Assembly (NCBI GenBank): GCA_903832205.1
Contig: CAILAH010000026.1
Coordinates: 1 to 56,703 of the forward strand
Length of the DNA: 56,703 nucleotides
Source: an uncultured Candidatus Micrarchaeota archaeon
GTDB lineage: Archaea > Micrarchaeota > Micrarchaeia > CAILAH01
Direction of reading: 5' to 3'
Shown here: positions 1 through 56,703 of the stretch, in pieces
Layout of the letters: the number at the start of each line of letters is the position of its first letter
How positions within the stretch are numbered: the first letter of the stretch is position 1
Notes under the pieces: generated by a model
The model's database searches: none
The model's input: only the letters and a program-made list of their open reading frames with translations
Told to the model about the DNA's origin: nothing
Made by a program: the position numbers and the translations under genes

Positions 1-70
1 ATCCAGGGCAGGCTGCGGCATTGGTAACAGCAAGCAAGCTAAGTCCAATAAGAAAAACCAGCAATAACAA
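1..70 (-). CDS. Partial 5' end of a gene for a signal-peptide protein (continues beyond window start)
   Basis: The minus-strand frame is open to position 1 and reads (TTG)-LLLVFLIGLSLLAVTNAAACPG, a hydrophobic signal-like N terminus. A TATA-like CTATAAAT lies about 35 nt upstream (about 103-110). The start codon is uncertain. Confidence 0.25.
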   Translation of the reverse strand, partial: MLLLVFLIGLSLLAVTNAAACPG

Positions 71-209
71 CTTTGAATTAGGCAGTATCTAATCACGCCC
101 TCATTTATAGCATACTTACAGGTAACGCTTATATATTATCAAGACAAGGAATCGGCAAAAACAATAAAATAAAAATAGAATTTTTTTTATGGCTGCTAGG
201 TTTACTCAG

Positions 210-665
210 CTATTTCTTGAGCGCCGATGTTATCATTGGGACATCGACATCCTCGCCGTTGGCCGCCTTGTAGCCCACATAGATTGCGTAGAGCCACACG
301 AAGAAGCCTATCAGGAATACGGACAGCACCATGCCCACTATGCCCAGCACCGCAGACTGCTTGCAGTGGAACACCGTCTTCTGCTCCTTGTTCAGGAGAT
401 AGAGCACCAGCGAGCCGAGGGGCGCGAAGAAGTACGCACAAAAAATGTCCCATCTTGTGCCGCCGCTAGCCGATTCCTTTTCAGGTTTTGATTCTACTTT
501 GTTTGGTCCTGCCATTTCACCCACCACTACCATTTCGCTCTCGCCCGTGTCGTGCTTGAGCCTGCTCTTTTCGTCCTCAAGGAACCTCCCCGCCATCGGG
601 GAACGCTTCATTTCCTTGGGTTCTGTCTTCTTGAAGTCCGTTTTCCTCTTAAATGTATCAACCAT
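210..665 (-). CDS. Small membrane protein with a charged N-terminal tail and two C-terminal TM helices (DUF4870-like, family call tentative)
   Basis: Starts at an internal ATG (663-665) of ORF 210..1076, just downstream of the pth2 stop. Hydrophobic segments are IFCAYFFAPLGSLVLYLL and AVLGIVGMVLSVFLIGFFVWLYAIYV. The upstream part of that ORF overlaps pth2 in another frame and is not coding. Confidence 0.6.
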   Translation of the reverse strand: MVDTFKRKTDFKKTEPKEMKRSPMAGRFLEDEKSRLKHDTGESEMVVVGEMAGPNKVESKPEKESASGGTRWDIFCAYFFAPLGSLVLYLLNKEQKTVFHCKQSAVLGIVGMVLSVFLIGFFVWLYAIYVGYKAANGEDVDVPMITSALKK

Positions 666-673
666 TTTATCAC

Positions 674-1030
674 CTAAAGGAGCTTGAGATGTTTTGTGAG
701 CGCGTCTATGTCCGCGGATTTTGCGGGCCCGATTGCGAGCGCGGTAATGGTGCCGGGTTCCAATTGAGTGAGGCCAGCGTCCTGTATGAGCGCGCAGGGG
801 AGCCTTGCCTTTTTTGCCTTTGAAAAGATGGACTGCATCTCCGTGAGCGGGGCCTTCACCGCAATCTTCTTCTCGCCCTGCATCTGCCAGTCCGAGACGA
901 CGCGCGGCGTGCTTTCCTGTGCAATTTCGAATGCGCGGATTGCGGAGTGCGCCCCTTGCGCCACTGCCTTGCCTTTGGACATCTCCAGGTCGCTGCGAAT
1001 GATGATGACCTGTTTTATCTCTTCCATCAT
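674..1030 (-). CDS. pth2: Peptidyl-tRNA hydrolase, archaeal Pth2 type
   Basis: The 118-aa product MMEEIKQVIIIRSDLEMSKGKAVAQGAHSAI...LIQDAGLTQLEPGTITALAIGP matches the Pth2 family in length and conserved core. Confidence 0.9.
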   Translation of the reverse strand: MMEEIKQVIIIRSDLEMSKGKAVAQGAHSAIRAFEIAQESTPRVVSDWQMQGEKKIAVKAPLTEMQSIFSKAKKARLPCALIQDAGLTQLEPGTITALAIGPAKSADIDALTKHLKLL

Positions 1031-1124
1031 ATGGGAAAGTATCTCCGTAAAGTGTTAAATACGTTTGAAGGCGCAATAGGATAATACGGGAGTGCGAAAG
1101 ACATACGGTGGAAGTGCGATATTT

Positions 1125-2126
1125 ATGGAAGAGCTGAAGGGGCTCATTGAGGAATTGCAGAGGGTGGAGAAGGCAAGGGTCAGCTGTGCCGGGTTGCTAA
1201 ACGTGCTTGATGGGATAAAGGAGGAGTGCGGGAAGGGGAAAAAGGACGTTAGCATAAGGGTGGGTGCGGTTGATGCGAGCATCATTCTCCAGGAGTTCCA
1301 TGCGTTCGATTTGATGATTACAAAGACGGTTGGCGCGGTTTTTGAGTATGAGAACGGGAAGCTGAAGAATTATGAGTACCTGCCTTCGCCGTTCCCAAAG
1401 GAGAAATTACACGTGCACGGCTCGATGGATTTGATGGAGCTCAATAATTACAGGAATATTGTGAGACTCAAGGAGGAGATTGCGCTTGCTTCCAAGGTTG
1501 CGGAGAAGTGCGACCTGCTTCTTGTGGACGGGTCGCTTGTTCCTCTGCCTGGGGATAAGCCCTCGGGAAAGGAGCTGAGGAAGGAGTATGAGGTGCTGTT
1601 GGAGCTTTACAGGGACCTATTCTCGAAGCATGAGGATAAGGTTGTGGGCGTGGTGAAGGACTCAAGGAGCAGGAGGTTCCTGGAGGAGTACTCCGCGCAT
1701 ATGGACTCGGCAGTAATGGGCAACTCAACGGACAGCACGATGCTGGATTTGGTGCTTGAGAAGGGCGAGATGAGCAGGGTGCTCACCTACTCGAAGGATG
1801 CGCAGAATAACCAGGTGCTCAAGGATTTGCTGCCCTATTCGGAGAGATTGAATTGCGCCTATTTGAAGCCGGGGAAGAATGACAGGCCGGTGAGGATTGA
1901 GTTCTTTGGCGAGAACAGGGAGCTTATTGAGAAGGTGTATGCGCTCTGCAATATTAACGATAATTATTCATATCCGGCAATACTGATTGATGTGGATTTG
2001 CGGGCTTTGATTGACCCGAGAAATGTGGAGAGGATATACAGGGAGATTGAGGTGGCACCGTTCCTGAGGGATGCGAGGATGCTGAGGAGGAATTCCAGGC
2101 CTTTCAGGACCAAGGAGCGCACCTAG
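1125..2126 (+). CDS. nurA: NurA-domain 5'-3' nuclease (DNA end resection)
   Basis: The product has VGAVDASI...LLLVDGSLVP...VVGVVKDSRSRRF..., typical NurA catalytic Asp blocks. The ORF opens at GTG 1092, but ATG 1125 (MEELKGL) is the likelier start. No adjacent herA. Confidence 0.7.
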   Translation: MEELKGLIEELQRVEKARVSCAGLLNVLDGIKEECGKGKKDVSIRVGAVDASIILQEFHAFDLMITKTVGAVFEYENGKLKNYEYLPSPFPKEKLHVHGSMDLMELNNYRNIVRLKEEIALASKVAEKCDLLLVDGSLVPLPGDKPSGKELRKEYEVLLELYRDLFSKHEDKVVGVVKDSRSRRFLEEYSAHMDSAVMGNSTDSTMLDLVLEKGEMSRVLTYSKDAQNNQVLKDLLPYSERLNCAYLKPGKNDRPVRIEFFGENRELIEKVYALCNINDNYSYPAILIDVDLRALIDPRNVERIYREIEVAPFLRDARMLRRNSRPFRTKERT

Positions 2127-2485
2127 GCGCGCCTGGGGCGGCGGGGCCTTGGTGCAGGAAAAATGTATTTATGCTTCAGACGTGGGCCTTTTTTGAAAAA
2201 GGGTAAGATTTTTGCCGAGAGAGGAGCCGTCAGGTGCGGATTTTAACGAGAGAGACTCTGAGAGAGAGCAGTCTATTTAAGCACTAAAACTTATAAATCT
2301 TAGGTTGGAAAGTATTCTGTAGCTCCACTCCGAGTTTGCGGCCATAATTGGTCGCCAAAACGCCACCGCCAGTCCCATGGACTGGCCTAATTCTTTTTTA
2401 GGAATAGGCTAGTGCTAACATGTTTTTAGAAATCTTGATGAAGCCAAGTGTGGGATGGCTTAAATAAAAGAAAAAAGATTCCTGG

Positions 2486-5155
2486 TTATCTTTTCCTGCC
2501 AATCATTGCCTTTGCAAACACCGCAAGGCCCAAGAGCGCGGGAAGTATGAGGCAGGGGGAGGGCGGTTCCTCAGGGCGGACGCATTTGTGGGCTTGGCAC
2601 ACATAGCCTGAGTTGCAGTCGCCGTTTATGTTGCATCCTCCTGTGCCGGGCGGGAAGCCGGTTGTGGTGCCAAGCGGTGTTGGGGAACAGAGATTGTTCC
2701 TGCAGGAGAGCCCCTCGCCGCTGTAGACGCACTGGTAGTCTGCCTGGCAGGAGACGCTCTTTGAGATTGGGACAGTCGCAACATAGGTTCCTATGGGCTT
2801 GCTTCCATCAACCTGGTCGTAGAACTCCTGCGTGGTGATGGTAAACGCATTTGATGCCCTGTTGTTCGTGTTCGGCTGGAACGCGTACATCGAGATTGTG
2901 GCATCGTACTCGCGCGGCGGGTAGGGGACGTTCACCACTCCTTCGCCCACGGGAACATCGTAGGAGTAGGAGAGGTAAGCATTATCTCCGCTGAATTTTA
3001 CATCAACGTGCACCATCACGCCGTCGGAGAGCGTGTTGCCGCTGGAATCGGTGAGGATGAGCGCAACGGTGCTGCCGTTGAGCGCCTCAAGGTCGGTGCG
3101 GTAGGCTGATGCCGCGGTGCCGTTGCCGGAATAGCCGAAGGGCTCGCCCTGGTCCCACTTGCCGTTGCTGTTCAGGTCCTGGTAGGCGCCGTGCATCATG
3201 AATACTTTATCGAGCTGTGTGACTTTGGTATCCTTGTCATAGTATTCAAGCAGAGGCTTGTAGCCGGATGCGTTGAGCGCAATGTAGAGGTCGTGTAAAG
3301 TGATGACGTGCCTCACGCCCTTGCCGTCGCCGAAATCGCGGGATTGAGAGTAGGCGTCCCAGAGCGTTGAGGTTGGGATTACAATGAAGTCGTCATCCAT
3401 ACCGCCGCGGGATTGCGGCGAGTCGCGCAGGTCTTCCAGGAGGGATGCGATTGCCATCTCCTCCATCATGCCAGGGCCGCTGTATTTGTTGGTTACCCTG
3501 AACACCTTCTCGCGCATCTGGTAGTTGAGCTCAAGGTCGAATGCGACACCGCGTATCCTGTAGAGGTCGTAGTCGGGGTTGTCCTTGTAGTAGTTCTTCA
3601 TTTCCCAGGCGCAGTACTCCGCCCAGCCCTCAATGAGGCCGAAGCCGGAATCGGAGTTGCCGTAATAGCCGCCGTGGTCCGAGCCTGCAGGGGCCACCTT
3701 GGTGTTGAATATCTCGTTCTGTATGTGGTGGCAGTACTCGTGGTACATCGTGTCCTCAATGTATGAGGTGGTGAACTGGGAGCTCATTGGGAGGAGGAAC
3801 ATGCCCACATCATTTGGGTTTGTGGCCGCATTGACTTCGTCACCGTGCGAATTGCCGTCATTGCTGTAGACGCTCACCCTTTCTTTTATGGTGGAGGATT
3901 TCTGGAAGACGTTCTCCTTGTAGTCGATTGCCTTTTGAGCGGTCGCATAGACCTTTGCCGCATCCGAAATCTTCTTGGTTTTCATGCTTGTGAGGTCCAT
4001 CTCATAGTTGGAGATGCGGGAGTCGGTTACGGGAACATCCTCTTCATACACATAGTCGAGCGGGGCGTTGGGGCTGCCCTCAACCACGTAGAGCCTGCCC
4101 TTGGATTCGTCAAAGACGATGTCAGTGGTTATCTCATAGCCAGGCTGGAACGCTGCCGGATCATCCCAGGTGAATTTTCCCTCCGCATCTGTCACCAAAT
4201 GGCCGTATGCGTAGATGTGGCTGTCCTTCACTGCGATTGTTTCTATCTTAATGTATTTCAGCGGAACCTTGGTGCCTTTGGAATCGTAGTAGAAGACCTG
4301 GCCGTTCATTTTCACTGCCTTGCATTTGGTGTTATCTTCGCATCCCTGGGGGCACTGCTCCTCCTTGTAGGTGCATTCACCCGTGTCGGAATTGCAGGCG
4401 CCAATGGTGGACATTATGCCGTTTTCGCATTTGTCGGGGCATTCAACGTTTTTGCATTTATCTTCCGCGGGCTGCTGCGCTGCGGGGAGCGAGTTCCTGC
4501 AGTCCAGGCCAGGGTATGTCTCGCCTCCGTTTGGGCAGTTGCAGCTGCAGTCCATCTGCGTGTCCTTGAATATTACGTATGCGACGTATGCGCACTCCGG
4601 GCCAAGCTTGGCCTTGCAGTATTGGTCGCAGTATTCGGTGTATGTCCTGCTGCCGTAGCAGAGGCGCTTCTCCTCAGGTGGCTGTGGTGGAATTACGGCT
4701 TCGCCGCATTTTGCAGCGCAGGCGGTCTGGACGGGCTTGCAGTATTTGTCCTTCAGTACCGTGTAGCAGGTGGATTCCTTTTCCCTGCAGTAATCATCGA
4801 GTGGAGAGTATTCGGCCTGGATTTCGTTTGCGGCCATGCAGTCCATATAGATTTTATCGCAGGTCGCCTCCTTTTCTGCCCTGAATGCCGTTCCGGGCGT
4901 CTCGTAATAGTCGGTGCCGCTCGAGTAGATGCCGCTCTTGCATCCCCTGTAACTCCAGATGCAGTCGAACGCGCACTGCTGCTGCGTGGTCAGGGCGTCG
5001 TATGCGGTCATGTCATAGAGCGAGCAGTAGGAATATTCGCACGCCCAGATGCCGGTCATGGTTTCGCAGTTGGTCGCGCAGTCCATATAGTCCATCTCCG
5101 CGAATGCGAGCGGCGCGCCGAGCAGGAGCAGGATAAGAAAGCAGCGTGAGTACAT
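2486..5155 (-). CDS. Large secreted Cys-rich protein with an HExxH zinc-metallopeptidase-like motif and a C-terminal TM anchor
   Basis: Internal ATG 5155 gives the signal peptide MYSRCFLILLLLGAPLAFA. The N-terminal ~280 aa are very Cys-rich. It carries MYHEYCHH (HExxH), a C-terminal Cys-rich knot, then PCLILPALLGLAVFAKAMIGRKR (TM plus basic tail). Confidence 0.8.
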   Translation of the reverse strand: MYSRCFLILLLLGAPLAFAEMDYMDCATNCETMTGIWACEYSYCSLYDMTAYDALTTQQQCAFDCIWSYRGCKSGIYSSGTDYYETPGTAFRAEKEATCDKIYMDCMAANEIQAEYSPLDDYCREKESTCYTVLKDKYCKPVQTACAAKCGEAVIPPQPPEEKRLCYGSRTYTEYCDQYCKAKLGPECAYVAYVIFKDTQMDCSCNCPNGGETYPGLDCRNSLPAAQQPAEDKCKNVECPDKCENGIMSTIGACNSDTGECTYKEEQCPQGCEDNTKCKAVKMNGQVFYYDSKGTKVPLKYIKIETIAVKDSHIYAYGHLVTDAEGKFTWDDPAAFQPGYEITTDIVFDESKGRLYVVEGSPNAPLDYVYEEDVPVTDSRISNYEMDLTSMKTKKISDAAKVYATAQKAIDYKENVFQKSSTIKERVSVYSNDGNSHGDEVNAATNPNDVGMFLLPMSSQFTTSYIEDTMYHEYCHHIQNEIFNTKVAPAGSDHGGYYGNSDSGFGLIEGWAEYCAWEMKNYYKDNPDYDLYRIRGVAFDLELNYQMREKVFRVTNKYSGPGMMEEMAIASLLEDLRDSPQSRGGMDDDFIVIPTSTLWDAYSQSRDFGDGKGVRHVITLHDLYIALNASGYKPLLEYYDKDTKVTQLDKVFMMHGAYQDLNSNGKWDQGEPFGYSGNGTAASAYRTDLEALNGSTVALILTDSSGNTLSDGVMVHVDVKFSGDNAYLSYSYDVPVGEGVVNVPYPPREYDATISMYAFQPNTNNRASNAFTITTQEFYDQVDGSKPIGTYVATVPISKSVSCQADYQCVYSGEGLSCRNNLCSPTPLGTTTGFPPGTGGCNINGDCNSGYVCQAHKCVRPEEPPSPCLILPALLGLAVFAKAMIGRKR

Positions 5156-5172
5156 GGGTAAGAATGTAATCG

Positions 5173-5189
5173 GAAAATATTTAAACAAT
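5173..5189. promoter_or_regulatory. Shared bidirectional TATA element for the divergent genes starting at 5155 (-) and 5208 (+)
   Basis: AAAATATTTAAACAAT is centred at about 5181. That is 26 nt from ATG 5155 and 27 nt from ATG 5208, which implies leaderless transcripts on both sides. Confidence 0.5.
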
Positions 5190-5207
5190 AGATGGGAATA
5201 GATATGC

Positions 5208-6491
5208 ATGGCGAATAAACTGAAGCCCATCGTTCAGGAAGAAAAGGACTTGCTTGAGATGGCTGATCCTCGCATTAAATACCAGGTTAAGCAGTACACA
5301 AGCGGTGTGAACAAGGACCTGATTGAGAAGGCGCTGGGAAGGGCGCTCGGGAAGGAGTATAATATACAGAAGGCCGTTGAGGGATTCAGGGAGGGGCTGA
5401 TGCGTGCGAATGAGGGCTTGCAGGAGAACAAGAAATTGTCTGATAAGGAGATTGAGAAATTATCATTGCTCGTGTTCATCGCAATACCAGAATCCGGATG
5501 GAACTGGGCGGTGTCAAAGGACATTTGCGTGGGCCCATACCAGTTCAGCAAGGCAACGGGGAAGAAGTACGGCCTCGTGACGGATACGGAGGATAAGAGA
5601 AAGGACATCTACGAATCGGCAAAGGCTGCGGGAAAGTATTTGTGCGACCTTTATGCTGATTTGAACAGGGACATAAGGCTTGCATTGTCAGCGTATAACT
5701 CGGGCATGCCCCTTGAATATAAGAAGACTGCCAGGAAGCCCACCTACGAGGGATACAGGAAGTATTTGGAGAAATTAAAGGTGGATGCGGAGGAGAAGAA
5801 ACTCAGCGGCAATGACAAGCTCAAGGAAGAAGGAGTAAGAAAGCTTAGCAACATTTACCAGAATATCAATTATGTCCCCGGATGCATCGCAGCAATACAG
5901 GTGCTGAAGAGCAAGTATCCGGAGTTCCTGGATTACGCGCAGGGGAAGATTACCTATACCGAATTGGAGAAGAAGGTGGAGAAGTATCAGCTGGCCGCAT
6001 TGGAGCCGAAGATTTACACGAGGGATAATGCGTTCGCGCATAAGGTGAAGAAGGGAGAGGGCCTTGAGGACATACTTAAGATGTATAGGAGGTTCGGGAA
6101 ATATGTTGAAGTTGAGAAGATGAACATCAGGTTCCTGAACAACATGGCGAAGGACGGGGAAGTGACGGCGGGAATGAAAATACTGCTTCCCGAGGATTAC
6201 AGGAGCAGGGTGGGGCCCAAGGTTATTCCCAGGCCTAGCAAGGAGTATGTTGCATTCAAGAATGTCAGGAAGGGCGGGGAGGAGAAGGTTGAGTACAAGG
6301 TCAAGCCGGGCGATTCGCTCTACAAGATCATGGCAGAGTATGACATCCCCAAATGGTTTCTTGACCAGGTGAAGAGGGCGAATAACCTGAAGTCGGACGT
6401 AATCATTGCGGGGCAGACGCTGGTGCTTCCCGCTGATTTGGTTAACAAGTATGCGAAAAGGGAGAAGAAGAAAAAGGACGAAATCAGTTAG
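5208..6491 (+). CDS. Lytic transglycosylase (SLT/goose-lysozyme-like domain) with two C-terminal LysM-like modules
   Basis: SLT signature: ESGWNWAVSKDICVGPYQF...AAGKYLCDLY...LALSAYNSG. LysM-like: HKVKKGEGLEDILKMY...MKILLP and YKVKPGDSLYKIMAEYDIP...VIIAGQTLVLP. No N-terminal signal peptide is visible. Confidence 0.75.
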   Translation: MANKLKPIVQEEKDLLEMADPRIKYQVKQYTSGVNKDLIEKALGRALGKEYNIQKAVEGFREGLMRANEGLQENKKLSDKEIEKLSLLVFIAIPESGWNWAVSKDICVGPYQFSKATGKKYGLVTDTEDKRKDIYESAKAAGKYLCDLYADLNRDIRLALSAYNSGMPLEYKKTARKPTYEGYRKYLEKLKVDAEEKKLSGNDKLKEEGVRKLSNIYQNINYVPGCIAAIQVLKSKYPEFLDYAQGKITYTELEKKVEKYQLAALEPKIYTRDNAFAHKVKKGEGLEDILKMYRRFGKYVEVEKMNIRFLNNMAKDGEVTAGMKILLPEDYRSRVGPKVIPRPSKEYVAFKNVRKGGEEKVEYKVKPGDSLYKIMAEYDIPKWFLDQVKRANNLKSDVIIAGQTLVLPADLVNKYAKREKKKKDEIS

Positions 6492-6542
6492 CAGTTAATG
6501 CGTTTAAAAAAAAGAAATGTGCAAAAAGAAAGAGGATACGGC

Positions 6543-7328
6543 TTAAAGCTGTATGCTGAATTCTAATTTTTTCCTCATTTCTGTCGGGAACGCCATTGCC
6601 ATGAGTTCCTTAGTCATGAGGCCCGCCATCGCAAGGGACACATCCGCCGGCTCCTTTATCCTGTGCAGCGCAATGCCCGCATCGAGCACGTCCCTTTCCA
6701 TGCGCTGGTCCTCTCCCAGGCTGATGAAGACCGACCTTTGCTCCTTGAGCATGCCAAGCAAGCCGTCCTTTACCAGGCCCCAGTTCTGTATGCAGCCATC
6801 GCTTACAAAGACGACGAGCGCCTGGGGAAAGACAAAGGTCCCTTGGGGCTCAACCGCCATATTCTTAGTAAGCGCAGTGAAGAGCTTGCATGCGTCAATT
6901 TCACTGGACTCCATCTGCGGCTTTTCTGCAGCTGCCTGTATCTTCGCCACCTGCTTCAGGCTGTACCAGGGGCTTATGACCGTGTCACGCGAGAAGATTG
7001 CAACGCTTACCTTTGCGTCATTCAGCATGCCCTGCTTCTTCATTCCTTCAAGCGCCAGGAGCGAAACGTTCAGGCCCTCCTGAACATGAAGATATCTATC
7101 TTTATCCATCATGGAACCGGAGCCGTCAAGGACGAACATTATCTTCGGGTCCGTCATGTAGCGGGATGCGAACGCCTTGCCCTTCTTAGGCTGTGCACGG
7201 GAAGCGGCTTTCACGCCCGCAGCATGACTTGAGGCAAATGCCGCACAATCAGCAATCGTGGCGCCTTTTGCAACTTTCTTTTTCTTCTCTGCATCATTTT
7301 GCAGGTTCTTTGTTCTTGTATTAGTCAT
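6543..7328 (-). CDS. von Willebrand factor A (VWA) domain protein
   Basis: MIDAS motif in MFVLDGSGSMMDKDRY, with later VFVSDG. The start is trimmed to ATG 7328, preceded by the SD GGTGAATACT. Confidence 0.8.
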   Translation of the reverse strand: MTNTRTKNLQNDAEKKKKVAKGATIADCAAFASSHAAGVKAASRAQPKKGKAFASRYMTDPKIMFVLDGSGSMMDKDRYLHVQEGLNVSLLALEGMKKQGMLNDAKVSVAIFSRDTVISPWYSLKQVAKIQAAAEKPQMESSEIDACKLFTALTKNMAVEPQGTFVFPQALVVFVSDGCIQNWGLVKDGLLGMLKEQRSVFISLGEDQRMERDVLDAGIALHRIKEPADVSLAMAGLMTKELMAMAFPTEMRKKLEFSIQL

Positions 7329-7352
7329 AGTATTCACCTTGTAGTATTATCG

Positions 7353-7988
7353 TTACTGTTTTGCGCCCGCATTGATGAGCAATATTGCCGCATCGTTGTG
7401 GCGGTGCTCCTTTGCGAGCATTAGCGCGGTGCTCCCAGAGCGGTCCCACAATGTAAAGTCCGCTTTTGCATCCAGGAGCGCGCGGGTAATCCTGAGAACT
7501 GAATCATGGGGCATGAGTGCCATTACCACTATAAGCGCGGTCTGGCCGTACATGTCCCTCATGTTGACGTTTGCCTTGCGCTTAATGAGCAAGTCGACTA
7601 CATCGCAGCATCCCCATTTGGCCGCAGCCATCAGTGCCGTTGCGCCCATATGGTCGGTTGCATCAATATTTGCGCCATTGTCAAGAAGCACTCCCACTAT
7701 TTCCGTTTTCGCATCTTGGGCAGCGCGGATCAGGTGCGTGAGGCCGCCGTTGTTGAGGCGCGTGTTTACCTTTACGCCCTTTCTAATCAGGTCCCTTACC
7801 ACTTCAATATCCCCGCACATAATTGCCTCAGACATTGCATGGTACATCTTCAGGTGCTCCGCATCCTCAAATGCCGGGTTCGCCGGATAAACCTTTTCCG
7901 TTGCGGGCTTCTTGGCGTTGAATTGCACGCCGACGGATTTTACACCTGCTGTCTTTCCATCCTTCTTTTTCGTTTTTGTATCATTCAT
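7353..7988 (-). CDS. Ankyrin-repeat protein (untagged)
   Basis: Repeats of the type GLTHLIRAAQDAKTEIVGVLLDNGANIDATD and GATALMAAAKWGCCDVVDLLIKRKANVN. Starts at ATG 7988 after GGTGAATACT. Confidence 0.85.
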   Translation of the reverse strand: MNDTKTKKKDGKTAGVKSVGVQFNAKKPATEKVYPANPAFEDAEHLKMYHAMSEAIMCGDIEVVRDLIRKGVKVNTRLNNGGLTHLIRAAQDAKTEIVGVLLDNGANIDATDHMGATALMAAAKWGCCDVVDLLIKRKANVNMRDMYGQTALIVVMALMPHDSVLRITRALLDAKADFTLWDRSGSTALMLAKEHRHNDAAILLINAGAKQ

Positions 7989-8010
7989 AGTATTCACCAT
8001 TAGCATAATC

Positions 8011-8844
8011 TTATTCCACGCCACCCACGCCTAAAGCCTCAGAGGGCCGGAGGTTGGCGAGGATGTACCTCTTGCCGCCGAGGTCGTTGTTGCCGCCGCG
8101 AGCCAGAGGTCTTACACCCACTCCACTTATCCTGTAAAAACTGCGCTTCTCTTCATCCGATAATTGGCCCAAGAGTAGCACTTCTGTCTGCAATGGGATG
8201 CGGGTTCTTTCATCAACCTTTCCTACAGTGCCATCCTGAAGCAGGCCGTGGAGGACGATTATTGTTTTGGGGTTAATGATTATGTTTCTGCTTTCCTCAT
8301 GAATCATTCCCGGGTCGATAAATAAGCCTATGCCCTTTTCTCCAATTGCGTTAGGTGGAATGTAACTTGCCGGAAGTGTCCAGCCGGTTTTGGAATCTAC
8401 GATGTCTTTTCCTTGAACAAAGACTCCATCTTCCTCGGGGTATGCGAGTATCTCCCTTGCCCACGCTGAATAATAGTTCCTTTCTTTCAAGGGTTCCCAC
8501 TTTTCAGAATGGACAAGATAATCATCATGAAGAACGTTTGACGGAAGATGAAGGCGATGTGTTGACACAAGCTTGAACGCCCCCAGATAATCAAATCTTA
8601 TGGAGCGATTGGTGACCGGTGCCGCTGCGATTATTATGGAATTGGCAGGACGCCCTGCTGAGAGTATTTTTATTTCCTTTCCTAAATCGTTCTCTGCATA
8701 AGTGGAAACTACATTTGCTTTTTGTAATGGCTTCTCAGGCGCGGGCTTCTCCGCGCAGAATGGGGCCTCATGGCGCCTAATCCTGCCGAGAACTTCGGCC
8801 TTCTTTTTTTGGTCGATCAATGCTCCAAAATATCTTTCTGCCAT
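8011..8844 (-). CDS. Paralogue of the DGR target protein (46551..47351) with a degenerate VR-like C terminus
   Basis: Collinear with the DGR target: NDLGKEIK, HLPSNVLHDDYLV-SEKW, YY-AWAREILAYPE-DG-FVQG, KTIIVL-GL, FYRISG-GVRP-AR, and both end in ..GVGGV. Its N terminus ERYFGALIDQ is a decayed form of the EREGLFGQDV tag. Confidence 0.85.
   Translation of the reverse strand: MAERYFGALIDQKKKAEVLGRIRRHEAPFCAEKPAPEKPLQKANVVSTYAENDLGKEIKILSAGRPANSIIIAAAPVTNRSIRFDYLGAFKLVSTHRLHLPSNVLHDDYLVHSEKWEPLKERNYYSAWAREILAYPEEDGVFVQGKDIVDSKTGWTLPASYIPPNAIGEKGIGLFIDPGMIHEESRNIIINPKTIIVLHGLLQDGTVGKVDERTRIPLQTEVLLLGQLSDEEKRSFYRISGVGVRPLARGGNNDLGGKRYILANLRPSEALGVGGVE
8031..8110 (-). repeat. VR-like segment (remote, degenerate copy of the DGR TR/VR)
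   Basis: The coding strand GCTCGC GGC GGC AAC AAC GAC CTC GGC GGC AAG AGG TAC ATC CTC GCC AAC CTC aligns to the TR GCTCGC GAC AAC AAC AAC CTC AAC AAC AGG AGG AAC ATC AAC TGC AAC AAC. Most differences fall at TR adenines, but several do not. Confidence 0.5.
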
Positions 8845-8863
8845 TAGTATTCACTTCTGGATT

Positions 8864-11044
8864 TTATTCTCCCTTCTTCTCCGCCTCTAGTATTGCGTTC
8901 ATTGTCTTCTTGGTGACGTCAATCATCAGGTTTGCCATGTCCTCATCCTTGTTGATGGGGTCGGTCACGGCATGGCCTGCCGCTGCAAAGTCCGAGGCGG
9001 TGGTGTTGCCGTATGAGCCGAGCCTTACGAAGACCACCTGGTGCCTTTTCATGGAGGCGAGCAGCTCGTCCTTCGCGGTGCTCCAGTTGTATATTTCACC
9101 GTCTGAGAGCAGGATTATCAGTGAGGGGTCCGCCTTGTCGAGCTCGGGGCACAAGACCTTCGGGTCGAGCTGCGTGCCGCCGCTCTGGTAGTTGAACATC
9201 GCCCTGCGGATTGCATCCGCCTGGGAGAAGTCCCTCCATCCGCTCACTACGGTTGCATCCGAGAACGTGACCATCTGTAATTTTATGTACGGGAGTATGC
9301 CCTCGCGCTGCAGCCATTTCATCGTTCCAACTGCGCCAAGCAATGCGAAGTGGTAGCCGCTGCCTTCAGGCCACGGGATTATCGAGTTGCTCCTGCTTCC
9401 GCAGAACATTGAGCCGGATGTGTCCACTATCCACATCACGTTCGGGAATCCCTTTATCCCCTTCATGAACGGGAAGTTCATCTCGTACTTGAACCTGTGT
9501 GCGCCAAGCGTTGGTTCGCCCTCGTCACTTAGCATAGGGCCGAATATGTCCCTCTGCTCGTGCACGTCAGGGTCGAATTCCTCCGGCTTGAACTTCTTCA
9601 CCGGCATGCTCATCCCCTTGTCCTCCTCTTCCGCAGTGATCGGGATGTCTGCCGCCTCAATCTCATAGTAGTATTGCACTGCTTCGGCCGCATCCATAAA
9701 GTGCGGCACGCCTGCGGAGCCTGCGCCCCTGCCGCGTCCCTTTCCCTTTGCGCGGTTGATGCGGTCCTCCATTACTTTCTTTCTCTGGTCGTCCTTCTCC
9801 AGCTCCTTGTCCATGGTGTCGCTGCCTGGGCCGCTTTTCTTCTCGTTTACCTTATCATCCTCGTTTGAGCCGTCCGATATGTCCTTTGAATCGTATTCGT
9901 CGCCGCTGTCTTCAATGTCCCCGTCCGGGCGCTGCTCTTTCTTTCCCGAGCCGCCGCCCTCGCCGTCCTCCTTTTCGCCCTTTTCCTTTTCGTCCTTTTC
10001 CCCTGAGCCCTTGCCGCCATCCTTGTCCTCCTTGCCGTCGCCAGGCTTGTCGGATTTTTCCTTGCCGCCCTTTCCTGCACCTGAGCTTTCGTCAACGTCT
10101 GCCTGGCCTTGGCCCTGGCCTTCTCCTTCTCCCTCGCCCTGCTGGCCTTCCCCCTCACCTTCCTGGGATTCGCCCTGCTCACTCTGGCCCTGGCCGCCAT
10201 CCTTGTTTTTCTTGGGCTTTGAGTTGCCCTTAACTATCTTCACCAAATGATGGGTGTTCTTTGCGAATATCTTCGCCATTGAGACCCAGTTCTTCTCGTT
10301 CATGAGGACCTTGTGCATGTCCTCCTGGGACATGTTTTGAACGCCCCATTCCTTCAGCACGTTCTCCGCGGCGGTCCTTGCCTCTGCAAGCTCGGCGCCT
10401 GAAAGCTTTGAGAAGTTGGGCTGGAGCAGTTTCCTGTCCTCCGCATCGCCCCACACGTGCAGCTGCACGAGCATGTAGGCCGCGAAGAATTTCGTGAAAT
10501 GCCCTGTCTCTGAGTAGAATACGCTGAGCGACCTCTCGCCCTCATACCTGAGGTGCGCGTTATCGGCTATGTCCTCGAAGCAGTTTGCGAGGTGCTGGAT
10601 GAGGCTCTTGCTTTTCTTTCCTGCTGATTTCAAAAAGTCTGCTATGCCGTCCTGTATGTCCACGTGCATGGGGACCGAGTGCGGGCACACCTTCCAGTGG
10701 CCGATCTCGTGGTCGCCTGCAAAGTGGCACGCCTGCTTCACGGGGTCGATTATGCCGTGGTCTGAGCAGTATTTGATTACGATGCCCCTGTCGGGGTTCC
10801 AGAATACGTTGAGGCGCACGTGCGCGTCCCACTGCTCAAGGCCGATTTCAGCCTCGAGCGGGCGGCCCTTGATGTTGGCATTGAGCGGCTCAATCTTGAT
10901 TGTGCCACCAATCATGCCCCTCTCAACCCTCAGGCTGGTGAGGTCCCTGCGGATTTCTTCGAGCATTTGGGGAGTAGTAAAAGCCTTAATTTTGCGCTTA
11001 GGCTTGTCGGATTCTTTCTTTTTGAATATTGAGAACATGCCCAT
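8864..11044 (-). CDS. Metallopeptidase-like (HExxH) N-domain, ~150-aa acidic G/E/K/D low-complexity linker and C-terminal VWA domain (DUF2201/COG3864-like MoxR partner, family call tentative)
   Basis: FAGDHEIGHWKVCPH contains HExxH. The linker is GEGEGQQGEGEGEGQGQGQ...KDEKEKGEKEDGEGGG. VWA MIDAS motif in MWIVDTSGSMF, with later IILLSDGE. Confidence 0.8.
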   Translation of the reverse strand: MGMFSIFKKKESDKPKRKIKAFTTPQMLEEIRRDLTSLRVERGMIGGTIKIEPLNANIKGRPLEAEIGLEQWDAHVRLNVFWNPDRGIVIKYCSDHGIIDPVKQACHFAGDHEIGHWKVCPHSVPMHVDIQDGIADFLKSAGKKSKSLIQHLANCFEDIADNAHLRYEGERSLSVFYSETGHFTKFFAAYMLVQLHVWGDAEDRKLLQPNFSKLSGAELAEARTAAENVLKEWGVQNMSQEDMHKVLMNEKNWVSMAKIFAKNTHHLVKIVKGNSKPKKNKDGGQGQSEQGESQEGEGEGQQGEGEGEGQGQGQADVDESSGAGKGGKEKSDKPGDGKEDKDGGKGSGEKDEKEKGEKEDGEGGGSGKKEQRPDGDIEDSGDEYDSKDISDGSNEDDKVNEKKSGPGSDTMDKELEKDDQRKKVMEDRINRAKGKGRGRGAGSAGVPHFMDAAEAVQYYYEIEAADIPITAEEEDKGMSMPVKKFKPEEFDPDVHEQRDIFGPMLSDEGEPTLGAHRFKYEMNFPFMKGIKGFPNVMWIVDTSGSMFCGSRSNSIIPWPEGSGYHFALLGAVGTMKWLQREGILPYIKLQMVTFSDATVVSGWRDFSQADAIRRAMFNYQSGGTQLDPKVLCPELDKADPSLIILLSDGEIYNWSTAKDELLASMKRHQVVFVRLGSYGNTTASDFAAAGHAVTDPINKDEDMANLMIDVTKKTMNAILEAEKKGE

Positions 11045-11054
11045 TTTATCATCC

Positions 11055-11255
11055 TTAGATATAGAAATTGGCGCTTAACTCATATTTATACCTTCCGCTC
11101 ATCACGAGGAAGGGGTTGTAGACCTTTTGGGGCCATTCCGCCTGAGGATCAAGATTTGCCGGAAAGTGCCTGAATGTGCCTTCCATGCCATCCCAGGTGC
11201 CCGTTGCGTTATCGGGCTCCCTATTCCCTATGCGAATATTGCTATTGATTATCAT
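11055..11255 (-). CDS. Small hypothetical protein (66 aa)
   Basis: A strong SD precedes the start (GGTGAAACGCA-ATG). Its ATG overlaps the upstream stop (ATGA). It ends 10 nt before the metallopeptidase-VWA start. No recognisable family. Confidence 0.55.
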   Translation of the reverse strand: MIINSNIRIGNREPDNATGTWDGMEGTFRHFPANLDPQAEWPQKVYNPFLVMSGRYKYELSANFYI

Positions 11256-11995
11256 TGCGTTTCACCATACTTTTTCTTGATGATGCTTTCTGCAGCAGGG
11301 GAGCCATTGGCAGTAAGCTCTTTCATGCTGTAATCAAACAGGTCGGTTTTCATCAGTTTCGTGATCTCCGCCTCATTGGTTGGCTGGCCGTAGGCGACTG
11401 CTACAACAGCCTTCTGTATACTTTCAAGCTCCTCTATCTTGCGCTTTCCCTTCATGTACATGATTGCGCAGACTGCGGTTAGCCCACTCATAAGCAAAGT
11501 GCCAAAGCCGAGTATCACTGTAATTGCAAATGCGCCGTAAGTCCGGTCAAACAGGCTGACTCCAATCAGATTAAGGGCAAAACCCACGCTGGAGACTGCT
11601 GCGCAGGACGGCATTATATAATAGAACATTGCCTTCCTGAGCCTGTCCTTGAAAATCAGGCTCTCGGCGGCAAGGCGCTCATTTGCAATCATATCGTTAA
11701 TCTTGCCGAGCGCGCCGGCTATTTTCTCATCGCGCGTTTGTTCAAGCTTCTCCGATGCGGCCTTTTCCAGGTCGCCATCCTTCACGGATTGCTCGAGCGA
11801 TTTTACCTCTTTATCGGAAACTTTGACGGTGCCCGGCTTAGTGCCGAGAATCCCCTCTTGTTCATATTTGCTAAGCATCGGGTCTGGGAGCTTTTTCTTG
11901 GCGGATTTTATTGATGCTGCAACCTTGTTCCCCTTTGCTTCCGCTCCCTGCTTGCTTTCTTCGGCGAGCTTTTGCAAAAATGGGTCCTTATTCAT
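11252..11995 (-). CDS. Tagged array protein, membrane-hairpin class
   Basis: Has KDPFLQKLAEE followed by the tag KLPDPMLSKYEQEGILGTKPGTVK. A long hydrophobic pair lies at AMFYYIMPSCAAVSSVGFALNLIGV...AFAITVILGFGTLLMSGLTAVCAIMY. Start is ambiguous between 11995 and 12004. Confidence 0.85.
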   Translation of the reverse strand: MNKDPFLQKLAEESKQGAEAKGNKVAASIKSAKKKLPDPMLSKYEQEGILGTKPGTVKVSDKEVKSLEQSVKDGDLEKAASEKLEQTRDEKIAGALGKINDMIANERLAAESLIFKDRLRKAMFYYIMPSCAAVSSVGFALNLIGVSLFDRTYGAFAITVILGFGTLLMSGLTAVCAIMYMKGKRKIEELESIQKAVVAVAYGQPTNEAEITKLMKTDLFDYSMKELTANGSPAAESIIKKKYGETQ

Positions 11996-12815
11996 CGGCA
12001 TCATCCTCTTTTTCCTCGCCTTCGAAATAGCCAAATTTCATATGCAGCCACCTCTCCGTGAACTTGATTGCCTCCACTGCGGAGGGGAAGCGCTCAAGCT
12101 CTATAAGATCAGAAATAAAATCTGATTTTGTAGATTGAACTGAATCTTGGACCTTTGTATATTTCCGGCTTTCAAATGTAAGCGCTTTCTTCAGGTCTTT
12201 TTCTGAGGCCGGCTGGTTGTCACGGATGGACTTGAGCACGCGTACGCGGGCGCTTTCCGCTTTCATTCTAGCATAAGTTGCCAGCAAAACGAGCGATATT
12301 ATTATTGTTGCAAAACCGCCAAACCAAGCTGCCCCATGCGTAAGCACGTTATCTGGCTGAAAATAGAAAGTTGTTGCAACTGCCGTTGATGTGATTGCAA
12401 TGGATGTCGCCAATCCTTTTGCCAATTGTGTGACCCCATGCCTAAAGCCAGTGACGCCGTTTTCCCTGCTATCAATGAGCTTCTGGGCCTTTGAGTGCAG
12501 TTTTTCCTGCATCCTTGCATTTTTCCTGTCTGTCTCCACCTTTTCGAGTTTAGCCTGCAAGGCGGCTTCCTGTTCGGCCTCAGCGAGCGCATCATCAAGG
12601 GTAATCTCCTTCCCGCGCTCTCCCTTCACGAAGCCGGGCTTTGCGCCAAAGAGGCCTTCGTCGTTGTATTTGCCTATTATGGGGTCGGGGAGGCGGGGCT
12701 TTTTCGATGTTACCATAGTAACATTAGGTTCTTTCGCATTTGTTTTTCCCATATCTGCCTGCGCTTTTGCATCCTTCTCCACTGGCATTTTCGAATTGAT
12801 ATTCATGAGCATCAT
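11988..12815 (-). CDS. Tagged array protein, membrane-hairpin class
   Basis: Tag: NVTMVTSKKPRLPDPIIGKYNDEGLFGAKPGFVKGERGKEITL. A coiled-coil stretch follows, then the hydrophobic pair LATSIAITSTAVATTFYF...AAWFGGFATIIISLVLLATY. Confidence 0.85.
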   Translation of the reverse strand: MMLMNINSKMPVEKDAKAQADMGKTNAKEPNVTMVTSKKPRLPDPIIGKYNDEGLFGAKPGFVKGERGKEITLDDALAEAEQEAALQAKLEKVETDRKNARMQEKLHSKAQKLIDSRENGVTGFRHGVTQLAKGLATSIAITSTAVATTFYFQPDNVLTHGAAWFGGFATIIISLVLLATYARMKAESARVRVLKSIRDNQPASEKDLKKALTFESRKYTKVQDSVQSTKSDFISDLIELERFPSAVEAIKFTERWLHMKFGYFEGEEKEDDADE

Positions 12816-13564
12816 TTCCTGGCATTTCCTATACTAATATAAATTTCCCTAATGCGGTCTCTGCCAGCCACGTTGTTTGTAAGCCATTCATGGAATTCTT
12901 TGTCATCTTTTACGTTCCTTATGTCCTTATCTGTATAGGTGGCGTTAGGCTCCTTGCTTATGTAATCGAGCAGCTTTAATTCCGAATCATACTTGGGCAT
13001 CGTGCGCGCCTTGAGTAGTTTTGTTAACAAAATGTCAAGTGTTAGATAGAGGACCATATATGAGGCTATCCATCCCGTCCATGACCAGAAAGCATTGGGC
13101 ATCTTATCAAATAAATTCTCATATAGGGACATGGCGCCAGGTTTCCACTGGTCTATAATGGTTAAGGAAGAAATGAGACTGGCCATGTGGGCGATATCAT
13201 CGCCCTTCCTTTTCTTCGTATCCCTGTGCTTTTGCACATGGGACTTCATATCGGCAACCATTGGCCGTACATCTTTCATCTCGTTTTTTTCTTTCTCTTC
13301 CTGCGCCTTAAGCGCTTCCTCAAGCTTCTGCGCTTCCAATTCTGACGCTGCCTTTTCTGCCGCTTCGCTTTTCATTTTTTTCGCGGCATCATCAATGCTC
13401 ATCTCTTTCTTGCCGAGTTTTACCATTCCGGGCTTCGCGCCGAGGATTCCCTGCTCTTCGTATTTGCCGAGTATCGGGTCCGGGAGCTTTTTTGTGGCAG
13501 GTTTGTCAGGATTTAAAACAGGCTTCTGCGCGCCATTGAGTTTCTGTAAAACTGCCATGATCAT
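12812..13564 (-). CDS. Tagged array protein, membrane-hairpin class
   Basis: Tag: KLPDPILGKYEEQGILGAKPGMVKLGKKEMSI. An E/K-rich helix follows, then a hydrophobic region AFWSWTGWIASYMVLYLTLDILL. Confidence 0.85.
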   Translation of the reverse strand: MIMAVLQKLNGAQKPVLNPDKPATKKLPDPILGKYEEQGILGAKPGMVKLGKKEMSIDDAAKKMKSEAAEKAASELEAQKLEEALKAQEEKEKNEMKDVRPMVADMKSHVQKHRDTKKRKGDDIAHMASLISSLTIIDQWKPGAMSLYENLFDKMPNAFWSWTGWIASYMVLYLTLDILLTKLLKARTMPKYDSELKLLDYISKEPNATYTDKDIRNVKDDKEFHEWLTNNVAGRDRIREIYISIGNARK

Positions 13565-14442
13565 CAATCCGTGTAGGTAAATTTATACTGCAAGTAGAGG
13601 GCGTCTGCCTGCGGGTTCCCGCAATTGCCCATGTATTCCAGCTTGTATAACAAGTTGTCCCTCCATTCCTTATCTAGGGAGCGGACATCGCGCACCGTCA
13701 CTTTATCCCCTTTCTCAATCCTCTTCAGGAGGCGCTTGTACTTGCGCGCATACCACCAATCGGTAATGCCCCTCAGGCCTGAGCCGCTATCTGACAGCAA
13801 AAATGAAGCCAGGAGCATTGCTGTGGCTGCGCCCCAAAGGCTTACCGTCCAACCAAACCCGTCTTTCAAGTAATTTGGGAGATGCGTTGTCCATTCTGGC
13901 GCAGTTTCGAACATCCTTGTCAACGAGTTGGGCCTTGCCTTGTCAACATCGCAGGCGAAGTACGGGCCGCATATGAATGCTGTAATGCTTGCGGCATAGC
14001 CCAGCTTGCCGGCTATCGTGAAGTAAACCGCGTTTATGCTGCCGTTGGCATCCTTCTTCCATTCCTTAATCTGGCTTTTCAGGTTATAGTAAACGCCAAT
14101 TGCCTTTCTGCCTGCATTCAGATTTTCCTTTAAAGAAACAGCATCATTCTCAATCCGTTCCTCAAACGTCCCTGCCCTTTTTATCTGCGTTTCTTCGTGC
14201 ATAACGTCCTCAAGGGCCACTTCGCCTTTGTCGCGCTTCACCATTCCCGGCGCTGTGCCGAGGATTCCTTCATCATAATACCTGGAGACGATGGGATCAA
14301 CGCGCTTCACAGCGGGGCGAGGCGTAATAGTTGTAGTAGTAACGGAATTCTTCCTCTCCTCCTTACCTCCCTTTTCAGCCTTTTCCTCTTTATCAAGAAT
14401 CGCCATGAACGGGTCTTTGGTGCGGAGTGCTATTGAATTCAT
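13564..14442 (-). CDS. Tagged array protein, membrane class
   Basis: Has KDPFMAILDKEE followed by the tag RVDPIVSRYYDEGILGTAPGMVKRDKGEVAL. Hydrophobic segments are YAASITAFICGPYFA and FGWTVSLWGAATAMLLASFLL. Starts at ATG 14442 after GTGATACTC. Confidence 0.85.
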   Translation of the reverse strand: MNSIALRTKDPFMAILDKEEKAEKGGKEERKNSVTTTTITPRPAVKRVDPIVSRYYDEGILGTAPGMVKRDKGEVALEDVMHEETQIKRAGTFEERIENDAVSLKENLNAGRKAIGVYYNLKSQIKEWKKDANGSINAVYFTIAGKLGYAASITAFICGPYFACDVDKARPNSLTRMFETAPEWTTHLPNYLKDGFGWTVSLWGAATAMLLASFLLSDSGSGLRGITDWWYARKYKRLLKRIEKGDKVTVRDVRSLDKEWRDNLLYKLEYMGNCGNPQADALYLQYKFTYTD

Positions 14443-14450
14443 GAGTATCA

Positions 14451-15272
14451 CTATTTCTTTTCCTTTGCCGCCTTCTCGGCAATCTCCTTTGTCAGCTGCT
14501 TTTCCAGTAATGCAACGAGGTCTTGATTTCTGGGCACAATATTCGATATTAGCGATATTACGTTATTCCCATTATTTTCGCAGATGCCCACGCGCGCTCC
14601 CTTTTCTATGAGCTGCTTGCAGATCTCTAATTGAGATCTGGCCGCGGCGAACATAAGGGCGGTTACGCCATCCTTATCCTGGCTATTTAGCTTGGCTCCC
14701 TTCTCGATGAGCAGCTCGCACATCCTCTTGTTATTGTTACGGGCTGCGCACATGAGGGCAGTCTCATCCTCACGCCCCCTCTTGTTCACATTGGCGCCCC
14801 TCTCTATGAGGAACATTGCCGTGTCGGTACCCTCCTTTGCATGGGCTTCTTTTACATAGGTGGCCAAAATCGTCAGCGGTGTTTGGCCGGTCTCGTTCTT
14901 TGCGTTCACGTCCGCATCCCTTGATGCGAGGAACCTGGCAACATCGAAATGGTTATTGGCCAATGCGCACATGAGCGGCGTTGAGCCCTTTACCCAGTTG
15001 GGGCTGGCCGCATCTATTGAGGCGCCCTTGGCGAACAGGTCCTTTACGGCCTGCAGGTCGCCCTTCTCAGCAGCAGCAAAAAAAGACTGATTTAATGCAT
15101 CCAGGTCGGCAAGCGCCTTTGCCTGAACTTTCCTCACGCCATCCATCACCGCATCGGACCTGGCCTTTTCCTGGTCAAACGGCTTCTTGGTATCAACGGT
15201 AGAAACATCAGTGCCGAACAGGCCTTCCCGTTCTATTGCATCAAGCATTGGGTCTCTCTTTTTTTGCACCAT
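14451..15272 (-). CDS. Tagged array protein, ankyrin-repeat class
   Basis: N terminus is MVQKKRDPMLDAIEREGLFGTDV. Ankyrin repeats follow (GSTPLMCALANNHFDVARFLASRDADVNAKN, ETALMCAARNNNKRMCELLIEKGAKLN, and others). Confidence 0.9.
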   Translation of the reverse strand: MVQKKRDPMLDAIEREGLFGTDVSTVDTKKPFDQEKARSDAVMDGVRKVQAKALADLDALNQSFFAAAEKGDLQAVKDLFAKGASIDAASPNWVKGSTPLMCALANNHFDVARFLASRDADVNAKNETGQTPLTILATYVKEAHAKEGTDTAMFLIERGANVNKRGREDETALMCAARNNNKRMCELLIEKGAKLNSQDKDGVTALMFAAARSQLEICKQLIEKGARVGICENNGNNVISLISNIVPRNQDLVALLEKQLTKEIAEKAAKEKK

Positions 15273-15281
15273 GAGTATCAC

Positions 15282-16811
15282 TTACAAATGCTCGAGCAAA
15301 TCGGCATCCGCCTTTTGCTTCTGTGCGATTAATTGGAGCACCAGGATGTAGGCCTCGTTGACAGTGGTGTCAGCGGGAAGCATGGGCTGCAATGCGACAA
15401 GCGCGTCCGCAAGCAAATCATAGCTTGGTGCACCCTGCAATGCGGCGGAATAGGTGGGCTCGCAGAAAATCAATAGGAATTTTTCAAGGTCCTCAACTAC
15501 ATATTCCTCACTTCCGCGGCGTTCCCCCTTTGGCTTCGGCTTGGTGTAATCGGTTATGAATGGGAGAATCTTTGCTATGAACCTCTCGGGGTTTGTGGCG
15601 ATAAGTTCCCTTAGTACCTTGGCATATGCGGCTTCCTCGTTCGAGCGGCCCATAAAGCCCACAAGCGTGTCAAAGAGCCCGTCAAAATTGCCCTCATTTT
15701 TGAGGGTGCCCATGGAATTCTGGATACTATGTAGGAGTACATTGCGCGCCCAGAGGCTCGGCTGCTGCTTGAGGCGCTCCGTTACGTGGGCGATGAAATC
15801 GTGCGGCCTTTCCACCGCAACCTTTGCGAGCACCGGTATTGCAGTGCCGCATATCTCTTCCCTGTGGCTGAGTGCGATTAGCGCATCCTGCAGCCGGCCG
15901 TACTTTGGCGATGAGGAAAGGTCTGGATGGCACGTATGGAGAATCTTGAATATGCGGTCCATCTTATCATTTGCCCAGGACTGGATAGTACCCTCTTTCG
16001 GGTTTTCGCATTCAAAGAGAAGCTCTTCGAGCACGATGTCCGGGTGGGATATTGACATCTTTTTAATCAAGTTGTAATACAAATTGTAGCCTGCGTTCGG
16101 CGAGTCAATGCCGAGCCTTGTGAAATCCTTTATAAAATGCGCGAATTCATCGGTTTTGTCCAGCGTATCGTAATGCGCTTCCACTGCCTTTAGCACATAA
16201 TCAATGGGGCCGCTAAAGCCCGAGGTGGCTGCGATTTCTGGGAGCTTTTCGCCCAGCTTCAGCAGGAAGCCGCCTGGGTCCCTCTCCATCAGCTCATCAA
16301 CCGCCTTCTCAAGCTTTGTTTCAAGCTTGCTTGGGCCGTCATCTAATTTGGTTGCCGTGCGGTGGAACAATAGGAGCATGGCCCCGGTGCTGCCGGTGCC
16401 GTGTATCAATGCGATATCCAAGAATGAGTCGAGCATTTTCTTATGTGGCTCCTTCTTGTCGCGTTCCTTATTATAATCTGTGACTTGCAGCGCATCCACC
16501 AGGCATGCGGTCGATGATTCCATTATCGCCCTGCTGCGCGCCTGCTGCCTCTCCTGTGCCGAACCTGCCTTTTGATCGGAAATGTTTTCAGGCTTCAGGA
16601 TTATGCCCTCCGCCTTAATGTCGGGAAGCGGCTTTCCAAAGAGCCCCTGCTCGCGCGCCGCTACCACAATGGGGTCCTTAATCTCCCTTAGGGGCTTCTG
16701 CGCCCGTGTATCAATGCCCGGTGCCGGCCTTTTCTGTACGAGCGCCTGTGCACTGCCATTGCCCGCATCCTGTGCGTTTCCATCCGCTGGTTTTGTAGTA
16801 TCATCTTTCAT
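15282..16811 (-). CDS. Tagged array protein, large soluble all-alpha (HEAT/ARM-like, inferred) class
   Basis: The tag EIKDPIVVAAREQGLFGKPLPDIK lies at residues ~45-68. The remaining ~430 aa are helix-rich with no TM segment. The SD GGTGAATACTC precedes ATG 16811. Confidence 0.85.
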   Translation of the reverse strand: MKDDTTKPADGNAQDAGNGSAQALVQKRPAPGIDTRAQKPLREIKDPIVVAAREQGLFGKPLPDIKAEGIILKPENISDQKAGSAQERQQARSRAIMESSTACLVDALQVTDYNKERDKKEPHKKMLDSFLDIALIHGTGSTGAMLLLFHRTATKLDDGPSKLETKLEKAVDELMERDPGGFLLKLGEKLPEIAATSGFSGPIDYVLKAVEAHYDTLDKTDEFAHFIKDFTRLGIDSPNAGYNLYYNLIKKMSISHPDIVLEELLFECENPKEGTIQSWANDKMDRIFKILHTCHPDLSSSPKYGRLQDALIALSHREEICGTAIPVLAKVAVERPHDFIAHVTERLKQQPSLWARNVLLHSIQNSMGTLKNEGNFDGLFDTLVGFMGRSNEEAAYAKVLRELIATNPERFIAKILPFITDYTKPKPKGERRGSEEYVVEDLEKFLLIFCEPTYSAALQGAPSYDLLADALVALQPMLPADTTVNEAYILVLQLIAQKQKADADLLEHL

Positions 16812-16821
16812 GAGTATTCAC

Positions 16822-17799
16822 CTAACCTATCTTCTCCACCCCTGCAAGCAGCAGCAGGATGTTCAGGTAATGCTGCCTTGCATTCGTATCGGTCATGGCA
16901 TTGTTAGTGCTCTGGTCCGCGAATTCCTTCGCGAATCCGGCAAACTCGCGGGATTCCCTAAGTGCATCCACCTTTTCGCTCGTGTTCAGAAGGAACGCAA
17001 GGGTTGATATGGCGCTCAGGTCGTTCACAATCAAAGGAAGCTGTGTTTTCAGGTTGCGCAGGAACGTATCCGGGATATTGTCCCTGGCCCAATCTATTAA
17101 GGCCATATAATTAGTAGTTGCGCAATCATCCGGCATGCACTTCACCAATTTTGCAAAAAGCACCTCAAAGTTCTGGTTGTTAATATTCGGACTGGCCAAA
17201 ATATGAATGCCCTTTGCCAATACCGCGTATATGAAATTGCGGCTTTCGGATTTCCCAAAGTAGACATCCAAATTAGATGAGAGCGCCGTGGTAAATTCCA
17301 CAGGCTCCCTTGCCATAATCTCGGCTATTGCCGATTTGCGCGCTTCATGGAGCGTATTTTGCCAGGAACCTACTCCAGATGAAACTGTAGCCATCCCGGT
17401 TTGGAAGAAAGGATAATAATCAGAATCAAAAAGGGCAACCGCATAACTGCCATTGCCATGCTTCTTTACGATGCTGAGCGCATTGACCGCCTGCTTCACC
17501 AGGGGCACATAGGAATCGAATGTAATCTCGTGGGCCTTTACATAAGGCAGCTGCCTCAGGACGTTAAGCGCAGCTTCCGCAATCTTATCTGAGCTTATGG
17601 TGGTTTGGGGCGCTGTATCCGGTGCCTTGCCCTTGATTATTTCCTCTTTGGAAACGTCCGGGAGCTTGTGGCCGAACAGGCCGTCCTTCTCAACCTGTGC
17701 TACGATGGGGTCCTGCGTCTCCCTCTTCAGCCTCAGCACCTGCGGGCCAGTAGGGGTATCGCCTGCTTTTCCATCTGCGGGTTTATCCTTTTCTGCCAT
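16822..17799 (-). CDS. Tagged array protein, soluble alpha-helical class
   Basis: Tag: ETQDPIVAQVEKDGLFGHKLPDVSKEE. No TM segment. Starts at ATG 17799 after GTGATACTA. Confidence 0.85.
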   Translation of the reverse strand: MAEKDKPADGKAGDTPTGPQVLRLKRETQDPIVAQVEKDGLFGHKLPDVSKEEIIKGKAPDTAPQTTISSDKIAEAALNVLRQLPYVKAHEITFDSYVPLVKQAVNALSIVKKHGNGSYAVALFDSDYYPFFQTGMATVSSGVGSWQNTLHEARKSAIAEIMAREPVEFTTALSSNLDVYFGKSESRNFIYAVLAKGIHILASPNINNQNFEVLFAKLVKCMPDDCATTNYMALIDWARDNIPDTFLRNLKTQLPLIVNDLSAISTLAFLLNTSEKVDALRESREFAGFAKEFADQSTNNAMTDTNARQHYLNILLLLAGVEKIG

Positions 17800-17804
17800 T
17801 AGTA

Positions 17805-18788
17805 TCACTCAACTACTCCGTTGGTTATGTAATTATGAATCTTCTCCGCGCTTGTGCTGCCACTGAGTACCAGGTCGGCAATCTCGTTGCGGAAATCCTT
17901 GTCATATTGCAAGGCATTAAGGGCATCTTTTGACTCAAAAGTGTTTAGGCTGCCATGGATGTTAATCATGCTGTTGAATAGGTTCTTTATTGCCATCTCC
18001 TTTTTCTTGTAAATTTTATTGACAAGCTTGTGGACTAAATAAAATGTGGCGCATGTGGCTACGGCTATGGCAAGGGCACACATGGCTCCGGTACTGCTCT
18101 TAAGGCTGGGCACGTTTTTGACTGTTGCAATTATGCCGCCCATGAAAATAGGAAGGCTTGAAATAAAGGCTGCAAGTGGTGCCGAGCCGAATTCCTTCAT
18201 CTGGTTTTCGTTAAGCAGCCTGTCTCTTGATTTTTCCAGAAGGGTGACGGGCTCGAGAATTATGGCTGAGCCTGCGTTGATTGCTGGAATATTACTCTTA
18301 ATGGGCCCTGCATTGATTGTTGGAATGCTAGTCTGTGTTAATGGGCCCCCTGTTGTTGTTGAAACGTTTGGCGTGGTTGTTCCTGTAAATGTTCCGTTAA
18401 TTTTGAAATTCTTTAACATGTATTCTTCATGGCTTTTGCCCATTTTCGCATCAAAAGCGTTAAAGAAACGCGTTCCAGCCCCGGTCCTGTTTCTGTCTTC
18501 CCGGTTCATTGCGAGCCGCCTTTCCGCCTCCGCCGCGAGCCTCTTTTGCTCTTCGGCCTTGTGCAGGTCCTCCACCGCAATGTCCTTCCCATCGGTTTTT
18601 ACCATGCCTGGCTTAACGCCCAGGAGGCCGTCATCGTTGTATCTGCTTAATATTGGGTCGGGGAGAGCGGGCTTTTTCGATGTTACCATAGTAACATTGC
18701 CCGCTTTCACTGTTGGTTTTTCCACTTTCTCCTCACGCTCTTCAGCGAGCGTCTTCAGGAATGGGTCTTGCTTGTGCGAAACTACCAT
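17805..18788 (-). CDS. Tagged array protein, membrane-hairpin class
   Basis: Has QDPFLKTLAEE followed by NVTMVTSKKPALPDPILSRYNDDGLLGVKPGMVKTDGKDIAV. Hydrophobic pair: APLAAFISSLPIFMGGIIATV...GAMCALAIAVATCATFYLV. Confidence 0.85.
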   Translation of the reverse strand: MVVSHKQDPFLKTLAEEREEKVEKPTVKAGNVTMVTSKKPALPDPILSRYNDDGLLGVKPGMVKTDGKDIAVEDLHKAEEQKRLAAEAERRLAMNREDRNRTGAGTRFFNAFDAKMGKSHEEYMLKNFKINGTFTGTTTPNVSTTTGGPLTQTSIPTINAGPIKSNIPAINAGSAIILEPVTLLEKSRDRLLNENQMKEFGSAPLAAFISSLPIFMGGIIATVKNVPSLKSSTGAMCALAIAVATCATFYLVHKLVNKIYKKKEMAIKNLFNSMINIHGSLNTFESKDALNALQYDKDFRNEIADLVLSGSTSAEKIHNYITNGVVE

Positions 18789-19339
18789 TAGTACCACTTT
18801 ATATCTACGAGCGCCTGCGCAATCGGGTCGCCCAAATCGGCAATCTCCTTAAGATAGCCCATGAGTATTGGGTTGCTCCTCATCAGATCCAGATCCCTGA
18901 CGATGTGCGCCTGCTGCTCACCCGTTTCTATCGCATATAATATGTCCTTCAGTGCGGCAACGTCGCTCTTGCCGTCCAAAAAGGAGCTGATTCTCGATAA
19001 GAATGATTTGTCTTTCATATCGTTCAGCTTTGTGCGAATATCGGTAACCTTTTTGAGTATTAGATTGCGTTTTGCAAGCGCATCCGCCTGGGCTTTTGTG
19101 GCAGCCTTCTCTTCTGTCTCCCGCAGCTCTTTCACTACGCCCTTAACTATCGAGTCAAGCTCTAAGGGATTGAGCGCAGGGGTGCCTGTCCTATCAGGCT
19201 GCGGGATTGCTACAACCGGCATGCTGCCAGCTTTGGGAAGCGGTTTTCCGAATAGCCCGTCTTCCCTCACCCTCTGGAGGATAGGGTCCTCCTTTTTTTC
19301 AGGTTTCTTGGTCTTTTTGTTGAAGATTTTGAAATTCAT
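18788..19339 (-). CDS. Tagged array protein, small soluble class (paralogue of 19345..19923)
   Basis: Tag: KKEDPILQRVREDGLFGKPLP. The C-terminal ~100 aa (GKSDVAALKDILYAIETGEQ...DLGDPIAQAL) are collinear with the next gene. Confidence 0.8.
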   Translation of the reverse strand: MNFKIFNKKTKKPEKKEDPILQRVREDGLFGKPLPKAGSMPVVAIPQPDRTGTPALNPLELDSIVKGVVKELRETEEKAATKAQADALAKRNLILKKVTDIRTKLNDMKDKSFLSRISSFLDGKSDVAALKDILYAIETGEQQAHIVRDLDLMRSNPILMGYLKEIADLGDPIAQALVDIKWY

Positions 19340-19344
19340 AATCA

Positions 19345-19923
19345 TCACTTGGTTGAGATAAGCGCATTTGCAATCGGGTCGCCCAAATCAGCGAGCTCCT
19401 TCAGGAAGCACATCAGGACCGGGTTCTGCCTTACCAATTCCATATCCTTTGCGATATGCACGTACTGCTCGCCCTTCTCTATCGCATATAGTATGTCCTT
19501 CAGTGCGACCACGTCGCTCTTTCCGCCAAGTGCGGATGAAATCTTTGAGAAGAGTGATTTGCCCTCTTTCATCCCGTTCAGCTTCCCGCGTATCTCAGTA
19601 ACCTTTACTAGTATGACGCCGCGTCTCACGGCCGTATCAATCCGGGCCTTTGCGGCCTCCTTGCCGATTTCCTGCTCTTTCAGCCTGTTCATTGCTTCAT
19701 CAACAATCTTGCCAAGAACAGGGACGCCGCTTGTATCAGGTAGCGGGAGTGTCGCTCCCGGTTTTGAGCCAAGTATGCCTTCCCGTTCATACTTGTCAAG
19801 CATCGGGTCCGGCTTCTTCAGCGGGGCTTTTGCCGCGGCCGCCTTGGCCGTCGGGCCCTGAAAGTCGGTGCCCTCCTCTTCAAGTTTCTTGAGGAATGGG
19901 TCTGTGCCTTTTTTCTGCGCCAT
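19345..19923 (-). CDS. Tagged array protein, small soluble class
   Basis: Has TDPFLKKLEEEG followed by KKPDPMLDKYEREGILGSKPG. C terminus: GKSDVVALKDILYAIEKGEQ...DLGDPIANAL. Starts at ATG 19923 after TGGTGCTTAAT. Confidence 0.8.
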   Translation of the reverse strand: MAQKKGTDPFLKKLEEEGTDFQGPTAKAAAAKAPLKKPDPMLDKYEREGILGSKPGATLPLPDTSGVPVLGKIVDEAMNRLKEQEIGKEAAKARIDTAVRRGVILVKVTEIRGKLNGMKEGKSLFSKISSALGGKSDVVALKDILYAIEKGEQYVHIAKDMELVRQNPVLMCFLKELADLGDPIANALISTK

Positions 19924-19924
19924 A

Positions 19925-20725
19925 TTAAGCACCATATTTCGTTGTGATGGCACCAACAATTGCCGCGGAAATCTTTTGGTCCGTCTCATCCTTGAATACG
20001 GCCAGTGCCGCAAAGCTCTCATCAGTATCAATTTCTATAAGCGACCAAACGCATCGCATTTTTATATCGAATATATCCTTCGTAATATCCACGTTTCCCG
20101 TGTTTTTAAGATTCCTGAGCGCAACATCCCTGTAGATGGCAACTATCTGCTCAACTGCCGTTGGGTCTTTTATCACTCCAAGCCCCGCAATTATTTTTCT
20201 CGCATGGAGGCTTAGTGCGGAGACGTCAGCTCCAGTATTTGAGATATCAATGCGGTCCAAGAATCCCTTGACAACACCCGGCATCAGCGGGCACGTGATT
20301 GCCAGGTCCTTATTTAGAAAGTCAACAAGCATTTTTGGATCCAAGCTAAAACTGGAATAATAGTAGGCATACTTTCCCGCCTGGTCCGGAAAGCCAATCT
20401 TCATAAGGGTGTTGAGCGCCGCAATGACATTTGTCTCGCTCATGTTTCCATCCTGCTTGTCCAGCCCCGCTATGAGCGTTTCCGAAAGTATCCTGTTGAT
20501 GCCTCCTGAAAGTACGGGCGCAGCCACCGGGCCCCTAATCTCTCCGCAAACCTTCTTTTGTATTTCCTCAACCTGCGGAATGGCCTTGCCGAAAAGGCCG
20601 TCCTTCTCGACCTGCGCCACTATGGGGTCAACAGTGTCCCTCTTTGGCTTCTGTGCAAATGCCTGTCCGCCAGTGGGAACTGTGCCTCCATTGGCATTTT
20701 CTGGTTTCTTGGTATCTTCTGCCAT
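19925..20725 (-). CDS. Tagged array protein, soluble alpha-helical class
   Basis: Tag: DTVDPIVAQVEKDGLFGKAIPQVEE. No TM segment. Confidence 0.85.
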   Translation of the reverse strand: MAEDTKKPENANGGTVPTGGQAFAQKPKRDTVDPIVAQVEKDGLFGKAIPQVEEIQKKVCGEIRGPVAAPVLSGGINRILSETLIAGLDKQDGNMSETNVIAALNTLMKIGFPDQAGKYAYYYSSFSLDPKMLVDFLNKDLAITCPLMPGVVKGFLDRIDISNTGADVSALSLHARKIIAGLGVIKDPTAVEQIVAIYRDVALRNLKNTGNVDITKDIFDIKMRCVWSLIEIDTDESFAALAVFKDETDQKISAAIVGAITTKYGA

Positions 20726-20727
20726 GA

Positions 20728-21459
20728 TTATTCTACCCCTGCGATTTTCTTCTGTAATCTAATGTGGATTTCCTGTATTATCGGGTCCATATTCCCGATA
20801 TTCGAACAGTCGCCAAGCAGCTTCTTTGCGAAATCCGGATAGTCCTGGCAACCCTTGAACGTGATAAAATGGTCGTCCACTGTTGCATATACCATATATA
20901 GAAGCACCGGAATCTTGGGCGCAGAATAATTGATGAGCAATGTAAGGAGCTCATTCGGCTCGCGAAGCGCGATATCCTCGACTGCCTGTGTAATATTCCT
21001 CCTAATCCTGCGCTGCGCATCAATGACCTTATTGCTTTGCGACCAGGGATTCAGGGCTTTTGGGACCTTATAGCACAGGATATTTGTACCAAGATAATTT
21101 GAAAGATAGAATGCCGACTTTGCATTGCCGTGCTTTTCCAATACCTTTAATGCGTCCGAAAGCTTTTGAAGTTCGGAAAGGCTGTTTTCAATAAAAAATT
21201 TGCTGCTTCCCCAGCCCCTCGTTTTTATATTGACGGATTCAAAGACCGCCTCGGCCGCATCAATTATTGCCTTCCTCTGGTCCTGCGGAAGCTGCTGGAT
21301 TGGAGCAGAAACCGGCGCTGCGGCAGGCTTCGGAACAGGAACACTTTTCATATTGTTAATATCCTGCCCGAATATGCCGTCCTCCCTCACCCTCCTTAGG
21401 ATTGGGTCTTCGGACCTGTCCTTCTTCTTCCCGTCTCCTTTCAATAGTCTCATAACCAT
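20728..21459 (-). CDS. Tagged array protein, soluble alpha-helical class
   Basis: Starts at internal ATG 21459 (MVMRLLKGDGKKKDRSEDPILRRVREDGIFGQDI), preceded by the SD GAGGAAGTGA, 5 nt after the ATPase stop. Confidence 0.8.
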   Translation of the reverse strand: MVMRLLKGDGKKKDRSEDPILRRVREDGIFGQDINNMKSVPVPKPAAAPVSAPIQQLPQDQRKAIIDAAEAVFESVNIKTRGWGSSKFFIENSLSELQKLSDALKVLEKHGNAKSAFYLSNYLGTNILCYKVPKALNPWSQSNKVIDAQRRIRRNITQAVEDIALREPNELLTLLINYSAPKIPVLLYMVYATVDDHFITFKGCQDYPDFAKKLLGDCSNIGNMDPIIQEIHIRLQKKIAGVE

Positions 21460-21464
21460 TTGCT

Positions 21465-22778
21465 TCACTTCCTCGTTGCCGCTGCAAGCGTTGAAAGCCA
21501 CTCTGCAATAGGCGTCCATTCCTTGTCAAGCGCGCTTATCACGTCCGGGTGCAGTGCGCCGTGCTTCAGCTCGGCGAATGCCCTCGTCAATACGGTTTCC
21601 TTGTCCTTGAACCTTGCCTGTATCCTTCCAATGACCTCGTTTGCGAACAGGATGGGGTTGCCTTTGTGGTTTTGCTCAACGAACCTCGGGTCAAAAATGC
21701 CCAGGGGCGGCGCAACTATCCTGAACACCTGGAGGACATCCGCCACATCGTTCTTCATGGTCGGCGTCACTTCGCGCTCGTCATCCTGTGCCTGTGCCAA
21801 GTTCTTCGACTCGGCAACGGCCTGGAGCGCAAGCGTCAGGCGCATTATGTTCTTCATCGCACGGGTTGACGGGGCCTTTACGAAGCCGCAGCCGCCTGCG
21901 AGGTCTTCGCATCCCTTGCACACTATTGAAGGTATGCCGGACTTGATCTTCTTCTTCTCCATCTTCATCTTGCTGCACCAGTTCAGGCCGAACCTGAGGT
22001 ACTGGGCCATGAGAAGCATGTTGGAAGTTGGCTGCAGCTCGCTGATCACCTTTGACATCGCGATGAACTCGTCGTCCCACTTTATCTTCTGCTCCGCCTC
22101 GTAGACGTGGACGCGCGGGTCGTGGTCTCCCGCCAGTATGTGCGAAAAGTCGCTCGGCGAGATCTCAAAGTGGTTGAGGTCGATAATAACGTTAAGGCGG
22201 TCAAGCAGTGCGTCACCCAGCTCGAACGTGCCCGAATGCTCCTTGCCGACGTTTCCCGTAGCCAGCATGACTGCATAGCCGTCGCCAATCCTGTGCTCCT
22301 TTCCCCTGTGCCTGAACACCCCGTTTGCGAGTGAAAGCAGCTGGTTCTGCACGATTGGCGGGCCCCTGGTAATCTCATCAACCACGATGACGTGGGTGTT
22401 GAGGGTTTCGGTTAATTCATGAATATCAGCATCTGTTAATGCCTGCTTGTTGTAGAGCTTTCCGAGGTTCAGCCTCGCATAAAGCTCCTTCACTGACAGG
22501 TCGGGCTCCATCTCCAGGAACACGCCCCTGCCGCCGAATGCGCGGAAGAAGAAGTCGCTCACCGCATCCGTCTTTCCCTCACCGCGGCCTCCTGCCAAAA
22601 AGAGGTTTGACCTTGAAATGAGGCAGGCCTTGATTACGTCCTCCACCTGGAGGGACTGGCCGCGCACGGTTGCGATTACTGCCGAGTTGCGGTACTTGTC
22701 AGGCGTTGGAACCCTGGCAATACGCGGAGCCAACTCGTCAAACACGGCCTGGTTGCTAAGCTTTTGAGCAGTTGTCAT
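21465..22778 (-). CDS. MoxR-like AAA+ ATPase with a C-terminal extension
   Basis: Walker A in LAGGRGEGKT. Walker B in HVIVVDEITR. Sensor or Arg-finger region MLATGNV...GDALLDRLNVIIDL. The ~200-aa C-terminal part includes CKGCEDLAGGC. Confidence 0.85.
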   Translation of the reverse strand: MTTAQKLSNQAVFDELAPRIARVPTPDKYRNSAVIATVRGQSLQVEDVIKACLISRSNLFLAGGRGEGKTDAVSDFFFRAFGGRGVFLEMEPDLSVKELYARLNLGKLYNKQALTDADIHELTETLNTHVIVVDEITRGPPIVQNQLLSLANGVFRHRGKEHRIGDGYAVMLATGNVGKEHSGTFELGDALLDRLNVIIDLNHFEISPSDFSHILAGDHDPRVHVYEAEQKIKWDDEFIAMSKVISELQPTSNMLLMAQYLRFGLNWCSKMKMEKKKIKSGIPSIVCKGCEDLAGGCGFVKAPSTRAMKNIMRLTLALQAVAESKNLAQAQDDEREVTPTMKNDVADVLQVFRIVAPPLGIFDPRFVEQNHKGNPILFANEVIGRIQARFKDKETVLTRAFAELKHGALHPDVISALDKEWTPIAEWLSTLAAATRK

Positions 22779-22797
22779 GGGTTATTTGGCGCATAAC

Positions 22798-22812
22798 CAG
22801 TATAAATACTTT
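22798..22812 (-). promoter_or_regulatory. TATA element for the ATPase-led transcription unit
   Basis: On the minus strand, AAAGTATTTATACT is centred about 27 nt upstream of ATG 22778, in the only 58-nt gap in this part of the array. Confidence 0.5.
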
Positions 22813-22836
22813 ACGGTGCCTCACAATGCCCGAAAA

Positions 22837-23625
22837 TCAGGCTTTGCCAGTAAAATCCGGCTTGGCTTCACTGGCAAAACCAAGCTCGGCCTTCTGGGCA
22901 AAATCAGACTCTAGAGGATTAGATTCCTTCCTTTGGTAAAACATCTTCTCAAGCTCCCACGCCTTTGAGTAGCCCGCAACCGCAAGCTCGTGGAGGCCTT
23001 TCCTTAAATCCGCATCATCCTTGATATCAGTAAGAATAGCGCTATTGAATACCTTCCCATTAGCCAATTCATTGAGTGCGCCTGCAATAAGCTTCGAGTC
23101 CTCCACTGCTTTTTCCATCTGCCGCTCAAGCTCGCGGCCTACAATGATTCCGCTTATTATCATGTTAACGGAAATGCTGCCGGCAAAAACCGATAGCAGG
23201 AAGTGATTGGAAAAAGCCACTGAAAGCCAGGTAATGATGCCCCCTATAACTCCGGCAGTGGTCAAAAAAGGCGCAAGCGCGCTCCTATCTATCAAGGCAA
23301 CCCTCCTCTTCTCCCCTTTCTTCATTATTTCCCCGCCAAGGGCGTCCATCCTCCTGCTCATCGTCATCCGGTATATTGGGTCAGCAGGCTTTTCGCACAG
23401 CTTTTCCCACTCCTTTCCCAACGCCTCCCTTTTCATTATTAGAGCCGCAGTACCAATGCTGACCTGCTTCTCCCCGTCCTTTGCCATCCCCGGCCTTGCC
23501 CCAAGGATGCCTTCCGAATCGTACATATCCAGGATAGGGTCCCTTTTGGGAAATGGCTTTTTTACCTCTGCCGTGGCTGTCCTTGCAGTCTGCGACAATG
23601 GTGCTGCCTTCCCCCTAATAACCAT
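22837..23625 (-). CDS. Tagged array protein, membrane-hairpin class
   Basis: Tag: FPKRDPILDMYDSEGILGARPGMAKDGEKQVSI. Hydrophobic pair: LAPFLTTAGVIGGIITWLSVAF..LLSVFAGSISVNMIISGIIVG. Confidence 0.85.
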   Translation of the reverse strand: MVIRGKAAPLSQTARTATAEVKKPFPKRDPILDMYDSEGILGARPGMAKDGEKQVSIGTAALIMKREALGKEWEKLCEKPADPIYRMTMSRRMDALGGEIMKKGEKRRVALIDRSALAPFLTTAGVIGGIITWLSVAFSNHFLLSVFAGSISVNMIISGIIVGRELERQMEKAVEDSKLIAGALNELANGKVFNSAILTDIKDDADLRKGLHELAVAGYSKAWELEKMFYQRKESNPLESDFAQKAELGFASEAKPDFTGKA

Positions 23626-24428
23626 TACAATCCCTTCATCCTTTGCTGGAGCTGCTGCGCCTCCGCGTGGCCTTGTGAGGCGAGGCCGTTAACGTAATCT
23701 ATGAATACTTTCTCCTTCGCAGCTTTCCTGAGGAGCTTGTCAGAAATGGGCTCCCCCGCCTCAAGCGCCTTTTCGGCATCAAGCGCATTCTTCAGCCCGA
23801 AAAGCGCGATGATGTGAATTATTATCGGCCTGTTAAAGAAGTATATCAGCCCCGTTCCTGCTGTAAGCATTGCCAATGATGCATTGAATGTAACGTGATC
23901 ATCGGCACTGCGAATGAACATCCAGCCCGAAGCCGCCATAAAGCCCGACACAATGCTTGGTATGTCGCTTATGGACAATGCCGCCTTGCTGAATTTAGAC
24001 CCGCCCTTTATCTGCTGGTCTGACTTATCAAAAAATTCCTTCTTCACCTGCGCTATCTTCTCCTTTTTCTCCTTTCCCGCCTGGCAGCGTGAGTGCTGCA
24101 GCGCCCTCTCAATCCTCCTCATCCTGTAATGCCTTTGCAGCTCTGCCTTCTCAAAAGCAACCTGCCTCTGCCAGGCAGCGGCCTCATCAGGGGTCACTAT
24201 TTCGCCCTGGCGCCCCAGCGCCTTTCCCGGCGGGCAGCCAAACAGGCCCTCTTTATTATACCTGTCAAGAATGGGGTCGGGGAGGGAAGCCCTGCGTGAT
24301 GTTACCATAGTAACATTGGCTTCACTCGCTTTCTTTTTTCCAATATCCGCAACCGCTTTTGCATCCTTTCCCCTTTCTCCCTCACCGGAAACGGGCGGGC
24401 TTTTTTGTTTTAGCGAGAGCATCATCAT
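23625..24428 (-). CDS. Tagged array protein, membrane-hairpin class
   Basis: Tag: NVTMVTSRRASLPDPILDRYNKEGLFGCPPGKALGRQGEIVT. Hydrophobic segments IPSIVSGFMAASGWMFI and LAMLTAGTGLIYFF..IIIHIIALFGL. C-terminal ALEAGEPISDKLLRKAA. Confidence 0.85.
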   Translation of the reverse strand: MMMLSLKQKSPPVSGEGERGKDAKAVADIGKKKASEANVTMVTSRRASLPDPILDRYNKEGLFGCPPGKALGRQGEIVTPDEAAAWQRQVAFEKAELQRHYRMRRIERALQHSRCQAGKEKKEKIAQVKKEFFDKSDQQIKGGSKFSKAALSISDIPSIVSGFMAASGWMFIRSADDHVTFNASLAMLTAGTGLIYFFNRPIIIHIIALFGLKNALDAEKALEAGEPISDKLLRKAAKEKVFIDYVNGLASQGHAEAQQLQQRMKGL

Positions 24429-24434
24429 ATGCAC

Positions 24435-25241
24435 CTACATGCGGCCGATGTTTCTTTCCCTTCTCTTTTTTGCATCGTAAAGTTTTTCATTTAAGACAGC
24501 ACTCATGCGCCCGTACAGCTCGGCCGCTTCTGCGGAGCCTTCATCTTCGAGCTTCTTAAAGCAGTCATGCAGCTCCTCACCATAATAGTTACAGTTGAGT
24601 ATGTTGCTGTCCCTGCACATGGCCACCGCGGCCTTGAGGGCATCATCGCTTATCTTCTCGCCTTTCTCAAACGCATCCAGCACCCTGATGCCAGCCATGG
24701 CCGCCGTGCGGCGCTTTCGCGACCACACTACATCCGGCTTATCAAATGTCATCGCTATCCGCACGGTTGCTGCAAAAAGGATCAGGCCGCCAGCGGCGTA
24801 GAGAGGGACACTTAGCCACCAGCTCTTCTGTGGCAATGCTAACACGACCAGCGACGCCCCCATTCCCATGATTACTGCGCCAATTTTCCAAAAGCTCCGT
24901 ATCTGCTTGGTTGCATTCTCGACCTGCATTTCCAACATGCGCCTGGTATCGCTCAGTAACTCTTCCCTTTTCCTGCGCTTCGTATCTTCGTCACTCACCA
25001 GCTTTTCCTGCACCGTCTTCTCAGCGAGCTCACCCGCCACGTCAAGCGTCACTTCCTTCCCTTTCACTGCCACCATTCCTGGTTTTGCTCCAAGAATCCC
25101 CTCTTCCCTGTATTTGTCTAATATGGGGTCGGGGAAGCGGGGCTTTTTCGATGTTACTATAGTAACATTGGCTTCACTTGCCTTCCTATTATTAGTATTA
25201 GTTAGTACCGGCTTTTTCTGAATATCCTTCAGCCCTGCCAT
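24435..25241 (-). CDS. Tagged array protein, membrane-hairpin class
   Basis: Tag: NVTIVTSKKPRFPDPILDKYREEGILGAKPGMVAVKGKEVTL. Hydrophobic pair: IGAVIMGMGASLVVLAL..LSVPLYAAGGLILFAATV. C-terminal LDAFEKGEKISDDALKAAV. Confidence 0.85.
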   Translation of the reverse strand: MAGLKDIQKKPVLTNTNNRKASEANVTIVTSKKPRFPDPILDKYREEGILGAKPGMVAVKGKEVTLDVAGELAEKTVQEKLVSDEDTKRRKREELLSDTRRMLEMQVENATKQIRSFWKIGAVIMGMGASLVVLALPQKSWWLSVPLYAAGGLILFAATVRIAMTFDKPDVVWSRKRRTAAMAGIRVLDAFEKGEKISDDALKAAVAMCRDSNILNCNYYGEELHDCFKKLEDEGSAEAAELYGRMSAVLNEKLYDAKKRRERNIGRM

Positions 25242-25261
25242 CGTTGAAAATTGGGATAATT

Positions 25262-25277
25262 AGATGTTTTAAACCTT
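25262..25277 (-). promoter_or_regulatory. Internal TATA element of the array
   Basis: On the minus strand, AAGGTTTAAAACATC is centred about 29 nt upstream of ATG 25241. It lies in a 181-nt non-coding gap (25242-25422). Confidence 0.45.
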
Positions 25278-25422
25278 CTGATTATAGACGGGCTGCATAA
25301 TGCCTCAATTGACGAAAGTTATAGAAAAGTATAACTTTGGTCGTTTCATCAAAAATCGCTTACGACTGAACAATCTGCCTGGCGCTTTAAGCCCTCATCA
25401 GCCGGATGCTTAAGCCTTGCCA

Positions 25423-26178
25423 TCACGGGTAGGGAGGGAAGGGGAACTTTCCCGCGCCCCTCATTCCCGCCGTGCTGAGGAGCTTGACCTGTTCCTGAAA
25501 TTCCTTATCCTTTTCCACCAGCTTTATGTCCTTTGCATCCGGCTCAAGATCGCCCTGGATGTTTTTTAGGATGCGCAGCTTATTCTCGACATGGGCGATT
25601 TCTGCTTTACAATTAACCCGGCCAAGGGACGTGTAATAAGTATAGACTAGCATTCCCATGAATGTCAGCACGCCTAATAAATCAGTAAGAACATAATGCT
25701 CGGACCCGAACCTAACCACGATGCTTACTATGGGCGCAACAGTCCCGATAGCGCCGCACCAAAGCGACGCATTAAACCGCCTGTGGTCCTTGCGCTCGGA
25801 TTCAAGCTCCAAGCCAACCTCCCTGAAAATATGATCAAATAAAACCGGCCCTGCATTCTGCTTGAATGCATCATCCGCCCTTCCTGACCTAAGCATCCTT
25901 CCTGACCTAAGCATGCTTATTATTTGCCGTATATTCTCTTTTTCTGCGCGCTCTCTCGCTTCAGCCATCTCTTCATCATGCGCCTTTGCATCCTTGAGCG
26001 TAATCTCCTTCCCGTCCTTGTCCTTTACCATGCCGGGCTTTACGCCAAGAATTCCCTCATCATTATATCTGGAAAGCATCGGGTCAATCCTATGAATAGA
26101 GGTCCTTTTACTCCCTGCATCCGCTGCCGTTTCCTTGCTGAAAACCTTTCTAATGCCCGCAAACCTAGGGCTGTGCAT
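25423..26178 (-). CDS. Tagged array protein, membrane-hairpin class
   Basis: Tag: HRIDPMLSRYNDEGILGVKPGMVKDKDGKEITL. Hydrophobic pair: LWCGAIGTVAPIVSIVV...LLGVLTFMGMLVYTYY. Start is 26178 or 26187. Confidence 0.85.
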   Translation of the reverse strand: MHSPRFAGIRKVFSKETAADAGSKRTSIHRIDPMLSRYNDEGILGVKPGMVKDKDGKEITLKDAKAHDEEMAEARERAEKENIRQIISMLRSGRMLRSGRADDAFKQNAGPVLFDHIFREVGLELESERKDHRRFNASLWCGAIGTVAPIVSIVVRFGSEHYVLTDLLGVLTFMGMLVYTYYTSLGRVNCKAEIAHVENKLRILKNIQGDLEPDAKDIKLVEKDKEFQEQVKLLSTAGMRGAGKFPFPPYP

Positions 26179-26899
26179 CGTCTTCATCCTCGGTCATCTC
26201 ATACTCGTACAGTGCGCGGGCTTCCGCGGCTCCCTTGACATCCGCCTTCTCAAGCTTGTTCAGGACTTCTACCATTTCATCCAGGCCCCTTGTCTTTGCA
26301 ATGTCCTTGGTGTCCACAACCGCCCCTTCCTTCATTGATTTTACCACGCGCATCGCCGCTTCCATTTTTCTCTTCTTGAATATTGGAAAGCCCAACTTCT
26401 TCAGTAATGCTACTGCACAAATCGCGCAAAATCCCGAGGCAATATATAGGCCGCAATCCACCAGGAACAGTATGGGCACGCGCAATACTGCTTCAGAGGC
26501 GTTGAGGAAACCCCCGGCAGTGCCGGTTACAACTGCTGCTCCGGAAAGCCAGGATATCCCGTTTACAGCAAACTGCATTTTCTCATGCTTCTCGGCCAGA
26601 TCTCCCTCAACCGATTTGAATACAAACACCAATTTCATCCTAGTTAACTCGTTTAATTGCGCCTCCGTCTCAGCCTTCTCTTCGGCTTTTTGCGTTGCAA
26701 TTTTCTCTTCCTTCTCCTTTGCAAAAAGCTCCTTTGCCCTCTCGACCGTAATCTCTTCGCCCCCCTTTCCCTTCACAAGGCCCGGTTTTGCCCCAAGTAT
26801 CCCTTCATTATCATACTTATCAAGAATAGGGTCAACCTTGCGGATAGGCTTCTTGTTGTCTTTTTTCTCCGCTGGCTTTCCATCCTTGAATATTGGCAT
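26165..26899 (-). CDS. Tagged array protein, membrane-hairpin class (MxI[LF]K..KPAEK subfamily)
   Basis: MPIFKDGKPAEKKDNKKPIRKVDPILDKYDNEGILGAKPGLVKGKGGEEITV. Hydrophobic pair: ISWLSGAAVVTGTAGGFL...VPILFLVDCGLYIASGFCAICAVALL. Confidence 0.85.
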   Translation of the reverse strand: MPIFKDGKPAEKKDNKKPIRKVDPILDKYDNEGILGAKPGLVKGKGGEEITVERAKELFAKEKEEKIATQKAEEKAETEAQLNELTRMKLVFVFKSVEGDLAEKHEKMQFAVNGISWLSGAAVVTGTAGGFLNASEAVLRVPILFLVDCGLYIASGFCAICAVALLKKLGFPIFKKRKMEAAMRVVKSMKEGAVVDTKDIAKTRGLDEMVEVLNKLEKADVKGAAEARALYEYEMTEDEDDAQP

Positions 26900-26904
26900 G
26901 AAAA

Positions 26905-27651
26905 TCATTCCTCTTTTATCGCCTCGATCTTCTTCCCCAGAATATTTTCTACGCGCTCACGCAATTTTTTGGCCTCATCAGTGCCGGTTTCCTCCGCTAA
27001 CCGCGCAATGGATTGGTTCAGCTTGTAATTAAAGGACAGGGCTTTGATAAGGTCTTTTTCAGATATTTTTTCACCTTTTTCATAAGCATCAAGAATCTTC
27101 AGCCCAGCTTTCCAGCCGGAGAAATGCTCTATACACCACCGTGTCCCGGACTCATCATCATCGTTCATATCGCCCATGTCAAAAATGACCCGAAATGCTG
27201 CGCTGCCAGCCACAAGGGTCATTATAACACCTATTATGCCCAGTGGGATAAGTATCACAACATCAGAAAAATAATACGCCGCTCCGGCTAAAGACGGCCC
27301 CATGACTCCTAAAATGAAATTAAAACGCAGGAAAGACTTAGCATGGCCCTTGTACCCTTCTTGATCCTCTTTTATGGAATTCCTCGCCTCGTTTATTATC
27401 TCAAGCTCCCGTGCACGCCGTTCCTTGAGCGCCATTTCTTTTTTCTCAAGCTCCAATTCTGCGCTTTCCTTTTTTGCTGCAATCTCCGCCTGCTCGATTG
27501 TCAGCTGCTCGCCTTTCTTTCCTTTCACAAGGCCGGGCCGTGTACCTAGAATTCCTTCCTCCCTATACTTATCAATAATAGGGTCAACCCTGCGGATAGG
27601 CTTCTTATCTGCATTCTTCTCCGCTGGCTTTCCATTCTTCAATATTTCCAT
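26905..27651 (-). CDS. Tagged array protein, membrane-hairpin class (MxI[LF]K..KPAEK subfamily)
   Basis: MEILKNGKPAEKNADKKPIRRVDPIIDKYREEGILGTRPGLVKGKKGEQLTI. Hydrophobic pair: FNFILGVMGPSLAGAAYYF..VVILIPLGIIGVIMTLVAGSAAF. C-terminal LDAYEKGEKISEKDLIKAL. Confidence 0.85.
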   Translation of the reverse strand: MEILKNGKPAEKNADKKPIRRVDPIIDKYREEGILGTRPGLVKGKKGEQLTIEQAEIAAKKESAELELEKKEMALKERRARELEIINEARNSIKEDQEGYKGHAKSFLRFNFILGVMGPSLAGAAYYFSDVVILIPLGIIGVIMTLVAGSAAFRVIFDMGDMNDDDESGTRWCIEHFSGWKAGLKILDAYEKGEKISEKDLIKALSFNYKLNQSIARLAEETGTDEAKKLRERVENILGKKIEAIKEE

Positions 27652-27662
27652 AATCATTTCCC

Positions 27663-28445
27663 CTATTCCATGAGAATTTTTTTGATGCGATTGTGCAGCG
27701 CCAGTGCTTTCTCATTGCCCGTGGTTTCCGCAAGCTCCTTCATGCAACGCACAAGTTTCGAATCTGTTTCCAGGCCAAAAAGCTCTTTCAGCAACTTGTG
27801 GTCCAGGTCAAGCGCAGTCCTAAGCTTCTCATCGCTGATTTCCTCGCCCTTTTCGTAGGCGCCAAGCACCTCCAGCGCCGCTTTGCTGCTGTATATATTG
27901 CTGATTGAGTTTCTAGCATTTTCTATTTTATAGCGGTCCTGCCGGTCATCTGCTGTGCCAAAGACCATTTCTTTCATATAACCCAGCGTTCCAACAACTG
28001 TTAAAACCCCCAAAATGCCGACAAATCCCCACGACCAATGGGACATGAAATGGGCCGTTGTGAACAGTGCTGCACTAACCGAATTTATGATGCTAATATC
28101 CCTCAGGAACACGCGGGCTTCCTTTCTCCCTTCATTATAATCGCTGGTTATGGAATTCCTTGCATTGCTTAGTATATCCGCCGCTCTTTTGCTCAGCTCC
28201 ATCTCCTTGGCACGCTGCACCTGAAGTGCTTCCTCTCTCGCAATCCTCTCCAAATCCTCCTTCTCTTTCCTTTCCGCATCCTTTGCCTCTTCGACGGTCA
28301 GCTCCTTTCCATTCCTCTTTATCTTGCCTGGCCTCACTCCAAAAAGGCCTTCCTCCCTATACTTATCAATAATAGGGTCAACCCTGCGGATAGGCTTTTT
28401 CTCTGCAATCTTTTCCGCTGGTTTTTCACTCTTTAATATTGGCAT
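27663..28445 (-). CDS. Tagged array protein, membrane-hairpin class (MxI[LF]K..KPAEK subfamily)
   Basis: MPILKSEKPAEKIAEKKPIRRVDPIIDKYREEGLFGVRPGKIKRNGKELTV. The 5' end overlaps the upstream gene by ~20 nt. C-terminal LGAYEKGEEISDEKLRTAL. Confidence 0.85.
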   Translation of the reverse strand: MPILKSEKPAEKIAEKKPIRRVDPIIDKYREEGLFGVRPGKIKRNGKELTVEEAKDAERKEKEDLERIAREEALQVQRAKEMELSKRAADILSNARNSITSDYNEGRKEARVFLRDISIINSVSAALFTTAHFMSHWSWGFVGILGVLTVVGTLGYMKEMVFGTADDRQDRYKIENARNSISNIYSSKAALEVLGAYEKGEEISDEKLRTALDLDHKLLKELFGLETDSKLVRCMKELAETTGNEKALALHNRIKKILME

Positions 28446-29235
28446 TGGAATCATCCTTGCTATTGTAGATTTCAATCTTGCACTTTTTCTTCTCGAGTAT
28501 AATCGCTTGCGCGCGCTCAAGCAGGGCTTTCGCTTCTGTAGAGTCCGCCTCCTCCGCTAGCGCTTTCAGGCAACTGCGCAAATCCCCATCGAGATTAACC
28601 GCCTTCATAAGGTCCCTATCGGTTATGGGTTCGCCCTTTTCGAACGCATCAAGCACCCTCTGTTCCACTTTCCAGGCGGAATATTTGCCAAAAGCATTCC
28701 TTGCTTGGGAGAAATCATTCTTATGATAGTAATCGAAATTATCGTCGAAGAAAGCAGCGTAAAGCATTTTATAGGTTGTACTAATACATGCAAACCCAAC
28801 GATACATAGAAGCGGTGTCCATACTAGGTGGGAAGCATATAATCCCCCTGCAATAACTCCTGGACCTGACAAGCCGACGAATGTTGCCAGAAGCGAAAAA
28901 TTCCGTATCTCCTCTTTCCCTTCCTTTATGTTGTCTTCAATGGAGCTCTTTGCCGTGCTTATTATCTCAAGCTTCCTTTTGCCCTGCTCCATCTCCTTGG
29001 CACGCTGCTCAAGCAACGCCTCTTCCCTCGCCGCTTTCTCCAAATCCTCCTTTTCCTTCTTTTCTGCGGCCGTTAATTCCTGAACGGTCAGCTCTTTCCC
29101 GTTCTTTGTTACCATTCCTGGCTTTGTGCCAAGGATTCCCTGTTCATCGTATTTGCCCAGAATAGGGTCAATCCTGCGGATAGCCTTCTTATCTGCAATC
29201 TTTTCCGCTGGTTTTTCACTCTTCAATATTGCCAT
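28426..29235 (-). CDS. Tagged array protein, membrane-hairpin class (MxI[LF]K..KPAEK subfamily)
   Basis: MAILKSEKPAEKIADKKAIRRIDPILGKYDEQGILGTKPGMVTKNGKELTV. Hydrophobic pair: LLATFVGLSGPGVIAGGLY...TPLLCIVGFACISTTY. C-terminal LDAFEKGEPITDRDLMKAV. Confidence 0.85.
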   Translation of the reverse strand: MAILKSEKPAEKIADKKAIRRIDPILGKYDEQGILGTKPGMVTKNGKELTVQELTAAEKKEKEDLEKAAREEALLEQRAKEMEQGKRKLEIISTAKSSIEDNIKEGKEEIRNFSLLATFVGLSGPGVIAGGLYASHLVWTPLLCIVGFACISTTYKMLYAAFFDDNFDYYHKNDFSQARNAFGKYSAWKVEQRVLDAFEKGEPITDRDLMKAVNLDGDLRSCLKALAEEADSTEAKALLERAQAIILEKKKCKIEIYNSKDDSNANIKE

Positions 29236-29240
29236 AATCA

Positions 29241-29975
29241 TCAGTTCACATTCCTTAGAAGCGCCTCTGTGCGCGCGAACAGGATCTTGGCGCGTTCGGA
29301 ATTTGCCTGTGCAAGGTCCTTGATACAGGTGTAGAGGTAGCCCGTGTGGTAAATCCCCTCACGCAGCTCCCCATCACTGATCTCCTTCCCCTTCTCAAGC
29401 GCATCAAGGGCTTTCAGCGCCGTCTCCAACGACCTCATCTCCCTTCGGGTGTGGAAAATGTCGGGAAGAAAAGTTCCTGACCTCATATAGGAGCCAACGA
29501 CAACAGAAAAATTCCACATGCCCGTTATGAATGCTTGAAGGGCCGATATGGCTTCTAGTATTGGGCTTTCTGTCGTAAATGCCAAAACGGTTGATTCAAC
29601 AAATAAGAATGCAAAAGTGGAGCAGAGGATTATGTTTCTCTTCCATTCACTGGTTTTTCCCTTAAGCGTGACTTTCATATTATTCCTTGCATCTGCGATT
29701 ATATCTTGCTCCCTGGCGTTTTGCTCCCGGGCTGCCTTCGCTTTTTCCACATTCTCCATGTGCGCTTCCAGTTTCCTATCAAGCGCGGCATCCTTTTTTA
29801 CAAATGCATCTGCCTGCTCGGCTGTCATCTCCTTTCCGTTTACCTTAACCATTCCCGGCTTCACGCCGAGAATACCTTCCTCGCCATACTTGCTCAGGAG
29901 CGGGTCCAGGGGCTTTCGGCCTTTCCCGTTATTGGAATTCAGCGACAATGTGGTTGATTTTTGTGTGATTGCCAT
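29241..29975 (-). CDS. Tagged array protein, membrane-hairpin class
   Basis: MAITQKSTTLSLNSNNGKGRKPLDPLLSKYGEEGILGVKPGMVKVNGKEMTA. The middle is hydrophobic. C-terminal LDALEKGKEISDGEL. Confidence 0.85.
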   Translation of the reverse strand: MAITQKSTTLSLNSNNGKGRKPLDPLLSKYGEEGILGVKPGMVKVNGKEMTAEQADAFVKKDAALDRKLEAHMENVEKAKAAREQNAREQDIIADARNNMKVTLKGKTSEWKRNIILCSTFAFLFVESTVLAFTTESPILEAISALQAFITGMWNFSVVVGSYMRSGTFLPDIFHTRREMRSLETALKALDALEKGKEISDGELREGIYHTGYLYTCIKDLAQANSERAKILFARTEALLRNVN

Positions 29976-29986
29976 CCACTTACACC

Positions 29987-30772
29987 TTACGTATCAATTA
30001 CGGGTTTGGATTTCATCCATCTCTTCCTGCCATCCGCGTCGTCAATGTCAAGGACCAGGCCACCCTGCTTGAACATCTCGCCCCTGATGTAATACGCCGC
30101 CCTGCTGCCCTTCGCCATAAACTCATGAAGCGTTTCTATAAATTTCCAATCATTCTTCAGAACGCTAATTTCCTTCTGGAGATTCATGCAGTTGTCTGCT
30201 TCTATCGCCCCAATCAGTTTTTTCATCGCCTTGATTTCTTGGTTTAGCCGCCTTTGCATAAGCTCTTCAACTGCAATTATGGCAAATATCCCGCTACCAA
30301 AGAATGCGGGTATGCTAAGGGTTGCAAACAACGCCGGAAAATCAAGCAAAATGGATGCTGTAACTATGCTTCCCGCCGTCAAGCCGCCGGCTATTAGTGA
30401 CTTAATTATTGTTGAATTTGATAAGGCATCTGGAACTTTCTTTTCTGGAAGAACCCCGCTCAGGAATGACCGCGCCTTGCTTGATATTTCATTTGGATCG
30501 CCAACATTATGCCCCATTGTCTTGAGCCCTTCCTCTGCCTCGGCTAGAATCTCCATATTGAATTTTTCCGGCGGTCTTTCTTTTGCCTTCTTCTCTGCAA
30601 TCTTATTTGCCTCTTTGAGCGTGAGTTCCTTTCCCCTCTCTCCCTTAACCATTCCTGGCTTGGCGCCGAGTATTCCCTCAGCAGTATACTTATCGAGTAT
30701 CGGGTCGGGAAGCTTCCTGCCTTTCCCGTTACCAGAATTCAGCGACAATGCGATTGGTTTTTGTGACAACAC
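29987..30772 (-). CDS. Tagged array protein, membrane-hairpin class
   Basis: GTG/TTG start. (M)LSQKPIALSLNSGNGKGRKLPDPILDKYTAEGILGAKPGMVKGERGKELTL. ~50-aa bilobed hydrophobic block: IIKSLIAGGLTAGSIVTASILLDFPALFATLSIPAFFGSGIFAIIAV. Confidence 0.8.
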   Translation of the reverse strand: MLSQKPIALSLNSGNGKGRKLPDPILDKYTAEGILGAKPGMVKGERGKELTLKEANKIAEKKAKERPPEKFNMEILAEAEEGLKTMGHNVGDPNEISSKARSFLSGVLPEKKVPDALSNSTIIKSLIAGGLTAGSIVTASILLDFPALFATLSIPAFFGSGIFAIIAVEELMQRRLNQEIKAMKKLIGAIEADNCMNLQKEISVLKNDWKFIETLHEFMAKGSRAAYYIRGEMFKQGGLVLDIDDADGRKRWMKSKPVIDT

Positions 30773-30781
30773 ATTATCAAC

Positions 30782-31615
30782 TCAGGGGATTATTGGGCCA
30801 TGCCCTTTTGGTAGCTGCGCTTGGCGTTGGAGATCTTCCTTGCGCTCGTTCACGAACGCCCTGTTATCGAGCTTCTCAAGCTCGTCGAGTATCATCTTGG
30901 CGGTGGCAATGCCTCCCATAGTGCTTTCAGGCACGAATGAACGGTAGCCGTTCTTCAGTTTCTTGAGAATCTGCCTCAAATCATCATCGTGCATTACCTG
31001 TGGGAGCTTGTCCTTAATGCCTTCAATTCCTTTGTTCTGCTTCACTGCCTCAATAATTTCGCGCTTGATTTTAGACTCATTTTTCATTTTCGCCTCATAG
31101 CGCATGAACATAAGCGCTGTAACCAGTAGTGTCGCAAGGGCGGCATAAATCTTTGGGAATGAATAAAAATGATGCGTGATTGCAAGCGGAACAAAACAAA
31201 AGATGCCTGAAATACCAACGGATTTCGTGGTGTTGAATACCCTGCGGGCAGTTTTCTTATCGGCTTCAGCCGAGTACAACTCCGTCTTTGCTTTCCTTAT
31301 CATCGCATTGATGTGGATTTCGGACGGGACTTCAAGCCCCGAAAGCACCTGGGTTTCATTATACTTTTCAATCTCTTCCGCCACCGGCTTGTATACAATT
31401 GTGGCCTGCACTTCAGCCTCTTCCTTTTTCGCCTGCTCTTTTGCCTGCTTAACTGTGAGCATTTCGCCCTTCTTTCCCTTCACCATTCCCGGCTTTGCAC
31501 CGAGGATTCCCTCATCATCGTACATGCCGAGGATTGGGTCGGGCAGCTTTTGCGCAGCCTTAGGTTTCTTATTAGGAATACGGAAGATCTTGTGTAGCAT
31601 ATCCTTTGCTGCCAT
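30782..31615 (-). CDS. Tagged array protein, membrane-hairpin class (first gene of the array)
   Basis: Tag: QKLPDPILGMYDDEGILGAKPGMVKGKKGEMLTV. Hydrophobic pair: VGISGIFCFVPLAIT...IYAALATLLVTALMFM. Confidence 0.85.
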   Translation of the reverse strand: MAAKDMLHKIFRIPNKKPKAAQKLPDPILGMYDDEGILGAKPGMVKGKKGEMLTVKQAKEQAKKEEAEVQATIVYKPVAEEIEKYNETQVLSGLEVPSEIHINAMIRKAKTELYSAEADKKTARRVFNTTKSVGISGIFCFVPLAITHHFYSFPKIYAALATLLVTALMFMRYEAKMKNESKIKREIIEAVKQNKGIEGIKDKLPQVMHDDDLRQILKKLKNGYRSFVPESTMGGIATAKMILDELEKLDNRAFVNERKEDLQRQAQLPKGHGPIIP

Positions 31616-31634
31616 GAAGGATTAGGCGCTTAAG

Positions 31635-31650
31635 TAGTATATATACATTA
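31635..31650 (-). promoter_or_regulatory. TATA element at the head of the array
   Basis: On the minus strand, TAATGTATATATACT is centred about 28 nt upstream of ATG 31615 (leaderless geometry). Confidence 0.5.
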
Positions 31651-31690
31651 CTTTACTCACTTCTGAGGCTATTCGGAGAAATGCCCTTCC

Positions 31691-32020
31691 TTACTTTCTG
31701 GGCTTGGTGCCCTGAATAACCCACTTTTCGAATTCAGGAATTGCGGTTGAGTTCCAGGAAAGGATGTCCGGAAGCTCATAGGGGTGGGACTTCTTGATTA
31801 GCGCGATTGCCGCCTTCTTCTTCTTTGGCGTGGTCTTGGCAATCAGTATGAACTCAAACGTCTCCTGGAGCGCGCCCTTCCACTCGTAGAAGCTGCGGGA
31901 CTTAAGGATGTTTGCGCATGCGGCGGCGCGCGCCGTAAGGAGGCGCCTTGCGGCCACCTTTGCGGACTTGAAATTGGGAAACGGCGAATACACGATTGCA
32001 ATCATGGCATTCTGATGCAT
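31691..32020 (-). CDS. cutA: CutA1 divalent-cation tolerance protein
   Basis: The 109-aa product has ..AACANILKSRSFYEWKGALQETFEFILIAKTT...IKKSHPYELPDILSW.., the CutA1 signature and length. Confidence 0.85.
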   Translation of the reverse strand: MHQNAMIAIVYSPFPNFKSAKVAARRLLTARAAACANILKSRSFYEWKGALQETFEFILIAKTTPKKKKAAIALIKKSHPYELPDILSWNSTAIPEFEKWVIQGTKPRK

Positions 32021-32117
32021 CTAAAAGAATAAAAGCCTGAGCAGTCATAAAAAATTCACGCAGTATTTTTCGCGTCTGCAAAAATACGGGGGTTGAAGGG
32101 GCACATGTTGCCCGAAG

Positions 32118-32204
32118 GGCTCCTGGGGTTGCAGGGGCACTCATTTGCGTAAGCAAATGGTGTCGCTTTTTGCCTTCGGGCAAAAATGCGCGGAAGATCC
32201 CCTG
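32118..32204 (+). repeat. Conserved pre-tRNA upstream module (copy 1): G-rich block plus two A/T-armed hairpins
   Basis: CTCCTGGGGTTGCAGGGGCACTCATTTGCGTAAGCAAATGGTGTCGCTTTTTGCCTTCGGGCAAAAATGCG..CCCCTGC aligns base-for-base with 51891-51978, upstream of tRNA-Ser. The hairpin TTTTTGCC-TTCG-GGCAAAAA is identical in both. Confidence 0.7.
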
Positions 32205-32412
32205 CGCCGAGGTGGCAGATAGGCTATGCGACTGGCTGCAGAACACCTTCTTTTGGTGCGCACGAGCTGATCACGGTTCCGTGCTCTCCTAAAGAAGCTG
32301 TACCAAGAAACTCCAATTTTTGTGGCTTGCCACAAAAATACCGGGGGTGATAGGGGGCGGATGCGCCCCTATGCAGTGACCGGTAGAGAGGGGTTCAATT
32401 CCCTTCCTCGGC
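32205..32412 (+). tRNA. tRNA-Cys(GCA) interrupted by a 137-nt intron at the canonical 37/38 position (intron about 32241-32377)
   Basis: Acceptor GCCGAGG/CCTCGGC is a perfect 7 bp, with discriminator U73 (the Cys identity base). D arm GCA-GATAGGCTA-TGC. Anticodon stem ACTGG/CCGGT with loop CTGCAGA. T arm AGGGG-TTCAATT-CCCTT. CTGCA (32235-39) pairs with TGCAG (32371-75), leaving a 3-nt bulge TGA, which is BHB-like. Confidence 0.7.
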
Positions 32413-32505
32413 TTGTACTTTTTCTTTCGGTTTGTGGCTTGCAGCCACAATATCCAAAGAAAACCTACACTAAAAGAAAACGCGGAAGAAAAAAGAGACG
32501 AATTC

Positions 32506-33339
32506 TTATTCGGTAACGATGATTACTTTGTTGACTTTTCCCTTCATACCAGAAGGCATGCATGCGATGTTTGAGCTTTGGCTCGGGCGCAGGCAGAGAT
32601 GGTTATCAACAATGGTAATGCGCGGGTCTTTCAGCTCGCCATTCCTGGAGATGGCCTCGGACAGGTCATCACACCATATCTCTATTTTTCCGCCTGAAGT
32701 TTCACCGATGAAATAGACGTTCCTGAACCCTTTGGCGGTAAAAAGGACACCCTGGGATGTCGGCTCAAGGGAGGGGTTTGTAACCTTCCCGTTTGGGCCT
32801 TCGTTATCCAGGACTTTTTCTATTGGGATCCTCTTTATGTACTTTGATTTGAGGTCCAAAACAAGCAGGAAATCCGCATCCTCGGACATTATGAAAGCCT
32901 TCCCGTTGCGCGCGGCAATTGAAGGGTTCTTCAGCTTGACACCAAGGTCAAAGCCCTCAATGGTCTCATCAGCCTTATTGAAAAGGACGAGCCTGCTGCC
33001 GCCATCATAGGTAATAAAGACTTCATTGCGGTCAACTGCAATCACCGCATTCTTGCCTTCCACCCTGCCGACCTTGTAGAGCTTTGGTGTCTTGTCCACG
33101 GTCATTACGAGCATGGCACTTTCCCCGTTAATGTCAACGTGGTAAAACTCCTTCCCGTTAATGAAAGAGGATTTGGGATGGAACAGCTTCCACATTTTGC
33201 CGGGCTCCTGCTTAGAGAGGGCCTCTGAGGAAACGGGCTTTGCCGTATCGCACGCGCCGAGTGTTGCTGCAAGGAATACTGCGGACACTGCCGCTGCCGT
33301 TTTCTTTAATCCGTGCTTTTCCGCATGCTTTTTCTGCAT
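32506..33339 (-). CDS. Secreted or lipoprotein-like hypothetical protein (beta-rich)
   Basis: N terminus KKTAAAVSAVFLAATLGAC is a signal peptide with a lipobox-like LGAC. No recognisable family. Confidence 0.75.
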   Translation of the reverse strand: MQKKHAEKHGLKKTAAAVSAVFLAATLGACDTAKPVSSEALSKQEPGKMWKLFHPKSSFINGKEFYHVDINGESAMLVMTVDKTPKLYKVGRVEGKNAVIAVDRNEVFITYDGGSRLVLFNKADETIEGFDLGVKLKNPSIAARNGKAFIMSEDADFLLVLDLKSKYIKRIPIEKVLDNEGPNGKVTNPSLEPTSQGVLFTAKGFRNVYFIGETSGGKIEIWCDDLSEAISRNGELKDPRITIVDNHLCLRPSQSSNIACMPSGMKGKVNKVIIVTE

Positions 33340-33795
33340 TTACGCCCACCGCCCTTTTGGACGAACGGTTGTTTTTTCGTCGGGGTTCTTGAAATTGAAC
33401 TCGGCGGATGCAATCACGGTGCCCTGGGGAGCGCCTGCCTTTGCCATATCTGTCAGGACCTTTGCCTTTTCATCCCCGCCTTCGGCATACTTGTTCAGCT
33501 CATACCTGCTTCCCTTAAAGCGCAGGTAATACTCCGGGACATTTTCCTTATTTAGCACGACCACGATTGAGACGTTTTTAATGAGGTCTTCGTGCGTCTT
33601 GAGCGCTGCAAGCACCTCATTCCCGCCTTTAATGCGGGATGCAAATTCCCTAAGGCTGGGGTCAGTAAGATTTTGCTCTTTGAGCATGTTATTAACCGTG
33701 CTCTTAAAGCTTGGCGACAGGGCGGCCACATAGGGCACCTGCTTTTCAGTTAATTCCGCAACCGATTTTCCTTTTACCATATAATTCTCTGCCAT
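33340..33795 (-). CDS. Hypothetical protein
   Basis: Starts at ATG 33795 after the SD GAGGTG. Its stop abuts the downstream gene start. No recognisable family. Confidence 0.7.
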   Translation of the reverse strand: MAENYMVKGKSVAELTEKQVPYVAALSPSFKSTVNNMLKEQNLTDPSLREFASRIKGGNEVLAALKTHEDLIKNVSIVVVLNKENVPEYYLRFKGSRYELNKYAEGGDEKAKVLTDMAKAGAPQGTVIASAEFNFKNPDEKTTVRPKGRWA

Positions 33796-33841
33796 CAAGA
33801 ACACCTCGTTTACGTAATATTATCTTTCTGTCCACCGCTAT

Positions 33842-34402
33842 TTAAACGTATCTATCAAGGGTGGATTTGAGAGATTTCAACGCCTTAATTCTCCCATCCA
33901 CAAGCGATGACAGCTCACTGGCACTGTGCTTGAGCTCTCCCGCAAGGAGCTTCTTGCCCTTCACATCGCCCGCAATCTCAACAAGCTTTTTTGTGATAAG
34001 TGCAAACTGCGCCTCTTCGGGAATGGAAAGCTCCTCCTGCATCCACTTAACGGCTGCGCGCATGGCACGCTCCTCCTCGCTGCCGCCGGCCATCCCCCTC
34101 GTTGTCGAGGTCGTGGAGGCGCCGCTTATATGCAAATCCAGATAGCGGAAATCCTCTTCAAGGAGCGCTGAGCCCGGTTTCGTGTTTGCGTCATCCCAGT
34201 GCCTTGAAAGCTTTGTGCGCAGCACCTCAATGAGCGCCAGCGCCTGAAGCCTGGATTTTGTAGGTATGGGGGCAGAACGCGCATATTTCTCTTCTGAATC
34301 CAGCCACTCGAGAAGCGTTTTTGCGTCGATTTTTGTGGGCTTGGCTAGCGGCTTCCCGAGCGAGCCCGCCTTTATGTAATAGTCCTGCCATTCATCTGCC
34401 AT
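33842..34402 (-). CDS. Hypothetical helical protein
   Basis: MADEWQDYYIKAG.... Starts at ATG 34402 (GTG 34411 is an alternative). A TATA-like AAAAGTATTTATGC lies at 34433-34446. Confidence 0.7.
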   Translation of the reverse strand: MADEWQDYYIKAGSLGKPLAKPTKIDAKTLLEWLDSEEKYARSAPIPTKSRLQALALIEVLRTKLSRHWDDANTKPGSALLEEDFRYLDLHISGASTTSTTRGMAGGSEEERAMRAAVKWMQEELSIPEEAQFALITKKLVEIAGDVKGKKLLAGELKHSASELSSLVDGRIKALKSLKSTLDRYV

Positions 34403-34539
34403 CGTGAACACCGTATGAAGACATTGGTGGGAAAAGTATTTATGCTGTTGATTCCCAAGGAGTTCAGACGGAATACTGGAAGTGTGGCTGTAGAAACGTT
34501 TATAAATCTTGCCAAAGAAAGTATAACCTGCCCAGTTAT

Positions 34540-34555
34540 CTTTATATTATTATTG
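34540..34555 (+). promoter_or_regulatory. TATA element of tfb
   Basis: CTTTATATTATTATTG is centred 27 nt upstream of ATG 34574. Confidence 0.5.
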
Positions 34556-34573
34556 CAAAATGAAGGTGTGAAT

Positions 34574-35500
34574 ATGACTACCGTAAAAGAATGTCCCGAG
34601 TGTAAGGGCTCTAAAATCATACAGGACTATGAGCGCGGAGAGCTCATATGCGCAACCTGCGGGCTCGTCATAAGCGACAGCATGGTCGACGAGGGCCCCG
34701 AATGGAGGGCTTTTGACAGCGACCAGAGGGACAAGAGGGCGAGGACGGGAGCGCCGATAAAGCTGATGAGGCCGAACAAGGGCCTGTCGACTGAGATAGA
34801 CCAGTACAACAGGGACATTCGCGGGGTAAAAATCAACACCAAGAAGCAGGCACAGCTCTACAGGATGAGGAAGTGGCACAAGAGAAGCAGCATCCAGAGC
34901 TCTGTCGAGAGGAATTTGGCAATCGCATTAACCGAGTTGGACAAGATCGCATCATACCTCGGGCTGCACGAATCCATAAGGGAGGAGGCGGCACTGATGT
35001 ACAGGCGATGCATCGAGAAGGGAGTCCGCGGCAAGAATATTGAAGCATTAGTTGCTGCTGTCATATATGCAGTGTGCAGGCAGAGGAACATGCCCAGGAC
35101 GCTCGCAGAGATAGCACAGGTATCTGGAGTAAAGAGAAAGGACATCGGAAGGACCTACAGGATCCTCGTGCAGGAATTAAGCATCGGCGTGCCCCTGGCA
35201 AACCCGCTGCATTATGTCCCCAGGTTCGTTACCGGGCTCGGCCTCAGCGGCAGGGTGCAGGAAACGGCCATGGACATACTCAAGGATGCCATTGACAGGA
35301 AGCTCATTTCTGGAAGGGGCCCCACTGGACTGGCGGCTGCTGCGGTTTACGCATCATGCCTCCGCCATGCGGAGCACAGGACGCAGAAAGAGGTTGCCGA
35401 GGCTGCCGGAATCACTGAGGTCACAATCAGAAACAGGTTCAAGGAGCTGAAGGACACGCTCAAGCTGGACCTCCCGGAGATTGAAAGCCCCTATGCATAA
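34574..35500 (+). CDS. tfb: Transcription initiation factor IIB (TFB)
   Basis: Has the N-terminal Zn ribbon CPECKGSKIIQDYERGELICATCGLV, the B-reader/linker EGPEWRAF, and two cyclin-fold repeats. The ORF's upstream 53 codons are non-coding leader. Confidence 0.95.
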   Translation: MTTVKECPECKGSKIIQDYERGELICATCGLVISDSMVDEGPEWRAFDSDQRDKRARTGAPIKLMRPNKGLSTEIDQYNRDIRGVKINTKKQAQLYRMRKWHKRSSIQSSVERNLAIALTELDKIASYLGLHESIREEAALMYRRCIEKGVRGKNIEALVAAVIYAVCRQRNMPRTLAEIAQVSGVKRKDIGRTYRILVQELSIGVPLANPLHYVPRFVTGLGLSGRVQETAMDILKDAIDRKLISGRGPTGLAAAAVYASCLRHAEHRTQKEVAEAAGITEVTIRNRFKELKDTLKLDLPEIESPYA

Positions 35501-35506
35501 ATCGCC

Positions 35507-36238
35507 ATGATACAAGATATTTTGAACAAGATACGCCACGAATGCGACGTAATACTCATGGTTGCGGACGCCCGCAGCCCGGGTTCGATTTTTCCTTTTC
35601 GCACATATAGGGGCAACAAGGTAATCCTGATAATCAACAAGATTGACCTGTGCACCGATTCTGAAATCAACGGGATGAGGGAGAAATACAGGAACGCCAT
35701 ACTCATGTCCGCAAAGACAAGGAAGGGGAAGGGGCACCTGCTGCACACGCTCATCTGGATTGCAAAGGAGAAGAAGCACCTCATAAGGGTAGGCGTAATC
35801 GGCGTGCCCAACGTTGGGAAATCATCAATCATTAACCTGCTGAGGGGAAAAAGGAGCGCCAGGACAAGCCCGACGCCGGGCGAGACAAAGGGCCTGCAGT
35901 GGGTCAAGCTGAAGAAGGACATTCTGCTCTACGATTCGCCGGGGGTATTCATCAGGGACGTGAAGGAGCAGGCGCTCGCAAGGGTATCCACCATTGCCGC
36001 TGAGAAGATGAAGGACCCGGAGAGCGCGGCAGTCAAGCTGCTGGAGCACTTGATAGGCATCAGGGGCAGGAAGCACATCGCAGCGCATTATGAAATACAG
36101 CTTGATGAGGGCGATGACGAGTTCGTTATACTTGAGAAGATTGCAACAAGGAACGGCATGCTGCTAAAGGGCGGCGAGCTGGACGTGAACAGGGCGGCAA
36201 AGAGGATAATACACGACTGGCAGACAGGAAAAATCTAA
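35507..36238 (+). CDS. Circularly permuted GTPase (YlqF/RbgA/MJ1464-like ribosome-biogenesis GTPase)
   Basis: The motif order is permuted: G4 INKIDL, then G1 GVPNVGKSS, then G3 YDSPGV. Confidence 0.8.
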   Translation: MIQDILNKIRHECDVILMVADARSPGSIFPFRTYRGNKVILIINKIDLCTDSEINGMREKYRNAILMSAKTRKGKGHLLHTLIWIAKEKKHLIRVGVIGVPNVGKSSIINLLRGKRSARTSPTPGETKGLQWVKLKKDILLYDSPGVFIRDVKEQALARVSTIAAEKMKDPESAAVKLLEHLIGIRGRKHIAAHYEIQLDEGDDEFVILEKIATRNGMLLKGGELDVNRAAKRIIHDWQTGKI

Positions 36239-36270
36239 AAGAATATAATTGTTCACGTCGTAATTTTATC

Positions 36271-37566
36271 ATGAGAAAAGCACTTATGTTCGCATTTTTC
36301 CTACTGTTTGCGGCATCACTGTTCGCACTGTGGACCGAGAAGGTGGAGGTCCATGTGGTTGACAAGAGCTTAAGGCCGATCAAGGGCGCAGTTGTCACCG
36401 TGCTCTACCAGAGGAGCAGCTGGCCCATTACCGACAAGGACACCTCTTTTGACGGCATAGGAATATTCATCACAAATGAGAGCGGCAAGGTGAGTTTCTC
36501 ATTCGCAAACCAGGTTGATTTTGCGGCACACCAGATTTACTACTATAAGGTGAAGGCCAACTTCAGCACGATGCTGCAGCAGAGCGAGAAGGTGCTTTGC
36601 ACGGTCGTTGAGGGCACGTGCCACGATTTCCAGCCCTACCCTGTGACATTCAAGTTCGACGCATACAGGATTAACATGAAGGTGCAGGACCAGAATGGCG
36701 AGCCCATTGAGGGCGCGAAGGTTTACACTGCATTGGGCAATTTCACAACCGATGAAAAGGGGGAAGCGTGGGTAAACATGCCCAACGGCGCATCCTACTC
36801 AATCATAGTGGAGTACGGCGGCAAGAAGAGGACGCTCACGGGAAAAATCGCAAGCAAGGATGAGAACCCGGTGGTGGTGCTCAGCAGGTTTGATTTGAAG
36901 TTCAGGGTAATCAATGACAAGGGGGACCCGGTGCCCGCGGATGTTTTGGTGGACGGCAGCAGCCAGCACACCGACGACCAGGGATATGTGCAGTTCAAGA
37001 ACATCATCAGCGACAATGTGGAGGTATTCCTGAGATATGCTGATGGCTCAAGGTATTACAACATCAGCCTTACTTCAAACATAGACAGCGAGCTTGTGAT
37101 TGATGAGAACCCGCCCGTAGTGACAATCTCCGGAAAGAGGGCGGATGAGAAGCTGAAGGCAATATTCATAACGGCCATGGTCACCGACCCAAACCCCAAG
37201 GCGAGCGGGATGCGCACAACCGAGCCTGTTGTTTTGAAATACAATGCGGGTGAGGGATGGAAATCGCTTGACATGTACAAGACGGGGAAGGATACCTACC
37301 AGGCAACAATACCCCTAATTTACGACACGAACATTTTGTTTGAGATAACCGCCTATGATGCGCAGGATAACGAGAAGACCGTAAGCGACAGCATCTTTGT
37401 GAAGAAGGAGGGCGGGGTTGTGACGAACAATACCAATACTACGCAGCCGCCGGCAGATGGCGGGCAGCCGCAGGGCGGGCTGGATATCGTCACGCTTGCG
37501 GCAGGGGTGATTGTGGTGCTGATCGTGCTGCTCATACTCTACAAGAAATATACTGGGGAGATTTAG
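36271..37566 (+). CDS. Surface protein with repeated beta-sandwich (carboxypeptidase-regulatory-like, inferred) modules, signal peptide and C-terminal TM anchor
   Basis: Signal peptide MRKALMFAFFLLFAASLFA. Recurring VxVxDxxGxPIxGAxV-type modules. C-terminal IVTLAAGVIVVLIVLLILYKKY. Confidence 0.75.
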   Translation: MRKALMFAFFLLFAASLFALWTEKVEVHVVDKSLRPIKGAVVTVLYQRSSWPITDKDTSFDGIGIFITNESGKVSFSFANQVDFAAHQIYYYKVKANFSTMLQQSEKVLCTVVEGTCHDFQPYPVTFKFDAYRINMKVQDQNGEPIEGAKVYTALGNFTTDEKGEAWVNMPNGASYSIIVEYGGKKRTLTGKIASKDENPVVVLSRFDLKFRVINDKGDPVPADVLVDGSSQHTDDQGYVQFKNIISDNVEVFLRYADGSRYYNISLTSNIDSELVIDENPPVVTISGKRADEKLKAIFITAMVTDPNPKASGMRTTEPVVLKYNAGEGWKSLDMYKTGKDTYQATIPLIYDTNILFEITAYDAQDNEKTVSDSIFVKKEGGVVTNNTNTTQPPADGGQPQGGLDIVTLAAGVIVVLIVLLILYKKYTGEI

Positions 37567-37605
37567 CTCCCCTAATTTTTCATTTTATTTAAAGAAAGAA
37601 AAAGA

Positions 37606-38616
37606 TTAGTCGATTTTGTACGCCCTTACTTTCAAGCCCGCCTCGTCAAGGAGCGCACGCGCGCTCTCAGCGAGCGGGTATTTCTCGTTGAAGACCACTT
37701 CCACAATGCCTGCGTTGATTATCATCTTTGCGCAGATCAGGCAGGGCGAGAACGTTGTGTAGATGGTGCACCCTTTGGTGCTCACGCCATTGTAGGCTGC
37801 CTGCACGATTGCGTTCTCCTCGCCGTGGGAGCAGTAGCAGTCCTCCAGGTTTTTGCCGCCCTCCTCAAAATTGTTGCAGCGCGGGCAGCCGCCCTCGCCG
37901 CAGTTCCTCGTCCTCCTGGGCGTCCCATTGTATCCAGTGGAGATTATCTGCTTCTCGCGCACAAGCAGCGCCGCCACCTTCCTCTTGACGCAGATGCTCC
38001 TTGCGGCCACCTGCTTTGCGATGTTCATGAAATAGGCGTCCCAGGTCGGCCTCTCCATCTTGAACTCCTTGGAGAACGCGCTGAGCGCGCCGTTGAGCTG
38101 CTCGTAGTACTGCTCGAACGTGCCGTTGTTTTCCACCTTCCTGTCGGCAAGCACAAACGTGCCGCTCAGGTTCTGCTTTGTCCTCTCCGCATTCTCCATC
38201 TCAAGCTGCTCCATCTCCTTGAACGCCTCGAACGTGGTGGCGTCCTCCTCCCTGCCGCGCCTCTTCTGCCTTTCAAAGCGGGCCTTGGCATCGGCGGTCA
38301 CGTATACAAGAAAGAAATTGCCAAGGCGCTTGAGCTCCTCCACTTCGGCAGGGTTGCGTATGGAATCTATGACGTAGTTTTTGTCCTTGCCCATCTTCTC
38401 CTTTGCGCGCATCGCAAGGACGGCTGGGCCGAACTTCTCGCGCAGCTCGTTGCCCTTCTGGATGAGGTTTTCCCTCGTCACCGCCTTGTCCTCTTCCTTC
38501 AGCGCCTCCCTTATCATGTCCGAGAGGGAGATGGGATAGAAGCTCTTTTTCGTGAGATAATCAATGGCGACGGTCTTGCCTGCGCAATTTTCACCTGTGA
38601 ACCCAATGACTAGCAT
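37606..38616 (-). CDS. Fusion of a P-loop nucleotide kinase-like domain with a dCMP/CMP deaminase domain
   Basis: N-terminal GFTGENCAGKT (P-loop). C-terminal CSHGEENAI (H-x-E) and FSPCLICAKMI (PCxxC). Starts at ATG 38616 (MLVIGFTG). Confidence 0.8.
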   Translation of the reverse strand: MLVIGFTGENCAGKTVAIDYLTKKSFYPISLSDMIREALKEEDKAVTRENLIQKGNELREKFGPAVLAMRAKEKMGKDKNYVIDSIRNPAEVEELKRLGNFFLVYVTADAKARFERQKRRGREEDATTFEAFKEMEQLEMENAERTKQNLSGTFVLADRKVENNGTFEQYYEQLNGALSAFSKEFKMERPTWDAYFMNIAKQVAARSICVKRKVAALLVREKQIISTGYNGTPRRTRNCGEGGCPRCNNFEEGGKNLEDCYCSHGEENAIVQAAYNGVSTKGCTIYTTFSPCLICAKMIINAGIVEVVFNEKYPLAESARALLDEAGLKVRAYKID

Positions 38617-38635
38617 AGGGATATTGCAAATGATA

Positions 38636-38652
38636 ATGCTAATAAATATTCC
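38636..38652. promoter_or_regulatory. Shared bidirectional TATA element for the 38616 (-) gene and tRNA-Asp (+)
   Basis: TGCTAATAAATATTCC is centred at about 38645, which is 29 nt from ATG 38616 and 29 nt from the tRNA 5' end at 38674. Confidence 0.45.
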
Positions 38653-38673
38653 TTTGTTTAAAAACACTAGCAG

Positions 38674-38745
38674 GCTCCGGTAGTGTAGCGGCTAGCATTC
38701 AGCCCTGTCACGGCTGCGACCCGGGTTCGAATCCCGGCCGGGGCG
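38674..38745 (+). tRNA. tRNA-Asp(GUC)
   Basis: Acceptor GCTCCGG/CCGGGGC. Anticodon arm CAGCC-CTGTCAC-GGCTG. T arm CCGGG-TTCGAAT-CCCGG. Discriminator G. No encoded CCA. Confidence 0.9.
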
Positions 38746-38820
38746 CTCTTTTAGGGTGATTTTGTAAAGTCTAACAAAGATGCTATTTACTCGCAACCTG
38801 CAAGAAAGGTAAAAGACGTA

Positions 38821-40047
38821 ATGTCGGAGCACCCATTGACAATCTCACCAAAAACCAGCATTCGAGAACTAAAAGAAATTTTTAAAAAACATTCTTATTG
38901 GAGCGTATATGTAATCAATAAAGGCAGACTAGTTGGAATAATCACTAGAGGTGATCTGAGGCAAAGAGCAAAAAATCTTAATCCGAATGTTGCTTCTGAG
39001 AAAATAATGTCAAAAGAGGTTAAAACGATAGATTCAAATGAAGACGTCTTGATTGCCCGACGCAAATTAAAAGAACAAAAAATTAACGGTTTGGCTGTAA
39101 TGGATAATGACGAACTTGTTGGAATAATTACTAGGTATGACATTAAAACCAAATATCGTTCAAGTAGTAAATTACGAGGGCGAGGTGTGCTGCAAATATC
39201 TGACAAAACAAAAGTCAAAAGTACACCATCAAATAATCAAGGTAAAGTAGTGTCTAAACTCATTCTGCAACCTAGATCCAACACAAATATCCTAGAGAAC
39301 GTCAAATCAAAGTATGAAAATGGATATGTTCCTAAATATTTGGGAGCGTCAGTTATTAGCAAATTGTTTTGGTGCCATCAAGAATTTGTATACAGATCGA
39401 TTGAAAAAGAAGATATGTTTAAAGCAGAATCAAAGAGAAGTCTGAGATTAGATACGGCTGGGAAATTTATAGACGTAAGTTCGTCTGCAATTAATCGTTA
39501 TAAACAAATGGGCATTAAATGTGCAACAACCGAGGGTAAAGAATCTGTTGGGTTTATTGATGAAGATCCTTTTCTTAAAGAATCCCGTCAGCACGTACTA
39601 GAGCAAGCAAGTGATTTTCAAAGAGGGAAGTTTTTGCATGATTATTATTCAAAGCAATCTAACTTTGTTCAAGTTGTCTTGGATTACAAAGGTTATTCCA
39701 TCATAGCTGCGCCAGATGCAGTGTTTGATGAATATATACATGAGTTCAAATCTACGAAATACAATGCATTAGTACGTTATGTTAAACCTTGCGCAATTTA
39801 TCAGGCTAAAATTTATGCATACATATTCGGTAGAAAGAATTACGAAGTGGTAGTTCATAGTTTAGAGAGTGAAGAAAATTACACAGATAAAGGCACAGTG
39901 GATAATTCAGAGGTTGAAGAAAAATTAGACATTGCAATAAATCTTTTAGAGAGGAAGATGAATCCTTGGCCACCTAAGGGTTGGAAATGTAAAATATGTG
40001 ATTTCTTAACTATTTGCCCACTAGGTGCTAAATCTGTGAAAAAATAG
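38821..40047 (+). CDS. CBS-pair domain fused to a Cas4/RecB-like PD-(D/E)xK nuclease with a Cx2Cx5C cluster
   Basis: Two CBS modules (..RLVGIITRGDL, ..ELVGIITRYDI). Nuclease core AAPDAVFDEYIHEFKS and the QxxxY-like YQAKIYAY. C-terminal WKCKICDFLTIC. The gene is visibly AT-rich compared with its flanks. Confidence 0.7.
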   Translation: MSEHPLTISPKTSIRELKEIFKKHSYWSVYVINKGRLVGIITRGDLRQRAKNLNPNVASEKIMSKEVKTIDSNEDVLIARRKLKEQKINGLAVMDNDELVGIITRYDIKTKYRSSSKLRGRGVLQISDKTKVKSTPSNNQGKVVSKLILQPRSNTNILENVKSKYENGYVPKYLGASVISKLFWCHQEFVYRSIEKEDMFKAESKRSLRLDTAGKFIDVSSSAINRYKQMGIKCATTEGKESVGFIDEDPFLKESRQHVLEQASDFQRGKFLHDYYSKQSNFVQVVLDYKGYSIIAAPDAVFDEYIHEFKSTKYNALVRYVKPCAIYQAKIYAYIFGRKNYEVVVHSLESEENYTDKGTVDNSEVEEKLDIAINLLERKMNPWPPKGWKCKICDFLTICPLGAKSVKK

Positions 40048-40294
40048 TTTCAGCGATTTGTTCCGCCTCAGTTTTTTCCTTTGCCTTCTTGATGATTGCC
40101 TTGCCGCGGCGGTAGAGCGCGACCTCGACCTCGCCCTTTGTCCCGATAACCAGGATGTCGCTTTTCATCTTTATCTTGAACCCCGCCTTTTCCATAATGG
40201 AGGACATCCGCTCAGGAGATAATTCAACCTCGCCTTCGGGCACAGCATCGAACGTGTTGCTTCCCCTGCAGGGCGAGCTTAGACGGTACTTCAT
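40028..40294 (-). CDS. Small hypothetical protein (88 aa)
   Basis: An intact ORF with normal GC, whose stop overlaps the next gene's start (ATGA-type junction with 40291..40890). No confident family. Confidence 0.55.
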   Translation of the reverse strand: MKYRLSSPCRGSNTFDAVPEGEVELSPERMSSIMEKAGFKIKMKSDILVIGTKGEVEVALYRRGKAIIKKAKEKTEAEQIAETIFSQI

Positions 40295-40890
40295 CGTCTT
40301 TTACTATAATTCATAACAAATATAAACCTCTGCAAAAATGCGATTACTGAGAGGAGCGCGCAAAACGTGAGGAGATACATTGAGTAGAGCGGGCTCAGGA
40401 GATAGAGCAGGAGCGCCACGAATATGAAGAACGTGCGCTCGGTCCTTTCAAAGAGGCACTGCATTTTATCAAGGGATTTCCTGTCCACCGCACCGCGGTG
40501 GTCCGCGTAGGCCTTCGCAAACGAGGTGAGAAATGTGCCGAACGCGATTATGAAAAGGATTGAGTAGAGCGCGAGCGCCGGGTTGGGCCATGCAAGGTTG
40601 GCCATGGAGACGAGAATGAAGAACTCGACTATGCGGTCCGAGATGCCGTCCATGTAGGCGCCGAATTTTGTGGCCTGCTTTTTTGCGCGCGCAACTATCC
40701 CGTCAATGCCGTCAAGAGCCAGGGCAAGGAATGAGAAGGCGGCGCCGTAGACGACATTCGAGTTGAATATGAAATAGGCGGCGATGAGCGCGAGCAGCAG
40801 CGAGAAGAATGTGATGGTGTTGGGGCTGAACGGGATTAGTTTTGCAACCGGCTCAAGGCCCTTGGTGGAGATGGATTTCTTAATGCCCAT
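40291..40890 (-). CDS. CDP-alcohol phosphatidyltransferase (archaeal phospholipid head-group synthase)
   Basis: Signature DGIDGIVARAKKQATKFGAYMDGISDRIVE (D-G-x2-A-R-x8-G-x3-D-x3-D), plus multiple TM helices. Confidence 0.9.
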   Translation of the reverse strand: MGIKKSISTKGLEPVAKLIPFSPNTITFFSLLLALIAAYFIFNSNVVYGAAFSFLALALDGIDGIVARAKKQATKFGAYMDGISDRIVEFFILVSMANLAWPNPALALYSILFIIAFGTFLTSFAKAYADHRGAVDRKSLDKMQCLFERTERTFFIFVALLLYLLSPLYSMYLLTFCALLSVIAFLQRFIFVMNYSKRR

Positions 40891-40926
40891 AAAATAAATT
40901 GGCGGGTAAGAGATAAAAACTGCTAT

Positions 40927-41484
40927 TTAGCCATTGGCGCTGAGCCCGGCGAGAAGCTCAACTATTTCCCTGTGGCCGCGGTTGCGCGCGAATGTGAGCG
41001 CGGTCTTCAGGGGGTCGCCGTTATCGCTGTGGGCAGTGAGGTTGACATCCGCGCCCTTTTCAATGAGGAGCATTACCAGCCCCTTGTTGCCGTTCCATGC
41101 AGCGAGCATCAATGCGGTCCAGCCAAATTCGCTCTGGGCATTGATATGTATCCGGGGGACTGAAAGGAGATATTCAACTATTTCCCTGTTGCCTGCGTCG
41201 CTAGCGTGCATGAGCGGTGTCCAGCCGCTGGCGTAAATCAGGTTAACATCCGCGCCCTTATCGATTGCATCCTTAACGTAATAGAGGTCACTTCTAGAAA
41301 AATCACGCAGCTGCTTGTTGGCAGATGCCTTATCCTTTGTTACAATTGCCGCGCCTGCTGGAGGTTCGGGCGAGGGCTTTTTCTTTATCCACACCACGCC
41401 CTTCACGACTCTCTTCTTGCCTTTTTCTTTGGCTAATTTCTTTGCCTCTTCGGCCCGTTTCTTTACACTAGAGTATTTTACCAC
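40927..41484 (-). CDS. Ankyrin-repeat protein with a basic N-terminal tail
   Basis: GWTPLMHASDAGNREIVEYLL and GWTALMLAAWNGNKGLVMLLIEKGADVN. N-terminal K-rich segment. Confidence 0.85.
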   Translation of the reverse strand: MVKYSSVKKRAEEAKKLAKEKGKKRVVKGVVWIKKKPSPEPPAGAAIVTKDKASANKQLRDFSRSDLYYVKDAIDKGADVNLIYASGWTPLMHASDAGNREIVEYLLSVPRIHINAQSEFGWTALMLAAWNGNKGLVMLLIEKGADVNLTAHSDNGDPLKTALTFARNRGHREIVELLAGLSANG

Positions 41485-41519
41485 GGCTAATTTCTAGAAA
41501 TCAGAAAATAAAAACATTT

Positions 41520-42500
41520 CTATGCGGGGGCGTCTTCAATCCGATATTTAGGATTAATTGAGTATTCCTTGTCAGGGTAATTGCCCTTGTACTTATTGTG
41601 CAGGTAGTATGCAGTGTAGGCAATCATCGCCCCGTTGTCCCTGTTGTAGGGGTTGCTGGCCACGCCGAATTTCACTTTATTCTCTTCTGACATTGCGCGC
41701 ACCATCTCCTGCAGGCGCGAGTTCTGCGCAACACCGCCGCACAGGAGAACCTCATCCTTTTTCACGAGCATGAGCGCGCGCTCGGCCGCCTCGCACAGCA
41801 TGGCGAACGCGGTTTCCTGGAATGAATAGGCAATATCTGCCGGCGTGCTTTTGGGAAGCAATTGCGCACAGCGCGTGACAAGGCCGGAGAATGCGAAATC
41901 CATCCCCTTCACCGTATAGGGAAGCTCGATGTATTTTCCAGTTTTTGCGATGCGCTCAATCTCGCCGCCGTGCGCCTTCTCAAGGTTCATCTCGCGGGCG
42001 AGCGTGTCAATCGCATTTCCCATCCCAATGTCCAATGTTTCGCCTAGGACTGTGTAGTGATCGTTCTTCTTCACGAGCAATTGGGTGTTGCCGCCGCTCA
42101 CGTAGACAACCAGCGGGTCCTTGAACTTGCATTCGTGCACGCCAATCTCTATGTGCGCAACACTGTGGTGCACAGGAACCAGAGGGATTTTGTAGTGAGT
42201 TGAAAGGAGAAGCGCGCCCGTGCGCGAGATGCGCAGGCAGGGCGCCATCCCGGGGCCTTTTGAGTAGCCAATGAGATTTAGCTGGGACAGCTCTACATTG
42301 GCCTTTGAAAGCGCTGCATTCAGCAGCTCATCAAAATTTACCGAATGAAAATCTGCGGCATCGCCTGGCTTCATGCCGCCGAACGGCTGGGAATAGGACT
42401 TGTACTCGTTTGCAAGGATAGCACCATCCTTACAGATGCCGATCCCAAGCGTGTGCGCAGTGCTTTCAATTCCCAAGCAAATCATGCCATCATATCCCAT
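41520..42500 (-). CDS. kae1: tRNA N6-adenosine threonylcarbamoyltransferase Kae1
   Basis: MICLGIESTAHTLGIGI...VPVHHSVAHIE...VSGGNTQ...LCGGVAQN are Kae1/Gcp family blocks. Start may be 42500 or 42485. Confidence 0.9.
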   Translation of the reverse strand: MGYDGMICLGIESTAHTLGIGICKDGAILANEYKSYSQPFGGMKPGDAADFHSVNFDELLNAALSKANVELSQLNLIGYSKGPGMAPCLRISRTGALLLSTHYKIPLVPVHHSVAHIEIGVHECKFKDPLVVYVSGGNTQLLVKKNDHYTVLGETLDIGMGNAIDTLAREMNLEKAHGGEIERIAKTGKYIELPYTVKGMDFAFSGLVTRCAQLLPKSTPADIAYSFQETAFAMLCEAAERALMLVKKDEVLLCGGVAQNSRLQEMVRAMSEENKVKFGVASNPYNRDNGAMIAYTAYYLHNKYKGNYPDKEYSINPKYRIEDAPA

Positions 42501-42589
42501 GCACCTGTGATTTCATTCCACAAGTGAAATCATTATTATCACTAAATCAAGCTGTGTGAGAATCTTAAGAAAAACAACTATTATGAACC

Positions 42590-43330
42590 TTACGCAAACC
42601 TCATCATGTAGAGCGAGCCCGCGTTTATTAGCATGTGCGCGAACACCGCGGTCTTAAGGTCGCCTGAATAGCGGTAGACAAGGTAGAGGAATATTCCCAA
42701 ACCGAACGCGCCCACAATCTCATATACCGAGCCGTAGGAAAAGTGGGCGAATGCAAACAGGAGATTCGCAAATACGGGGTTCATGTAGCGCGAAAGGAAC
42801 GAGCGGAAGAAGACCTCCTCGGCCAGCGGCCCCACAGTAATCGCATAAAGCAGGACGTAGAATGGGAGCTCCGTGATTTTCTGGTCAACTTTCTGCGCAT
42901 CGTTGAATCCAAGGAAGTACGCGGCGTATGAAAGTATAATCATGAAAAATAATGCGGGAACCATGGACAAGACCGCAAGCAGGAACGTGCGAATTGGATG
43001 GCCGTGGAACCCTAAATCGGAAAGCACTTTCGCCAGTGAGTCGCCCCTGTGCATGAGCACGCAAATGGGGGTTAGAAGCATCACCATTGAGAAGACAATC
43101 GGAGTGAAATAGGTAATCTCGCGCATGCAAATCGTAAGAAGTGCAGTGATTAGAAAGAGCAAAAAGGGATCGGTTGCCTTGCGTGCAAAGTAGAGCGCGG
43201 GCAAGGTGAGAACTGCAGCCGAGTAATAGATGGGGATATGTGAGAAATAGGTTAAGACCGCCGCGGCGAGCACTAGGCAGGCCGCAATAAGCAGTGCCAG
43301 GAGAGATTTCCTAACCAGTCTTTTTCTCAT
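42590..43330 (-). CDS. CPBP-family intramembrane glutamic endopeptidase (CAAX protease-like)
   Basis: Motifs [18 protein letters not shown] and HMLINA, with multiple TM helices. The real start is ATG 43330 (MRKRLVRK). The longer ORF's N-terminal extension overlaps rps27ae. Confidence 0.8.
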
Positions 43331-43460
43331 AGTAACCGCATTTGCCGCAGGAGAACCTGTCCTTGTGCTCTGCAAGCCTGGTTCCTGAGCCGCATCTCGG
43401 GCAGCCGCGGCCCTTCTTGTATATGCGCAGCTTCTTTTTCTTCTTCTTTGTTTCTGCCAT
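43311..43460 (-). CDS. rps27ae: Ribosomal protein S27ae (eS31), 49 aa; not in the ORF track because it is under 60 aa
   Basis: Hand translation gives [49 protein letters not shown], a C4 zinc ribbon. It lies directly downstream of rps24e, as in most archaea. Confidence 0.85.
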
Positions 43461-43469
43461 CGTTTACAC

Positions 43470-43790
43470 CTACTTCTTCTCTTCGGTTGCGGCTTCTGCG
43501 GGCTTCGCCTTGCCGAGCGACTTTGCCGCGCGCGCAAGCAGGTGCTTGGGCTCCATCTGCATGTCCTGCTCGGATTTGTATATCCTTGCCCTGCCGAAGC
43601 ACATCTTCTTGCCGAACGGCTGCTTTATGTACTCAACCACAACGAGATTCTCGTCGGCCTTGAGTGCGCCCGCAATCTCCCTTATCACGCTTGTGCGCGA
43701 AGGGGTCTCTGCATCGTGCCTTATCTCAAAAGCGACCTCCGTCCTTTTGAAAAAGGGGTTCACGTTCTTGTTTGTAATATCCAGCTTCAT
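43470..43790 (-). CDS. rps24e: Ribosomal protein S24e
   Basis: MKLDITNKNVNPFFKRTEVAFEIRHDAETPSR..VVVEYIKQPFGK...ARIYKS. Starts at ATG 43790 after GGTG. Confidence 0.9.
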   Translation of the reverse strand: MKLDITNKNVNPFFKRTEVAFEIRHDAETPSRTSVIREIAGALKADENLVVVEYIKQPFGKKMCFGRARIYKSEQDMQMEPKHLLARAAKSLGKAKPAEAATEEKK

Positions 43791-43810
43791 ATTAAACACC
43801 ATGATTATCG

Positions 43811-44206
43811 TTAATCCTTGCCTATCCTCATGACCAGTCTCCTGCCCATGGTCTCGATATAATCGATTTCCTTGCCCGCTTCCGCGGTGCCCTCCATGTC
43901 AGGCGGGATTGCAATGTCGAAGTTCTCAAATGAGACGAGGTCCATCACCACCATGCTGTCGCCATTCACGGAGATTACCTGGCCCCTCTTGCGCTCAAGA
44001 AGGGGTGCCTCCACATCCTCGCCGGAGTGGGAGAAAAGCATGCGCTTCTGCCCGTCGAAGATGCCGATGCCCGTAATCTGCACCTTGGCGGAACCGTGCT
44101 TACCTGGCTTTGAGGAGCTGACATCAACTACCTTACTCGGGAAACCGTCGATCATTATGAATTTACCAGCCTTGATATCCCTAACATTGACAAATACTGT
44201 GCTCAT
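43811..44206 (-). CDS. eif5a: Translation initiation factor 5A (aIF5A)
   Basis: Carries the hypusine loop SKPGKHGSAK. 131 aa from ATG 44206. The rest of the 297-aa ORF is a spurious extension. Confidence 0.95.
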   Translation of the reverse strand: MSTVFVNVRDIKAGKFIMIDGFPSKVVDVSSSKPGKHGSAKVQITGIGIFDGQKRMLFSHSGEDVEAPLLERKRGQVISVNGDSMVVMDLVSFENFDIAIPPDMEGTAEAGKEIDYIETMGRRLVMRIGKD

Positions 44207-44236
44207 GGCTGAACTTGAGCTTAATAAAATATATAA

Positions 44237-45040
44237 ATGGTAACAATAAGCGTGATAGACGCCCACTGCCACCTTATGGACATGAAAAATGCGGATTTTG
44301 CCTCTTTTTCCAGCCCTGAGACTATTGACAACAGTGACGATGGCTGCAGAGGGGTGCGGGGCCGGCGCGGGCGGCCCTGCCTTGAGGCCATCGTTAACTG
44401 CGGCTATGATGCCAATTCGAGCACAAAAGCCGTTGAGATGAAGAAGGGAAAGTTGGCGGGAAACGTTAAGCTCTACGCCAATGTGGGGATTGGGCCGCAG
44501 AAGTGCATGGGCCCAGATGCGATGCAAAAAGTCGCTGAGATTGAAAGGATAGCCAGGGAAGATGAGAGAGCGATTGATGCGATAGGCGAGGTGGGATTGG
44601 ATTACCACTGGGGAGACACTACGGAAAAGAGGAATATGCAGAAAGTGGCGTTTGATGCACTGATAGCGCTTGCAAACGAGCTTCAGAAGCCCATTGTGAT
44701 ACATTCAAGGGAAACGACAAGCGAGTGCATACAATTGCTTGATGACGCGAAGTTCGAGCACGGGGTGATGTTCCATTTCTTCTCGGGAAATTCGCAGGAG
44801 GCGAAGGCGATTGCCGATAGGGGATGGCTGATTTCACTGCCGCCTTTGAGAGGGGGCAAAATGGGCATTGCAAGGGCGGTTGATTTGGAGAATCTTGTTG
44901 CGGAGACCGATGCGCCCTATGTCGGGAAGACGCCGCTTGACGTGAGAAAATCCATGGTGATGATTGCAGAGGCCAAGGGAATTAGTTTTGAGGAAGTGGA
45001 AAAGGAAACGAGCACAAACGTGAAGGAATTCTTTGGATGA
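44237..45040 (+). CDS. tatD: TatD-family metal-dependent hydrolase/DNase
   Basis: VIDAHCHL, GEVGLDYH, PIVIHSRE and ETDAPY are TatD blocks. GTG 44252 is an alternative start. Confidence 0.85.
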   Translation: MVTISVIDAHCHLMDMKNADFASFSSPETIDNSDDGCRGVRGRRGRPCLEAIVNCGYDANSSTKAVEMKKGKLAGNVKLYANVGIGPQKCMGPDAMQKVAEIERIAREDERAIDAIGEVGLDYHWGDTTEKRNMQKVAFDALIALANELQKPIVIHSRETTSECIQLLDDAKFEHGVMFHFFSGNSQEAKAIADRGWLISLPPLRGGKMGIARAVDLENLVAETDAPYVGKTPLDVRKSMVMIAEAKGISFEEVEKETSTNVKEFFG

Positions 45041-45054
45041 ACAAGAAAACGAAA

Positions 45055-46158
45055 CTAAGGAATGCGCAGCCAAAGCACACCCTGCCAATTATGGTTAACA
45101 AAAAGCCGGTTAAATTCTGCAGCAACTTTCCTTCTAAAATTATATGTGTTGGCAAACCGCGCATAGGCAAGCCATCCACAAAAGCTATGCACCGTCTGCT
45201 CTCTTGTAACTGCACACCTATCAAGTTTGCGCCTCAACCGCTCAAGGTGCTTCCAAATCCTATTGGCATTACTTTTCTTTAGAAGCCTGTAAGAAAAGAA
45301 AATCCTGAAGCCAAGTAGCGTTATTCCCTTTCTTAACGGGACAACTTTTGACTTTTCAGGGTGCAGTTCTATTTTCAGGCAGGCTGCGAGGAATTCATTT
45401 ATCTTTTTTAGCCACCCCATCAGAATCTCCTTCCTTGCATGCAACAGCACAAAATCATCAACATAACGGAGATAGTGCCTTGCCTTCAACTCGTGCTTCA
45501 CGAAATGGTCAAGCTCGTTCAGGTAGACGTTGGCAAAGAATTGGGAGGTTAAATTCCCAAGCGGCATTCCCTTTCCAGGTATGGAAGCCTTGTGGTTTTG
45601 CAGTATTTTTCTTACAAGGCAGATTACCCGTGCATCCCTAATCTTCCGCTCAAGTATGCCAATCAGGACTTCGTTGTCTACCGTGTCAAAATAGCGCCGT
45701 ATGTCTGCCTTTAGGGCATAGCCCATTATGGCATTCCTGTTTGTCTGGTCTGGCAATAGTCTTCCATTTCCGGATACTTTTCGCACGAATCCTTCAAAGC
45801 GAATTATCGCTGGGTGTGTGCCCTTGCCCTTCCGGTTGGCAAACGAATCGTAGATAAAGCTCTTTTCAAAAATCGGCTCAAGAATATTGCATATGGCGTG
45901 GTGCACAACCCTGTCCCTGAAATGGGAGGCACTGATTACCCTTGTCTTCGGGTCCCTTATCACAAAGGTGGTTAGCGACCTTGGGAAATATGCACTGGTC
46001 TCCAGCTCATGCTGAAGCTCTTTTAGGTTCTTCTCCAGGTCCCTTTCAAACTCCTTAACATAATCCTTGTTTGTTTTTCTTTTTCTTGCTTTTTTGTAGG
46101 CGAGAAGGAGATTCTCATAAGAACAGAGGTTTGAATACAGGTTTTTGTAGGTCTTCAT
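45055..46158 (-). CDS. DGR-type reverse transcriptase
   Basis: Starts at ATG 46158 (MKTYKNLYSNL). RT blocks ADIRRYFDTVD, MPLGNLTSQFFANVYL ([IL]GxxxSQ, the DGR hallmark, versus QGxxxSP in group II introns) and RYVDDFVLL. 367 aa, with no maturase or endonuclease tail. Confidence 0.85.
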   Translation of the reverse strand: MKTYKNLYSNLCSYENLLLAYKKARKRKTNKDYVKEFERDLEKNLKELQHELETSAYFPRSLTTFVIRDPKTRVISASHFRDRVVHHAICNILEPIFEKSFIYDSFANRKGKGTHPAIIRFEGFVRKVSGNGRLLPDQTNRNAIMGYALKADIRRYFDTVDNEVLIGILERKIRDARVICLVRKILQNHKASIPGKGMPLGNLTSQFFANVYLNELDHFVKHELKARHYLRYVDDFVLLHARKEILMGWLKKINEFLAACLKIELHPEKSKVVPLRKGITLLGFRIFFSYRLLKKSNANRIWKHLERLRRKLDRCAVTREQTVHSFCGWLAYARFANTYNFRRKVAAEFNRLFVNHNWQGVLWLRIP

Positions 46159-46211
46159 AATATCCCAGAGAAAGGTAGTAAATCTCCGGAATGCAAGCCA
46201 AAAGAGCCATT

Positions 46212-46289
46212 CGAAACCAGAGCCGGGGTCGTTGTTGCAGTTGATGTTCCTCCTGTTGTTGAGGTTGTTGTTGTCGCGAGCCACGGGCC
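46212..46289 (-). repeat. DGR template repeat (TR)
   Basis: The coding strand is GGCCCGTGGCTCGC GAC AAC AAC AAC CTC AAC AAC AGG AGG AAC ATC AAC TGC AAC AAC GACCCCGGCTCTGGTTTCG. It has nine AAC codons and lies 54 nt upstream of the RT ATG. It is read through only artefactually by ORF 45055..46335. Confidence 0.8.
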
Positions 46290-46482
46290 CAAATGGTAAC
46301 CCGCCTACTAAAATGGCACGAAGTGCCCTCACCACAGCTTCACGTTTCAGCTTGCAAAACCTACTAAATGTCGCCGTTGAATTTCATGTCCGGCATGCAT
46401 TAAGCGTCCGGCACTGCAGGCAGGTGTGTGGCTCCAGGCTTGCACCCGGAGGAAACTAAATGAAGGAGAATCTTTTTATTCA

Positions 46483-46526
46483 TTGCAAAAATCGCGCGAA
46501 GCCCTTTCGGGCTCCTTTTTTTGCAA
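46483..46526 (-). promoter_or_regulatory. Long hairpin downstream of the VR (DGR target-recognition stem-loop and/or terminator candidate)
   Basis: TTGCAAAAA/TTTTTGCAA outer arms enclose GAGCCC-GAAA-GGGCTT. It begins ~25 nt after the target-gene stop and is followed on the minus strand by a T run. Confidence 0.5.
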
Positions 46527-46550
46527 CGTGGTTATTTTAGCTGAGGCGTA

Positions 46551-47351
46551 TTAAACGCCACCCACCCCGAAACCAGAGCCGGGGTCGCCGCTGCAGCCGA
46601 TGTTCCTCCTGCCGTCGAGGAGGCCGTCGCCGTCGCGAGCCACGGGCCTAACACCTATCCCGCTTATCCTGTAAAACCAGCGCTTTTCATTATCATTCAA
46701 TTGGGCGAATATTTGGGCGCCAACCTGTAATGGGACGCGCGTGTTTGGGTCAACCTGGCCTGCACCTCCTGATTCTTGTATTAGTCCGCTAAGAACAATT
46801 ATTGTTTTTGGAATCACGACCATCTTTCCATTTTCTTCTTTTACTTCTTCGGGGTCTATGAATAATCCTGCTCCCTTCACGCCTAGTGCTTGCAGTGGAA
46901 CATTCTTCGCCTCAAGTGTCCAGCCGCTTTCACTGTCAATGACATCCAGGCCCTGGACAAACATTCCATCTTTTTCTGGATATGCAAGTATCTCCCTTGC
47001 CCATGCAGCATAGTAGCCCTTCTTGTTCAGCTCTTTCCATTTCTCAGAGCCGACTAAATAATCATCGTGAAGGACGATTGAGGGGAGATGAAGGCCTTGT
47101 GCTGCAACGAGCCTTACTGATTCAAGGTAGCCTGCGTTTATTACCTTGTCACCTGTTCCCGTGATTAGCTTAATTTCCTTGCCTAAGTCGTTTGCCAAAT
47201 ATGTGGATGAGGGCAGGATTACCCTTCCCGGTTCTGGTGTGGGCTTCACCTCTTTGAACGGCTTGCTAAGGTCAACGCTGCGGACATCCTGGCCGAATAG
47301 GCCTTCCCTTTCAATCGCATCCAGTATCGGGTCCCTTAGTTTTGGAGCCAT
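46551..47351 (-). CDS. DGR target (variable) protein carrying the array-type N-terminal tag
   Basis: N terminus MAPKLRDPILDAIEREGLFGQDV, near-identical to the ankyrin array member's tag. The C terminus ..FYRISGIGVRPVARDGDGLLDGRRNIGCSGDPGSGFGVGGV* contains the VR. Starts at ATG 47351 after AGGTG. Confidence 0.85.
   Translation of the reverse strand: MAPKLRDPILDAIEREGLFGQDVRSVDLSKPFKEVKPTPEPGRVILPSSTYLANDLGKEIKLITGTGDKVINAGYLESVRLVAAQGLHLPSIVLHDDYLVGSEKWKELNKKGYYAAWAREILAYPEKDGMFVQGLDVIDSESGWTLEAKNVPLQALGVKGAGLFIDPEEVKEENGKMVVIPKTIIVLSGLIQESGGAGQVDPNTRVPLQVGAQIFAQLNDNEKRWFYRISGIGVRPVARDGDGLLDGRRNIGCSGDPGSGFGVGGV
46568..46648 (-). repeat. DGR variable repeat (VR)
   Basis: Aligns to the TR over 78 nt plus one extra CTC codon. 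All 13 substitutions sit at TR adenines (AAC to GGC, GAC or AGC). The invariant 3' block GACCCCGGCTCTGGTTTCG (IMH-like) is identical in both. Confidence 0.8.
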
Positions 47352-47472
47352 AAGCATTGCACCTAAGTTATGTAGTATTAGGTAAATAAGAAGTATTTAA
47401 ACATTGCTACGATAGGCAGGAAGGCGTTTAGCTCGGTCAGAAATATAAACTTCGGATGCCATAATAATAGTT

Positions 47473-47676
47473 ATGTCTGGTGCGAACATAAACCTGATTG
47501 AAAAAAGGCTTGAGAGGCTTGAGAAAAAGATAGATGTGGTTACTTCTTTTATTGAAGACGTGACCATGACAAAGGCACAGCATAAGCGCTACTTATCGGC
47601 ACTTGCGGCAATAAGGTCTGGAAAGGCTAAAAAATGGGTGAGGGCAGAAGACTTCTATAAAGAGTTGAACAAGTAA
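47473..47676 (+). CDS. Small basic helical protein (67 aa), function unknown
   Basis: MSGANINLIEKRLERLEKKIDVV... is coiled-coil-like. A TATA-like AAATATAAAC is centred ~27 nt upstream of the ATG. Confidence 0.5.
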   Translation: MSGANINLIEKRLERLEKKIDVVTSFIEDVTMTKAQHKRYLSALAAIRSGKAKKWVRAEDFYKELNK

Positions 47677-47759
47677 AAACCAGGGCTTGTCAATTATGTC
47701 CTTATTATATAGATTGCATTCGCAACTTATCGATAATCTCCGTATCCTAGCTGTAGCAC

Positions 47760-50700
47760 TTACAATTTGTCGATGATGTCCCTTACCCTGTCGGCCGCCT
47801 TCTTCATTGTGAGCAGGACGAATCCCAAATCCTCATCGGGCTTGATGATTGCCAGGATGAGCGACTGCTCACCTGCACGCACGACTATCTGCCTGCCGAG
47901 CTTTGCATTGAACGCAACGTAGGTCACGTCGCCGCGATTGAGCGCCTTTGATGCCGCTTCCGCCTTCTGCATTGCCGTGGCGCTGCCTGCAGCTACTGAT
48001 TCTGCGTTTCCACCCATGGGCAGGTTGGAACTGATTACAAGGCCGTCCTTACGGAGAATCATGCCGCCCAGTATGCGCTTGGTATCAATCATCTCCTTCA
48101 TGATGTTCTCCAAGTCTGACTTGCCCATGCCCTTTATCGCCTTGAGCTTCACGATTGTGTTGCCCTCTAGAGTCACAGGGAGGTCGGTTTCGGAAACGAA
48201 GCGCTCCACCACCCAGGGCCTCCACTCTGGAGGTATGGCGCTGAGCATTGCAGGGTCAACGCGCTCCTGCCTGCGCAGTAAGCCTTCAATCGACGATTTC
48301 CAGCCAGGCCATGCGGAGAGCACCTCGCTCTTCCTGCGCAGCGTTAATAGTATGGAGTCCGCCTTTGTGTTAAGCGAGATTATGTCATTCTTTATTGATT
48401 CTGCCTCGTCAAGGCCGAACGACTCAATCCTGTCGCGGACTGGTTCCGTGCTCGTGGCATAGAGGCGTTCCATCTCCTCGAAAGGCGCCAGCCCGTTCTT
48501 CTTGCATACCTCAACAAGCGTGTTCGCCTCGTTCAATTTCCCGTCAACGGTGTTGAGCTGCTCGGTGAACTGCTGCGCCGCCGCGACTTTCTTCTTAAGC
48601 TCTGCGGCCATGTCGGAAAGGATGGTCACGGAATTGTTGAGCTCCTTCTCATCAATCTCATTTTTCTCTATCGCCTCAATGATGGAGTCCACGTTGAGGC
48701 CGCCAAGGCGCTTTGAATAGTCCTCCGTGCCCAGGCCGTACCCCTTGCCGCGGGTTATGAGCGTTGAGATTTCTGTGAACAATTCATTTACGCGCTCGAA
48801 CGCATTCACCGATACCATGAATTTCGCAATGGTGTTCTTGATGTCGGACTCGATTTGCGCAAAGCTGTCCGCGAGCTCCTTGCTCCTGGTGACGGATTCC
48901 TCAAGCGGCAGCGATGCGATGGGCGCCATGGCCTCCTTGCCGCCGAATGCCAGGAACCTCTTTTCGTAAATGGAAACATCTATGCTGTTCTCCTTTGCTT
49001 GTGCTATGAGCGCGGGGATTGACTCGAGATGCCTGTCGATTTCTGCAAGATGCGACCTCATCTCGCCTTCCTCGGAAATGGTCCTGCCCAGCACTTCCTG
49101 TATGTGCTTCATCTTCTCATCAATGGTGGTGATGAGCTCCGATGACTTGTCAAACTGCTTGGACCTCATGTTCTCGTTCATGTGCACGAGCAGCGTCTCA
49201 ACCGACGTTATGAGGCGGTCGCCGCGCGCAATCTTCTTTGCCTTGAGCTCCATGGCGAGCGATTCGAGCTCGTGCCTCAGGTCAGTATGCTTTGCCATGA
49301 ACCCCTCATCAAGCGATACGCCGCAGCTGTCGCATTTGTCTGAAGCGAGCGTGGTGGTGCGGCCGCACACGGGGCAGGGGAACTTGGTGAGCATGAGGTG
49401 CTCCACATCTGACATCTTTGCCTGGATTGAATTGCGCTCCAGCTTCAGGTTCTCCGCTATTGCATCAAGGTATTTCTTGGCCGCAATGAACCCCTGGCCG
49501 GAGTATATGATCGGGTAGCGGTTTGCCTCAATGCGCCACTCCTTCTTTTCGAACTTTACGCCGTAATTTGAGAACTTGCGGTAGAGCGACTCAATCTGGT
49601 CTATCTCATCCTCCACCTCTTCGCGCATCTTCTCAAGCACCTTCTCCTGGTCCATGCTCACGGAAAGCATCCCGTGCAGCGCCGCATATTCCTTGCGCAG
49701 CGTCTTTTCAATCATAAGCTCCGCATCCTCAAGCTCGCCGCGGGACATCTTTGTCTCAACGGCCGAGAGGTAGGCGAAGAACAGGTCGGCGCGCTTTGCA
49801 TCGAACGCCGTGCCCGCAACCGCCGCGCTTTCCCTGAGGCCCATGATTTCGGTGCGCATCTTCTGCACCTCATCCTTCATCTCCTTCTCAACAACCACCT
49901 TGCGGATGCCCTGCTCGACTGGGGCGCGCAAATAGCGCTCGCCAATCAGGCGCGCCTTGATGATGTCCTCCAAAACGAAGCCGAAGAGAATCAATCCCAC
50001 GAGCAGGACGGAAGAGCCGAGAAGTATGTTCGTGTTGGTTGAGAGCACCTGTATGGGGTCGTCTATTATGGGCTCGCCCGCCGAAAATACCAGGTAGCCG
50101 CCGAGCGCGAGCGCAATGACCGCGGCAATCAGGAACTCGTTCCTGCCTCGGCCGCCATAGCCTGCAATCCTGTAGAATGCCTCCGCAATGGGCTCGTGCT
50201 TCCCCGCGCTGGCGAACAGGCTCAGCACAAGGCGGACCACCGTGTACGCAAGATAGAGCACGAGAACGAGCGCGAACGCAACAAGGGCGAGCGCAAACCC
50301 GAACCCCACGTATGCGTGCAATGAGAGGAGCAGCGAAGTGAAGAATGCGCGGAACTGCACGAACGCGCCGATGTTCTCAAGGTTGAGCACCTTGATTGAG
50401 CCGGAGGGATAGGTTATCTTCTGCATCTCCAGGTCCCAGTTTGCCGGGCCCGAGGCTGCCTTGTAGCCGAAGTCGGAATTTATCTGTGAGATTTTCTTGA
50501 AGTCAAGCCTGTACCTCACAGTGAGCGGCACCGAATCCGAAATGTAAATCGGCGGGACCGTGAGGAAAGTCACCGAGGATTGGCGGGTCGCGAATGATTC
50601 CGGGATAATCTCGTCGACCTCTATTACCGCATTCTCATTATAGGTATAGGACGTCTTGGATGTGATTTCGAATTTTGAATATGCGGAGAAATACTGCACC

Positions 50701-51416
50701 TTCGTGGCGTTCTCATCCTGCTCATAGATGTCCTGCAGCAGGTTGAGCTGCTCGCGCGCAACCACGAACTCGTTCTGCGAGCAGATGCTCAGATCGAACG
50801 CCTTTTCCGTGATGAGCTTGTTCAGCGCCTTGTTCAAGTCGTCCCGCTGGAGCATTATTGCGTCCACTTCGCCCTGGCTGGGCTGGCTGTTTGATGCGAT
50901 TGCGGTGCGCAGGTCGGACGCCTTCTTCTTCACGTTTGAGAAATCGACTGCCGTCGGATATAGAGTGCCGTTGAGCTGCGGATACTTGTTGAGCCCGTTG
51001 TTGCAGCGCACGTTTGAAGTGCAGAGGCTCTGGCACTCCGGCTCGGTGCTGCAGATGGGAAGCACCTCGTCAAGGCCGTAGTTGCAGTTGAGCGTTATGG
51101 TCGCCAGGTTGGTTAGAAGATCATAATAGGTGTTTGCATAGGTCTCGTCGCGCCTGTAGGACGCCTGTGAGATGAAATCCGGGTTCTTTTCTGTTCCTGT
51201 GATGGTGATTTCCTTCTTCATCTGGAGGAAGCCCTCGCTCTGCTGCGCGAACGTATACTTCCAGACGTTGGGAATCCCGTCGCCGTCTGTGTCTGAGGAA
51301 ATGGATTTCTCAATTACGGCCTTTTTCTGCGTGATGGGCGTGGAGCTCTCAAGGCAGCCCATGTTTATTACGAATAGGGCAACCAAAAAGAGCAGGACCG
51401 CTCCACGGTAATTCAT
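47760..51416 (-). CDS. Giant membrane protein: signal or lipobox-like N terminus, ~330-aa extracellular domain, TM bundle, ~700-aa cytoplasmic coiled coil with a zinc ribbon, and a C-terminal Roadblock/LC7 (MglB-like) domain
   Basis: Starts at ATG 51416 (MNYRGAVLLFLVALFVINMGC), 27 nt from a TATA element. TM segments lie around FVQFRAFFTSLLL...LVLVLYLAY, FLIAAVIALALGGYLVF and ILLGSSVLLVGLILFGFVL. Zinc ribbon CPVCGRTTTLASDKCDSCG. C terminus ILGGMILRKDGLVISSNLP...TYVAFNAKLGRQIVVRAG..LILAIIK. Confidence 0.8.
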   Translation of the reverse strand: MNYRGAVLLFLVALFVINMGCLESSTPITQKKAVIEKSISSDTDGDGIPNVWKYTFAQQSEGFLQMKKEITITGTEKNPDFISQASYRRDETYANTYYDLLTNLATITLNCNYGLDEVLPICSTEPECQSLCTSNVRCNNGLNKYPQLNGTLYPTAVDFSNVKKKASDLRTAIASNSQPSQGEVDAIMLQRDDLNKALNKLITEKAFDLSICSQNEFVVAREQLNLLQDIYEQDENATKVQYFSAYSKFEITSKTSYTYNENAVIEVDEIIPESFATRQSSVTFLTVPPIYISDSVPLTVRYRLDFKKISQINSDFGYKAASGPANWDLEMQKITYPSGSIKVLNLENIGAFVQFRAFFTSLLLSLHAYVGFGFALALVAFALVLVLYLAYTVVRLVLSLFASAGKHEPIAEAFYRIAGYGGRGRNEFLIAAVIALALGGYLVFSAGEPIIDDPIQVLSTNTNILLGSSVLLVGLILFGFVLEDIIKARLIGERYLRAPVEQGIRKVVVEKEMKDEVQKMRTEIMGLRESAAVAGTAFDAKRADLFFAYLSAVETKMSRGELEDAELMIEKTLRKEYAALHGMLSVSMDQEKVLEKMREEVEDEIDQIESLYRKFSNYGVKFEKKEWRIEANRYPIIYSGQGFIAAKKYLDAIAENLKLERNSIQAKMSDVEHLMLTKFPCPVCGRTTTLASDKCDSCGVSLDEGFMAKHTDLRHELESLAMELKAKKIARGDRLITSVETLLVHMNENMRSKQFDKSSELITTIDEKMKHIQEVLGRTISEEGEMRSHLAEIDRHLESIPALIAQAKENSIDVSIYEKRFLAFGGKEAMAPIASLPLEESVTRSKELADSFAQIESDIKNTIAKFMVSVNAFERVNELFTEISTLITRGKGYGLGTEDYSKRLGGLNVDSIIEAIEKNEIDEKELNNSVTILSDMAAELKKKVAAAQQFTEQLNTVDGKLNEANTLVEVCKKNGLAPFEEMERLYATSTEPVRDRIESFGLDEAESIKNDIISLNTKADSILLTLRRKSEVLSAWPGWKSSIEGLLRRQERVDPAMLSAIPPEWRPWVVERFVSETDLPVTLEGNTIVKLKAIKGMGKSDLENIMKEMIDTKRILGGMILRKDGLVISSNLPMGGNAESVAAGSATAMQKAEAASKALNRGDVTYVAFNAKLGRQIVVRAGEQSLILAIIKPDEDLGFVLLTMKKAADRVRDIIDKL

Positions 51417-51434
51417 GAAGCATACATCGTTGAT

Positions 51435-51450
51435 AATGTTTAAATACATT
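51435..51450. promoter_or_regulatory. Shared bidirectional TATA element for the giant gene (-) and SRP RNA (+)
   Basis: AATGTTTAAATACATT is near-palindromic and centred at about 51443. That is 27 nt from ATG 51416 and 28 nt from the proposed SRP RNA 5' end at 51471. Confidence 0.5.
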
Positions 51451-51470
51451 CCAATATCTAAAGTAGGAAC

Positions 51471-51784
51471 GGATAGGCCGGGGGGCCAGGGGTCCCTTGT
51501 TACCGCAAATCCCCTTTAGGCGGGGCCGAAAAGCCGGAAGAGGCTTCGAGTTCGTGAGCGGGTCCGCAGGTTCCGCGTCGATCTCCTGCCTTACGCGGCG
51601 GTTCACTGTGTGAACCGGGTCAGATCGGAAGAAGCAGCCCTAAACTCTGTGTGCCGTGCCGTGAGTCTACAGGAGGGAGTTGGCCTGCGGGGTGCCTTAA
51701 CACGGATTCCCTGTCCATTCCGGTGAATCCACTCACTGATGAAAGGGGGAGGGCCCCCTTTCCTCGTGTGGTCTACACCTATCC
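51471..51784 (+). ncRNA. Signal recognition particle (7S/SRP) RNA, archaeal type
   Basis: Helix-8 signature GGGTCAGATCGGAAGAAGCAGCCCTAA at 51616-51642. Helix-5 pairing CCGCAGG (51565-71) with CCTGCGG (51693-99). Terminal GGATAGG/CCTATCC pairing. About 314 nt. The exact 3' end is uncertain. Confidence 0.75.
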
Positions 51785-51890
51785 CCCCTTGCGGGAGGCT
51801 GGTTTATACCATATGGCGAAAGGAAACTCCTTATCCAATAGTGAAATAAATCGTTGCGCATTCCCAGGACGTGTTTTTGCGATAGCAAAA

Positions 51891-51978
51891 CTCGCTGGGG
51901 GTGCGGGGGTGACCTTTTGCATCTGCAAAAGGCATCGCTTTTTGCCTTCGGGCAAAAATGCGGTGTAAAACCCCCTGC
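51891..51978 (+). repeat. Conserved pre-tRNA upstream module (copy 2)
   Basis: CTCGCTGGGGGTGCGGGGGTGACCTTTTGCATCTGCAAAAGGCATCGCTTTTTGCCTTCGGGCAAAAATGCGG..CCCCCTGC. It is collinear with 32118-32204. The first hairpin has compensatory arm changes and the second is identical. Confidence 0.7.
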
Positions 51979-52062
51979 GCTGGGGTCGCCTAGTCCGGTA
52001 GGGCGGCAGGTTGCTAACCTGTTGCGGGAAACCGTCCGGGAGTTCAAATCTCCCCCCTAGCG
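51979..52062 (+). tRNA. tRNA-Ser(GCU), class II with a long variable arm
   Basis: Acceptor GCTGGGG/CCCTAGC. D stem GCC/GGC. Anticodon arm GCAGG-TTGCTAA-CCTGT. Variable arm CGG-GAAA-CCG. T arm GGGAG-TTCAAAT-CTCCC. Discriminator G. Confidence 0.85.
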
Positions 52063-52095
52063 CTCTTTTATTTTTATTAGCACTAAAATGATTGC

Positions 52096-53505
52096 ATGAA
52101 AATCCTTTGCTTTTCAGACTGGAGAACGCAAAGAGTATCATCTGTGTTAGAGTTCATAGAGTTCTATAACACAACAAGAAATTATTCTATCGATCTAGCT
52201 TTATATGGTGGTGACGACACATTAAGATTCAAAGAAGATTGGAGCAATATCGCAGAAAAAACTTCGCTGAAAAAAGTTCTAGCAGTAATTGGAAACGATG
52301 AAGATGATGACGCTAGAAATGTTCTGATTAATAACTGCGTCGTTGATCTCCATAAAAAGAGTTATGCTTTTGAAGGCATTTCCTTTATAGGATTGGAAGC
52401 AATGAGCATTGGAATAGATGGGATAAGATATACCGAACGGAAAATTCACGAGATGTTGCGGAGCAAACTTTCCCAGATACCTAAGGATAATATGAAAATA
52501 CTATTAACGCACACTCCTCCAAAAAATCACCTTGATTTAGCAATACGTTATGGTCACAAGCATATTGGTTCTGTGTCAATTTCGAAGATGCTTGAGAATT
52601 TTGATTTTGTTATTTGTGGACATGTGCATAATCAAGGCGGAAGAAAGGAACTTTTTGGTAAAACCCAAATAGTCAATGTAGCTTCGATGGAGGAACACCC
52701 TGGTATTTTTGCTGTAATTGATACAGAGACAAGAGAAATAGAGATATTTAACGAAGAGGATGTAATACGCGAAAAGCAATTGCGGAAACTAAAGGATGTT
52801 TCAGTAAATCGAATAAAGAAACTGGAAGAATTAGGGATCCATGACCTTTCAGACGTTACAGCTGAGAATAAAAAAATACTAATGAAAACGAATGCGGGAG
52901 AACGTCTTGTTAATTATTGGATAGAACAAGCCGCATTGATAAAAGCTAACAAAATGAATCTTAACCCCAAACAATTGAAAAAATATATTGGCGAAAGATA
53001 TATTTTATACGATGTGGAAACTGATTTAACGCAAAAAAAGATATTTTTGGTTGGATGCTATTGCTCTGTAAACAACGAAGAGATGCAATTCTTTGAAAAG
53101 AAAAATGAACGCAAATTATTCAGAGAATTTAGTAGCTACTGCAAATCGTTTGAAGACATCAAGCTTGTAAGCTACAGCAATTGTAAACTAGAGAAAAGGC
53201 TTTTTTGCGCATTAGCAACGAAATATAAAGATAAGGAATTCTACCAGTTAGTACAGAATGAAATCGATTTGGGGATATACATAAGGGACTTAATAATTGG
53301 TGATTTACCGTCTACCCATTTAAAAGATTTGGCAGCTTTTTTTGGATATAAATCACAGACTAATCTTTCCGGAGCGGAAGTTGGATTTATGTATAGTGAC
53401 TATTTAATAGATAAAGTTGAACCAAACTGGAAAAAGATTAAAAAATATAACCACGACGATGTTTTTTCGCTTAAACTTGTAATTGACAAAATCAATGGAA
53501 AATGA
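52096..53505 (+). CDS. Fusion protein: calcineurin-like metallophosphoesterase, helix-hairpin-helix, and RNase H-fold (DEDD-like, YprB/COG3359-like) exonuclease
   Basis: MPE motifs CFSDW, GGDD, GNDED, THTPP and GHVH. HhH in NRIKKLEELGIHDLSDV. Exonuclease blocks ILYDVETD and NHDDVFSL. The gene is visibly AT-rich compared with its flanks. Confidence 0.7.
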   Translation: MKILCFSDWRTQRVSSVLEFIEFYNTTRNYSIDLALYGGDDTLRFKEDWSNIAEKTSLKKVLAVIGNDEDDDARNVLINNCVVDLHKKSYAFEGISFIGLEAMSIGIDGIRYTERKIHEMLRSKLSQIPKDNMKILLTHTPPKNHLDLAIRYGHKHIGSVSISKMLENFDFVICGHVHNQGGRKELFGKTQIVNVASMEEHPGIFAVIDTETREIEIFNEEDVIREKQLRKLKDVSVNRIKKLEELGIHDLSDVTAENKKILMKTNAGERLVNYWIEQAALIKANKMNLNPKQLKKYIGERYILYDVETDLTQKKIFLVGCYCSVNNEEMQFFEKKNERKLFREFSSYCKSFEDIKLVSYSNCKLEKRLFCALATKYKDKEFYQLVQNEIDLGIYIRDLIIGDLPSTHLKDLAAFFGYKSQTNLSGAEVGFMYSDYLIDKVEPNWKKIKKYNHDDVFSLKLVIDKINGK

Positions 53506-53534
53506 ACCTCTTTGCACTCTTTTGAAGATTACGT

Positions 53535-53598
53535 GAGAGGGGAGGTGTAGACCACACGAGGAGGGGAGACGCTTCTCCCCTCATCAGTGAGCGCTCTT
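53535..53598 (-). repeat. Inverted partial copy of the 3' segment of the SRP RNA locus
   Basis: The reverse complement reads CTCACTGATGA-GGGGAGAAGCGTCTCCCC-TCCTCGTGTGGTCTACACCT. The copy at 51731-51780 reads CTCACTGATGA-AAGGGGGAGGGCCCCCTTT-CCTCGTGTGGTCTACACCT. Flanks are identical, and the internal hairpin differs but is still self-complementary. Confidence 0.65.
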
Positions 53599-53687
53599 TT
53601 CTTTTTTTCATCCACCCCTGTGGAGTGGCTCAAAATTCGAACATTTATATTAAAAGGGCGGGCTAATAGTAATGAGGTGTGTTGTGC

Positions 53688-54074
53688 ATGATGAAACAAA
53701 TAACCGTGGTTGTGCAGAATAAGGTAGGCATACTTTCCGATGTGACGGAAGTATTGGGCCGCAGCGGCATAAACATAATCTCGATTTCTGCGCAGGGATT
53801 TGAGAATAACGCGGTCGTTAGGGTGCTGACCACCGATATGAACACCGCGCTGCATGATTTGGGCAAGGCAGGCTACAACGCGATTGTCAACGACATTATC
53901 GTGCTCAAGCTGCCGGACAGGCCTGGGGAGCTCTACAAGATTACGAAGAAGATGTCAAAGGAGGGCCTCAACCTGAGGGCGGTTTACATCATAGGAAAGG
54001 AGAACGACAGGACGATTGTGGCAATCGACCCAGAGGACTATGCAAAGGCAGTGAGGGTTCTCGAAAAACAATAG
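53688..54074 (+). CDS. ACT-domain protein (two ACT-like modules)
   Basis: ITVVVQNKVGILSDVTEVLGRSGINIISISAQ and IVLKLPDRPGELYKITKKMSKEGLNL. Starts at ATG 53688 after GAGGTG. Confidence 0.8.
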   Translation: MMKQITVVVQNKVGILSDVTEVLGRSGINIISISAQGFENNAVVRVLTTDMNTALHDLGKAGYNAIVNDIIVLKLPDRPGELYKITKKMSKEGLNLRAVYIIGKENDRTIVAIDPEDYAKAVRVLEKQ

Positions 54075-54098
54075 CAAATTGCAGTTGATTTGCTAGCT

Positions 54099-54118
54099 GG
54101 CAAACACCTGTGTTTGCC
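54099..54118. terminator. Hairpin plus T-run between convergent genes (bidirectional terminator candidate)
   Basis: GGCAAACAC-CT-GTGTTTGCC is followed by ATAATTCCTTTTTTTAT. A second hairpin, GCAAAT..ATTTGC, lies at 54074-54093. Confidence 0.4.
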
Positions 54119-54144
54119 ATAATTCCTTTTTTTATCTTAATTTT

Positions 54145-54516
54145 CTACTGTGTTATTAGAAGCGAATTCCCGCCATTGGCTATTTTGAATTCCCCGTCAA
54201 GATTTTCTGTTAGCGATGTCGTATACTGTTCGGGCGTTATGCACAGGTAGGATTCGGCAATGTAGATTTCCTTTGATGTGCCGTTGAATGTGAGCGGGAT
54301 CCTGGAGTAGAACGATTCCACTGCTCCGTTGCCGTTTAATTTTGCCGAGACTAATTTCTGGGAGATGATTTCACAGGTGCGCTCCATCACCAGCTTTGAT
54401 GCCTGGGATGAGGACTGCTGGTTCTGCACGTATGCGACAGAGATTAGCGCGGTGAAAAGGACTGCGAGCGCGCTGAGCGCAACAAGGAAATCGAATGCAA
54501 CCTGTCCCTTAGACAT
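54145..54516 (-). CDS. Archaeal type IV pilin-like protein (class III signal peptide)
   Basis: MSKGQVAFDFLVALSALAVLFTALISVAYV has a KGQ cleavage-type motif followed by a hydrophobic helix. Confidence 0.75.
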   Translation of the reverse strand: MSKGQVAFDFLVALSALAVLFTALISVAYVQNQQSSSQASKLVMERTCEIISQKLVSAKLNGNGAVESFYSRIPLTFNGTSKEIYIAESYLCITPEQYTTSLTENLDGEFKIANGGNSLLITQ

Positions 54517-54518
54517 AA

Positions 54519-55187
54519 CTAAGACACCTTCACGGTTATTGTTTCTGATTCGCCGCTCGTGCTCGTGAGCCTTACTGTTCCCGATGATGCGGCTGTGATT
54601 TTCAATTGCGCGTCCTTTCCCGCGTCAATTTTCTGCGAAGACCAGTCGAGCGTTATGCCCGAGTCAGGAAGCGCCGTGATTATTGTTTCCTTTTGGCCGG
54701 GGTTTTTTATCGTTATTGTGCGCTCTGCATTTGGCTGTAAATATATGAGCGTTTCTGTTGTGAGCAGCGACGGATTTTCAGTAATGAAGACATAGCCTGT
54801 GTGCGACGCAGCATAGACATCATAGTCGCCAGGCTCGAACGTGAGGTCGCCGCGCAGCGGGACTTCAAACGGCTGGGGGATGTCCTTGACGCCGTACTTG
54901 TGCTCAACCTGCATGTTGATTAGTGTGGAAGAGATGTAGGACTCGTTCTGCACTATTGTGTTGGGGACGTGCAGTGTTGTCCTCTGCAGTGAGCCGGGCC
55001 CGCTCTCATAGGCGAGCTTTGCAAGCGAGGAGAGCTCGCTGAGGCTGCGCTCCGCAAGCTGGGAGTCAAGCGATGTCTGCATGTCCTCAAAAGCCGAGCG
55101 CGATGTCGCAATAAGAATCCCAAGAACCAGTAGAGCAACGGCAAGTATTGAGATCAGTTCAATGGATGCCTGGCCCTTCTTATACAT
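54519..55187 (-). CDS. Archaeal type IV pilin-like protein (class III signal peptide)
   Basis: Starts at internal ATG 55187: MYKKGQASIELISILAVALLVLGILIATS. The upstream 56 codons of the ORF are not coding. Confidence 0.75.
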   Translation of the reverse strand: MYKKGQASIELISILAVALLVLGILIATSRSAFEDMQTSLDSQLAERSLSELSSLAKLAYESGPGSLQRTTLHVPNTIVQNESYISSTLINMQVEHKYGVKDIPQPFEVPLRGDLTFEPGDYDVYAASHTGYVFITENPSLLTTETLIYLQPNAERTITIKNPGQKETIITALPDSGITLDWSSQKIDAGKDAQLKITAASSGTVRLTSTSGESETITVKVS

Positions 55188-55284
55188 ATAATAGAGAGTA
55201 TGCGGGAAAAAATATAAATGAAGAATGGAACGGGTGGGAAGCAAATCGCAAGGTATAAGAACGGGCCCACTATAGAATAACCAT

Positions 55285-55809
55285 ATGGCAAATGTTACTA
55301 AAGAGAGGATTGTTACTGCATTTGAGCTCGGAAAGAGGAGAATGAGTGAGTTCAAGGCAAAAGACCCGAAGGCAGCGGGGATTATTGAAAAGGAGCTTTC
55401 ACATGACTTTTACGTTGGATACGGTGCGGAGAGGCTTGAGATGCCTATGATGGCATACAGCATATTCGCAGTGAGCCCCAGGGGCGGGGATGACATGGGC
55501 GCGTACGGGACTTCCTGCGGCATTGTGGGAAACCTTTGTTTTGGCAAGGCCGCGGTGATGGCGTTCCTCAAGCTGCACAACAATGTGTTTGGCGTGACGA
55601 CGAGCGGTGATGTGCCGCAAGGCGATATGGACAGGGAAGTGCTTGAGCACTGCACCAGCGAGGGGGGCATAAGGTTCTCTTCTGCCATTCTCAAGCTGTC
55701 TTCCATGAGAGCCGCCTATATGTTCGCGAAGCTTGTTGAAAAGGCGGATGGCTCGCTGAGGCCCGATAATTCCGAGGCAGAAGGCTACGTGTGGTTTGAG
55801 TCCGAGTAA
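55285..55809 (+). CDS. Hypothetical protein
   Basis: An intact 174-aa ORF with typical composition. No recognisable motif. Confidence 0.6.
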   Translation: MANVTKERIVTAFELGKRRMSEFKAKDPKAAGIIEKELSHDFYVGYGAERLEMPMMAYSIFAVSPRGGDDMGAYGTSCGIVGNLCFGKAAVMAFLKLHNNVFGVTTSGDVPQGDMDREVLEHCTSEGGIRFSSAILKLSSMRAAYMFAKLVEKADGSLRPDNSEAEGYVWFESE

Positions 55810-55828
55810 AACCTAAACGAAAATAAAT

Positions 55829-56305
55829 TTAGTAAGACCTTCCATTCATCCTTTTCCACTTCTCAAAGGGCACAAGGCATTCGTTGCGCATGAATGCAGG
55901 GGTTATTTTTGTCTTTAGGTGCCCGAGCATCTTGAGCTTGAGATTGTGGATCTTAAACTCGTGAAAACCGTAGTGCGCGGCGTCCTCGATTGTCGCACCG
56001 AAGTAGATGTCCCTTATCCTCGCCCAGTGTATCGCCGTGAAGCACATGGGGCAGGGTTCCGCCGTCGAATAGATAGTGCAGCCGGTGAGGTCGATGGAGC
56101 CGAGCTTTTTTGCCGCCTTGCTTATCGCATTCATCTCAGCATGAGCGGTTGGAGTGCAGCTCTTCCACACGGTGTTATGCGCCACGGCGAGCAGTTTGCC
56201 GTTCTTGTCAACGATTGCGGCACCGAACGGCCCGCCTTCCTTCTTTGTGATGCCCGCGATTGCGGACTTGATTGCTAGTTTCATGTAATGCTCATGAGTT
56301 GCCAT
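55829..56305 (-). CDS. CMP/dCMP-type zinc deaminase (TadA or guanine-deaminase-like)
   Basis: HAEMNAI (H-A-E) and EPCPMCFTAI (PCxxC). Confidence 0.85.
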   Translation of the reverse strand: MATHEHYMKLAIKSAIAGITKKEGGPFGAAIVDKNGKLLAVAHNTVWKSCTPTAHAEMNAISKAAKKLGSIDLTGCTIYSTAEPCPMCFTAIHWARIRDIYFGATIEDAAHYGFHEFKIHNLKLKMLGHLKTKITPAFMRNECLVPFEKWKRMNGRSY

Positions 56306-56357
56306 GGTGATAGGTCGCTGCCAAAATTAAAAAGCGTTGGATGCGAGTCTAATAGCG

Positions 56358-56703
56358 ATGGAAAAACCAGATTGGCTGAAAAAAGGACAGGACGCAATTG
56401 GGAAACCGGACTGGCTGAAGATAGGGCTGCCAAGCAAGGAGTATGCAAATACAAAAAAGCTGCTTTCTTCCCTTAATATTACAACTGTGTGCAGGGAGGC
56501 CAAATGCCCCAATGTGAATGAGTGCTGGGGAAGAGGCACTGCAACGCTAATGATTCTGGGAGATACATGCACGAGGGGATGCAAGTTCTGCAATACGAAA
56601 ACCGCGATGAAAGGAAGAAAGGTTGATGCAACAGAACCAAAAAGGATTGCACTGGGCGTCCGTTTGCTTGGCCTTCGTTATGTTGTAATTACAAGCGTTG
56701 ACA
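56358..56703 (+). CDS. lipA: Lipoyl synthase LipA, N-terminal part (runs off the window end)
   Basis: Hand translation gives MEKPDWLKKGQDAIGKPDWLKIGLPSKEY...VCREAKCPNVNECWGRGTATLMILGDTCTRGCKFCNTKT. It shows the CxxxxCxxxxxC and radical-SAM CxxxCxxC motifs. Confidence 0.9.
   Translation, partial: MEKPDWLKKGQDAIGKPDWLKIGLPSKEYANTKKLLSSLNITTVCREAKCPNVNECWGRGTATLMILGDTCTRGCKFCNTKTAMKGRKVDATEPKRIALGVRLLGLRYVVITSVD

Follow-up and report, generated by a model that had tools for sequence, protein, structure and literature searches.

Our analysis indicates that the minus strand of this contig very probably carries a genuine and complete diversity-generating retroelement (DGR), located on the chromosome of a Micrarchaeota-like DPANN archaeon and organized as a target-TR-RT architecture free of accessory genes. 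The stretch analysed, hereafter the window, comprises 56,703 nt of contig CAILAH010000026.1 (assembly GCA_903832205.1), assigned to an uncultured Candidatus Micrarchaeota archaeon. Every defining element of a complete DGR was found, and in the order given by the original prediction. A target gene with a 3' variable repeat (VR) and a G-rich IMH is followed by two hairpins, an RT-16 RNA, the template repeat (TR) with its IMH*, a short spacer and an intact reverse transcriptase (RT) gene (Table 1). The gap between TR and RT, previously counted as 54 nt, had to be amended to 53 nt, the ATG of the RT (MKTYKNLY) being located at 46158. The archaeal context was borne out by the presence in the window of genes encoding TFB, aIF5A, S24e and Kae1, and the nearest relatives of both the target and the RT appeared in Micrarchaeota and Aenigmarchaeota MAGs.

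Table 1. Features of the cassette, from the target gene to the RT gene (window coordinates)
Feature	Position	Strand	Description
DGR target gene	46551..47357	-	ORF; 268 aa from MLMAPK, 266 aa from MAPK at 47351; stop TAA 46551-46553
N-terminal tag DPILDAIEREGLFG	47292..47333	-	common to ~20 tandem genes at 11252-31615
VR (variable repeat)	46568..46648	-	81 nt; codons 236-262 of 266 in target; 13 differences from TR plus 3-nt insertion
IMH-like G-rich element GGGGTGGGTGG	46558..46568	-	encodes conserved GVGG
Hairpin 1, GGCGT-TTAAT-ACGCC	46545..46559	-	directly 3' of IMH, overlaps stop codon; DNA fold
Hairpin 2, TTGCAAAAA...AGCCC-GAAA-GGGCT...TTTTTGCAA then T-run	46483..46526	-	DNA fold -26.4 kcal/mol, z -2.4
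5' arm (RT-16 P1 region) TCCTCCGGGTGCAAGCCTGGAG	46432..46453	-	complementary to post-TR spacer
RT-16 RNA (Rfam RF03019)	46291..46451	-	161 nt, immediately 5' of TR; cmscan
TR (template repeat)	46212..46289	-	78 nt, 23 A, nine AAC codons
IMH*-like element GAATGGCTC	46204..46212	-	TR counterpart of IMH
3' arm in TR-RT spacer CTCTTTTGGCTTGCATTCCGGAGA	46183..46206	-	pairs with RT-16 5' arm
DGR reverse transcriptase	45055..46158	-	367 aa; RVT_1 8.6e-21
LGNLTSQ (motif 4, aa 200-206)	45541-45561	-	RT motif
YVDD (aa 232-235)	45454-45465	-	RT motif

Evidence for this assignment comes from the comparison of the two repeats. The TR, whose coordinates were set by exact string location, reads PVARD-NNN-L-NN-RR-N-I-N-C-NN-DPGSGF with its nine AAC codons, and the VR reads PVARD-GDG-LL-DG-RR-N-I-G-C-SG-DPGSGF, both as previously proposed. 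All the 13 substitutions between them were said to fall on TR adenines, and they do (13/13; hypergeometric P = 5.2e-9, the TR having 23 A among its 78 nt), and the 55 non-A positions of the TR are all unchanged in the VR. A further feature, not stressed in the original prediction, is that the VR exceeds the TR by 3 nt, owing to an indel beside an AAC run. This indel can be placed in two ways, each of which leaves all mismatches on A: one placement gives 13 A-to-G changes, the other 11 A-to-G, one A-to-C and one A-to-T. A spectrum of 13 changes that are all readable as A-to-G is narrower than the classical A-to-N spectrum. In addition, the IMH* lacks one base relative to the IMH and, taken together with the extra 3 nt of the VR, this implies that the present VR did not arise by plain copying of the TR as it now stands. 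Both points tell against the assignment.

The VR occupies the 3' end of the target, and the TR is non-coding and adjacent to the RT gene. Their flanks are identical, as expected from the earlier reading: the 17-mer GGCCCGTGGCTCGCGAC and the 19-mer GACCCCGGCTCTGGTTTCG are both found at two sites of the window and nowhere else in it, versus 0.00-0.09 occurrences expected. The 19-mer had also been regarded as IMH-like, a view that did not stand, since it constitutes the 3' shared part of the repeat; the true IMH/IMH* contrast appears just past it, where the VR continues as ...TTTCGGGGTGGGTGG and the TR as ...TTTCGAATGGCTC. The same contrast between CGGGGT/TGGGGT on the VR side and CGAAT/TGGAAT on the TR side was detected in two related loci (L006 and L014), and has been described in Nanoarchaeota DGRs (PMC4372165). 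A second target of the TR within the window was rejected, as neither TR flank recurs outside the TR and the VR; the paralogue at 8011-8844 was likewise discarded as a target, its 3' end differing from the TR at 12 A and 8 non-A sites and lacking the flanks. A metagenome scan with the IMH-side 19-mer recovered no allelic copies of the VR, and the 10 loci with a single match to this 19-mer, devoid of target or RT homology, were considered chance matches.

The adenine pattern extends to sister cassettes and to the target family as a whole. All mismatches between TR and VR fell on adenines in L014 (19/19) and L044 (20/20), and L001 and L041 showed 13 mismatches each at A within the core. In L038, which comes from another sample and whose target is 53% identical, the VR matches the flanks of the TR described here exactly and differs from this TR at 14 A sites and 2 non-A sites. 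Changes other than A-to-G were found in several of these cassettes, namely seven A-to-T in L014, four A-to-T and two A-to-C in L044, and eight A-to-T and one A-to-C in L038. An indel of 3n nucleotides beside an AAC run recurs in L041, and such indels have been reported in otherwise canonical DGRs (PMC5758913). Across the target family, the nine AAC-templated positions displayed entropies of 2.4-3.9 bits (3.4-3.9 in eight of them), and K, E, Q, M and W, which NNC codons are unable to encode, amounted to 5.8% of the residues at these positions versus 33.6% at equally variable positions elsewhere. Family-wide variability lies in register with the AAC codons and keeps to the NNC repertoire; with the VR of L038, this offers indirect support for a mutagenic retrohoming that may be ongoing.

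Both the LGNLTSQ and YVDD motifs attributed to the RT are present, and the protein has ~8000 homologues, the top ones from DPANN archaea. Among its relatives on viral contigs, 26 of 33 are accompanied by TR/VR pairs of ~120 nt with A-dominated mismatches. The lack of a recognisable Avd gene was confirmed. The interval between target and RT contains no usefully sized ORF. Searches with Pfam yielded no Avd-family match among 10 of the short ORFs (66-189 aa) of the window, where ACT, ankyrin and deaminase domains were found instead, nor among the called genes of four related loci for which a precomputed gene table was used. Two sets of small ORFs were dismissed as Avd candidates: a basic 67-aa ORF at 47473-47676 (pI 9.8), which has no counterpart in related loci, and those located downstream of the RT in L044, which by eye look like a toxin-antitoxin pair. 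The order target-TR-RT is likewise kept in the other related archaeal loci. Avd is essential in the Bordetella phage BPP-1, and its absence here tells against the assignment. It is not universal, being present in ~74% of DGRs, and the Avd-less architecture A is an accepted class of DGRs (PMC5758913).

Several features of the locus could be read in other ways. Public annotations of homologues as 'group II intron RT domain' or 'retron-type RT', as well as a best NCBIfam match to a group II RT/maturase model (TIGR04416), might suggest a group II intron or retron-type RT lying beside a chance or duplicated repeat, without any DGR. However, this match stayed below the cut-off (154, with 300 required), as did the one to the retron St85 RT model (47.5, with 235 required), and the 367-aa protein bears no maturase or endonuclease extension, in agreement with the original prediction. 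Its best PDB match is 8ub7 (E=6.6e-48, 167 bits), which we take to be the RT of the Bordetella phage DGR (bRT), whereas group II intron RTs scored 77 bits or less; the IGSLTSQ of the 8ub7 chain aligned with the LGNLTSQ of the RT described here. At E<=5, no Rfam intron family was found in 44500-47900, and no retron RNA family (msr/msd) was matched. These results, along with the restriction of mismatches to adenines (P=5e-9), effectively refute the group II or retron reading, to which we give next to no probability. The A-to-G changes could also have arisen without misincorporation by the RT, if the gene end had been duplicated and then subjected to another process, such as A-to-I type deamination or selection. 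The fact that all 13 changes are readable as A-to-G would fit this explanation, as would the occurrence in the window of two genes for cytidine/deoxycytidylate-type deaminases (37606-38667 and 55829-56305), but these deaminases are of the CDA/dCMP type and unlinked to the cassette. Besides, the alternative gap placement yields one A-to-C and one A-to-T, and sister cassettes also contain A-to-T and A-to-C changes, which makes an origin by deamination or selection very improbable.

An unlikely, yet not negligible, alternative is that the cassette is a genuine DGR that is decaying or currently silent, in which homing has stopped and the VR is the frozen product of past events. The sole other contig found to contain the target (ENA ERZ1426812, from the same sample) encodes an identical protein, and the RT appeared frameshifted in three related loci. 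The paralogue 8011-8844 carries a fossil VR, and VRs can therefore become orphaned in this genome. Conversely, the RT ORF of the cassette is intact and retains all catalytic motifs, and the same integrity is seen in RT-16, the arms and the IMH. The complete conservation of non-A positions, together with the perfectly identical flanks, argues for recent homing, and the 3n indel does not speak for decay, since DGRs that are canonical in other respects show indels of this kind beside their AAC runs.

Between the VR and the TR, where a single hairpin had been noted, DNA folding predicts two, the proximal one overlapping the stop codon of the target. The loop of hairpin 1 is a non-canonical TTAAT, with no GRA or GNRA loop at the canonical position, and this hairpin is not kept in L039. 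Related loci contain hairpins with GAA loops at a similar distance past the VR. Hairpin 2 is a terminator-like or cruciform element.

The region immediately upstream of the TR revealed an association not anticipated in the original prediction. The RT-16 RNA was detected by cmscan with 73.1 bits (gathering score 50; E=1.8e-9) over model positions 1-158 of 158, and it occupies the same position 5' of the TR in all the related archaeal loci scanned (L001, L006, L014, L041, L042 and L044/L045), while being absent from 20 viral DGR loci. The two arms flanking the TR gave an RNAduplex energy of -32.4 kcal/mol versus -14.0+-3.2 kcal/mol for shuffled sequences, RNAalifold identified compensatory changes in 10 of 17 arm pairs, and the arm helix was present in both the MFE and the centroid folds of the whole RNA. 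Folding of 46100-46420 was uninformative (z -0.3) because the 5' arm is cut off in this segment. Since P1 alone already forms a hairpin, its complement could likewise fold on its own, and the arm complementarity could thus reflect a second, independent hairpin instead of a long-range helix. The role that we propose for RT-16 and the arm helix rests on nine related sequences and on analogy. RT-16 has been published without an assigned function, RT-10 being the only one of these motifs tied to a DGR (Weinberg et al. 2017, PMC5737381), and a link between RT-16 or the arm helix and DPANN DGRs was not found in the accessible literature.

We tentatively propose, as a composite model whose chances we put below even, that in this Avd-less archaeal lineage RT-16 functionally replaces both Avd and the 3' spacer RNA. 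A structured 5' scaffold, tied to the post-TR spacer through a helix of ~20 bp, would position the template and prime a partner-free RT; in the same model, the fold of the target would be new among DGR variable proteins, and in sister lineages the same RT would apparently be switched on and off through poly-G or (GA)n tracts in the motif 2a-3 loop. 

On our main reading of the cassette, for which the Bordetella phage paradigm serves as a guide, a single RNA would span RT-16, the TR, the spacer and probably the RT ORF, its transcription taking place downstream of the terminator-like hairpin of the target. The long-range arm helix and the RT-16 core would then form a scaffold bound by the RT, taking the place that the upstream-avd:Sp duplex and the Sp/Avd contacts have in phage BPP-1. 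Synthesis of cDNA would be primed in cis near the IMH*, and the TR would be copied with misincorporation opposite adenines, resulting mostly in A-to-G in the lineage of this cassette. Slippage on the AAC run during reverse transcription best explains the extra codon of the VR. The cDNA would subsequently replace the VR via the IMH on the 3' side and the identical 17-nt flank on the 5' side, recoding up to nine NNC positions and five other A-containing codons. By our own arithmetic, the 4^23 combinations would amount to ~7e13 variants at the DNA level and ~2e13 at the protein level. The surface so diversified would be the C-terminal one of a ligand-binding or sensor-type domain of ~195 aa.

The target itself matched no Pfam or NCBIfam model. 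Its family comprises 23 close homologues and ~416 representative clusters without a match to any named family, and neither Pfam searches on the 23 members nor a PDB profile search revealed a significant fold or domain match. Two AF2 models (pLDDT 86 and 97) were obtained, and in three Foldseek searches no PDB or BFVD entry reached E<=0.001; the best matches, with E about 0.1 and TM <=0.34, corresponded to OB folds and C-type lectin CRDs. In the model with pLDDT 97, the ~195-aa domain is predicted with confidence to adopt a compact, unrecognised fold with no significant match to a solved structure. Occasional fusions of this domain to histidine-kinase or ankyrin modules point to a protein that senses or binds inside the cell rather than to a surface adhesin. 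The target is probably non-secreted, as previously described, to judge from the absence of a hydrophobic segment (maximum KD19 = 1.29).

The target had also been described as a tagged protein, and its N-terminal motif was indeed traced in about 20 other genes of the window by tblastn, ORF translations and regex. These tagged neighbours cluster around a MoxR-type ATPase. Within the tag region, aa 8-16 of the 266-aa form are modelled as a helix, with low pLDDT. A profile search with 20 tag segments against 5.8 billion proteins found nothing at E<=0.01, and in 375 kb of archaeal loci the tag regex matched L039 only. The shared tag gives a hint that the hypervariation may serve a larger system.

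More than 30,000 DGRs have been catalogued so far, and DPANN archaea are rich in them; by itself, this cassette is one further DGR among those catalogued, and its value lies in the RT-16 context, the target domain and the tagged-gene family. The literature already describes DGRs in DPANN archaea, cassettes lacking Avd, 3n indels at AAC runs and targets devoid of signal or TM segments (PMC4372165, PMC5758913, PMC8144416). What our analysis newly shows in this well-documented type of cassette is an orphan RT-16 RNA as part of an archaeal DGR. A curated family without a function thereby acquires a precise genomic setting, 5' of the TR in an Avd-free archaeal DGR clade. Overall, a 367-aa RT and an RNA of ~300 nt would make up a minimal two-component system. 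Its reconstitution could help to explain how DGRs function in the absence of Avd, and the system is attractive for engineered targeted mutagenesis.

Compared with the prototype of Bordetella phage BPP-1 (mtd-avd-TR-brt), the RT belongs to the same family, given that 8ub7 is taken as bRT. Both systems share adenine-specific differences between TR and VR, a VR at the 3' end of the target, an IMH/IMH* pair and a hairpin downstream of the VR, the GAAA loop being found here in hairpin 2. In BPP-1, the RNA upstream of the TR pairs with RNA downstream of it (10.1101/2023.10.23.563531), as predicted here for the two arms. By contrast, the archaeal cassette has no Avd, its spacer to the RT measures only 53 nt, and its large structured RNA is placed 5' of the TR (RT-16, 161 nt) instead of 3' (Sp, about 140 nt). 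Likewise, its target is not recognisably a C-type lectin, and the element is chromosomal and archaeal whereas that of BPP-1 is phage-borne. With respect to the RT-16 motif, the likeness consists in a full-length match above the gathering score beside an RT gene; unlike RT-16 as published, it always abuts here the 5' end of the TR and pairs with the post-TR spacer.

Wu et al. (2018) report that 90% of their CPR/DPANN set belongs to architecture B3, in which a reverse-strand avd separates TR and RT (PMC5758913), whereas the lineage described here has no avd. It resembles architecture A1 (TR-RT), with which it shares the absence of avd, HRDC, MSL and CH1 genes, the core order target-TR-RT and the 3n indels beside AAC runs (PMC5758913). 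The cassette is an Avd-less 'architecture A' DGR of DPANN archaea. The DGRs of DPANN archaea and Nanoarchaeota (Paul et al. 2015, PMC4372165; Paul et al. 2017; archaeal clade 5 in Roux et al. 2021, PMC8144416) differ from it in the host, Micrarchaeota-like in our case, and in the loop of the post-VR hairpin, GRA in theirs and TTAAT here. They belong, nevertheless, to the same host group and have the same compact target-TR-RT cassette, the same type of contrast between an IMH TGGGGT and an IMH* TGGAAT with short hairpins after the VR (PMC4372165), and orphan targets that likewise lack a signal peptide, TM segment and known domains.

The element on the minus strand is a diversity-generating retroelement (DGR) as judged by those defining features that can be tested in sequence, leaving aside the accessory protein Avd, the fold of the variable protein and the hairpin loop. 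The sequence hallmarks of the class are present, apart from Avd, which is optional and absent here, and a canonical hairpin loop behind the variable repeat (VR). Reading of the minus strand across 44800–48600, together with a listing of the ORFs, bore out the predicted order of target, VR, template repeat (TR) and reverse transcriptase (RT). All 13 of the 13 substitutions between the repeats fall on TR adenines, as had been claimed, with a hypergeometric probability of 5e-9 for random placement. The repeats differ also by one 3-nt indel adjoining the AAC run; the gap admits two placements, in both of which every mismatch lies on an A, and one of which gives 13 of 13 A→G changes. The identical flanks (17 nt on the 5' side and 19 nt on the 3' side) match fully, and no further copy of either occurs within the window.

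Features of the DGR cassette and of the array of tagged genes
Feature	Coordinates	Strand	Remarks
DGR target ORF	46551–47357	−	MLMAPK start; public gene call starts at 47351
VR	46568–46648	−	81 nt, the 27 codons preceding the target's last five
TR	46212–46289	−	78 nt, 356 nt downstream of VR; nine in-frame AAC codons; 23 adenines
RT ORF	46158 (ATG) to 45055	−	367 aa; begins 53 nt past TR
Proximal hairpin	after IMH, overlapping stop codon	−	5 bp, loop TTAAT
Distal hairpin	40 nt beyond proximal hairpin	−	longer; GAAA loop and T-run
MoxR-type AAA+ ATPase gene	21465–22778		mid-array of tagged genes

The RT carries the DGR-type motifs originally predicted, LGNLTSQ at residues 200–206 and YVDD at residues 232–235, and RVT_1 is its only Pfam match. 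On the NCBIfam group II RT/maturase model it scored 154, the cut-off being 300, and far lower on the retron and Drt models. Its best match among all PDB sequences was by a wide margin 8ub7 (E=6.6e-48, 167 bits), a 328-aa chain named just 'Reverse transcriptase', group II RTs reaching a maximum of 77 bits, and Rfam searches of 44500–47900 returned no group II intron or retron RNA even at E≤5. Taken together, the model scores, the PDB ranking and the negative Rfam search lead us to reject both a group II intron and a retron identity, in line with the earlier remark that the RT has no group II intron maturase or endonuclease domains. We take 8ub7 to be bRT, the enzyme of the Bordetella phage DGR, from its length and its IGSLTSQ motif. 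A text search for '8UB' in the bRT–Avd–RNA cryo-EM preprint (10.1101/2023.10.23.563531) gave no match. About 8000 homologues of the RT occur in the public protein collection, the closest named ones belonging to Micrarchaeota and Aenigmarchaeota MAGs (55–69% identity) and the nearest relatives on viral contigs being 35–42% identical. In 26 of 33 viral-contig relatives, a repeat of ∼120 nt with A-dominated mismatches lies upstream of the RT, so that these are true DGRs.

In this RT clade, the loop between motifs 2a and 3 is often encoded by a simple-sequence repeat, either poly-G (G10–G11, encoding GGGG) or (GA)n (encoding ERERER), as observed in the related loci L001 (∼7560–7590), L006 (∼3120–3140) and L014 (∼7540–7560), in the RT loop of L041 and in the homologous proteins P0003–P0114. 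The RTs of L001, L006 and L014, sister loci found via the target and hence unselected for an intact RT, are all three frameshifted exactly at the loop repeat. To judge from these sequences, the frameshifts look like either slipped-strand phase variation of the DGR RT or assembly error at the repeats; our search found no paper on repeat-based phase variation of a DGR RT. The loop of the window RT is of the repeat-free type.

The lack of a recognisable Avd was corroborated, with no useful-sized ORF in the target–RT interval, no match to the Avd family among the 10 short window ORFs scanned (66–189 aa) and no Avd-family Pfam match among the genes called at L041, L044 and L080–L082. A 67-aa basic ORF divergent from the target (47473–47676, plus strand; pI 9.8, helical) was considered as an Avd analogue, a role that is unlikely because the ORF, which matches no family, has no counterpart beside the sister cassettes. 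The absence of Avd is real but not new, since 29% of curated DGRs have the accessory-free 'architecture A' and homing that does not depend on Avd has already been put forward (PMC5758913).

Around the TR, the hairpin of the original prediction is indeed seen, but a larger RNA had been overlooked: the 161 nt directly 5' of the TR (46451→46291) are a full-length match to the Rfam family RF03019, RT-16 (73.1 bits, gathering score 50). Weinberg et al. described 19 'RT' motifs in the vicinity of RT genes, RT-16 among them; they tied RT-10 alone to a DGR and left the others without assignment (PMC5737381). We found no assignment of RT-16 in the later literature. The RNA takes the same position, behind the target stop and ahead of the TR, in L001, L006, L014, L041, L042 and L044/L045, the 5' end of L042 being cut so that its RT-16–TR–RT part alone is visible. 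It was not found in 20 viral DGR loci scanned, four of which (L046, L055, L063 and L065, IMG/VR contigs) contain RT-14 (RF02921) instead. In these four of the 20 loci, which have A-biased TR/VR pairs, RT-14 sits directly upstream of the RT (by ∼150 nt), and on this placement it is probably a further DGR RNA element. Weak VR/TR homology extends 5' of the identical flank (46290–46330 versus 46649–46690, minus strand) and enters the 3' end of RT-16 (TAAGCGGGATAGGTGTTAGGCCC versus TAGGCGGGTTACCATTTGGGCCC), so that the conserved helix at the RT-16 3' end coincides in part with sequence originating in the conserved 'SGxGVRP' coding region of the target.

Complementarity links the 5' end of RT-16 (22–28 nt, the P1 hairpin region) with the spacer starting right after IMH*, the TR counterpart of the G-rich IMH at the VR 3' end. 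In the window this arm duplex has an energy of −32.4 kcal/mol versus −14.0 ± 3.2 for shuffled spacers, and p=0.002 was obtained in six of the nine loci tested, one of the others having been mis-parsed by a regular expression. RNAalifold predicted 17 pairs over nine loci, 10 of them with compensatory changes, and the fold of the whole RNA (46456→46150) contains the arm helix in both MFE and centroid structures (z −2.4). Since P1 is self-complementary, two separate hairpins are possible in place of the arm helix. In BPP-1, the prototype Bordetella phage DGR, an upstream segment pairs with the post-TR spacer and helps to position and stop reverse transcription (10.1101/2023.10.23.563531); by analogy, the arm helix would bracket RT-16 and the TR. 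What is anatomically new here is modest, namely the placing of RT-16 in this DGR clade and the arm helix, and the finding would be of higher value if RT-16 were the RNA that makes Avd dispensable.

Independent evidence comes from the target family. A search with a profile of the target domain against 1.84 billion representatives yielded 416 clusters. When 136 of these were aligned, the entropy at the AAC-templated positions was 2.4–3.9 bits (eight of the nine at 3.4–3.9), with conservation of the scaffold residues in between (R239, I251 and the flanking GV). K, E, Q, M and W, which are beyond the reach of NNC codons, account for 5.8% at the nine templated positions versus 33.6% at positions of equal variability that lie outside the VR. 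The entropy register and this restriction of residues argue that AAC-templated adenine mutagenesis, in just this register, has shaped the entire family. The target has no Pfam or NCBIfam match, and its lack of a hydrophobic segment agrees with the view that it is non-secreted. AlphaFold gave confident models (pLDDT 86 for the whole protein; 97 for the domain modelled with 136 sequences). Foldseek searches of PDB and BFVD returned nothing at E≤0.001, and the best of the weak matches were by turns OB folds and C-type lectin CRDs (TM ≤0.34). The fold would be either novel among DGR variable proteins or that of a lectin, strongly diverged and carrying an insertion. In a few members the domain is fused to a histidine kinase and receiver or to ankyrin repeats (HisKA–HATPase–receiver modules or long ankyrin arrays, as in P0198, 661 aa, and P0163, 648 aa), which hints at a sensor or binding module and would suit ligand sensing.

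The N-terminal tag also proved real, DPILxxxxxEG(I/L)(L/F)G preceding at least 20 differing C-terminal regions. In the form of a K/R-rich stretch followed by DPILxxYxxEGILGxKPG, it occurs in about 20–24 genes of a tandem minus-strand array (11252–31615), the DGR target being tagged too; the C-terminal regions are unrelated and include predicted TM segments, helical repeats and ankyrin repeats (14451–15281). Related archaeal loci, 375 kb in all, are nearly devoid of the motif. Elsewhere in the window, a target paralogue (8011–8844, minus strand; 48% identical) has another N-terminal module and ends in a fossil VR, which keeps the VR length and an AAC AAC pair, lacks the flanks and shows 12 A-site and 8 non-A differences from the TR. 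It adjoins an ankyrin-repeat gene (7353–8024, repeats judged by eye), and two nearby proteins without Pfam match (6543–7337 and 8864–11044) have MIDAS-like DxSGS motifs by eye.

The archaeal context stands, as the window encodes TFB, with S24e, aIF5A and Kae1/TsaD as immediate neighbours of the cassette. An SRP RNA at 51471–51730 (plus strand) has as its best model, after clan competition, the bacterial large SRP RF01854 (81 bits). In species-representative genomes the target family occupies 27 loci, nearly all labelled Micrarchaeota, and the RT directly follows the target in three of them (L001, L006 and L014). Six loci found via RT homologues (L041, L044 and L080–L083) repeat the window's order, with a target of ∼240–280 aa, a gap of ∼300–430 nt and the RT. 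Mismatches between TR and VR lie at A in 19 of 19 cases in L014 and 20 of 20 in L044, and L001 and L041 have 13 each at A within the core, L041 with 3-nt and 6-nt indels adjoining AAC runs. A→G is the most frequent change in all cassettes, A→T and A→C being present too, so that the A→G-only look of the window's VR is an extreme of a lineage bias and not the mark of another mechanism. L038, from another sample, encodes a target 53% identical to that of the window, with a terminal VR whose flanks equal those of the window TR exactly; this VR has the TR length and shows 14 A-site differences (eight A→T, five A→G and one A→C) and two non-A differences. The first ∼100 residues of P0122 are identical to the window target and the remainder to P0130, a mosaic that stems either from assembly of a chimera or from recombination among paralogous targets; P0122, P0121 and P0130 come from one ENA sample (ERZ1426812). 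L039 contains two target paralogues in tandem.

The sequence that directly follows the identical 19-mer on its 3' side is GGGGTGGGTGG in the VR and GAATGGCTC in the TR, and the same site differs in relatives (TGGGGT versus TGGAAT in L014; CGGGGT versus CGAAAT in L006). The contrast at the window's VR and TR is that of IMH and IMH* described for Nanoarchaeota DGRs (PMC4372165). Relatives with targets extending past the VR have GC-rich GAA-loop hairpins at equal distance, like the post-VR hairpins of published archaeal DGRs, whereas the proximal hairpin of the window is a non-canonical version. DGRs of DPANN archaea, cassettes without Avd, orphan targets free of signal or TM segments and 3n indels at AAC runs are all on record, and the cassette thus belongs to a kind already described.

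Follow-up and report, generated by a model that had tools for sequence, protein, structure and literature searches.

An N-terminal peptide shared by a DGR target and an array of unrelated proteins around MoxR and vWA genes in a DPANN-type archaeon

Little is known of what DGRs do in the cell, above all in DPANN archaea, which have many of them, and a recent survey found the DGRs of CPR and DPANN organisms without a link to conflict-system domains (PMC10907252). The 56,703-nucleotide stretch of DNA analysed here (the window) encodes a DGR target that carries, close to its N terminus, a short peptide (the tag) in common with the proteins of a large gene array, and raises the question of what this peptide does for a hypervariable protein. 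A preliminary description of the locus took the tag for an address label that sends its bearers along a common delivery route.

The DGR cassette and its target protein

The DGR is genuine; a DGR-type RT, a TR and a VR are all present, and mismatches between the repeats fall on adenines only. Every substitution lies on a TR adenine (AAC to GGC, GAC or AGC), the sole anomaly of the pair being an additional CTC codon in the VR, and the VR region is hypervariable across target homologues. The RT shares 53% identity with that of a verified DGR at another locus, L035, and 61–64% with Micrarchaeota RTs encoded beside target homologues. No small Avd-like ORF was found between or beside the target, the TR and the RT, and a 67-aa ORF at 47473–47676 had no NCBIfam match. 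As read from the sequence, a hairpin with a T-run after it follows the VR at a distance of ~50 nt; this hairpin may serve either in target recognition by the DGR or as a terminator.

Table 1 Features of the window discussed in the text.
Feature	Position	Strand	Remarks
DGR target gene, 266 aa	46551..47351	-	N-terminal tag, disordered linker, confidently folded core, C-terminal VR
Tag module on target	47256..47339	-	LRDPILDAIEREGLFGQDVRSVDLSKPF; core motif DPILDAIEREGLFG at 47292-47333
VR	46568..46648	-	C terminus of target, 3' end of ORF
Hairpin GGAGCCC-GAAA-GGGCTTC	46498..46515	-	Downstream of VR
TR	46212..46289	-	9 AAC codons, just upstream of RT
DGR RT, 367 aa	45055..46158	-	RVT_1 1.3e-20; PADLOC RT 8e-51; GNLTSQ motif
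Array of 23 tagged genes	11252..31615	-	TM-hairpin, alpha-repeat and small soluble proteins, one ankyrin; interrupted by the MoxR gene
MoxR-type AAA+ ATPase	21465..22778	-	Mid-array; Walker A GRGEGKT, Walker B VVDE
Tagged ankyrin-repeat protein	14451..15272	-	Starts MVQKKRDPMLDAIEREGLFGTDVSTVDTKKPF
HExxH-vWA protein, 726 aa	8864..11044	-	N-terminal HEIGH zinc-motif domain, ~200 aa acidic/Gly-rich linker, C-terminal vWA-like domain
DGR target paralogue	8011..8844	-	48% identity to target; directly after vWA gene
Stand-alone vWA paralogue, 264 aa	6543..7337	-	MIDAS DGSGS; VWA_2 E 0.0016, below cut-off
Type-A tag example			KLPDPILGKYEEQGILGAKPGMVK

The N terminus of the target reads MAPKLRDPILDAIEREGLFGQDVRSVDLSKPF, and the ATG at 47351 is favoured as its start by an AGGTG Shine-Dalgarno-like site. 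An AF2 model of the protein (mean pLDDT 86) has a helix at residues 8–16, a stretch with pLDDT <50 at residues 30–49, and a core spanning residues ~55–266; since the model shows the tag as a short helix standing apart from the core, with the disordered linker in between, the tag is predicted to be accessible. The target had no Pfam, NCBIfam or PADLOC match, its family found no match in the PDB by sequence profile, and no CLec match was detectable for its scaffold. Foldseek searches with the model returned nothing significant in BFVD, and the best PDB match, the mincle CRD, was not significant (E 0.08, TM about 0.2). A simple Kyte-Doolittle window scan revealed neither a TM segment nor a signal-like hydrophobic stretch, in agreement with the preliminary description.

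Within the window, tblastn with the target returned only the target itself, its paralogue and the N terminus of the ankyrin-repeat protein (58.5% identity over 41 aa). At its N terminus the paralogue has a conserved peptide of another kind, and its C terminus is VR-like but decayed; since its 3' part has diverged at non-A positions, the paralogue was rejected as the site of a further live VR. It had been called the target's only paralogue, which holds for the window; beyond it, paralogue-like proteins (P0010, P0012 and P0020) come from ENA assemblies, and one sample, ERZ1426812, holds P0010, P0012 and a second contig with an identical target. Another protein, P0002, was rejected as independent evidence, as its N-terminal half matches P0001 and its C-terminal half P0010; judged by these matches, it is probably a chimera or a recombinant.

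A tag on otherwise unrelated proteins

The window contains 24 matches to the motif DP-x2-x7-[EDQ]G-[ILVM][FL]G, counted with the regular expression DP[IVMLF][ILVMF]x4-8[EDQ]G[ILVM][FLIM]G, all of them minus-strand matches close to the N terminus of a protein; 23 fall within the array at 11.2–31.6 kb and the 24th is on the DGR target. The same expression had 0 matches in 200 amino-acid shuffles of the six-frame translations. The tag is a conserved, selected module joining the target to the array proteins, a link that the preliminary description had proposed. Once stripped of the tag, the 24 proteins (23 from the array plus the DGR target) separate into at least 16 BLAST-unlinked groups. The tag region itself is charged and hydrophilic and is bordered by invariant glycines.

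Nearest to the tag of the target is that of the ankyrin-repeat protein, with 21 of 28 residues identical, bearing out a resemblance that the preliminary description had pointed to. Across 32 codons, the two genes differ by 10 synonymous and 9 nonsynonymous changes. The codon comparison indicates that the tag they share is old and under purifying selection, and that it is not a recent in-genome copy, because 10 synonymous differences have accumulated in so short a stretch. It also bears on the possibility that the similarity is coincidental, that it reflects a recent modular copy between the ankyrin gene and the target without shared function, or that it belongs to a nucleotide-level or translational-coupling element. 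Some nucleotide-level regularity does exist, in that an SD-like GTGATACTNATG is conserved upstream of several array genes; set against this are the synonymous differences, the variable distance between the tag and the start codon (6–50 residues in 24 of 24 regex matches), the tagged target homologues present in other assemblies (P0003, P0013 and P0014; 43–67% identity), and ~16 foreign tagged proteins among 1.84 billion representatives. Explanations of this kind are extremely unlikely and, going by the sequences compared, already contradicted. Nor, given these homologues elsewhere, is the tag the recent duplication confined to one genome that the preliminary description had weighed against its own proposal.

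A word-index search of proteins with an alignment of 44 tag sequences yielded 215 candidates, none of which scored, and a metagenome scan with the tag pattern EGI[LF]G[AV]KPG found no relatives. No stretch in an alignment of all tags was conserved enough to scan with. Viral contigs, scanned for both the tag and the target family, gave no match, leaving a viral origin without support.

MoxR and vWA genes in the company of N-terminal peptides

The ATPase encoded within the array matches the Pfam family PF20030 (bpMoxR) at 27.2 bits (cut-off 27), together with AAA_5 and AAA_3. The 726-aa protein possesses a complete MIDAS (DTSGS...GGT...SDG), of which DxSGS...T...SDG is invariant across four vWA orthologues, and its N-domain combines the HEIGH motif with invariant H, C and H residues. 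This protein had no Pfam, NCBIfam, PADLOC or PDB sequence match, its vWA alignment recovered no relatives in metagenome scans, and the AF2 model of its vWA domain, built from a two-sequence alignment, reached a pLDDT of 37, too low to be of use. Its C terminus appears vWA-like, as judged by the MIDAS motif and by 27% identity between its vWA domain and the stand-alone 264-aa paralogue, itself a sub-threshold VWA_2 match. The 914-aa protein and the array members scanned had no match in Pfam, NCBIfam or PADLOC. Integral membrane hairpins account for at least 15 of the tagged proteins and bear the tag on their soluble N-terminal part.

HExxH-vWA orthologues also adjoin MoxR in three other loci, L028, L034 and L035. 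The closest relative, L028, encodes in order a MoxR that is 50% identical to that of the window (BLASTP), a tagged alpha-repeat protein (starting ...ENPIIKQAAQDGVFGKKLPEV) with a HEAT-like C terminus, and an orthologue of the 726-aa protein. On another DPANN contig, L035, a verified DGR lies beside MoxR, with one TR, five VRs and 63 of 63 mismatches at TR adenines; its five DGR targets flank the HExxH-vWA gene inside the MoxR-vWA operon and are 70–87% identical over their N-terminal 30 aa, while their three body types are only 22–29% identical. L034 has the same layout, with yet another shared N-terminal peptide; for neither this peptide nor that of L035 is homology to the tag of the window demonstrable. 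Among 33 target homologues from 27 Micrarchaeota loci, an N-terminal extension (~60 aa, LIIDPNRxFxxKPLG...KPEPEP) occurs only in L002, where the extended homologue adjoins a vWA protein, and in L027, where it adjoins MoxR, these being also the only two of the set with such a neighbour, so that the association between extension and MoxR/vWA adjacency in this set is based on two positive loci. At the level of gene neighbourhoods, these loci show a coupling of N-terminal peptides to MoxR and vWA.

As the target shares its peptide with 23 unrelated proteins around MoxR and vWA, the tag most likely connects a reprogrammable binding module to a MoxR-vWA machine. More specifically, we read it, with a probability of roughly 0.5, as the client-docking peptide of a cytoplasmic MoxR AAA+/HExxH-vWA remodelling machine encoded in the array. 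The tag would be a short helical linear motif, with D-P as N-cap, roughly two turns of helix, and [ED]-G-Φ-Φ-G as C-cap. In described systems, vWA MIDAS sites capture an extended substrate peptide and MoxR remodels the substrate (PMC7159879). By analogy with characterised MoxR-vWA pairs, the MIDAS site of the vWA protein or the ATPase would capture the exposed N-terminal peptide of each client, which would then be remodelled, assembled or released upon ATP hydrolysis. The lineage would have distributed the peptide among about 24 proteins that are otherwise unrelated, including the DGR target 15 kb away, and the DGR-rewritable binding domain would thereby enter the same machine or complex as the membrane-hairpin, ankyrin and alpha-repeat clients. 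That the tag binds physically, and to which partner, we infer, as we do the purpose, which may be that of a defence sensor or lie in host or partner interaction; for the target, encoded outside the operon, it is the tag that suggests coupling to the machine.

The delivery route of the preliminary description would instead have the tag direct ankyrin, alpha-repeat, membrane-hairpin and DGR-diversified proteins through dedicated export or host injection, giving a DPANN symbiont a host-interaction toolkit that can be rewritten. Ankyrin repeats are typical of symbiont effectors, and the array neighbourhood encodes an SLT+LysM wall-lytic enzyme; in addition, the lineage is DPANN-like, with relatives of the target and the RT in Micrarchaeota, and the other soluble tagged proteins, like the target, displayed no signal-like hydrophobic N-terminal stretch in the Kyte-Doolittle scan. 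However, the operon proteins scanned included nothing recognisable as a secretion apparatus, be it a translocon, a secretion ATPase or pilus genes, and the conserved partners of the tagged proteins are a MoxR AAA+ and a vWA/MIDAS protein, a class known as cytoplasmic remodelling chaperones. The integral membrane hairpins are unlikely injection cargo, N-terminal extensions in the target family track MoxR/vWA adjacency, and in L035 and L034 N-terminal peptides are used in the same way in the company of MoxR and vWA only. An address label is, on this balance, doubtful.

The partners also recall the ternary-type conflict (defence) systems described by Kaur and Dore and their colleagues, in which case the DGR target would be an antigen sensor and the tagged hairpins would be effectors held or released by MoxR-vWA. 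The MoxR of the window just reaches the threshold of PF20030, the family that represents the MoxR of ternary conflict systems, and L034 and L035 are surrounded by toxin-antitoxin, HEPN/NTase, Fic, STAND-like and integrase genes; bacterial DGR targets have, moreover, been proposed as sensors in ternary systems (PMC10907252). Pfam and PADLOC searches of the core proteins and part of the array proteins nevertheless found no VMAP, EAD, peptidase, TIR or nuclease effector, and the ternary systems described so far do not resemble a 20-kb array with 23 clients, which makes a defence system of this type unlikely. The tag would here take the role of the bacterial effector-associated adaptor domains, an arrangement compatible with a docking mechanism.

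A further role for the tag could be sought in the HExxH domain, which might cleave the clients at the G-Φ-Φ-G or KPG segment, so that the tag would be a processing site or pro-peptide removed on activation. While the HEIGH motif, the invariant H, C and H residues of the N-domain and the invariant glycines around the tag would suit such a protease, the L034 orthologue, as read from its sequence, has HGCGH in this place and lacks the catalytic Glu, the domain matches no known peptidase family, and many clients carry the tag 6–50 aa from the N terminus without a conserved cleavage context. We regard cleavage of the tag as highly unlikely.

If the tag does dock clients on the MoxR-vWA machine, a peptide of 14–20 residues would define the client set of that machine and would predict a binding partner for the hypervariable protein, and the peptide itself offers a handle for pull-downs. 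DGR targets in at least two DPANN lineages would be embedded in, or tagged for, such a machine. The correspondence between N-terminal extension and MoxR/vWA adjacency also suggests an annotation rule that could be used on hundreds of ‘hypothetical’ DPANN proteins. More speculatively, and with considerable doubt, the locus may exemplify an undescribed DPANN client-tag system, in which MoxR/HExxH-vWA reads a lineage-specific N-terminal peptide and assembles or deploys a fast-evolving repertoire of hairpins, ankyrins and alpha-repeats at the envelope or the symbiont–host interface, with DGRs repeatedly recruited (in the window and in L035) as reprogrammable recognition modules. Such a system would parallel adaptive receptor diversification, in an archaeal and trans-acting form.

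Comparison with known systems

In bacteria, DGR targets wired into MoxR-vWA ‘ternary’ systems have already been described (Kaur et al. 2020, PMC7159879; Dore et al. 2024, PMC10907252), and, from its gene content, the system in the window appears to be an archaeal, in-trans variant of this theme. As is proposed for the window with its vWA-like protein, the bacterial VMAP ternary systems tie a DGR target with a C-terminal VR to a MoxR AAA+ and a vWA/MIDAS protein, and surround the MoxR/vWA pair with modular, variable accessory proteins. They differ in that the link in the window is a ~20-aa peptide acting in trans rather than a fused vWA or adaptor domain, no VMAP or EAD was detected among the proteins scanned, the vWA protein bears an unclassified HExxH domain, and the target scaffold, without a detectable CLec match, belongs to a DPANN-type archaeon. 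The preliminary description knew of no DGR target with a shared tag of this kind; MoxR-vWA-wired targets are thus precedented, and what is new is the short in-trans peptide, the fact that 23 proteins other than DGR targets carry it, and the DPANN setting.

Closer at hand, the canonical DPANN/Micrarchaeota cassettes (target-TR-RT; among them L001, L006 and L014) have the same target family (about 40–52% identity), RT lineage (61–64% identity) and gene order, whereas their targets are neither extended nor tagged at the N terminus and have no MoxR or vWA gene within 10 kb.

A shared N-terminal module on different clients is familiar from Rea1/Midasin, a MoxR-clade AAA+ remodeller on whose MIDAS/vWA domain Ytm1 and Rsa4 dock through a common N-terminal MIDAS-interacting (UBL) domain, and in which an acidic linker precedes the MIDAS. 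The window resembles it in the common N-terminal module on different clients and in the acidic linker before the vWA-like domain, docking in the window being a proposal; Rea1, in contrast, serves eukaryotic ribosome biogenesis, its clients are not hypervariable, and they present a folded UBL instead of a short helix.

DGR targets with export signals are also known, an example being the Tat/lipobox lipoprotein LdtA of Legionella. LdtA, too, is a DGR-diversified binding protein with an N-terminal targeting element; that element is a standard Sec/Tat/lipobox signal, whereas the tag in the window is hydrophilic, predicted to be helical, shared with cytoplasmic-type repeat proteins, and associated with MoxR-vWA.

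The N-terminal tag and its spread

The preliminary description had noted that the N termini of the DGR target and of an ankyrin-repeat protein are alike, and a search of the six-frame translation of the window confirmed this observation. The core tag motif, DP[IVMLF][ILVMF]x4-8[EDQ]G[ILVM][FLIM]G, matched 24 times, always on the minus strand and always 6–50 residues downstream of a plausible start codon; 200 amino-acid shuffles of the window's six frames yielded no match. Twenty-three of the tags lie in consecutive genes, the array, between 11.2 and 31.6 kb, and the remaining tag belongs to the DGR target gene. The aspartate, the proline and two glycines are invariant in every copy. BLAST comparison of the 24 proteins without their tags leaves at least 16 unlinked groups; the proteins are thus unrelated apart from the tag, which is their best conserved segment. 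Among them are membrane hairpins (one or two TM helices predicted), alpha-repeat proteins, two small soluble proteins, a single ankyrin and the DGR target. The surrounding 56.7 kb (50% GC) are archaeal chromosome, encoding TFB, Kae1/TsaD, aIF5A and two tRNAs. A recurrent GTGATACTNATG, with an SD-like GGTGAT, directly precedes the ATG of array genes (e.g. 15273-15284, 17800-17811 and 14443-14454), because of which mechanical ORF calls start with spurious 'MILM/VILM' extensions.

Of their first 32 codons, the target and ankyrin genes have 13 in common; 10 differ synonymously and 9 nonsynonymously. The tag is old and under selection. Twenty-two relatives of the target came up in a protein search, and the tag, as K/RDPILDxI/VxxxGLFG, is present in P0003 (67% identity) and in P0013 (47%) and P0014 (43%), the latter two from a JGI metagenome. 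P0002 is tagged too; its N-terminal half is identical to the window's target (P0001) and its C-terminal half to P0010 (alignment A1), which points to a chimeric assembly or else to tagged and alt-tagged paralogues having recombined. In eight other relatives and in the window's paralogue, the N terminus has a conserved peptide of another kind, LIDPKKKxxVLQRIKDxKxPF, and the remaining relatives among the 22 are without an N-terminal extension. Downstream of the P0013 gene, contig L031 holds at least four spaced copies of a ~16-nt TTGTACCCTGTACCTCA-like motif (2630-2840).

A profile of the 24 tags, run against 1.84 billion representative proteins at E ≤ 1e-3, returned only 41 matches: about half were the window's own proteins, a few were repeat artefacts and ~16 were foreign tagged proteins of the TM-hairpin, alpha-repeat and ankyrin kinds. 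The tag is thus real, very rare and lineage-restricted. The extended tag of the target, EG[IL]FGxD[VI]SK[VI]D[LV]SKPF, is common to several foreign ankyrins, and one foreign ankyrin (P0024, 319 aa) bears three tags in tandem, each of its own subtype, ahead of its repeats, which suggests that the tags are modular and possibly multivalent.

The DGR and the MoxR and vWA genes

Features of the DGR and of the tagged array in the window
Feature	Position	Strand	Description
DGR target gene	46551-47351	-	266 aa; N terminus MAPKLRDPILDAIEREGLFGQDVRSVDLSKPF
Variable repeat (VR)	46568-46648		codes for the target's last ~27 residues
Hairpin	46498-46515	-	GGAGCCC-GAAA-GGGCTTC; 7-bp stem, GAAA loop, ~50 nt past the VR, then a T-run
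Template repeat (TR)	46212-46289		78 nt; 3' of target gene
Reverse transcriptase (RT)	45055-46158		3' of target gene; RVT_1 match, GNLTSQ motif
MoxR-type AAA+ ATPase	21465-22778		mid-array; PF20030 bpMoxR at threshold, AAA_5, AAA_3; Walker A and B intact
Tagged ankyrin-repeat gene	14451-15272	-	N terminus MVQKKRDPMLDAIEREGLFGTDVSTVDTKKPF
HExxH-vWA protein (putative vWA)	8864-11044		726 aa; array's downstream end; N-terminal HEIGH zinc motif, linker, C-terminal MIDAS domain
Stand-alone vWA paralogue	6543-7337		VWA_2 at E 0.0016; 27% identity to the MIDAS domain of the HExxH-vWA protein

The DGR at the target is genuine. All TR/VR substitutions fall at TR adenines, and 8 of 9 AAC codons have been altered, to GGC, GAC or AGC. 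The VR exceeds the TR by one codon (CTC); because the decayed paralogue (8011-8112) likewise has the longer form, the difference suggests either loss of the codon from the TR after the last retrohoming or slippage in the VR. No second VR for this TR is present anywhere in the window. The in-array paralogue (8011-8844; 48% identity to the target) ends in a VR-like stretch that still contains AAC AAC codons, and its divergence at non-A positions rules it out as a current DGR target. The hairpin past the VR resembles that required for target recognition by the Bordetella phage DGR, and it could serve as such a target hairpin or as a terminator. Next to the DGR (45000-47700) there is no Avd-like accessory gene; the sole small ORF nearby, 47473-47676 (+), encodes a coiled-coil-like protein of 67 aa with no family match. 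Directly upstream of the target, a 1229-aa protein (47760-51449, minus strand) has a signal-like segment at the N terminus and a Roadblock/LC7 domain at the C terminus, together with several TM helices, long stretches of coiled coil and a CPVCG...CDSCG motif resembling a zinc ribbon.

The 726-aa protein retains a complete MIDAS signature (DTSGS...GGT...SDG) in its C-terminal domain, which is joined to the HExxH domain by a low-complexity linker of ~200 aa rich in Gly, Glu, Asp and Lys (9700-10300, minus strand); this acidic linker is reminiscent of the one ahead of Midasin's MIDAS domain. After its gene come those of the target paralogue, of an untagged ankyrin and of the stand-alone vWA paralogue. 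Since the array MoxR, the 726-aa protein and their neighbours had no NCBIfam or PADLOC match, the vWA family had no PDB sequence match and AF2 gave no usable model of the domain, the putative vWA assignment of the 726-aa protein leans on the MIDAS motif and paralogy. Adjoining the array (5208-6491, plus strand) is the gene for a LysM-bearing SLT lytic transglycosylase; this enzyme is directed at peptidoglycan, and the archaeal host is without murein.

N-terminal peptides beside MoxR and vWA genes in other genomes

The MoxR closest to that of the window (50% identity) lies on a JGI contig, L028, directly followed by a protein starting ...ENPIIKQAAQDGVFGKKLPEV, a clear tag variant, with a HEAT-like C terminus, and then by an orthologue of the 726-aa protein (46% identity). 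These three genes form a minimal triad of MoxR, tagged client and vWA. Upstream of the triad (2121-4752) are prenyltransferase-like and dynamin-like GTPase genes, both missing from the window's array.

The target family is found at 27 loci in species-representative genomes, nearly all Micrarchaeota. Among 33 homologues, a real N-terminal extension, MRKxLIIDPNRxFxxKPLG...KPEPEP, which is reminiscent of the GLFGKPLP tags, is confined to those of L002 and L027; precisely these two have as neighbour the HExxH-vWA protein (L002) or a MoxR (L027). The three homologues in canonical target-TR-RT cassettes (L001, L006 and L014; RT 61–64% identical to the window's) lack an extension, and neither MoxR nor vWA is found in their vicinity.

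On L035, an ENA contig of 33% GC, a distant MoxR (~30% identity) lies beside an RT with 53% identity to that of the window. The contig's TR (9595-9675) has five matching VRs, with 63 of 63 mismatches at TR adenines, and the five DGR targets flank an HExxH-vWA gene. The first 30 residues of these targets (LSNLSPERRARMEQVFRRTEEQKAE) are 70–87% identical among the five; their bodies are of three distinct types with 22–29% mutual identity, two pairs being near-duplicates. A complete DPANN DGR is interleaved with MoxR and HExxH-vWA genes (8493-17656), and, with a tyrosine-recombinase-like gene and an NTase/HEPN-like pair just upstream, the whole unit may be mobile. A Woesearchaeota contig, L034, has the order MoxR, target-like, HExxH-vWA, target-like; the target-like pair shares another N-terminal peptide, and the C termini diverge. 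The MIDAS residues are invariant in all four vWA orthologues.

A putative docking peptide and its relation to known systems

In characterised MoxR-vWA pairs, an exposed peptide of the substrate is captured by the vWA MIDAS, and the ATPase remodels or releases it (PMC7159879). In the AF2 model of the target, the tag forms an isolated short helix (residues 8-16) and is predicted to be freely accessible, because between it and the confidently folded core lies a disordered linker (residues 30-49). The tag would therefore be a client-docking peptide of the MoxR/HExxH-vWA machine, and the DGR target would be one client, with a rewritable binding surface. That the machine binds the tag we infer by analogy, the candidate receptors being the vWA MIDAS, the HExxH domain or MoxR. 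The preliminary description had instead considered that the tag might be an address label on a delivery route shared by the target, ankyrin, alpha-repeat and membrane-hairpin proteins. This idea is partly supported: the target is indeed tied to the tagged array, and delivery, so far a conjecture, is less probable than docking to MoxR-vWA. Nothing resembling a secretion apparatus occurs in the scanned part of the operon. The biological role may be that of a defence sensor, as proposed for bacteria (PMC10907252), or the host interaction envisaged in the preliminary description.

DGR targets wired to MoxR-vWA 'ternary' systems have a precedent in multicellular bacteria, where the target is usually vWA-fused or MoxR-adjacent and adaptor domains (EADs) join the modules (PMC7159879, PMC10907252). 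According to one survey, CPR/DPANN DGRs have no link to conflict-system domains (PMC10907252), and the other DGR surveys consulted mention neither MoxR nor vWA in DPANN. Unlike in the bacterial systems, the link in the window is a ~20-residue peptide in trans, common to 23 non-DGR proteins; VMAP and EAD domains are absent from the core and array proteins scanned, the vWA protein bears an unclassified HExxH domain, and the target scaffold has no significant PDB or BFVD match, the best hit being a C-type lectin at E 0.08. For a DPANN DGR target, the finding provides a candidate partner that can be put to the test; it also suggests that DPANN MoxR-vWA operons in general have shared N-terminal client peptides, a hitherto undescribed trait. 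For tag docking, the closest mechanistic parallel is Rea1/Midasin: different clients there carry a common N-terminal module, and the MIDAS domain recognises it.
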